From the IMG/VR virus record IMGVR_UViG_3300037567_000988, positions 1 to 25,037 of that record: a stretch of 25,037 nt of DNA; one strand, given 5' to 3'. The stretch's first letter is position 1, and every line of letters starts with the position of its first letter. This document shows positions 1 through 25,037 of the stretch, piece after piece. A model generated the notes under the pieces. The model ran no database searches, was not told the DNA's origin, and worked only from the letters and a program-made list of their open reading frames with translations. Origin of the DNA: a virus. Lineage: Duplodnaviria; Caudoviricetes. The position numbers and the translations under genes are program-made.

Positions 1-384
1 AAATAGTACTTTGACTGCTTTTTTTAACCTAGGCTTTTTATCAATCCTAAGAGTGTATGATACTTCTTTTTCGCCGTGAGAGAGCAGGCTATCAATCTGC
101 GTTTCGCTATCAAGAATCTTAGATCTAATTCTTTCAATATGGTTGAGCAGTTGCTCAATCTTCTTGTCAACAATCTCAGCTTCTTCTGGAGTTAGCGGCA
201 GTTTTGGTTTAGATGACAAGAGCTCTGAGAGAGCCCTTTTATTGTTAACGCTTCTTATGCTCTTTTGTTTTTCCTGAACAGAAGTAACATTAACGAATTC
301 TCTAATCCTGAGATTCTTTGGTAAAAATTGTGGCTGGTACAGATCATCAAATATTGATGTTGGATCACTCTTCTGCCTGGACAT
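1..384 (-). CDS. Hypothetical protein, 3'-truncated by the window edge (MSRQKSDPTSIFDDLYQPQF...)
   Basis: ATG at 384 overlaps the TAA of the upstream gene (TAATG). The frame is open for 128 codons to position 1. Translated by hand; absent from the ORF track because it is incomplete. Confidence 0.8.
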   Translation of the reverse strand, partial: MSRQKSDPTSIFDDLYQPQFLPKNLRIREFVNVTSVQEKQKSIRSVNNKRALSELLSSKPKLPLTPEEAEIVDKKIEQLLNHIERIRSKILDSETQIDSLLSHGEKEVSYTLRIDKKPRLKKAVKVLF

Positions 385-818
385 TACGCACCGACTTTTC
401 TAATGAAATAAGAAACTTTCACTTGCATGTTCTCTCGAAGCTGAGCTGGCTCTGCTCCTGGACAGTATACTCGAATCCAAATGGGATGATTCGTAAATGT
501 ATCCGCTGCCTCCGTAGTTCCAATATCAGGAATTGCAAGAGCATCTCCTGAGCGAAGTAGATCCCATTCAACCTCTGTTGGTCGCCTTTTACCATACATA
601 AGCTTTACGGACCAGCCCGTTGTTCCGAATCCACCTGCGTCATTGTAGCCACCAATAAACTCAGGTGTAAGAATTATATTAGTATAATAAATAGAAGAAT
701 CATGGTTTCTTAAATACCATAGCTCTTCGTGAGCTTGGCCAAGATATCCATTATGATAAGTTCTTAAGGGATCTGCATTGAAGGGCTGCAGCGCCTCATC
801 GTAAATTGTCAGTGCCAT
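384..818 (-). CDS. Hypothetical protein (144 aa), possibly virion-associated
   Basis: Part of the translationally coupled minus-strand operon, with TAATG overlaps at both ends. No recognisable motif. Confidence 0.8.
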   Translation of the reverse strand: MALTIYDEALQPFNADPLRTYHNGYLGQAHEELWYLRNHDSSIYYTNIILTPEFIGGYNDAGGFGTTGWSVKLMYGKRRPTEVEWDLLRSGDALAIPDIGTTEAADTFTNHPIWIRVYCPGAEPAQLRENMQVKVSYFIRKVGA

Positions 819-1663
819 TAAATTCTACTCCCACGAGTTTGGTTGAACCCTCTTGAGTGATTCTTCTTCCTGTGACCGAAAACAGCTCCTCCGAGAGCGG
901 CTCCTGCAAACATAGCATGCCTGTCAGCACCATAGGTGCTTACCAATTCACCAGCTTTACCGAGAGTAGCAGCCCCAAAAGCCTCAGGATATTGTTTAGA
1001 AATATTCTTTGCAAAACCCGGAAACCCCCTAGCAGCGTAGCGGGCTCCAAAACCTAGAGTAGCTCCTGTAAGGGCTCCTCTAGGAACGTCTGTCCAGTCT
1101 CCTGTTGCAAATGCTGCGACACCACCAATGCCAGCTGTTGCTGCAGTTCCGAGTCCACCTCCAGCCTCCAGCCAACCACCAGCGCCAGCCATTCCACCTG
1201 TAGGTGTAAATTGGTCTGCTGGGGGTACTATTGGACCTTTGTTAGAAGCTGGTGATGGCGCTGAGCCTTTTGCTCCTGGCAGCTCTATTTTTCCCGTGGT
1301 CTCGTTGAGCTTGAGGGGAGCGCCTCCTGTTACTTCGCTAAGGGGCATTACGGGTGGCTTTCCCGGCGTTATGTTGGAAACTTGCTGAACTAGCGATGCT
1401 TTTGGCGGAGGACCCCTTCGGGCAACATCTATTATGCTGTCGACCTCGGGAGCACGGCCAGTTCGAAATTGTTCATCCATAAGGCTAGGATGGGGATATT
1501 CATCTACGTCGTACATCAGGGCATTAGTCTTAGGTTCTCTTGCACTTGCCCCTCCCCTTGTTGGCAACGGAGGTGCCTTTTTGCCGAAAGGGAGTGCCTC
1601 AGCCACTCTCTGTAAGAGGCTTGGCTTTGTCTGTTTCGAAAGTAAATTGATTTTCATTGCCAT
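818..1663 (-). CDS. Pro-rich then Gly/Ala-rich hydrophobic protein (281 aa), possible internal virion/ejection protein
   Basis: AGGAGA SD upstream. GxxxG-rich hydrophobic segments in the C-terminal half and a basic tail. Function is inferred from composition and position only. Confidence 0.75.
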   Translation of the reverse strand: MAMKINLLSKQTKPSLLQRVAEALPFGKKAPPLPTRGGASAREPKTNALMYDVDEYPHPSLMDEQFRTGRAPEVDSIIDVARRGPPPKASLVQQVSNITPGKPPVMPLSEVTGGAPLKLNETTGKIELPGAKGSAPSPASNKGPIVPPADQFTPTGGMAGAGGWLEAGGGLGTAATAGIGGVAAFATGDWTDVPRGALTGATLGFGARYAARGFPGFAKNISKQYPEAFGAATLGKAGELVSTYGADRHAMFAGAALGGAVFGHRKKNHSRGFNQTRGSRI

Positions 1664-1665
1664 GG

Positions 1666-3936
1666 TTATCTCCTACCAAACTTTCCACGACCTTTTCGTC
1701 GAGATGGGCCTCTCCGGCCCGGTTCCACCCTGTGAGGTTTAGAAAGTTCTTTTACACTGTTAATACTTTCCATGTCGAATTCGTGACCCATACCATGGTT
1801 AGACTTCTTTGCAAGACCCCCGAATATAGATTCAGTGTCCTTTTTTGGACGACCTATCTCACCACGTGAACGCCTCTTGCCAAAGTGTCCGCTTGCCAAC
1901 TGCTCTTCAGCTTTATATTTTTGCTTTATTAGTCGGTCATCTTCAAGCCCTTGACCTCTAATAATCTTTAACACATTAGCAATAACAGGAACACCGTGCT
2001 TTTGAGCACCCCTTATTATATCGTCCGCTTCTTGATGAGGAGAGATATAATCGTCTTGACTGGAGTCACCTCTTGCAACAAGAGCAGGCCTAGATATAGG
2101 CAAACTCTTTCCACTATAGACAGACTCTTCTAGAGAAAGTCCAGCTAAGGCAAGCATCATTGCGTCTAGCCTGTGATCGCCAATAATCTTGTTATCCATA
2201 CCATATACAGGGCGATGTGTGCTGCCGCTTCTTCTTACTATAATATAGTTCATTAGCTGCTTGGTTAACACCTCGTCAGATTCAGGATAAAAGAACTTAC
2301 CGTCCTCGATGATCCTGACAGCATTTTCTACAATAAAATGCTTTCCTGGCTTCTTTAAAATAGAACCATCAATTGGATCTCTGAGCTCTACGTTAGAAGA
2401 GAAGTTAAATGATACAAGGCGGTCTTCTAGCTTAACTGTCTCCTTGTCCATCAAGGACTTGGTTGGTTTGCCTTTAAGTCTATGAGCATATAGAAGAATG
2501 TCTTCGATGATGGTGTGTCCGTAACCTTCATCGGCATAGATCCAGTCTGGCTTCCACTTGTAGTTTAAACGTATTACTTCTTCCATCCATTTCTTAGCGG
2601 AAAACTCTGAAGCAGCTACATTTATCCCCTCTAAAGCTATCCACCTTCCACTGGAAGCGGAATACCCAATGACAAAGAATTCTGTTCCTGCGTTTTTATT
2701 CCAGTCAATGCCCATACAAATAATCATATTTGCTGGGTCTGATATTCCCATACGATTTCTTAGAAACTCGTAGTTTGCTACCTGTTCGTATGTATAGTCT
2801 GCTCGTGCAGCTTGTATCCAGGATGGGCGGAAAACTCCGTATTTACTCTCAACGAACTCCGCCATGTACTCTGCAGCAAAACTTTCTTTAGTACTTTCTT
2901 TTTCTAGCTCTTCTTTAATCTTATCCCAGTGCGGAAGAACGCTTGAGGGATAGTAATCTTCTTTAAAGTCGGGCCTATCAAGACACCAAGAGTAAAACTT
3001 AGCTCTTTTTCCAATAGGTGTTGATGTTGCAAGCAACCAAACCTCTGGCTTGGTGAGTAAGATAGGTGTAATGACCTTGTCTAGAATTTCTTCTGGGATC
3101 ATGTCCATCTCATCGAGATAAATGATATCAGCTGATGCACCTCGAATAGTACCACCGCCGGAGCCATCTCCCTTTACTCCCAGACCAGAAACAAAACCTA
3201 CTATCCTTGCCCCATTAACAAACTCCATCTTAAACATAGGAGTCTTAATATATAGGTTGTCACCAGTTCCAGAGGATACTGCAGCTGTTAGCTCAACATT
3301 TCTTTTTATAAGAGCTTCTATCTCATTAAAGATGTTTATTAGCTGTGATTGGTATGGTGTAACTACCATAATGATCGGGCCTGAAAGAACTGCTTCGCCC
3401 TGAGCATCACGACCTTGCTCTACCTTAAGGTTGTAAGCATAGTGAATAAGCTTAAGTGCCATAGCAAAAGTCTTGCCGGCTCGTCGGCCTTCTCGAATAG
3501 AGGTACGAAAAGCAGTACATCTCAGCTGCTCTTTCTGATAGGGCCGAAGACTCCACTTCTCATCATCATCGCTAAATCCAAACATCAGTTCGGACCAAGC
3601 TACCGGATCTATAGTTGAAAGAAGTATCTTCTTCGCTCTTTCAAGAGGAATGTCCGATGCGATTGCTAAGTCTTTTATCCTAGCTGAAGCTCCAGCGGGA
3701 AGAGCTCTTGGTATGTAGCTGCAGGCAATTTTAAACTCTTTAACGCCAGCGCTTTTATACTTTGAAATCTGTCGTATCTGACAGTTTATACAAGTTCTGT
3801 GTACGTCGGTCCTGATGCCGTATTTATCTTTGTAATGCTCAACCAGCCTTGGGTCTGGTTTCGCGTTCGGGTCCTGGTGCTTGTAGCCATATTCGTTAAC
3901 TACAAAAAGCTTATTTTCTAAGGCTTCTATACTCAT
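1666..3936 (-). CDS. terL: Terminase large subunit (756 aa)
   Basis: Adenine-binding LRPYQ, Walker A GRRAGKT, Walker B IIYLDE, coupling motif ATSTP, RNase H-like nuclease motifs MGIDWN, YADEG and DHRLDA. Confidence 0.93.
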   Translation of the reverse strand: MSIEALENKLFVVNEYGYKHQDPNAKPDPRLVEHYKDKYGIRTDVHRTCINCQIRQISKYKSAGVKEFKIACSYIPRALPAGASARIKDLAIASDIPLERAKKILLSTIDPVAWSELMFGFSDDDEKWSLRPYQKEQLRCTAFRTSIREGRRAGKTFAMALKLIHYAYNLKVEQGRDAQGEAVLSGPIIMVVTPYQSQLINIFNEIEALIKRNVELTAAVSSGTGDNLYIKTPMFKMEFVNGARIVGFVSGLGVKGDGSGGGTIRGASADIIYLDEMDMIPEEILDKVITPILLTKPEVWLLATSTPIGKRAKFYSWCLDRPDFKEDYYPSSVLPHWDKIKEELEKESTKESFAAEYMAEFVESKYGVFRPSWIQAARADYTYEQVANYEFLRNRMGISDPANMIICMGIDWNKNAGTEFFVIGYSASSGRWIALEGINVAASEFSAKKWMEEVIRLNYKWKPDWIYADEGYGHTIIEDILLYAHRLKGKPTKSLMDKETVKLEDRLVSFNFSSNVELRDPIDGSILKKPGKHFIVENAVRIIEDGKFFYPESDEVLTKQLMNYIIVRRSGSTHRPVYGMDNKIIGDHRLDAMMLALAGLSLEESVYSGKSLPISRPALVARGDSSQDDYISPHQEADDIIRGAQKHGVPVIANVLKIIRGQGLEDDRLIKQKYKAEEQLASGHFGKRRSRGEIGRPKKDTESIFGGLAKKSNHGMGHEFDMESINSVKELSKPHRVEPGRRGPSRRKGRGKFGRR

Positions 3937-3937
3937 C

Positions 3938-4858
3938 TTACCGACCGTATGAAGAGAAGTAGTTGCGAGGCATGTGCATCAGAGTTGCTTCTCCACCAAG
4001 AGCAGACCTAGCGTTTAAGTGTGAGTTCCTCATCTGTTGTACGGCTCTGGACCTCATCGTCATAGCGTTTTGCGTAAAGAACGAGGCGGTATCTCCAGCT
4101 GTATGAATCATCTTTGCATCTTGCCGCTGTCGATATCCTGTTTTCAACAAGGAGAATGCACCCTTTCCGGCAAGATAAGCCCCTCCCATTGAAACAGCAG
4201 CACCAGCAGCAACTAGTGGATGCCTTCCAATCAAGCCACCCACATAGCCACCAAAGAATGCTCCGGGAGCACCCAAAACAGACTGGCCCATGCTTGCACC
4301 AGTTCCTGCTCCAATTGCTGTTGTGAGAAAGCTAAACATTCCGCGAGATCGAGTAACGGTCTTGCCTGCTTCCGTAACTCTTCTAAAAGCATGAGCAGCA
4401 ATAGCAGAGCTTGTAGCCACATCCCAGATTCCCGCTTCTGCTGCCCCACCGATACCTGACTTTTCGCTAAGGTTGCCTTGATAGCCTTGGTATAAAAAGT
4501 AAGCACTTACTGCTGGACCAAGAGCTGACATCGCTGCCTTTCCTCCTGATGGTCTAAATGCATTTCTATAATGAGCAGCAGCATCAGCTTGGCTTGAAAA
4601 CTTATGTGTTCCTGCTTGAACTTGTCCCGCTCCAATAGCATCACTGGCATTAAGAATTTGCATCCCTGCTGGTCGACCAAATTCAGACGGAGCCGTTCTT
4701 AGGAATTGCTGACCTCCCCAGCCCCAGAGCGAAGATCCTTGCGGAGAGGTTATCCCAAAGTTTTTGAATCCAGTTTCTGGCATATACCCAGCAGTAAACA
4801 TAGCTCCCTGAGAGCTATAATTCTGAAAGCGCAGCATCATATCTTTTAAAAGACCCAT
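3938..4858 (-). CDS. Gly/Ala-rich protein with hydrophobic GxxxG segments (306 aa), possible internal virion protein
   Basis: Fills the gap between flanking genes with 1-4 nt spacing. Function is inferred from composition and context. Confidence 0.8.
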   Translation of the reverse strand: MGLLKDMMLRFQNYSSQGAMFTAGYMPETGFKNFGITSPQGSSLWGWGGQQFLRTAPSEFGRPAGMQILNASDAIGAGQVQAGTHKFSSQADAAAHYRNAFRPSGGKAAMSALGPAVSAYFLYQGYQGNLSEKSGIGGAAEAGIWDVATSSAIAAHAFRRVTEAGKTVTRSRGMFSFLTTAIGAGTGASMGQSVLGAPGAFFGGYVGGLIGRHPLVAAGAAVSMGGAYLAGKGAFSLLKTGYRQRQDAKMIHTAGDTASFFTQNAMTMRSRAVQQMRNSHLNARSALGGEATLMHMPRNYFSSYGR

Positions 4859-4862
4859 TTAA

Positions 4863-7800
4863 CTACATCCTGTGGTGCCCTATTGGGCTTTGAAACATTT
4901 GGTGATTTACTCTTCTCTGGGCCATGGCCATCTGTTGCCGGCGATCTTGAGCTGTACTCCTTGTACCGTAGATACGGTTTGCATTTGATGATCGATGTGT
5001 CCAAACACTGTTAGTCGATCCAAGCGTATCCAATACTAGTGCCTTGTCAAGGCTACCATAATTACCCCTTCTACGTAATCTATTAGTAACTGAAGAACCT
5101 CTTGTCGAACTCATCTTAGCAGTGTCCTCCAGCATTTCAGATAAGTAGCTGTTATGTGGAGCATTTTTTCGTCGCATAAGGATCGGATCTTGGTAATCCG
5201 GCCTGTAACCGGCATCGTTAAATCTTTTCCCAATGAAGGCTGCTTCAGTTGCAGCAGCATTTCCGTAGAAACCCTGTGCTTCTGCATTCTGCATCAAGGA
5301 GGTAGCAGACATCATCGTTGCGTTCTTAGCAATCTTGTCGATTTGCGTAAACGTATTGAAAGTAATTGTCTGCCCTGATGCTGTTGTTATATCCCTATAG
5401 GCTTGGAAGAATGGGGTTCCCCACATACCTCGATCAGCACCTTGCGAGAGCTTATTCGCTCTACTAAACATTTGCTGATCATACATTTCTAAAACGCCCT
5501 TCTTCTTGAAGGGCAGGTATGAAGCCAATCCACGCTTCAGCAGATCAACATTTATATTTCGGCCATCGTCATAAACCATACCAACAGCACGACCATAAGT
5601 TATATTGTTCGGGTCGAAAATGAGTTCGAGGTTGCTCGATCCAGAAAGAATCTGCTGTAAAGCAATTTTACCTGCGTTGGCATACGGCTGAGCTCTGTGA
5701 AAGCCACTACCTCCGGCGTGTTCGGTTTCTGGAGCATCGATACCAGCTAGGCGGAATTTGACAGCTCCTACACCTTTATCAAAACCGAAAAAGCCGTTCA
5801 ATGCACCCGCTACCCCTGCACGTTTAACAACAATTGTATCGGCGTCTTCAGCTTCTGCTCGCCACCTTCCGCTAGATAGATCTATTCTTAGTAAGTTTCG
5901 TCCTCTAAGACCTGCATACGCTTGGGTGTCTAGAACTGTTTCTACTGGTCCATCTATATATTGATGTACTGTCGACACAGCAGCTTTAGTTGAAAATAAG
6001 CTTCGAATACTGCTACTGAAAGAATGAGCATCTCCACCTGAATCTACCCTTAAGCTTCTGAGACCTTTAATGACACTTGTTTCAGGATCGAGATGCTGTG
6101 CGACATACATGAATCGGAGATACTTCTCTCTTTCTGCAAGAAGCTCTTGCTGTTGAAAAACAGCTTGTGTAGCAATTGGACCCTGATAGGGAGAGCCAAA
6201 GTCAGAGAAGTAACCTCGTTTCCTGCCAGCAACTCCACCCTCTTGCATACCGCTAAAGGGCTGAGCTTCTAGCCATCTTTTGTAATCCATAGTATGCAGA
6301 GATGCTGGGCGATCTCGATCTCCACCCCTTTGCCCTCCAGCAAACCCTACTATTCCTAGAGCTGCGGCAGCCAATCCAACTCTAGCTCCCATCCCCCGAG
6401 GAATCGGCAAGTCGGCCAAGCCTCTACGAGCTGCTGCTAACCGTGCAGCACCACCAGGAGGTCTACCCATAGCCTCTCTGGAGAGAAGATTCTGCCAACG
6501 ACCACTTGATTGTAATTGTTTGGCTTCTTGTCGGAACAATGTTTCTGGACGTCTCTCTGCATAGCGGACTGAAGCCTGACGAAGTCTCTCTGCATTTATA
6601 ATTTCTGCTTCATTACCCCGCATCCTGATAGCACCTGACTTCTCTAGGTACCTGTGTAGCCTCGCAGTTTCTTTGTCAAAATCTGCTGCTCCGTATTGTC
6701 CGGTTGACCTCATATACTCAAGTGCAGCTTCTCCACTAAAGAATGGGTTTGTTACTGGTATGTTTATAGGAGCTTTTATTCGGGCACCTTCTCTTGTTAC
6801 TTGTTCGATAGCACCAGCCTTGTAATGGCTAAACTGCCATGTAGCGGGTTTGGGAGTTCGCCCTTCTTGCCCTGCAAGAGTAATTTCTTTTGCAAAGTCC
6901 TCATACATCCTTGTCACTCTCTTGACAAGATTGCCACTCTGGATGGCGGGAGCAAGCTCTTCCTTTAGCTTACCGTATATCATGGCTTCATATAGAAGCC
7001 CACGGCCTGATTTTGCCTGCTCAAGAAACTCCTTGCCTGCAGCACTGCCAATAGATACCTGTCTAAGAGCTTCTGTACGGTCCAAAGTTCCGGTTAGAAC
7101 ACGTTCGGATAGAATATTATCTAAAGCAGCAACGTGAGGCTCTGACATGGAGAGACTCTTCGATACTAAATCCCACCTACCGCCTGTTGCAGCCTGTGTT
7201 GCGTGCTCAAGCCTCCAACTGGATTCTATTCCTAGAGAATAAAGAGGTCCACCCTTCTTCATTACCCCCAGTTCTTGCATGTAAGATTGCTGAGCCTTAA
7301 TAACGTCGATGATATCGCGGACTTCGCCTGTACCTGGGCGGGTGTGTTTGAGGTACGCCTCGTATACCCCTCTCCAGTCACCCGTTCTAGCAGCTAGAGC
7401 CTTTGCTCTCTGTACTTCAACTCCAGTCACATAGAGCATCTCAGAGCCACGCATGCTCGTTGCTGGTAGGATGTCTCTGAGCCCAGTGGCTTGCCGTAGC
7501 TGCCTGTGTAGTTGCTCCTCGTCAATCAATCCCGCAGCGTGAGCGTCTCTTGCAGCCCGCTCTAACAGCGAGATCTGGGCTCCAAATTGCTTTGACTCAA
7601 ACTGCGCGTTTGCCACCCAGATGGTATGCCCTTTTAGTTTCCGCATTAGTGCAGAATCAGGCTGTAACGCTTCCGACATAGCAAGCCGATGGGTTTTGAA
7701 GTTTTTTGCATCTACTCCAAGTTTTTTCACCTGGGCCTGCATGTAGGCATCTTGCTGAGCTAAAGTTTTTACTTTGCCTTCAGCATCAGGGAACCATGGA

Positions 7801-8222
7801 TAAGCCTCTTCTTTTATCATCTTGTAAAGCCAGGTATCATCTGACTTCAGCATCTTCATCAATTCGCTTGGCGATATGTCTTGGGAAAGACGCTCTACTT
7901 TGCCTCTCATCATGAGGACTCGCGCCGTTATAGCATCCTGCCAGCCTAGGGGCTTACCCCTCTTGCCAAGCTGTGCCGCTCTCTCCGCGAGTTCAGGAGA
8001 AGCAGCGAATTTGTCACTATAGCTAGACGTCAGCCCGAGTACATCCGACTGTCGCAAATTTTCCGCCACGGTTAGATGGGGGCGGAGGATAAACTGATCT
8101 AGCTCCCGTGTTCCAAGATTAAGTATAGAGATCTCATGGATCGCAGATATCTCCCGCATCAAGCCAAGAGTTTCTGTATCTGCGATTATGGCTTGTTGTA
8201 GTAGTGAGTGAGTACTTCCCAT
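4863..8222 (-). CDS. Large protein (1119 aa): N-terminal DEDDh/DnaQ-like exonuclease domain plus C-terminal staphylococcal nuclease (SNase/thermonuclease) domain
   Basis: ExoI IIADTETLGL, ExoII-like VANAQFE, ExoIII HVAALD. SNase motifs EDADTI, FRLAGIDAPE, QPYA, YGR, NVDLLKRGLA and RGMWG lie at about 5420-5860. Confidence 0.85.
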   Translation of the reverse strand: MGSTHSLLQQAIIADTETLGLMREISAIHEISILNLGTRELDQFILRPHLTVAENLRQSDVLGLTSSYSDKFAASPELAERAAQLGKRGKPLGWQDAITARVLMMRGKVERLSQDISPSELMKMLKSDDTWLYKMIKEEAYPWFPDAEGKVKTLAQQDAYMQAQVKKLGVDAKNFKTHRLAMSEALQPDSALMRKLKGHTIWVANAQFESKQFGAQISLLERAARDAHAAGLIDEEQLHRQLRQATGLRDILPATSMRGSEMLYVTGVEVQRAKALAARTGDWRGVYEAYLKHTRPGTGEVRDIIDVIKAQQSYMQELGVMKKGGPLYSLGIESSWRLEHATQAATGGRWDLVSKSLSMSEPHVAALDNILSERVLTGTLDRTEALRQVSIGSAAGKEFLEQAKSGRGLLYEAMIYGKLKEELAPAIQSGNLVKRVTRMYEDFAKEITLAGQEGRTPKPATWQFSHYKAGAIEQVTREGARIKAPINIPVTNPFFSGEAALEYMRSTGQYGAADFDKETARLHRYLEKSGAIRMRGNEAEIINAERLRQASVRYAERRPETLFRQEAKQLQSSGRWQNLLSREAMGRPPGGAARLAAARRGLADLPIPRGMGARVGLAAAALGIVGFAGGQRGGDRDRPASLHTMDYKRWLEAQPFSGMQEGGVAGRKRGYFSDFGSPYQGPIATQAVFQQQELLAEREKYLRFMYVAQHLDPETSVIKGLRSLRVDSGGDAHSFSSSIRSLFSTKAAVSTVHQYIDGPVETVLDTQAYAGLRGRNLLRIDLSSGRWRAEAEDADTIVVKRAGVAGALNGFFGFDKGVGAVKFRLAGIDAPETEHAGGSGFHRAQPYANAGKIALQQILSGSSNLELIFDPNNITYGRAVGMVYDDGRNINVDLLKRGLASYLPFKKKGVLEMYDQQMFSRANKLSQGADRGMWGTPFFQAYRDITTASGQTITFNTFTQIDKIAKNATMMSATSLMQNAEAQGFYGNAAATEAAFIGKRFNDAGYRPDYQDPILMRRKNAPHNSYLSEMLEDTAKMSSTRGSSVTNRLRRRGNYGSLDKALVLDTLGSTNSVWTHRSSNANRIYGTRSTAQDRRQQMAMAQRRVNHQMFQSPIGHHRM

Positions 8223-8993
8223 TTAATCGTCCAGTAATACCTCGTCAGACATTTCTAACTTTAAAGGCTCGTCGGTTTCGAGGCTGGTTATGGCTGTTCG
8301 CAGTTTTTCTATTTCAGCTAGGATCCTACTATCATTATGTGCTCCTCCCACCTTGGCTGCCCAGTCGGCTTTCGCCTTTCTCGTTTCCATCAGCTTATCC
8401 AGCCAGTTCTGTCGCCGCTTCTCAAGCTTATCTAGCATCTCGACAGCAGGGTGGAGCTTCGCTGTCTCTGCGGTTTCTCCGTGCTCGCTAAAGCCCAGGA
8501 TGTCCACCCGCATAAAATCCCTTCCCTGTCCGCTCTTATCACCCGCTGACATCACCATTAAGGATCTATTCTTATAGAGGTCGATTAGAGCTAACTCATT
8601 CACTATTGACATCTCTACAGGGTTAGCCGGGTCAACGTTTAAGTGCTCTACATACTCGATAATTTTTTGCTGCATATAGAATTTCTCAAGTATACACTCT
8701 CTGCCCATAGGGTAGTTCTCAATGTCCCCGAATTCCACTGCCCCCTTGGGATCTCTTTCTGGAATGGGACACTTGGCTATAAAAGGGCATTTCTCTGGCC
8801 CAAGACACATGATTGGGGCCACCGCGTGTAGCCCCGTCTGGATCCGGTTGATTGAGTTAACAATCCGCTGCTTTTTTTCCGGGGGTAGGCTTTCGAGATA
8901 GTTTTCGTACTCCGGCTCTATTACTGATATCTGATCTATTATCTCTTGTCTGGTTGGGACTACAGCAAGCTTTAGGGTTGTTTTATCACTCAT
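8223..8993 (-). CDS. Cys-cluster protein (256 aa), candidate terminase small subunit
   Basis: C-x5-C-x5-C...C cluster. The C-terminal HPAVEML...LMETRKAK resembles the NPA...LGLTPxSR pattern of P27-type TerS. It lies upstream of terL in the same operon. The CDS is well supported; the function is tentative. Confidence 0.6.
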   Translation of the reverse strand: MSDKTTLKLAVVPTRQEIIDQISVIEPEYENYLESLPPEKKQRIVNSINRIQTGLHAVAPIMCLGPEKCPFIAKCPIPERDPKGAVEFGDIENYPMGRECILEKFYMQQKIIEYVEHLNVDPANPVEMSIVNELALIDLYKNRSLMVMSAGDKSGQGRDFMRVDILGFSEHGETAETAKLHPAVEMLDKLEKRRQNWLDKLMETRKAKADWAAKVGGAHNDSRILAEIEKLRTAITSLETDEPLKLEMSDEVLLDD

Positions 8994-9276
8994 CGCTTTT
9001 CCGTTTTATATAATCCAGAATGTTTATAACATCTGCATCATGTGGGGTTGGAATGGTACCAATCTCATGACTGGAGTCTTCCAACTGTATGATTGTGGAG
9101 ACATCACCAGTAACTTCTGCTGGAATCGCACTGAGAATTATGCTGGCCGTATTATATCCAGGTGGACCTCCGACAGTCCAGGAAGCTACTGCTACATCTG
9201 CCAGGTGTTCACCTGTCTTAGCATGTACAAGGAAGGTTCCATCCAAGGTTCCATCAGAAATGAGTTTGATCTTCAC
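8986..9276 (-). CDS. Hypothetical protein (96 aa)
   Basis: GTG start with GAGGAG upstream; overlaps both neighbours. Confidence 0.7.
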   Translation of the reverse strand: MKIKLISDGTLDGTFLVHAKTGEHLADVAVASWTVGGPPGYNTASIILSAIPAEVTGDVSTIIQLEDSSHEIGTIPTPHDADVINILDYIKRKSDE

Positions 9277-9523
9277 TAGGCTCCTCTAGTTCTGCTAAGG
9301 CTATGGCTACTATGTCGCTTATCTTGGTTAGGTGGCCGCGAAGATCTGAGAGTTGGTGTACGCCCAGCTCTTTAGTTCGCTTGGCGAATGAGCATTCGAT
9401 ACCAAATTCAGAACCATCAACGAGGATTCGATAACGGTAGTAGTGGAACTGGTCTAGACCTTTAGCAAGACGAGTTAATTCATTAAGAGCATTAGAGTGG
9501 GCGTATAGTTCTTCTTCAGTCAT
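9254..9523 (-). CDS. Hypothetical protein (89 aa), first gene of the leftward operon
   Basis: ATG at 9523 with no SD, and an extended -10-like box 6 nt upstream. Confidence 0.7.
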   Translation of the reverse strand: MTEEELYAHSNALNELTRLAKGLDQFHYYRYRILVDGSEFGIECSFAKRTKELGVHQLSDLRGHLTKISDIVAIALAELEEPSEDQTHF

Positions 9524-9529
9524 AAAACC

Positions 9530-9538
9530 ATCATAGCA
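9530..9538 (-). promoter_or_regulatory. Possible extended -10 promoter (TGcTATGAT) giving a leaderless transcript
   Basis: The minus strand reads TGCTATGAT-GGTTTT-ATG, which would place +1 on the A of the start codon. No good -35. Confidence 0.4.
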
Positions 9539-9747
9539 TCTAGGGTAAACATGGGTTATGGCGGGCCGATATTGGAATTATAATATATTTTCAAAAAATA
9601 AGGGGCTAAACAGGCTAAACATACACGTAAGTACTTGAAAGTCAAGTGAAAACAGGGGGGAATGGCGGGAAATCTTCCGTAAGGGAAGGGGAAAGTTGTA
9701 AAAATAGTAGGGATAGGGGAGGTATTGGTTATTACTTTTAAGTTTTA

Positions 9748-9795
9748 GTGGGGTTTTTAGCCCACCCCCCTTTTTTATTTAACGAGCGATTGCTC
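9748..9795 (+). promoter_or_regulatory. Cassette element copy 1 (putative phage promoter)
   Basis: GTGGG/CCCAC hairpin, CCCCTTTTTTATTTAAC-G(9784), then a GAGC-gatt-GCTC hairpin. There is no same-strand gene upstream. Confidence 0.7.
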
Positions 9796-9812
9796 AGAAA
9801 GGGGTAAGCAAC

Positions 9813-9998
9813 ATGAAAACTTATCGCATTACGTTTGAGGACGGAACCTTCTTCCATGGTGAGACATATGGAGAGATGGTTACGGAAATCATCCAGCGGT
9901 ATAGTTTGCTGTTTGTTATCTGGAGCTATGCAGACAAAAAGGCTGGCCACTGGATGATTGATGGCAAGCTGGAGATGGTGCGAAACTATATTCACTAA
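9813..9998 (+). CDS. Small hypothetical protein (61 aa)
   Basis: AAAGGGG SD-like sequence; the ORF fills the space between cassette elements 1 and 2. Confidence 0.8.
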   Translation: MKTYRITFEDGTFFHGETYGEMVTEIIQRYSLLFVIWSYADKKAGHWMIDGKLEMVRNYIH

Positions 9999-10013
9999 GA
10001 GGAAAAGGGAAAG

Positions 10014-10072
10014 CCTTGGCGCATAGCGTCAAGGGCCCTTTTTCTTTTAATGAGCACTCCATTCGTGTGCTT
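10014..10072 (+). promoter_or_regulatory. Cassette element copy 2 (terminator-like hairpin plus putative promoter)
   Basis: CCTTGGCGC/GCGTCAAGG hairpin, CCCTTTTTCTTTTAAT-G(10052), GAGCAC...GTGCTT. Confidence 0.75.
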
Positions 10073-10090
10073 TGAACAAAGGAGAAGACT

Positions 10091-10207
10091 ATGTTTAGGT
10101 ACATATTGTTCTGTATCCTCGTGCCCTACATCATTCTGGAGTGTATCTGCTTCCAGAACTTTGGGACCAGCACACCAGTGTACGACTGGTGCTGTCCCCC
10201 TGAGTAG
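10091..10207 (+). CDS. Small hydrophobic Cys-rich peptide (38 aa, MFRYILFCILVPYIILECICFQNFGTSTPVYDWCCPPE)
   Basis: AAAGGAGA SD before the ATG; stops just before the next cassette hairpin. Translated by hand. Confidence 0.7.
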   Translation: MFRYILFCILVPYIILECICFQNFGTSTPVYDWCCPPE

Positions 10208-10223
10208 GAGCGAGAGAGAGGAA

Positions 10224-10296
10224 GCCCGGTCGCGTGTGCATGCACGTGTACCGGGCCTCTTTTTCTTTAATGAGCACTCCACTTATGAGAGTGCTT
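10224..10296 (+). promoter_or_regulatory. Cassette element copy 3
   Basis: GCCCGGT...ACCGGGC hairpin, CTCTTTTTCTTTAAT-G(10272), GAGCACTC...GAGTGCTT. Confidence 0.75.
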
Positions 10297-10324
10297 TGAA
10301 TTGTTCTCTTGAAAGGAGAATATT

Positions 10325-10627
10325 ATGTTTGAAGGTCTTTTCATTCTTGGCTTGTTGGTCATCGCGATCCTGACCTGTCTTCGATGCGTACGACTTGAGT
10401 GTCGTGCCCTCAAGGCGGAGACGGAGATCGTTGATCTCCAGATCAAGGTCGAGGAGCTCCAGGCAGCACAGCCGTCCCGGGAGGCTCTCATCGTATTGGG
10501 CTTACTGGTTGGCACCTGTGAGGCCGATGGACCGTTCCGAACCCCTAATGGGAGCCCCTTCTGGGCTACGAAGCCTCTGGAGGTCTTCGTCCGGGAGCCG
10601 GATATGAACCTAGTGAAGATCAGCTAG
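10325..10627 (+). CDS. Membrane-anchored coiled-coil protein (100 aa)
   Basis: AAAGGAGA SD; N-terminal hydrophobic helix. Confidence 0.85.
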   Translation: MFEGLFILGLLVIAILTCLRCVRLECRALKAETEIVDLQIKVEELQAAQPSREALIVLGLLVGTCEADGPFRTPNGSPFWATKPLEVFVREPDMNLVKIS

Positions 10628-10652
10628 TCAACTAGCGGTCTAGAGAGAGGGA

Positions 10653-10715
10653 GCCTGGTGTGCGTGTTTAACACGCATGCCAGGCCCTTTTTCTTTTAAC
10701 GAGCAACTTACGCTC
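10653..10715 (+). promoter_or_regulatory. Cassette element copy 4
   Basis: GCCTGGTGTGCGTGT/ACACGCATGCCAGGC hairpin, CCTTTTTCTTTTAAC-G(10701), GAGC...GCTC. Confidence 0.75.
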
Positions 10716-10731
10716 AGAAAGAGAGAAGCTG

Positions 10732-10893
10732 ATGCTGAAGCTGAAGATGTTGTGGAACAGGCTGCAGAGGAACTGGCTTCCTATACTCGTGGTGGTGCTC
10801 TTGGTAGCAGTCACTGGGAGCATCTGGAAGACTCACCATGTCCATGTGGAGCGTGGTCTCTATGACTGTGATACCAGTTATCACAACCACTAG
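10732..10893 (+). CDS. Small single-pass membrane protein (53 aa, MLKLKMLWNRLQRNWLPILVVVLLVAVTGSIW...HNH)
   Basis: Purine-rich RBS (AAAGAGAGAAG), a TM segment, and a fit between elements 4 and 5. Translated by hand. Confidence 0.75.
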   Translation: MLKLKMLWNRLQRNWLPILVVVLLVAVTGSIWKTHHVHVERGLYDCDTSYHNH

Positions 10894-10914
10894 CAGATAG
10901 GAGAGACAGAGGAG

Positions 10915-10968
10915 AAAGGGTCTGGACGAAAGTCCGGGCCCTTTTTCTTTTAACGAGCAATCATGCTC
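10915..10968 (+). promoter_or_regulatory. Cassette element copy 5
   Basis: AAAGGGTCTGGAC-GAAA-GTCCGGGCCCTTT hairpin, CCCTTTTTCTTTTAAC-G(10955), GAGCA-atca-TGCTC. Confidence 0.75.
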
Positions 10969-10983
10969 TGAAGGAGGTGTCTA

Positions 10984-11292
10984 ATGGCTAACCTACAACT
11001 CGTGGCGCTCCAGCGGGAGATCGCTGAGGATATGTGCGTATGGGCTTTGCTCATGCGCCAGATTCTCAGCATCCTCAGCGAGGGCGTTGAGACCGACATG
11101 ATCCACACGAACAAAATTCAAGTCTTCGACCGAGATGGTCGCCGGCTTCAGCTTTGGTCGTGTGGAACAATCTATTATCGGGTCGATAAGACCGAGAATA
11201 GGGTCCATGTCCCTGACTCGTTTCGTGATAGCGCGAGAGCGTTGCTCACGCAGGCGAACGAGTGGGCGATCCGAGTGAACCTGGGGATCTAG
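10984..11292 (+). CDS. Hypothetical protein (102 aa)
   Basis: AAGGAGGT SD; bounded by cassette elements. Confidence 0.85.
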   Translation: MANLQLVALQREIAEDMCVWALLMRQILSILSEGVETDMIHTNKIQVFDRDGRRLQLWSCGTIYYRVDKTENRVHVPDSFRDSARALLTQANEWAIRVNLGI

Positions 11293-11311
11293 GTTCACAT
11301 CGAGGAGGCAA

Positions 11312-11389
11312 CCCGGTACACGTAGCAATACGTGTGCCGGGCCCTTTTCTTTTAACGAGCTCTCTTCGGGGATTATCCCGGAGCAGCTC
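11312..11389 (+). promoter_or_regulatory. Cassette element copy 6
   Basis: CCCGGTACACGTA-GCAA-TACGTGTGCCGGG hairpin, CCCTTTTCTTTTAAC-G(11357), GAGCT...AGCTC. Confidence 0.75.
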
Positions 11390-11404
11390 TGGAGGTACAG
11401 TCAA

Positions 11405-11845
11405 ATGACTGCACTAGAACACTTGGTGTTCCTCGTTCTCGTCAGCATCCTGCAGGCGGGTGGAACTATCGAGACCAATGGTCCCGAAATCTTCCACACG
11501 GTCAACACTGGTGGTCCGAGTGGCGCGGTAAAGCATTACTGCGTTCACTCTGGCAACCAGTATGCTCAGCAGGGTGTCAACAGAGCAATGGTTGATACTG
11601 GTTCTCGGTACAATGACGTTCGTTACGTCATGGTACTTGACGGAGCTGATGTCGGCTACTGCCTGGAAGCTGAGAAGCCAGGAGCACTCAACCGTGATGG
11701 TGACACATGGCGCTTCTTCGATGACAAGGAGCAGCTCATGATCGCCACAATGGTGGAGCAGAGTGGATTCGGTACCTGGGATATCCCGTGGGAGACCGGT
11801 TACCACCTCACCCTGCCCCTACCAACTCCACCTACGGGGGAGTAG
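11405..11845 (+). CDS. Hypothetical protein with N-terminal hydrophobic/signal segment (146 aa)
   Basis: GGAGGT SD; bounded by cassette elements. Confidence 0.85.
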   Translation: MTALEHLVFLVLVSILQAGGTIETNGPEIFHTVNTGGPSGAVKHYCVHSGNQYAQQGVNRAMVDTGSRYNDVRYVMVLDGADVGYCLEAEKPGALNRDGDTWRFFDDKEQLMIATMVEQSGFGTWDIPWETGYHLTLPLPTPPTGE

Positions 11846-11852
11846 AACCTTC

Positions 11853-11952
11853 GACAAGCTTGGGGGTGTACGTTGCAATATGGCCTACTGAAGGCTGAGC
11901 AGCGTGCACTCCCGGGTTGTCCTCCTTTTTCTTTTAATGAGTAACTATGCTC
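11853..11952 (+). promoter_or_regulatory. Cassette element copy 7
   Basis: Long imperfect hairpin GACAA...TTGTC, CCTTTTTCTTTTAAT-G(11939), GAGTA-acta-TGCTC. Confidence 0.75.
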
Positions 11953-11966
11953 TGAAAGGACAAACC

Positions 11967-12194
11967 ATGAAAGTTGTGAAAGACCTTGCTTTGTACATCC
12001 TGATGGCCTGCAGTATGATCTGCTGTATCGGCATCGGACACTGCGGTGCCTCCAACGGACTGACAACCGAGCAGGTCTCGGAATGTCAGCTGCTGCTGTT
12101 GGAGAAGGAAGTCTATGAGGCTCAGCGGAAGAAGGCGATGAGGTGGTCTGAGGACGCTGCCTACCACATGAAGAGGGCGATGCAGCAGCAGTGA
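11967..12194 (+). CDS. Membrane-anchored protein (75 aa, MKVVKDLALYILMACSMICCIGIG...)
   Basis: An AAAGGA SD places the start at 11967 rather than 11904; hydrophobic N-terminus. Confidence 0.8.
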   Translation: MKVVKDLALYILMACSMICCIGIGHCGASNGLTTEQVSECQLLLLEKEVYEAQRKKAMRWSEDAAYHMKRAMQQQ

Positions 12195-12203
12195 CTGTGA
12201 TTG

Positions 12204-12267
12204 GGGCCGGCGCATTTCGATGCGTCGGCCCTCCCTTTTTATTTAATGGTCTCCATGAAGTGAGACT
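12204..12267 (+). promoter_or_regulatory. Cassette element copy 8
   Basis: GGGCCGGCGCAT-TTCG-ATGCGTCGGCCC hairpin, CCCTTTTTATTTAAT-G(12248), GGTCTC...GAGACT. Confidence 0.75.
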
Positions 12268-12279
12268 AGAGAGGAGGTC

Positions 12280-12483
12280 ATGATGACCTTTATACAATTG
12301 TCGGTCCTCGTGGTGGCGGCGGTTAATGTCGCTATCTGCTCGGTGTTGTTATATGTTGTGTGGGAGCAGCGAAAGCTGTCTCAGCGCATCAGCCGAGTCA
12401 ATGGGCGAGTCGATCGCAACTGGCGTGATTATATGTCAGAAGCGGACGAGGATGCTCAGATCACAAACGGCAGCATCTGCTGA
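12280..12483 (+). CDS. Single-pass membrane protein (67 aa)
   Basis: AGGAGGT SD; N-terminal TM segment followed by a basic amphipathic helix. Confidence 0.85.
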   Translation: MMTFIQLSVLVVAAVNVAICSVLLYVVWEQRKLSQRISRVNGRVDRNWRDYMSEADEDAQITNGSIC

Positions 12484-12500
12484 TTGTTGATTGAGGTGTT

Positions 12501-12579
12501 GGTCCCCGGCGTGTACGTTTTTACGTGCACGCCTGGGGCCCACTTTCTTTTTCTTTAACGGTTCTCATGTGGACGAACT
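12501..12579 (+). promoter_or_regulatory. Cassette element copy 9 (precedes a non-coding unit)
   Basis: GGTCCCCGGCGTGTACGT-TTTT-ACGTGCACGCCTGGGGCC hairpin, CTTTTTCTTTAAC-G(12560), GGTTC...GAACT. No SD or ORF follows. Confidence 0.75.
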
Positions 12580-13780
12580 GAAAACGGCGAAAGCTGTATA
12601 TAACCACATGTAGTAGAGTCGAAAGGCTTTGGTTCTATACCTCTGTACGAGGTCCGAAAGGGGCAAGTACAGGGGCGAATATGTAGTTGTTAGAGGTCGA
12701 GACATGTTCTCGATATCTGAGGTCAACCTTAATAGGAAAGTTGTATAACTCCTGAACAGGCCAACTCAGAGAAAGACGTAACTGATACCTCGTAACGCCT
12801 ACTCAGCTTAGGTTGAGTAGCCGGTTGGTCGTAGCTGCCAGATGCGACCATACCGGGCCCCGATGCTCTCTGGGAGAGCTTAAGGGAGGTGTGACTTTGG
12901 GTAACCTTGCGGGACTACTGTAAAAGGTAGTTGGAGCTTGGAGACCCTTGGCGGAAAGTAGGAGTGGGTCCGAAGCCCTTCTCATGCAAACTACTGGAAG
13001 CCAGGGTGTTCTCCAAGAAACCCTGCCCCTCGTAGCTGTCAGAAATACGAGATCACATCTTCAGGGAGTACCATCCTCTGGTTAACTTACTTACCAGATG
13101 GACCGGTCTCGGGAAGGGGTGCCGCCTTAGTAGCGAATTGTTTCGTGTAACTCTGGCTGAGTCTGCAGTGGAGATTGGTGTTAGCCGATCAAAACTGCAG
13201 ACAAGGCTGGGGTCTATCACTTACTAAGTTCTAAGGCCAGGTAGAGAGGCGAGACGCTTGCCAGACTTACCTGACGGTACCTAGACCGAAAATCTAGGTT
13301 GAGGTTGACTGTAACCTTATCCAACAAAACAGTCGTCAGCGAGTTTCGACTTGCTGACTATGGCACTGTCCCGGTGTCATGAAAGTTCGTAGATATGGGA
13401 CGCTGCTCCACACAGCGTAGGTGTCAAAGCCGGGTTCATCTCCACGGTTATTAGCATCTGGTTGCAAGTGCTTTTTGGTACTTGCATTAAGGGCGTTTCC
13501 ACCTGCAGATAAGGTGGTGAGTAGATCTCCCCTACAAGAATGAAGCACGGAAGGACGAATCTGGTCATTTCGTGTGGATTCAACCTGCCTAGGGAGGCCC
13601 CAACCTCTGGGCGCTATGTAAGAGACTTGGTACATCTCATCATAGCAAGTGAGGCCTTAAGAGTTCTAGTGGACTCTTGCTCCTTAAGTGGAGCGTTAAA
13701 GAGCGGAAAGGTATGTGCCGTTCTTGAAATATAAATGCAATCCACCTTTGTCTGGGGGGCCCTTCGGGGTCCCCCAGGCA
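12560..13780 (+). ncRNA. Putative large (~1.2 kb) highly structured non-coding RNA, family not recognised
   Basis: No credible ORF. Continuous hairpins with GAAA/UUCG loops and G-U pairs that work on the + strand. Long-range helices 12721-12732/13299-13310 and 12885-12894/13053-13062. Starts at a cassette element and ends at a strong UUCG hairpin. Confidence 0.75.
13749..13780 (+). terminator. Strong GC hairpin without a U-tract (3' boundary or processing/stabilising stem)
   Basis: TGTCTGGGGGGCCC-TTCG-GGGTCCCCCAGGCA. Confidence 0.5.
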
Positions 13781-13884
13781 CCTTAGCCTGTCGTGGGATC
13801 TGATATGGGATCAGATTCATTTGATCTTGTATGAGATCTCACGGCAGGTCCTACCAACCAATGAAAGAAAAGGAGAATGAAGTT

Positions 13885-14793
13885 ATGTACTTCATCAAGC
13901 GAATGATACTGTGGGTGCTCTCAATTCTGGGAGTGGCCTTCTTCATGGTCTGCACTCTGATCTCGACGGTTCTTGGTAACAAGAACTCGACGGCGAAGTG
14001 TGGGAACTGGATGCGGGGACAGTGGTACCTCTTCATCGAGGAGCCGACAGTGGTCCTCCACTGGCTCTCGGGCTGGCGGAGTGGCCTCGTGTCTCGCTTC
14101 AACGGCTGGAGGGCTGCTCGTGCCGAGAAGAAGGCTGCAAAGCTGAAGCTGAAGGCTGAGGCTGCAGAGGCTGCAAAGCTGAAGGCAGACAAGGCAAAGG
14201 AGGCGAAGAAGGCCAAGGGACATTGGTTCCAGCGCTTCGTCTGCTGGAGCGGCTTGCTGTTCCTCGATGCGCTTGAGGCGAGAAATCGTCGAGTTCTCTC
14301 GGACTATGAGTTCGTGGGAATGCGCATGCCGGATGGCGAGTACATTCCGGTGCAGCCTGGTCAGATGCCAGAGGCGGTGTCTTCGGACATTGCTGATGGT
14401 GACGAGGGTGGCGACTGCGATGAGGAGTTCCTCATCGAGACCGAGCCGGTGGATCCCTTGGGGGACACCGACGAGGTGCTGGCAGTCGTGACTCTGCACG
14501 ATGAGGATGAGGGGCCTTTCGGGCTCCCCACCGAGACGGACGAGATGCGGACGATGCTTGAGCAGGTAGCTCAGGTCAGTGAGTTTCGACTCGCTGGCAT
14601 GAGTCTGACCTGGCAGGAGCAGCTGAAGCTCTGGTCTCACATCTGCAGAGACCGGAACAAGAGCGATCGGAGTAAGCTCGCCGTTCAGGAAGCTCTGACG
14701 AAGGAGGTCGAGAGCTGGACTGGCGACGAGGGTAGTGCTCAGCAGTCTATCCGGGCTAACCTGAGCATTGGTCGCTACCCCGAGTTCCCGTGA
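13885..14793 (+). CDS. Membrane-anchored protein with Lys/Ala-rich linker and acidic domain (~302 aa)
   Basis: An AGGAG SD 9 nt before ATG 13885 favours this start over 13831. N-terminal TM segment, AEKKAAKLK-type repeats and a D/E-rich middle. Confidence 0.8.
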   Translation: MYFIKRMILWVLSILGVAFFMVCTLISTVLGNKNSTAKCGNWMRGQWYLFIEEPTVVLHWLSGWRSGLVSRFNGWRAARAEKKAAKLKLKAEAAEAAKLKADKAKEAKKAKGHWFQRFVCWSGLLFLDALEARNRRVLSDYEFVGMRMPDGEYIPVQPGQMPEAVSSDIADGDEGGDCDEEFLIETEPVDPLGDTDEVLAVVTLHDEDEGPFGLPTETDEMRTMLEQVAQVSEFRLAGMSLTWQEQLKLWSHICRDRNKSDRSKLAVQEALTKEVESWTGDEGSAQQSIRANLSIGRYPEFP

Positions 14794-14990
14794 GTTGCGG
14801 GGACTGTGGTGCTGAGACTTACCTTCGGAAGGAAGGTAAGGATTGGTACCGGGTGTGTCGAGGCTGTGGAGCGAAAGCGAAGCAGTCTCGACACAATCCT
14901 CCATCGGTGATTGAGTTCACTGGTGGAGGTGTTCATGGTGCTTGCCTGCCTTGCGGTTGCGCCATTGAGCAGTGTGAATGCAAGGAATAG
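14790..14990 (+). CDS. Small Cys-rich, Zn-ribbon-like protein (66 aa)
   Basis: GTGA overlap with the upstream stop; CxxC...CxxC...CxxCxC...CxC. Confidence 0.7.
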   Translation: MSCGDCGAETYLRKEGKDWYRVCRGCGAKAKQSRHNPPSVIEFTGGGVHGACLPCGCAIEQCECKE

Positions 14991-15010
14991 AGGGGGCTAG
15001 ATAGTCCCTG

Positions 15011-15095
15011 GTGTGTGGGAGCGGGGCCTTCGGGCCCTGCTTCCCCACATCCCCTTCTTTTTATTTAGTGAACTTGTGCGCTCAAGTATGAGTTC
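15011..15095 (+). promoter_or_regulatory. Cassette element copy 10 (TTTAGT variant)
   Basis: GGGAGCGGGGCC-TTCG-GGCCCTGCTTCC hairpin, CTTTTTATTTAGT-G(15070), GAACTTGTGC...GTATGAGTTC. Confidence 0.7.
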
Positions 15096-15119
15096 TTACC
15101 AAGAAGGGAGGTTCCTATC

Positions 15120-15479
15120 ATGGGACTTCTTATGATGAGTGTTATCCTGGGCCTTGCGGTGGCTTGCCACCTGATGCAAGCTCGTCTCAAGCGGCTGGAG
15201 AGTCGCTTCATGCAGAGCGAGCTCAACGTCAATAAATACCGGCGAGAGCTCACTGCGGGTGTTCGGCAGAACGGTGTGAGCATCGGCAAGCTGACCGAGC
15301 GTCACAGCGAAGCTATTCTGCGGCTGGGTGAAGATGTCTTGATGCTGGAGAAACTGATGACTGGGTTGGCACCCGCTTCGGCTTCGGCGTTGACTATCGA
15401 GATCGGTGACGCCGATTGCGATCACCTCCTGGAGAGTTCCACCCTCACGGTGGAGATCGACGACACAGAGCGCCAGTAG
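15120..15479 (+). CDS. Membrane-anchored coiled-coil protein (119 aa)
   Basis: GGGAGGT SD; N-terminal TM segment. Confidence 0.85.
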   Translation: MGLLMMSVILGLAVACHLMQARLKRLESRFMQSELNVNKYRRELTAGVRQNGVSIGKLTERHSEAILRLGEDVLMLEKLMTGLAPASASALTIEIGDADCDHLLESSTLTVEIDDTERQ

Positions 15480-15505
15480 GTAACTGCTACAGGCACAACA
15501 GGAAC

Positions 15506-15562
15506 GGGGGGCTCCTTCGGGAGTCCCCCCACTTCCTTTTTCTTTAACGAGCAATTTTGCTC
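15506..15562 (+). promoter_or_regulatory. Cassette element copy 11
   Basis: GGGGGGCTCC-TTCG-GGAGTCCCCC hairpin, CCTTTTTCTTTAAC-G(15549), GAGCA...TGCTC. Confidence 0.75.
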
Positions 15563-15580
15563 AGAAGACAAGGAGAAGTT

Positions 15581-15823
15581 ATGCGTTCGTTTTGGACTAA
15601 GTCTAGTTTCCCAATCTTGACGATTATGGCATTCCTGTTGCCAATGGTCACCTTCGTTGCATTGATCTCGATCTTCGGATCGGGTTATCTGAACTTCGAA
15701 GAGTACGTCGGTGAGCCGTGGGGTGAGGTCTGCACGACAGTGTTCTTGATCTTACTGTTCGGTAGCGGTGGCCTGCTTGCCAGGAAGGTCGGCTATTGGG
15801 AGGTGGATATTTACGACAACTAG
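15581..15823 (+). CDS. Two-TM small membrane protein (80 aa)
   Basis: An AAGGAGA SD places the start at 15581; two hydrophobic segments. Confidence 0.8.
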   Translation: MRSFWTKSSFPILTIMAFLLPMVTFVALISIFGSGYLNFEEYVGEPWGEVCTTVFLILLFGSGGLLARKVGYWEVDIYDN

Positions 15824-15844
15824 CCTCGGCTAGGTTCCGCCTGT

Positions 15845-15901
15845 GGGGGCCCCGAGTCACACTTCGGTGTGGCTCGGGGTCTCCCCCTTTTTCTTTTAAT
15901 G
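15845..15901 (+). promoter_or_regulatory. Cassette element copy 12
   Basis: GGGGGCCCCGAGTCACAC-TTCG-GTGTGGCTCGGGGTCTCC hairpin, CCCCTTTTTCTTTTAAT-G(15901). Confidence 0.75.
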
Positions 15902-15928
15902 AATACCAATCTCTCGAAAGGAGAAATT

Positions 15929-16252
15929 ATGAAGATATATCGTTACTTAGAGGTCACCGGGCGCAAGGGGCTGATCGGGCGGTTCGCGCTCCATAGGCGA
16001 GCGGGCGAGCACATCCTAGGGCCCTTCCGGGATGAGGCGATTGCTAGTGGGTCCACTCTTGAGGAGTGGATTGACGATGCCGAGGTCGATGAGGAGTGGG
16101 CGCTGTTCCAGTGGGCTGGTCGCGTCGGGCTCTCGCAAGTGATTCCGGCCCGGTGCCCGCAGCGAGTACCGGCGTTCAAGATCACCGCCGTCCTCGACGT
16201 TGAAGAACCGAAGAGTCGCACCGTCATGCTGAAGCGGATCTACGCAAAGTGA
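15929..16252 (+). CDS. Hypothetical protein (107 aa, MKIYRYLEV...)
   Basis: An AAAGGAGA SD places the start at 15929. Confidence 0.8.
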   Translation: MKIYRYLEVTGRKGLIGRFALHRRAGEHILGPFRDEAIASGSTLEEWIDDAEVDEEWALFQWAGRVGLSQVIPARCPQRVPAFKITAVLDVEEPKSRTVMLKRIYAK

Positions 16253-16258
16253 AAACCA

Positions 16259-16305
16259 GGGAGCCCCTTTCGGGGGGCTCCCGCAACCCCCTTTTTCTTT
16301 TAATG
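16259..16305 (+). promoter_or_regulatory. Cassette element copy 13 (precedes non-coding unit A)
   Basis: GGGAGCCCCT-TTCG-GGGGGCTCCC hairpin, CCCCCTTTTTCTTTTAAT-G(16305). Confidence 0.75.
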
Positions 16306-16490
16306 GCCCGTACTAACTGAAGGAGTATGTGGAAGCTGACCTGGCGTTCTTGTTCGCAAGAGTGTTAACAAAGCTACGGTCCAGGAGAATAGGTATACGG
16401 AGTAGTGGAAGTGGTACAACCCTGCCAGGGGGCAGCGTCTTCGGAGGGTAATGAATTGATGTCAGGGAAAGGATCCCGACCCTGAGAGAC
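16305..16490 (+). ncRNA. Putative small structured RNA, copy A
   Basis: Occupies its own cassette. Shares 5' GGCYCGTAC, GAAGCWGACC, a 46-nt core (16413-16458, 43/46 identical) and GAAAGnnTCCCGAC with copy B. Confidence 0.6.
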
Positions 16491-16523
16491 CACCCCCCTC
16501 TTTTTATTTAACGAATACTATTC
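16462..16523 (+). promoter_or_regulatory. Cassette element copy 14
   Basis: TCAGGG...CCCTGA stem, CCCCCCTCTTTTTATTTAAC-G(16513), GAAT-act-ATTC. Confidence 0.7.
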
Positions 16524-16540
16524 TCTTGAAAGGAGAAATT

Positions 16541-16762
16541 ATGCGTATCTATCGAGTAATTCTTGCAGCAACTTCAAGCACCGGCGAGCAGGGCACTTTC
16601 ATGCAGCTTGCCCGAGGGGACAAGGAGCTGACAAGGTTCAAGGACAAGTACGGAGCGGAGTTGGTGAGTACCAGGGAACTCAACCATGGCGAAGGCTACA
16701 GTTGCGATACCTGCCAGGAGAGCGTTGTCTACCCCCACAGGTGCCTGTATCCTTGCTGGTAA
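16541..16762 (+). CDS. Small protein with C-terminal Cys/His cluster (73 aa, MRIYRVILAA...)
   Basis: AAAGGAGA SD; CxxC...HxC motif. Confidence 0.8.
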   Translation: MRIYRVILAATSSTGEQGTFMQLARGDKELTRFKDKYGAELVSTRELNHGEGYSCDTCQESVVYPHRCLYPCW

Positions 16763-16777
16763 ACATCCTGCTAATCA

Positions 16778-16833
16778 GGGAGCCCCTTTCGGGGGGCTCC
16801 CGCAACCCCCTTTTTATTTAATGAACCTTATTC
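16778..16833 (+). promoter_or_regulatory. Cassette element copy 15
   Basis: Same hairpin as copy 13, CCCCCTTTTTATTTAAT-G(16823). Confidence 0.75.
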
Positions 16834-16851
16834 TCTTGAAAGGAGAACAAG

Positions 16852-17154
16852 ATGATTGATGAAGAGACACTTCTCTCTGGTGGCGGTAATGCAGATCCAA
16901 ATCTGGATCACACAACTGACTTTCAGGTAATGAACACGGGTGCTGGCTGGTACGTGGGTACTGGCTACATCAGCTGTGGAAACTACGGTAAGGGCTGTAC
17001 TAGCTCTGACTGTGATCCCGAGCGGAGCCCTCCCGTGCAGCCGAACTCGCGAGAGACCGGCTACTTCGCTAACAGAGAGGAAGCAGAAGCTGCGCTTGTG
17101 GAGTTTCAGAAGGAAGACGAGATCTTCGATCCCAGCAAGGCAAACGCTCGCTGA
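16852..17154 (+). CDS. Hypothetical phage protein (100 aa)
   Basis: AAAGGAGA SD. The QVMNTGAGWYVGT...SRETGYF...EAEAAL pattern recalls a widespread small phage/mobile-element protein of unknown function (from memory, not searched). Confidence 0.85.
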   Translation: MIDEETLLSGGGNADPNLDHTTDFQVMNTGAGWYVGTGYISCGNYGKGCTSSDCDPERSPPVQPNSRETGYFANREEAEAALVEFQKEDEIFDPSKANAR

Positions 17155-17165
17155 ACCAAAAACTA

Positions 17166-17212
17166 GGGGGCCCTTCGGGGCCCCCGCAACCCCCTCCTTT
17201 TTATTTTTAATG
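17166..17212 (+). promoter_or_regulatory. Cassette element copy 16 (precedes non-coding unit B)
   Basis: GGGGGCCC-TTCG-GGGCCCCC hairpin, CCTTTTTATTTTTAAT-G(17212). Confidence 0.75.
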
Positions 17213-17400
17213 GCTCGTACCATGAATGAGAGGAATGCTGAAGCAGACCGAATGCTTGTTGGCTAGAGCGACAACATTTTTCGGTATGGAGTACATGACC
17301 ATAGAAGCGGAGATCTTTGCATGCGGTACAACCCTGCCTGGGGGCAGCGTCTTCCGAGGGTAACGAATTGGTAATGGTGAAAGCGTCCCGACTCGGAACC
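17212..17400 (+). ncRNA. Putative small structured RNA, copy B
   Basis: Core 17325-17370 is 43/46 identical to 16413-16458. GTACCATG...CATGCGGTAC closing stem. Confidence 0.6.
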
Positions 17401-17483
17401 CCCTACCCCCTTTTTATTTAACGACGATTGTAGTCTAGCCAATAGAGGAGAGACTACCAGGCGAAAGCTGAAAGGAAATCGTT
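17400..17483 (+). promoter_or_regulatory. Cassette element copy 17 with a structured leader enclosing the RBS
   Basis: CCCCCTTTTTATTTAAC-G(17423). GACGATT pairs with AATCGTT immediately before the ATG; internal GTAGTCT/AGACTAC stem and GC-GAAA-GC loop. Confidence 0.7.
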
Positions 17484-17651
17484 ATGTCTAATGTAGAGTT
17501 CCAGGTGCTGATGATCAACAACCTCAGAAAGAACCCCCCGAGCAACAACGACTTGGCGGCGAAGGGGGATCTGGTGAAGCCGACTTCGAAGACGAAGCGT
17601 CAGGTCGACTTTAAGGATCAGAATGGAAACGCAGGATTCCGCGTGTTCTAG
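17484..17651 (+). CDS. Small basic protein (55 aa, MSNVEFQVLMINNLRKNPPS...GFRVF)
   Basis: AAAGGA SD; codon usage like neighbouring genes; bounded by cassette elements. Translated by hand. Confidence 0.75.
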   Translation: MSNVEFQVLMINNLRKNPPSNNDLAAKGDLVKPTSKTKRQVDFKDQNGNAGFRVF

Positions 17652-17674
17652 CTTGATCTGGACGTCTTCGTGAA

Positions 17675-17730
17675 GGTCAGGGTTCCGTGCTTACGCACGG
17701 GGCCCTGGCCCTCTTTCTTTTTATTTAACG
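17675..17730 (+). promoter_or_regulatory. Cassette element copy 18 (upstream of the RNA polymerase gene)
   Basis: GGTCAGGGTTCCGTGC-TTAC-GCACGGGGCCCTGGCC hairpin, CTTTCTTTTTATTTAAC-G(17730). Confidence 0.75.
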
Positions 17731-17818
17731 CTAACGCAAACCAACGACATTGGATGGGGAAAGATCCCCGTCTAGTGAAAATCAGGCCAAATAACCATTC
17801 TCGTGAAAGGAGAACAAA

Positions 17819-20800
17819 ATGGCCCCTTTGAATGAAATGATGAGAGATCTGACCAAGAACAGGATCCAGGACATGAAGGAGATGAGGAAGCTGCTGGAGA
17901 CGACGGAGCTCGGCAAGCTGCTGGAGCGGGAGGTGCTCGTGCCGAACCACAAGTTCGACCCCAGTAACCCGACCGACAACAAGTGGAACGTCATGATCCA
18001 CAGGCTCACCGGGAACGAGATCATCAAGTCCCTGGAGCACTACATCGCCGCGTTCGACCTGCTCCTGACTCGGGAGACCAGGAAGGGTGCGATCAAGGAG
18101 CTGAATCGGATGAAAGACAACTTCGAGAAGAAGCTGGTTCTGGCTGTTGAGGCCAAGATCCAGCACCGAGAAGAGTTGCGTGCAAAGGCGCAGCAGAAGA
18201 GTTGGCAGGATGCTGCTGCTGGCTACATGACCAAGTATCCGGTCATCGTCATGTACCACGAAGAGACGAAGAAGAAGCTCAGGATCAGGTATGACCTGGC
18301 TGTGGGCTTGCAGGGCTTGCTTGCTCAGATGGTCAAGCACTGGCAGGGGAATGCTGTCAAGAAGACTGAGGCTGGAGAGGAGCTCGACAAGTTCGAGGCG
18401 ACTGCGATGGGAGTGAAGGTTCCCGTTCTGCACCTGAAGGATCAGACGGAAGGAGATCAGGATCTCGCTGGCCTCATGTCTGCATTCCGCAAGCAGGGGT
18501 GGGTACCAGTCAAGGGTAAGCATCTGCTGGACAAGTCGCTCTACGCGATGCTGACGAAGCTGTTCCCAAGGGCTGTCGACATGCGTGCCTACATCAGCAG
18601 CTTCATGAGTCCGCTGAAGGCTGGTGGTCTCTGGATTGACGCAAGTGTCAAGCTCACGACTATCACTTCGTACAACAAGGATGGACAGACAATCCCCGCT
18701 GGCTGTGATGGCTCGGGACGAATTCACTCGAAGCACCCGCTCCTGCAGTACTTGAAGGGGTGGAACAGCAAGGACTGTCCTGCTACTCAGTTCAGAGGGG
18801 TTAACTTCAGCACAGGCCTCTTCGCCAAGGGTGTCTTCGTCGTGGACGATCGATGTCTTGACGATGACGGCAATCCGGACATCTGGGTTGATTGGGCTCA
18901 GATCAAGGGTCTGCAGAAGGCTGAAGCCAAGGAGTGCATCGGCAAGAACATTCACCGGCGGGACGTTATGACGATTGGCATCATCGATGTCTTCCGTCGC
19001 CACAACCCGAAGATGAACTTCAGCTTCCAGAGTCTGCAGATCATGGAGAACGTTCCCAGTACTCGCGCCTTGGCTGAGCGCTGGGTTGATGAGAGCCTTG
19101 ATGCGTTCGTTACCAACGGTGGTCCACTTGGGATGTTGGAGAACATCGCTGCCAATGATCCGCAGATCGATCTCATCCTGAGGCTCAAGGACCAGCTCAA
19201 GGAGAAGCTCGGACTGGATGTCACCACTCCTGAGGGAATTGCTGCGATCCCGTTCGTGCACAACCGGCTTGAGGACAATCTGGGTCGTATGCGTTACCAC
19301 AATGCTCAGGGTGCTGGAGTCAAGGAGCTGACCAAGGTGCTTGTTATCGACAATGGCTTGGAGTCGGGAACGTGTGCGATCAGGAGTACCGGCGGGAAGT
19401 ATCCTATCGGAAGTCTCGTGGCACTGGTGAGGCCGCCAATTGTGACTCCTCACAACCAGGTGGTCTTGAAGATCGTGGAACCCTTGACGCATATGAGGGT
19501 TCGTGGACAGGTTCCTCTGTGTGTGATTTTCATGACTCTGCTCGACACCTTGATCATGTTTGCCGACGATGACGGAGACATCGCTTCTGTCTGCGATGAC
19601 AAGGAGCTGATCGAGAACTTGCAGAAGAACAAGATCGACTTCGGTTTCGGTCAGGATGCGTTGTATCGTATCGAGCCTGAGACCTGGGAGGGTGATCCGA
19701 AGGCCAAGATCTCCAGCAGCTCACTTGTTGGAATGGTGATGCTTGAGGGTGATGGTCGTGGTCCTGTCGGGCTCGTGTGCGTCCTGAAGGCTGCTGCAAT
19801 TGCGGAGGAAGTGGACATGCTTCCGCTGGCGATGGCAGTAATTGAGCAGTGTGCTATCGATGCTGCAAAGCACAGTACCATGTATCCAGATCCTCGCATG
19901 TTGGTGCAGAGGCGCAACTGGGAGAAGGATAGCGAGGGCTGGTGGAAGCCAAAGAGTGGTACTGGGCTGTCCCGTGAAGACATGGGCACGTACAGGGGCT
20001 ACCAGGGTAACAGCCAGGTGGAGTCTTGGATGGATGGTGAGCACATCAGCACCAATCTGCTCCAGCAGTTCGTCAGGGATCTGTGTGGTGGGCGCATGCT
20101 GAAGGATCAGCTGTCTTGGAGGGTCAAGTCCAAGAGGCTTACCTCGGAGACCGATAGCGAGTACCCGGTCAAGGCCAAGTATGAGAATCTCGTGCATCAC
20201 ACTGCAAGGTACGCTACCGAGGAGTGGAACAAGATGTACGAGGGGACAGAGGCGGGTATCGAGTTCTCTGCACAGGATCTGATTCCGAAGCTGCTCTCCA
20301 TGCAGGTCACACCTCTCGACAAGCAGACCTACAAGAGGACGCTGCACAGGAGTTCTGGTATGCAGGCATACGGCGTTGAGCTGAAGAAGATTCTGGCTCT
20401 GGGCTATGAGCGTGAGGAGCGTAGGCTTAAGATCGATGCCGTCTACACTGCTCTGCTCAACAGCTTGCGTAAGCTGAGTGTCGGAGAGCTGGTCCAGATC
20501 TGGGTTACTGAGTGGAACCTGGCGCTGAACACCAAGCATGAGAACCGGGTCAAGGGCCACATCAACAGGGCTTACCGAGCCGTTCTCTGGGAGGGTTCGC
20601 CTGTACTCAAGGCGCTTGGACTGGAGAGTAGCTCTAGGTGTGAGTTCATGGGTACCGAGCGCATGCTGAAGACCAAGGAGTGGATTAACAACCGCGTTCT
20701 GGCTTTGCGTCAGGATGGTGTACCGGCTACTGCGTTTGATGTTGCTCGGGACTCCATCCTCAAGTCGAAGAAGCACGAGGAAGAGACTGGTGTTCGTCTG

Positions 20801-20977
20801 GCAGATTGCCCGACGTGCAGCAACCTGATCCGTGACATGATTGTTGGTGATCACAGGGATGTGGTCACGAAGGAAGTACGAGCTGTCGCTGGAGAATTGG
20901 TCACTGGAACCAATGCGGAGCTTGGATGGGAGAGAGCCAGGAAGGTCCTGGAAGCGAAGAAGAGTGAAACCAAGTAA
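17819..20977 (+). CDS. Single-chain two-barrel (double-psi beta-barrel) RNA polymerase, YonO / RNAi-RdRP-like (1052 aa)
   Basis: Ordered motifs CDGSGRI (~18704), TQFRG...FAKG (~18785-18831), LVRPP (~19425) and catalytic FADDDGD (DxDGD at 19565-19579) match the DGxG / QxR...KG / RxP / DxDGD order of this superfamily. AAAGGAGA SD. Confidence 0.85.
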   Translation: MAPLNEMMRDLTKNRIQDMKEMRKLLETTELGKLLEREVLVPNHKFDPSNPTDNKWNVMIHRLTGNEIIKSLEHYIAAFDLLLTRETRKGAIKELNRMKDNFEKKLVLAVEAKIQHREELRAKAQQKSWQDAAAGYMTKYPVIVMYHEETKKKLRIRYDLAVGLQGLLAQMVKHWQGNAVKKTEAGEELDKFEATAMGVKVPVLHLKDQTEGDQDLAGLMSAFRKQGWVPVKGKHLLDKSLYAMLTKLFPRAVDMRAYISSFMSPLKAGGLWIDASVKLTTITSYNKDGQTIPAGCDGSGRIHSKHPLLQYLKGWNSKDCPATQFRGVNFSTGLFAKGVFVVDDRCLDDDGNPDIWVDWAQIKGLQKAEAKECIGKNIHRRDVMTIGIIDVFRRHNPKMNFSFQSLQIMENVPSTRALAERWVDESLDAFVTNGGPLGMLENIAANDPQIDLILRLKDQLKEKLGLDVTTPEGIAAIPFVHNRLEDNLGRMRYHNAQGAGVKELTKVLVIDNGLESGTCAIRSTGGKYPIGSLVALVRPPIVTPHNQVVLKIVEPLTHMRVRGQVPLCVIFMTLLDTLIMFADDDGDIASVCDDKELIENLQKNKIDFGFGQDALYRIEPETWEGDPKAKISSSSLVGMVMLEGDGRGPVGLVCVLKAAAIAEEVDMLPLAMAVIEQCAIDAAKHSTMYPDPRMLVQRRNWEKDSEGWWKPKSGTGLSREDMGTYRGYQGNSQVESWMDGEHISTNLLQQFVRDLCGGRMLKDQLSWRVKSKRLTSETDSEYPVKAKYENLVHHTARYATEEWNKMYEGTEAGIEFSAQDLIPKLLSMQVTPLDKQTYKRTLHRSSGMQAYGVELKKILALGYEREERRLKIDAVYTALLNSLRKLSVGELVQIWVTEWNLALNTKHENRVKGHINRAYRAVLWEGSPVLKALGLESSSRCEFMGTERMLKTKEWINNRVLALRQDGVPATAFDVARDSILKSKKHEEETGVRLADCPTCSNLIRDMIVGDHRDVVTKEVRAVAGELVTGTNAELGWERARKVLEAKKSETK

Positions 20978-22131
20978 TGAGAGAGGACAAGAAAATGAAT
21001 AGCAAGACGATGCTAACCACCGATCAAGAGTGCATGAGGATCAGGCTTCTTTCCTGGGTTCTGGCCAACAGCGGGGGCGGCTACTACAATATGGAGGGCA
21101 CCAGTCTGTGCTTTGGCCCAAAAGTGTCGAAGCTGAGCTTTAAAGTTGGCTGGAGTGGTCCCGGGAGTCTCGTTGAGGCTCTCGGGGGTTCCAATTCAGT
21201 GGGGTGGACCGTGGAGTCGTCGTTGTCTCGGGGTTGGTCCCCACGCTGGGTACCGGCCTGGAAGGAACCCGAGGTCGATCCCTACTTCCCGTACATCCTG
21301 TACCAGGACAATGAGTACACGGTGTTCGTTCACTCGAAGGGGGGTGATCGCAGGAACCTGTGGGACATGCACCTCGACCGCCAGTGGGACAAGGAGGTCG
21401 ACAGCTGTGCTGGGCGTGAGCCCGGTGCAATTGAAGAGTGCCCTGTCTCGGTCTACTGGACCAAAGGGGGGCTGCCTGAGTGGCTGAAGAAGAAGACAAT
21501 GTGCAACCTGGGTCACGTGACGGCCCAACCAAAGGAGAAGACTATGAAGCCTACTACCGTTCACCTGATCGACCCGTGGGTCATCCACGCTTTCCTCGTA
21601 CTGGGTGTGATGAAGCTCAAGCTCCCCGGAGATGAGCTCATCGCGTCCTTCGAGCGGAAGAACGAGGTCATCGAGTACCGATACCTGCCCCACCTGATGC
21701 ACCCGAAGCTGGCAGAGGAGATCCTGCGGCTGAGGAACCTGAATGAGGGGCGGGCCACGTTCATGTTCTGGGCCAAGCAGTTCAACTGGATCAACCAGGC
21801 TCAGACACCGAAGTCGAAGGAGCAGCGGCTGAAGCAGGTGCTTGACACCCTGTCCAAGCTGAGGGTCCTGAGGAAGGGTCACGGAGTGGCTCCTCTCGGT
21901 GTCCTCTTCGAACCCAAGTTCTACAAGGGACAGGACTGCAAGAGCGACGAGGAGAAGGAGAGCAGGAAGCAGGAGTGCTACGAGTTCTTCAACCGGGTTC
22001 AGCAGCAGGTCGTTGAGCAGGGTGGAAGGTGGCGAATCCTTCAGCAGCATCTGCCTGGATGTGTAGCACCGCTGAAGGCTATGGAGTGGCGAGACACGAG
22101 GAAGCTCAGCAACTTGGCTCGGAAGAGCTAG
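20977..22131 (+). CDS. Hypothetical protein (up to 384 aa; start may be 20995)
   Basis: TAATG overlap with the RNAP stop; GC3-rich codon usage. No motif recognised. Confidence 0.85.
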   Translation: MREDKKMNSKTMLTTDQECMRIRLLSWVLANSGGGYYNMEGTSLCFGPKVSKLSFKVGWSGPGSLVEALGGSNSVGWTVESSLSRGWSPRWVPAWKEPEVDPYFPYILYQDNEYTVFVHSKGGDRRNLWDMHLDRQWDKEVDSCAGREPGAIEECPVSVYWTKGGLPEWLKKKTMCNLGHVTAQPKEKTMKPTTVHLIDPWVIHAFLVLGVMKLKLPGDELIASFERKNEVIEYRYLPHLMHPKLAEEILRLRNLNEGRATFMFWAKQFNWINQAQTPKSKEQRLKQVLDTLSKLRVLRKGHGVAPLGVLFEPKFYKGQDCKSDEEKESRKQECYEFFNRVQQQVVEQGGRWRILQQHLPGCVAPLKAMEWRDTRKLSNLARKS

Positions 22132-22145
22132 AAAGGAATAATACA

Positions 22146-22664
22146 ATGCTGGACGGAAAAGGAGACCTCTGGCGTCAGCTTGGAGAAGTTGACGCTCTCT
22201 GCATCACCACCAACGGATTCATCAAGCGGAATGGATCTGCGGTGATGGGCAGGGGGTGTGCTCGACAGGCCATGTACAAGTACCCAGGCCTGGATGCAAT
22301 TCTGGGAGAGAAGGTGCAGCAGTTCGGAAACGAGCCGCTGTGCCTGATCAACGACAAGGGGACTGAGATCTGGAGCTTCCCAGTGAAGCCTCGGTTCGAG
22401 GTCTTTAAGTCGGACGACCAGGTGGTTCGACACATGCGAGGCAAGTTCGGCTCTGGGAGTTCGATTCCCGGCTGGGCTTGCGTAGCTCAGATAGGAATCA
22501 TCCTGGAGAGTGCGAATGCCATCAAGAAGATGGCTGATCTCTGCGGCTGGAGGAAGATCGCTCTTCCTCGACCTGGCTGCGGAGCTGGTGAGTTGAATTG
22601 GGAGGAGGTTGGACCTGCACTTAGTGAAGTGCTGGACGATCGCTTCATCGCTATAACCTATTGA
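22146..22664 (+). CDS. Macrodomain protein, DarG/TARG1/Poa1p-like ADP-ribosyl hydrolase (172 aa)
   Basis: GDLW, ITTN...MGRGCA, SFPVK (equivalent to FPTK) and IALPRPGCGAGELNWEEV. An AAAGGA SD places the start at 22146. Confidence 0.88.
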   Translation: MLDGKGDLWRQLGEVDALCITTNGFIKRNGSAVMGRGCARQAMYKYPGLDAILGEKVQQFGNEPLCLINDKGTEIWSFPVKPRFEVFKSDDQVVRHMRGKFGSGSSIPGWACVAQIGIILESANAIKKMADLCGWRKIALPRPGCGAGELNWEEVGPALSEVLDDRFIAITY

Positions 22665-22680
22665 GAGAAAGGGCAGTACA

Positions 22681-23364
22681 ATGACGAGAATTGAACCTGT
22701 GTGGAGCCACTCGGATGGCAAGTGGATCTGTGGACCTGGAGACAACCGGGGGAAGAACTTGGAACTGAAGTTCAAGGATGCCAAGTACGGAACCCCTACT
22801 TGGGAGGAGTACAAGCATGAGAAGAATGCTCTCGATGAAGTTCTGCAGGAGGAGGCGAAGGAGTTGCAGCCTCCAGTCCGCTTCCTGGATGATGTTGGAG
22901 CTGTTCAGTGCAGCTGCCAGGCCTGCATCGACATGTGCAAGCCGGGTCATACCAATCCCGGCTGGTTCCGTGTGGGTCAGGCTGAGAAGGCTGCGGAGTT
23001 CCTCAAGATGACGCTTGATGACTTCTTCTGGAAGTACTTGATCGTTGAGTACTGGGCAGGCTTCCCCCAAGACATGGATGTTCTTGCACCTCGGCGTAAC
23101 CATCAGGACGGGGTGAGGGCTGACAGCGGAGACAATTACCATGGCGGAACCTGCGCTCTGCATGATTCCTCTACCGGCTGTAAGCTTCCTAGCTCGCTGA
23201 GACCGCTGGAGTGTGCTGCAGCGGTTGGCTGCGAGAAGGACAAGTACTGGTGGCAACGGGAACGCTACAGTATCCGAGAGAACATCGCCCTGGAGTGGAT
23301 AAAAGGGAAGCCCTCCGCCTTGGTCGAACGTCTCTCCGATAAGTTCTGGGGTAAGCGTAGATAA
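22681..23364 (+). CDS. Cys-cluster protein, YkgJ/CxxCxxCC (Zn or Fe-S binding) family-like (227 aa)
   Basis: CSCQACIDMC...CALHD...GCKL...RPLEC pattern. Confidence 0.75.
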   Translation: MTRIEPVWSHSDGKWICGPGDNRGKNLELKFKDAKYGTPTWEEYKHEKNALDEVLQEEAKELQPPVRFLDDVGAVQCSCQACIDMCKPGHTNPGWFRVGQAEKAAEFLKMTLDDFFWKYLIVEYWAGFPQDMDVLAPRRNHQDGVRADSGDNYHGGTCALHDSSTGCKLPSSLRPLECAAAVGCEKDKYWWQRERYSIRENIALEWIKGKPSALVERLSDKFWGKRR

Positions 23365-23374
23365 ATAATCTGAA

Positions 23375-23415
23375 TCCACGAGGATAAGCCCCCTTACGGG
23401 GGCTGTCCTTGTGGA
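23375..23415 (+). terminator. GC-rich hairpin after the operon
   Basis: TCCACGAGGATAAGCCCCC-TTAC-GGGGGCTGTCCTTGTGGA. Confidence 0.5.
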
Positions 23416-23553
23416 GATATCTTTCAACCTCTAGTTCGTGGATGTCCTTTCCCAGAGCTAGAACTGGTACGGTAGCCTCTCGGCTCCCTCCCCCTCCTCC
23501 CCATTGGGACGAGGGGCTACCGCTACCTCCGCTTCATGGTCTTATAGTTTAAC

Positions 23554-24075
23554 AAGTATACCTATCCGCGAATAGGTATCGGTAAAACACTTACTACTGA
23601 AGGTCGACCCACAAGACGAACCTACTTAATGGTCCCAGAACTGGGTGTCACTGCTAGAGTTGAAAGGCAGTGCGAGTCATGTGTCCTTAGTAAGAGTCGT
23701 AGGTACAAGTCCTACTAAGATCACCCTTTTAAGTTTGGGGAGAGAGAAGTTATAGGGAGGCCGGTGAGGCGCCGAGCGCTTCAAGACAGATCCTATAGCT
23801 GCTAGTTTGCAAGCTGGCAAAGGCTCCGGATTAAGTCAAGCCCGAACTCTCTCTCCATTTAATTCGTGAAAAGAGCAGGTACCGGTAATATCGGGGCAAG
23901 TGTAAGACACTCCCGGTAAATTTGCTCCCAGGTGCACTTACAGTGAGATGGGTTCGATTCCCGTCACGGGCTACCTCGTGGAGAGTCTGGTGATCTATTG
24001 TAAGCGATTGAAACTTTGTGGCCATCCTAGAGGCTGCTTAGGGAAGATAAGGGGGCGGGCATAGGACCCGCCCCA
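23554..24075 (+). ncRNA. Putative structured non-coding RNA(s) with T-loop/tRNA-like domains
   Basis: No credible ORF. Multibranch stems GGGTG(23643)/CACCC(23726) and GGAGAGAG(23739)/CTCTCTCC(23856). T-arm ATGGG-TTCGATT-CCCGT (23948-23964). Ends at a hairpin plus T-tract. Boundaries are approximate. Confidence 0.55.
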
Positions 24076-24092
24076 CCACCGCCTTTTTATTT
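24052..24092 (+). terminator. Intrinsic terminator-like hairpin / degenerate cassette element
   Basis: GGGGCGGG...CCCGCCCC followed by CCTTTTTATTT, but lacking the AAYG ending. Confidence 0.55.
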
Positions 24093-24186
24093 CACCTACC
24101 TTTAATTTGCTCTTACAAATAAATAAGAAGTGTTGACACACTTCATCCTGGTGATTGTTAACTTTCCACTCTAACCAAGGAGAGTC

Positions 24187-25037
24187 ATGACCCCTCGCGT
24201 CATTCTCGCCCCGACTGCTGACCTCGCTACTGCCCTCAACCCTCAGCCTTCTCTTTCTGTCGAAGCCGAGTACGGTTCGATTGTCGTCGAGGGAACCCTC
24301 TTCACCGCTGCGCACCACCAGGCAACTGGTCCGTTCGCAACCTCGAAGAACCCGGCTCCCTGCAACAACACTGACATCCCGGTCTTGGAGGGTGGAACCA
24401 TTCTGGTCTCCCACTTCGACTTGGACACCGTTGGTGGTTGCCTCCGTGGAATGAACCGTCTCGTCGCGACCTCCTTCGAACACCAGCTGAAGCCCTTCTG
24501 GACCCTGGCTGAGTTCGTCGACCTGAACGGACCTCACAAGCTCGGGCTCTCGGGAGCAACCGAGGAGAACCTCCGCCGACTCCACGCCTTCTGGGCCTGG
24601 AAGCAGCAGAACATTCCTCGCTTCCCCCGTGACGCGGTGACGGACATCACTCAGCACATCGTTGCAGCTGACGAAGCTCTGTCTGCAATCGTCGCTGGTG
24701 ATGAGACGCTCCTGGCAGCTGGTGATGAGATGAAGGCTGCCACTGAGCAGCTCAACCTCGACACCTTCTGTGAGATTTACGACGACATCATCATTCGTAT
24801 CGGTCCCTCGTTCGTAAACCACCTTTACGACTGCGGCGACTTTGTGGCCAGTGCTGTCGTGGCGTTCAACACTCTGAGCGGTGGAATCACCGTTTCTCTG
24901 GCTGAGCCCATCGAAGGTATCAGCTGTCGTGACATCGTTCAGAGCATCTGGGGTCCTGAGGCTGGAGGGCATGATGGCATCGCTGGAAGCCCTCGTGGGC
25001 AAAGGATGCTCCTGAGTGCTGTCTTCGACGTGGTGGA
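24187..25037 (+). CDS. DHH/DHHA1 phosphoesterase-like protein, truncated by the window edge (MTPRVILAPTADLA...)
   Basis: AAGGAGA SD; frame open to the window end; motifs AAHH, VSHFDLDT and C-terminal AGGHDGIAG. Translated by hand. Confidence 0.7.
   Translation, partial: MTPRVILAPTADLATALNPQPSLSVEAEYGSIVVEGTLFTAAHHQATGPFATSKNPAPCNNTDIPVLEGGTILVSHFDLDTVGGCLRGMNRLVATSFEHQLKPFWTLAEFVDLNGPHKLGLSGATEENLRRLHAFWAWKQQNIPRFPRDAVTDITQHIVAADEALSAIVAGDETLLAAGDEMKAATEQLNLDTFCEIYDDIIIRIGPSFVNHLYDCGDFVASAVVAFNTLSGGITVSLAEPIEGISCRDIVQSIWGPEAGGHDGIAGSPRGQRMLLSAVFDVV

Follow-up and report, generated by a model that had tools for sequence, protein, structure and literature searches.

Positions 12560-13750 of an uncultured phage fragment very probably encode a functional RNA of approximately 1190 nt, in which purifying selection acts and natural variation spares the structure of the + strand, and which is apparently transcribed, judging from records in marine RNA sequencing runs. 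The 25-kb fragment, found in marine metagenomes, is referred to below as the window (the whole 25,037-nt stretch of DNA that was analysed) and belongs to a record that is 19% complete. The RNA belongs to no Rfam family tested, nor to GOLLD, ROOL, or OLE, and kilobase-sized phage RNAs are already known from phage K. Table 1 lists the features of the RNA and its surroundings.

Table 1. Features of the window, with the lengths of RNAs found at the same position (slot) in related phages
Feature	Position	Strand	Basis or remark
Large terminase	1666-3936		Domain and family search matches
Conserved 256-aa gene, putative small terminase	8223-8993	-	Synteny anchor
Terminator-type hairpin closing the upstream cassette (67-aa ORF, 12280-12483)	12501-12541	+	Sequence
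T-tract/TAAYG element, candidate phage promoter, start at or near G12560	12544-12560	+	Repeated before each early cassette
Large structured non-coding RNA	12560-13750	+	ORF-free, folded, RNA-run records, strain conservation, fold-sparing variants
Predicted 5' domain, ~835-840 nt	12560-13399	+	Closed by helix 12564-12579 / 13384-13399
Nested helices in 5' domain	12721/13310, 12748/13069 (6 bp), 12885/13062, 12937/13017	+	Predicted
Hairpin-loop motif, two copies (region 12826-13051)	12826-12850, 13029-13051	+	
16-nt word identical in the same-slot RNA of L003	13267-13282	+	Strains vary at 13279
3' hairpin-rich region with hairpin-sized indels between strains	13400-13745	+	Strain X20 comparison
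14-bp GC-rich UUCG hairpin, terminator type without U-tract	13749-13780	+	P 0.98
29-bp near-perfect hairpin just before ribosome-binding site	13787-13850	+	Predicted fold
302-aa ORF: N-terminal membrane helix, Lys/Ala-rich segment, acidic tail	13885-14793	+	
Single-subunit two-barrel (eukaryotic-RdRP / YonO-like) RNA polymerase candidate, 1052 aa	17819-20977	+	DxDGD
Slot RNA lengths (nt)			L003 977, L005 467, L065 463, L095 ~458, L029/L008 ~555, L058 723
Slot RNA lengths (nt)			L059 435, L087 402, L111 ~880, L115 940, L122 ~717
Slot RNA lengths (nt), shorter contigs			L004 433, L061 1054, L052 ~1195, L053 ~865, L116 893, L037 >1230

The large terminase has its best cultured matches, at approximately 30% identity, in Moorella phage MTATph1, Acinetobacter phage ME3, and Bacillus phage 0305phi8-36, and the complete genomes of related phages are 133-162 kb. 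The anchor gene matches no Pfam or PHROG family and is labelled a putative small terminase from its position upstream of the large terminase; its sole bin match is a Gammaproteobacteria MAG, which may be a mis-binned phage contig. Between the two terminase-region genes lies a gene for a 1119-aa protein (4863-8222, - strand), kept in relatives, with a staphylococcal nuclease (SNase) domain at residues 822-934. Small cassettes facing the opposite way to the anchor gene lead to the polymerase candidate; a T-tract/TAAYG element stands at the start of each, and most end in a hairpin. The cassettes on this strand look early, and the small proteins of six of them have a strongly hydrophobic stretch at the N-terminus. 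Strains X11, X19, and X20 differ in sequence at 11940-12230 or just upstream, so early cassettes are swapped between strains. In addition, two non-coding copies of 98 nt, 77% alike, sit just upstream of T-tract/TAAYG sites at 16406-16503 and 17318-17415.

An earlier, sequence-only reading had proposed that the stretch from 12560 holds no credible ORF and starts at the invariant G of a repeated element, and both proposals agree with the present results. The longest + strand ORF within the RNA (13540-13734) is 64 aa, has no ribosome-binding site, and is shifted in frame by a 2-nt deletion in strain reads, and position 12560 is the G of a T-tract/TAACG copy of the element, which is listed 17 times in the window. 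This copy does not fit a sigma-70 site, and the element is a candidate promoter for the polymerase candidate. In strain X20 the sequence differs upstream of 12543 while the element and the RNA are the same, which places a cassette boundary there. The description of the RNA as occupying its own cassette is thus accurate for the start, at the element and boundary, but not for the end, where no U-tract terminator closes the cassette and the RNA runs into a membrane-protein gene. Because no further T-tract/TAAYG element occurs between 12560 and 15058, the RNA and the 302-aa ORF share a likely transcription unit. The hairpin at 13749-13780 is likely the 3' end of the RNA or a barrier; a 20-nt core of it is identical to the terminator hairpin of a stand-alone slot RNA in the relative L053, and the RNA-run records extend to 13755 at most. 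The hairpin that follows, which we take to resemble the RNase III sites of phage T7 early RNA, is a candidate RNase III-type processing site. Within the 3' region, 29 nt at 13461-13493 are missing from strain X20, which has 30 extra nt at 13615-13621; these hairpin-sized swaps mark a modular periphery.

Four marine RNA runs from three studies yielded 23 records on 20 kb of this phage, nine of which align over 123-215 nt with 0-4 differences, while the other 14 are partial matches of 33-42 nt with loose ends. All nine long records fall within 12796-13755 and none in the downstream ORF or elsewhere in the 20 kb. The runs were chosen for containing the RNA region, are unstranded, have a depth of 2-2.8, and may include DNA carry-over; their contigs do not reveal ends, strand, or level, and no record covers 12560-12795. 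When one record per run is granted to this selection, the remaining five still lie within 1.2 of 20 kb (P ~9e-7). Of the 33 substitutions in strain X11, the RNA has only 3 although it accounts for 1231 of the 2071 covered bases (59%, P 2e-9), so it is more strongly conserved than the ORFs that flank it.

The sequence-only suggestion that selection acts on the + strand RNA was borne out by variants that spare the + strand fold (P ~0.01) and not the - strand fold. The 18 variants comprised nine RNA-run rows and ten DNA-strain rows with one in common, many of them from single low-depth contigs, with 41 lower-support strain rows left out. Together they break 2.3 ensemble-weighted pairs compared to 5.3 expected (P 0.008), and the ten DNA-strain variants alone break 0.02 compared to 1.4 expected (P 0.012); the - strand control showed no effect (7 pairs broken, 7.4 expected). 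Under a nested-helix model fixed before the variant data, one of the 18 variants disrupts a pair (P 0.003), a pair in which other strains show a compatible change of the partner base. For the minimum free energy (MFE) structure alone the effect was not significant (3 of 18 break pairs, 5.35 expected, P 0.10). The tolerated changes are mostly A-U or G-C to G-U, swaps that are neutral in the + strand RNA only. Changes on both sides of the pair 13141/13223 occur in different samples and are unphased.

The folding comparison proposed with the original reading gave a mixed outcome. The RNA folds with a z-score of -8.55 (0 of 20 shuffles as good), but in equal-length windows it scores -6.6 compared to -9.5, -8.6, and -7.0 for flanking coding cassettes and +0.8 to -3.4 for core genes; folding energy does not single out the RNA because neighbouring coding cassettes fold as strongly. 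The small early cassettes from 9780 to 15049 (+ strand) are unusually structured, also inside ORFs (z -7 to -9.5 per 1.2 kb), with local peaks at 11201-11400 (z -9.3) and 14801-15000 (z -11.1). All six hairpins named previously are present, five with mean pair probabilities of 0.95-1.0; the sixth, AGAGTC/GGCTTT, is part of the MFE structure but lies below the 0.6 probability cut of the helix list. Long-range pairing in the 5' domain is predicted by the folding models. The outer helix, absent from the earlier reading, has a probability of 0.98 and encloses approximately 835 nt. Of the four long-range helices that reading had named, all found in the sequence, 12937/13017 alone dominates the ensemble (P ~1.0; the other three ~0.23, 0.1 or less, and 0.4), and the long-range duplexes are not stronger than the best ones in shuffled sequence. 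Positions 13060-13062 are claimed by two of these helices, which limits the 12748 helix to 6 bp, and a fold made to include all nested helices has an energy just 1.4 kcal/mol higher than the MFE. Duplex strength at the 5' end was set aside as support, as 30 of 100 shuffles were as good. In two strains, one change makes the loop of the second hairpin-loop motif match that of the first; the motif pattern was found in only two IMG/VR contigs, both copies of this phage. A loop-loop scan of the MFE structure gave no kissing candidate, and a palindromic kissing loop around 13276-13281 was rejected, the site being paired in both models.

Database searches likewise upheld the failure to match the RNA by eye to GOLLD, ROOL, introns, RNase P, or tmRNA. 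The recommended cmscan against Rfam gave no match to the RNA at gathering scores and seven chance-level matches at E up to 10. Single-model searches with GOLLD (RF02032, E up to 10) and ROOL (RF03087, also negative by cmscan; the control genomes of the single-model search were without ROOL) found nothing in the RNA, as did the OLE Rfam model, and the protein downstream of the RNA has no Pfam family. The group I intron model (RF00028) found no match in the RNA while positive controls scored, and no gene is interrupted. Rfam and ARAGORN found no group II intron, RNase P, tmRNA, 6S, or SRP match in the RNA, ARAGORN found no tRNA or tmRNA in the 25-kb window (a 19% complete fragment), and the RNA has no CUGANGA hammerhead core. 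By eye, some short words resemble 16S rRNA, RNase P, and group I cores, but Rfam did not bear this out. No DNA similarity was found by blastn against 50,697 phage records, and BLAST against five related records gave a best E of 0.018 over 27 nt, within a coding region. The 16-nt word of Table 1 occurs in eight viral contigs (two from this phage, one L003, and five in open frames of at least 132 aa), and a relaxed pattern in 12, none both new and non-coding by frame length or context. No alignable homologues were found beyond near-identical strains, which leaves this RNA without family-level covariation. As for the proposed new class of phage RNA, the RNA does lie outside Rfam, but the class is a conjecture, the slot RNAs of related phages being unlinked to it by sequence or covariance model. 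Neither the RNA nor its slot is described in the literature searched, which consisted mostly of open-access journals without supplementary motif tables.

A search with the anchor gene recovered 29 + 69 + 1 loci from three collections, and 30 distinct relatives with at least 5 kb of upstream DNA were compared. In 11 of the 30 relatives, the slot between the putative small terminase and the YonO-like polymerase gene holds an ORF-free cassette of at least 398 nt that runs from a T-tract/TAAYG-type element to a membrane-protein ORF; the remaining 19, mostly of a second clade, were looked at less closely. The element in front of the slot RNA is the same as in the window; in L052 it lacks the hairpin upstream. 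Slot sizes range from approximately 150 to >1300 nt, the close relative L140 (73% anchor identity) having only ~150 nt, and some members of the second clade have different leaders of 550-700 nt. Fold z-scores of 15 slot RNAs range from -2.4 to -12.6. Inside groups the slot RNAs are colinear over 430-900 nt and keep their structure through compensatory change, as double changes show: 13 of 44 pairs in L004/L005/L065/L095 (0 of 500 shuffles, slid controls three or fewer; four sequences, with the structure derived from the same four), including a covarying 6-bp bulge-loop pseudoknot; 65 of 240 in L115/L116/L111; and 44 of 189 in L052/L053/L061, where the covariation term of the consensus fold is unfavourable (+3.96). 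Words shared among 13 slot groups were not clearly above shuffles, profile HMMs linked no groups, and pairwise alignment outperformed shuffles for just two pairs, L061-L052 and, weakly, L037-L122. A covariance model of this RNA just 3' of the 16-nt word (R1) placed the matching site of L003 at E 7.9 (rank 34 of 41), and a model of the L004/L005 group (R2) found nothing in this RNA. With no cross-group homology by words, profiles, or the two covariance models, the slot RNAs are best described as positional counterparts. The only tie between this RNA and those of relatives is the 16-nt word common to L003, for which the chance of exact sharing is ~3e-4 per pair by our own arithmetic; the flanking structure did not score as homologous. 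In most relatives the slot RNA runs directly into a ribosome-binding site. In L053 it has its own terminator, after which a new promoter element precedes a different small ORF, and in L061 the RNA aligns with that of L052 while the ORF matches that of L004; RNA and ORF can thus be uncoupled.

Several further structured stretches were observed in these phages. Rfam scans of the related phages found only tRNAs, in L122 and L129; the latter is an unrelated phage whose tRNA cluster (600-1000, - strand) includes a structured-looking gap of 400 nt between tRNAs that matches no Rfam family. In L008 (10480-11720, + strand), and equally in L009, a second ORF-free folded stretch of ~1.2 kb lies downstream of the polymerase gene (z -7.1 / -8.5) and is unrelated to this RNA by blastn. 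The slot RNA of L058 contains group I-like P3/P7/P8 words by eye (7500-7620, - strand), with no Rfam intron match at E up to 10. In the sister clade, L039 (~7040-7700) and L093 (~6400-7010), both on the - strand, have ORF-free leaders of 600-660 nt with words in common by eye. Early cassette leaders of that clade also carry hammerhead-like cores on the - strand (L040 at 9309, 7934, and 6153; L041; L086, four copies; L088-L090; L047/L101 at 7195), one of which scores 24.9 bits (E 0.088) with Rfam Hammerhead_II, under the gathering score; early genes in the sister clade are possibly ribozyme-punctuated.

The 302-aa protein encoded downstream matches no Pfam or PHROG family and has four homologues in a large protein database, three of them at 58-74% and probably sitting behind close homologues of the RNA. 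It is also related to the slot ORFs of L087 (E 2e-6) and L059 (0.006), where the leaders, at 402 and 435 nt, have a third of the length found here. All 14 translated slot loci (polymerase-bearing and deep branches) have a membrane-helix ORF behind the RNA, and these proteins form several families with little or no mutual similarity. The polymerase candidate has no Pfam, PHROG, or PDB sequence match and no cultured-phage match by tblastn; its atlas feature matches carry PF05183 RdRP (score 0.95-0.96), and the DxDGD motif is kept in four of four aligned relatives. The polymerase profile was detected in 10 distinct phage sequences, all 10 of which have a slot RNA of at least 398 nt, while four of the five other records searched lack the polymerase, two of these being complete genomes of the other clade. 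As this co-occurrence follows a quick tree, the cases are not independent.

There are several potential explanations for an RNA of this kind. The one we favour, holding it as a whole mechanism with about as much doubt as belief, is a stable stand-alone ornate phage RNA that serves as a shape-based decoy or scaffold, ROOL/GOLLD-like but a member of neither family. Transcription would start at the T-tract/TAAYG element (~G12560), probably by the phage's YonO-like polymerase, and the transcript would fold into a 5' domain of ~840 nt and a variable 3' region. It would then be parted from the mRNA, through pausing or termination at 13749-13780 or else through a cut within the 29-bp hairpin (13787-13850), outlast the mRNAs, and accumulate, with its bulk shape and not a conserved active site as the basis of its action (self-assembly, or sequestration of host proteins for RNA binding or RNA decay). 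A catalytic or ligand-binding role is unlikely because sequence is lost across relatives while shape is held within groups, following criteria set out in PMC5737381, and poor conservation across relatives is more in keeping with a scaffold or decoy than with a ribozyme or riboswitch. Self-assembly and decoy activity are possible by likeness to ROOL and GOLLD. The main rival, which we consider rather unlikely, is a giant cis-acting 5' leader that tunes the stability or translation of the membrane-protein mRNA and has grown by hairpin accretion. Neither a promoter element nor a U-tract terminator separates the RNA from the ORF, the slot RNA of most relatives adjoins the ribosome-binding site of a membrane-protein ORF, and homologous ORFs have leaders of 402 and 435 nt in a slot that varies from ~150 to >1300 nt, all as expected of a leader. 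However, the RNA of L053 ends with its own terminator, RNA groups and ORF families are reassorted in L061, the RNA-run records lie on the RNA and none on the ORF, and two strong hairpins stand between the RNA and the ribosome-binding site in this phage.

It is also conceivable, although quite unlikely, that the stretch consists of a patchwork of separate hairpins or small RNAs within a generally structured region, present in libraries only through nuclease resistance. The equally structured flanking cassettes, the hairpin-sized indels between strains, and the lack of cross-group homology are consistent with a patchwork, which would nonetheless have to accommodate an RNA more conserved than its flanking ORFs, structured neighbours that yielded no RNA-run records, a single promoter element with none internal, colinearity of relatives' slot RNAs over 430-900 nt inside groups, and a searchable module (the hairpin-loop motif) not found apart from this phage. 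A role as the ribonucleoprotein partner of a phage protein appears improbable, whether with the membrane protein, as in OLE/OapA, or with the YonO-like polymerase, as a 6S-like regulator or template. The downstream proteins fall into several scarcely similar families and L053 has no membrane protein behind its RNA, which weakens the argument from a membrane-helix ORF in 14 of 14 translated loci and from the precedent of OLE and oapA, which co-localise and bind (PMC12054373). Similarly, the presence of slot RNAs of at least 398 nt in 10 of 10 polymerase-bearing sequences, set beside two complete other-clade genomes without polymerase, points to the polymerase as partner, but the co-occurrence follows the tree, L140 lies outside the polymerase comparison, and YonO itself is DNA-dependent according to PMC5467207. 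Least probable by far is a degenerate intron, mobile element, or self-cleaving ribozyme: the size suits group I/II introns, hammerhead-like cores occur in other-clade cassette leaders, and group I-like words can be picked out by eye in the RNA of L058, but no Rfam intron or ribozyme matched even at E up to 10, there is no CUGANGA core, no gene is interrupted, and no endonuclease or reverse transcriptase lies alongside.

A broader and doubtful proposal concerns a clade of aquatic phages of 130-160 kb that encode a YonO-like polymerase. Their genomes would reserve one slot for a giant RNA of 0.4-1.3 kb that keeps its folding, its pseudoknots, and a high abundance even as its sequence is replaced, acting as a fast-evolving arms-race weapon or as a partner of the polymerase. 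RNA-only machines of a new class would then include this 1.2-kb RNA as one of their largest, and rapid sequence turnover, if true, would explain why homology-based screens miss such RNAs. Related phages provide a natural size series at one locus (~150, 400, 460, 555, 720, 900, 1050, and 1200+ nt), and since the slot RNAs can all be made by in vitro transcription, how common cage formation is among large natural RNAs is directly testable.

Known systems share some features with the favoured stand-alone RNA and differ from it in others. Small phage non-coding RNAs have been surveyed (PMC10914365). Staphylococcal phage K produces two abundant intergenic RNAs of unknown function, lnc001 and lnc002 (635 and 1,154 nt), one of them from its own early promoter, according to PMC9241854. 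The size of the RNA, presented in the sequence-only reading as unusual, therefore has a precedent in lnc002, while being approximately twice that of an average ROOL; unlike this RNA, the phage K RNAs lie beside tRNA genes in Kayvirus, and the two share no DNA similarity. OLE is similar as a large structured RNA adjoining a membrane-protein gene but is chromosomal, ~600 nt, and highly conserved with a conserved partner (PMC12054373), whereas neither RNA nor partner is conserved across the relatives here. YonO of SP-beta (PMC5467207) is a DNA-dependent single-chain polymerase related to eukaryotic RdRPs, and an SP-beta operon that it transcribes opens with an unannotated non-coding RNA; YonO transcribes late genes, whereas the cassettes of this phage look early. 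ROOL (RF03087), averaging 581 nt (PMC5737381, PMC12286853), is likewise a large multi-helix phage-associated RNA with few highly conserved nucleotides, and one slot-RNA group has a covarying pseudoknot; ROOL has six multistem junctions as well as three pseudoknots in ~580 nt, and multistem folds are predicted for the ~1190 nt of this RNA. In contrast to ROOL, this RNA is about twice as long, matches no model, has no tRNA in the window, and is preceded by a phage-type element, and no conserved structure was found across the slot RNAs of relatives. GOLLD (RF02032; PMC12286853) shares a length >800 nt, phage encoding, marine occurrence, and a variable part beside a stabler part; this RNA differs in having no model match, no tRNA island nearby, and no counterpart found of the universally conserved 3' region of GOLLD. 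As outlined in PMC12286853, only a handful of large ornate bacterial and phage RNAs are known, two of which build RNA-only nanocages and none of which has a known function; to these few, the present study adds a 1.2-kb candidate with signs of both expression and selection.

Follow-up and report, generated by a model that had tools for sequence, protein, structure and literature searches.

The stretch of DNA analysed here (the window; 25,037 nucleotides (nt)) is an IMG/VR record of a virus of the Caudoviricetes that is ~19–20% complete and carries a terminase, and DNA runs from marine, seawater and vent samples contain sequence of this virus (24 rows from 20 studies, 5 of them possibly the source). 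The window holds an array of small same-strand cassettes (Table 1), located upstream of a gene for a predicted single-chain two-barrel RNA polymerase. A nine-sequence structural model of this 1052-aa open reading frame (ORF) product (pLDDT 74) matched QDE-1, RDR2 and single-chain polymerases of Thermus phages (best E = 3 × 10−11); a single-sequence model was discarded (pLDDT 35), the Pfam RdRP family was matched weakly by two of the nine polymerase homologues, and the fifth of the genome that is sequenced shows no virion polymerase. Described polymerases of this type include YonO of SP-beta (PMC5467207) and that of Thermus phage P23-45, for which AT-rich pre-early promoters upstream of the polymerase gene are described in PMC10770324; here, similarly, an AT-rich motif, a candidate promoter, precedes small genes and the polymerase gene. 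The same virus also carries larger ORF-free elements, which fold better than the two units described below.

The cassettes are separated by a boundary motif composed of a hairpin, a T-tract and AAYG. A loose pattern for this motif gave 19 matches in total (18 in the array, all on the + strand, and one stray at 2590, with none on the − strand), and a strict form was found 9 times against an expectation of 0.03. This boundary was also found in 8 of 14 related loci, on the strand that carries the polymerase (6 distinct viruses, with ~30% polymerase identity); a closer polymerase, P0003, is 71% identical. Positions 15000–17900 contain a single sigma-70 consensus site, on the − strand, against 1.4 expected. 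Two of the cassettes, unit 1 and unit 2, each fill exactly one slot from boundary motif to boundary motif, and all other short cassettes of the array carry small ORFs. Judging from its sequence, the boundary motif before unit 1 is likely a promoter or processing site, with its final G the probable first base of the unit. In strain contigs, the upstream neighbours of the units differ (L005, L006 and Logan contigs, run X17 among them) and are joined at the boundary motif, which argues that each unit travels whole; the downstream neighbour of unit 2 is unchanged in the window, in L005 and L006 and in junction-spanning runs.

This arrangement recalls the PeSL cassettes of T4-type phage hyperplastic regions, where, as described in PMC2839356 and PMC4122927, a repeated hairpin-plus-start boundary likewise lies between same-strand accessory cassettes and neighbours vary among strains at that boundary. 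Unlike PeSL, the boundary here is without a sigma-70 consensus and is common to relatives encoding the same polymerase, and the two slots filled by the units likely hold RNA, in contrast to the ORF cargo of PeSL; neither ‘noncoding’ nor ‘non-coding’ appears in the main text of PMC2839356.

Table 1 Features of the cassette array, the two units and the downstream polymerase gene (window coordinates)
Feature	Position	Strand	Basis or remarks
Array of 18 boundary-delimited cassettes, most with one small ORF, 5′ leader hairpin and ribosome site	9771..17730	+	Motif pattern, ORFs
GC-rich hairpin ending the cassette upstream of unit 1 (terminator-like boundary half)	16259..16282	+	Family D7
T-tract + AATG boundary before unit 1	16292..16305	+	18-copy motif
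Unit 1, candidate small non-coding RNA	16305..16500	+	Repeat comparison
Predicted P1 5′ strand, unit 1	16310..16314	+	Pairs with 16413–16417
40-codon open frame in unit 1, likely not a gene	16329..16451	+	GTG start 3 nt after ribosome-site word
Conserved GAAGCWGACC block, unit 1	16332..16341	+	GAAG could pair with CTTC 16439–16442, ACC with GGT 16378–16380; no covariation
Predicted P2, unit 1 (11-bp hairpin, UUCG loop)	16342..16367	+	Fold prediction
46-nt core, unit 1	16413..16458	+	P1 3′ strand, ACC/GGT, CTGCC/GGCAG hairpin, invariant unpaired stretches
3′ tail, unit 1	16459..16500	+	TCAGGG/CCCTGA hairpin with conserved GAAAG..TCCCGAC, then C-run before next T-tract
Boundary motif after unit 1	16501..16513	+	18-copy motif
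GC-rich hairpin ending the cassette upstream of unit 2	17163..17185	+	Family D10
Boundary motif before unit 2	17198..17212	+	18-copy motif; AACG variant in run X23
Unit 2, candidate small non-coding RNA	17212..17410	+	Repeat comparison
Predicted P1 5′ strand, unit 2	17217..17221	+	Pairs with 17325–17329
42-codon open frame in unit 2	17235..17363	+	ATG directly after ribosome-site word; +1 T after 17276 in X13, X22
Predicted P2, unit 2 (ACCGAA/TTCGGT base, U-rich bulge, apical hairpin re-registering among strains)	17247..17285	+	Fold prediction, strains
46-nt core, unit 2	17325..17370	+	Repeat comparison, alleles L005/L006
3′ tail, unit 2, with GAAAG..TCCCGAC	17371..17410	+	Strain-variable, 32/40
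Boundary motif after unit 2	17411..17423	+	18-copy motif
Predicted single-chain two-barrel RNA polymerase, 1052 aa	17819..20977	+	Predicted structure; own boundary motif at 17718–17730

Paralogy of the two units and searches for relatives

Units 1 and 2 are real paralogues, homologous end to end (within-genome blastn, E = 2 × 10−16 in the 25-kb record), as a first-pass annotation of the sequence had proposed from the 46-nt core, which is identical at 43 of its 46 positions (z = 12.6, a value reached by 0 of 1,000 dinucleotide shuffles). Identity extends to the 5′ parts (28/40; z = 5.4 against dinucleotide shuffles), the middles (43/79; z = 3.9, 0 of 1,000 shuffles) and the 3′ tails (26/43; z = 3.2, reached by 2 of 1,000 shuffles). 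Both units open with GGYYCGTAC, from the G that closes the boundary motif, and both contain GAAGCWGACC, the core and GAAAGnnTCCCGAC, these motifs lying where that annotation had placed them. Its start points at the boundary G also hold; its ends, at 16490 and 17400, fall short, as each unit extends to the next T-tract. Among strains, the 5′ part and middle are nearly fixed (111/113 and 109/113 positions identical), the unit 2 core is identical at 46/46 and 45/46 positions in L005 and L006, and the tail is the most variable part of unit 2. The middles had been thought variable; given their 43/79 identity, they are better described as diverged relatives than as swappable guides.

No Rfam 15 family (HEARO, GOLLD and ROOL included, besides ribozymes, riboswitches, 6S and antitoxins) matched anywhere in the window at gathering thresholds, and scans of unit 1, unit 2 and the L006 allele alone at E values up to 10 returned three weak, unrelated matches (≤15.9 bits). 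Among the individual candidates rejected, a whalefall-1 match at 17061 lies within an ORF and below the gathering threshold, and resemblances to the FMN riboswitch T-loop, rRNA, glmS, T-box, HDV and twister cores had no counterpart in the Rfam scans of the units alone. ARAGORN found no tRNA or tmRNA, and the T-loop word occurs in neither unit. Six DNA patterns run against viral sequences (IMG/VR) recovered only this virus and chance matches (for example, the match in L034 lies, by eye, inside an ORF, and 44 of the 47 loci matching the 5′ pattern were unrelated, many of them representing one unrelated protein family, the other 3 being this virus); a pattern scan of JGI metagenomes gave two close alleles of unit 2, and the best blastn match among cultured phages and plasmids had E = 7. 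Covariance models of the core (R1) and of the full unit (R2), each run against 15 records of related phages, likewise recovered the same virus only. The best outside match to these models (G010; 14.9 bits) covers the tail only, lies opposite to the polymerase strand and is unproven. In the literature, no description of the element was found, and neither a core motif nor the contig number was matched in the searchable supplementary files of PMC10690425, a paper on candidate structured RNAs of viruses. On these searches, the family appears confined so far to one virus lineage.

Reading frames and strain variation

Each unit contains a short open frame (Table 1); the two frames, of 40 and 42 codons, share their TAA stop and are in phase between the copies from the middle onward. 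The first-pass annotation had placed the conserved blocks in different frames in the two copies, which is correct for the 5′ blocks (in unit 1, the ATG..GAAG block common to both copies is not in register with the core) but not for the middle blocks, core and stop codon. The units might be, or recently have been, paralogous genes for proteins of ~41 residues ending GTTLPGGSVFxG, with unit 1 and some unit 2 alleles decaying and the core kept alike by gene conversion. Along with the shared phase, such genes would fit the changes seen in unit 2 (5 of 8 single changes synonymous; P = 0.02 at a neutral expectation of 0.23 and 0.11 at 0.35), the length of the paralogue indel in the middle (6 nt; the indels of run X23 also cancel), the small ORFs of the other short cassettes and the unremarkable folding of both units (see below). 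The coding test is itself weak, because genuine ORFs of this phage are only ~40–45% synonymous (for example, 10 of 25 and 29 of 64 codon changes in the polymerase).

Several observations nevertheless make protein genes unlikely. In the units, the start codon lies 1, 3 and 0 nt from the ribosome-site word, compared with 5–8 nt in 12 of 15 neighbouring ORF cassettes (4, 3 and 1 nt in the other three). In two runs from separate studies, X13 (depth 19) and X22 (depth 4), a T inserted after 17276 shifts the unit 2 frame; both runs also carry 17268 G>A. In the 40-codon frame of unit 1, non-synonymous changes make up 8 of 12, against 73% expected under neutrality, and a 13-codon frame of the same unit gains a stop among strains. 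Three non-synonymous changes (P>L, G>R and G>S) fall within the shared, supposedly invariant peptide, and conservation between the copies runs on beyond the stop codon, with conserved blocks also preceding the start. The 42-aa unit 2 peptide had no relative among 5.8 billion proteins and, among 1.84 billion representatives, a single 24-residue match in an unrelated 1518-aa repeat protein; the unit 1 peptide, scanned against Pfam, had no match there. The first-pass annotation had named, as evidence against an RNA, homologues keeping a frame that ends GTTLPGGSVFxG-stop with synonymous-only change; what we found instead was that two studies show a frameshift and that the peptide itself carries non-synonymous changes, though the data come closer to that case than the annotation had supposed.

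At fourfold-degenerate sites of the core, 9 of 10 are identical between the paralogues (P = 0.023 at a background of 55%). Unit 1 of X22 carries two unit 2 alleles, and gene conversion could account for part of the core identity; whatever the ancestry of the units, the core nucleotide sequence would have been kept either by RNA-level selection or by gene conversion. Together, these results suggest that the units are probably a lineage-specific pair of small non-coding RNAs, a reading that rests on strain variation and missing translation signals rather than on covariation or transcripts.

Predicted folds

Minimum-energy folds of the units were no better than those of shuffled sequences (z = +0.70 for unit 1 and +0.96 for unit 2), which counts against a structured RNA; a large leader in the same window reached folding z values of −2 to −3.9 in most sub-windows. 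Of the stems proposed by the first-pass annotation, GTAC/GTAC, CTGCC/GGCAG and GAAG/CTTC can pair in all four natural copies, whereas ACCCT/AGGGT and CTGCC/GGCAG cannot both form fully because they share two bases (16422–16423). Two folds are compatible with the four copies: a local one (fold A), with P1 (GTACY/RGTAC), the P2 hairpin, ACC/GGT and CTGCC/GGCAG, and a GAAG/CTTC pseudoknot; and a long-range one from RNAalifold (fold B), where the partners of the core are the purine-rich 5′ part and the conserved ATG.

We mapped 30 single-base strain changes onto these folds, leaving out indels, a boundary change at 17211, clustered L005/L006 tail differences and loose-end letters. In fold A, whose helices cover 41% of positions, 24 of the 30 were unpaired (P = 0.014, a generous value because the variants were known when part of fold A was chosen and because most changes are transitions, which keep a pair about half the time), 4 keep a pair and 2 break one; the 2 breaking changes co-occur in L006, where a shift in register could restore pairing. 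Fold B, with five changes keeping and two breaking a pair, fits about as well. Within the helices named in advance by the first-pass annotation (P1 and core), all three changes keep the pair (for example, 16413 G>A converts a P1 U·G to U–A), which is suggestive only as backing for the structure; 16343 G>A similarly keeps a pair of unit 1 P2. The clustering of core changes in the hairpin loop at 16426–16428 favours fold A, and constrained fold A lies 13–16 kcal/mol above the free minimum (energy without the pseudoknot). No clear compensatory, double-sided change was seen in the core among the natural copies and strain changes. One seeming case, which would pair the W of GAAGCWGACC with a base of the core hairpin loop, was rejected, being found in the two paralogues only and with its 3-bp helix broken in X13 and apparently in X22.

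Pairs between core and tail have a predicted probability of 0.6–0.7 in both copies. These pairs and the two alternative folds would suit cis-acting switches, in which G-runs of the core pair either with a local partner or with the C-run that precedes the U-tract and so control how far transcription reads into the following cassettes, the polymerase gene among them; neither unit end scores as an ordinary terminator (the unit 1 tail received no intrinsic-terminator score), and the constant downstream neighbour of unit 2 fits as well. We find this hard to credit, as every downstream cassette has its own boundary motif, the tail is the most variable part and no riboswitch family matched. The core might alternatively act as DNA (a recombination site, origin or protein-binding site), with any RNA incidental: it forms a direct repeat of 46 bp near identity with copies 912 bp apart, and folding is weak. 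We regard a DNA site as very unlikely, since the strain-contig junctions lie at boundary motifs and not at the core, changes tend to keep G·U-type pairs and each unit fills a whole slot.

Candidate function of the proposed RNAs

Invariant, mostly unpaired stretches combined with drifting peripheral stems, as predicted for the units, are typical of a binding or catalytic surface. A new class of small self-cleaving or processing ribozyme could explain the compact core, its many invariant unpaired bases, the possible GAAG/CTTC pseudoknot and the varying peripheral stems, and the first-pass annotation had listed a ribozyme among its candidates. No Rfam ribozyme model matched the units at E values up to 10, hammerhead consensus words are absent from both, and a substrate is not obvious because each cassette already has its own ends, all of which makes a ribozyme highly improbable.

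Small RNAs acting in trans, whose invariant unpaired core bases would pair with mRNA or rRNA of the host, would be of suitable size, in their own cassette and with a 3′ hairpin before a U-tract, and the invariant single-stranded stretches could serve as seeds; we consider such RNAs quite unlikely, as the longest antisense matches to the virus's own known sequence (10 and 9 nt) do not exceed shuffle means of 10.4 and 10.7, and an invariant 46-nt block with internal helices is larger than a typical seed. Guide RNAs with a constant scaffold and a programmable middle share with the units only size and constant-core layout. The first-pass annotation is partly supported: its small non-coding RNA pair is the best reading, whereas its guide-like variant is not supported. 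The middles are homologous and nearly fixed, the check it had suggested, for complementarity of the middles to the phage genome, gave nothing beyond chance in the known part (about a fifth) of this virus's own genome, and no reverse transcriptase (RT), IS110 or TnpB gene was found in any of four complete distant relatives, in G016, among 28 window ORFs or among 8 further ORFs. Together, these findings leave a programmable guide extremely unlikely.

Our tentative choice, though held at less than even confidence, is that the units act as protein-binding decoy RNAs. This choice follows from the accessory-array setting and from a precedent in phage PhiTE, whose pseudo-ToxI is described as a phage RNA mimicking an antitoxin (PMC3475682); it is supported by the invariant unpaired bases, the lack of a target in the known part of the virus's own genome and the place of the units among accessory genes. 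As presented in PMC3475682, pseudo-ToxI and type III antitoxin RNAs share with the candidate RNA units a phage origin, presence in more than one copy, proposed mimicry and a possible pseudoknot. Unlike type III antitoxins, the units have no tandem short repeats (16200–17500) and no Rfam antitoxin match, and a mimic built of tandem repeats was rejected on the first of these grounds. The units are also about five times as long as a ToxI repeat. Protein-sequestering RNAs of the CsrB/RsmY/RsmZ and 6S types offer a second comparison, in size class and in the decoy logic proposed for the units. The units differ from them in having no rod-with-bubble fold, no Rfam match and no enrichment of GGA (8 in unit 1 against 5.9 expected, reached by 168 of 1,000 shuffles, and 4 in unit 2 against 5.3, reached by 876 of 1,000), and a Csr-type sponge fails on these counts.

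If the units are decoys, the phage's swappable small-gene array would hold them as paralogous cassettes transcribed from the T-tract and AAYG, probably by a phage polymerase, into folded non-coding RNAs of ~195 nt. In each RNA, P1 would close a 5′ domain of hairpins; the compact core after it would consist of two short helices and might form a pseudoknot with GAAG. Together with the short invariant blocks, the core could then offer a single binding surface, the near-invariant core binding a host protein early in infection and thereby titrating a defence or regulatory RNA-binding protein; a duplicate copy might raise the dose or widen the specificity. A bolder version, which we consider distinctly improbable, is that the core, its GAAG partner and the GAAAG..CCCGAC tail constitute a new compact RNA fold with an activity of its own (either catalytic, or the binding of an immune or signalling component of the host), used by marine phages of a polymerase-encoding clade as an exchangeable early ‘gene’ that duplicates and diversifies as protein families do, beside larger uncatalogued RNAs of the same genome.

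From the comparisons made here, the element is real, uncatalogued and probably non-coding, and would be an RNA cargo in a PeSL-like array with a boundary that is not of the sigma-70 type; its weight is limited because the family is so far known from one virus lineage and its function is a candidate only. As a paralogue pair with an invariant core, it is a synthesisable object of 200 nt for probing, cleavage assays and pull-downs. Searches of phage accessory arrays aim at proteins for anti-defence and host takeover and pass over slots that lack a good ORF; if the units are RNAs, such arrays would shuffle and duplicate RNA genes too.

Features in and around the cassette array

The features considered here lie both in the window and in related loci, including L009, which matches part of the window and extends past its right end (see table). 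Codon changes between strains in the 55-aa ORF of the cassette that follows the second candidate small-RNA unit were mostly non-synonymous (4 of 5 and 12 of 14), and this ORF is either fast-evolving or non-coding. A hairpin in the distant relative G010 resembled the tail of the units only and is probably a chance match. The gene for the staphylococcal-nuclease-domain protein lies close to that for the terminase.

Coordinates and properties of the features discussed
Feature	Location	Strand	Properties
Nuclease-domain protein	window 4863-8222	-	1119 aa; staphylococcal-nuclease domain, residues 822-934
ORF-poor stretch	window 12560-13880		~1.3 kb; no good ORF on + strand; boundary motif at start
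Cassette following unit 2	window 17423-17717		structured 61-nt leader + 55-aa ORF
Predicted single-chain two-barrel RNA polymerase	window 17819-20977	+
Element with pairing ends	window 23471-23975 (L009 15653-16157)		~500 nt; GGTAGCC/GGCTACC
ORF-free stretch	L009 19600-21400		~1.8 kb; no ORF of at least 80 aa; beyond window's right end
Tail-like hairpin	L089 1501-1556 (G010)	opposite polymerase	14.9 bits

Candidate structured elements downstream of the polymerase gene

The ~500-nt element with pairing ends is tmRNA- or tRNA-like, with a canonical T-arm (~23947-23965) immediately 5' of its 3' pairing strand. Neither ARAGORN nor Rfam detected it; in a related phage (L017), a tmRNA is present downstream of the polymerase gene. 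Further along, hairpins were abundant in the first half of the ORF-free stretch, possibly a further RNA or an origin.

Long ORF-poor leaders in the polymerase-encoding clade

The predicted polymerase, which itself had no match in Pfam or PHROG, is a marker of a clade of phages (130-185 kb) that have the T-tract + AAYG boundary in common. Within the cassette array, folding z-scores for the ORF-poor stretch lay between -2.3 and -3.9 in 5 of the 7 test windows (12560-13954), and an Rfam search of the window returned no match for it. Five other loci (L010, L018, L020, L023 and L027) each held one cassette with a long ORF-poor leader (~560-1330 nt, the L020 figure taking in a small upstream cassette) preceding an ORF of 128-389 aa, and the word CTGACGNACCT was common to the window, L010 and L023. 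The ORF-poor stretch and these leaders are a candidate family of large non-coding RNAs of the polymerase-encoding phage clade.
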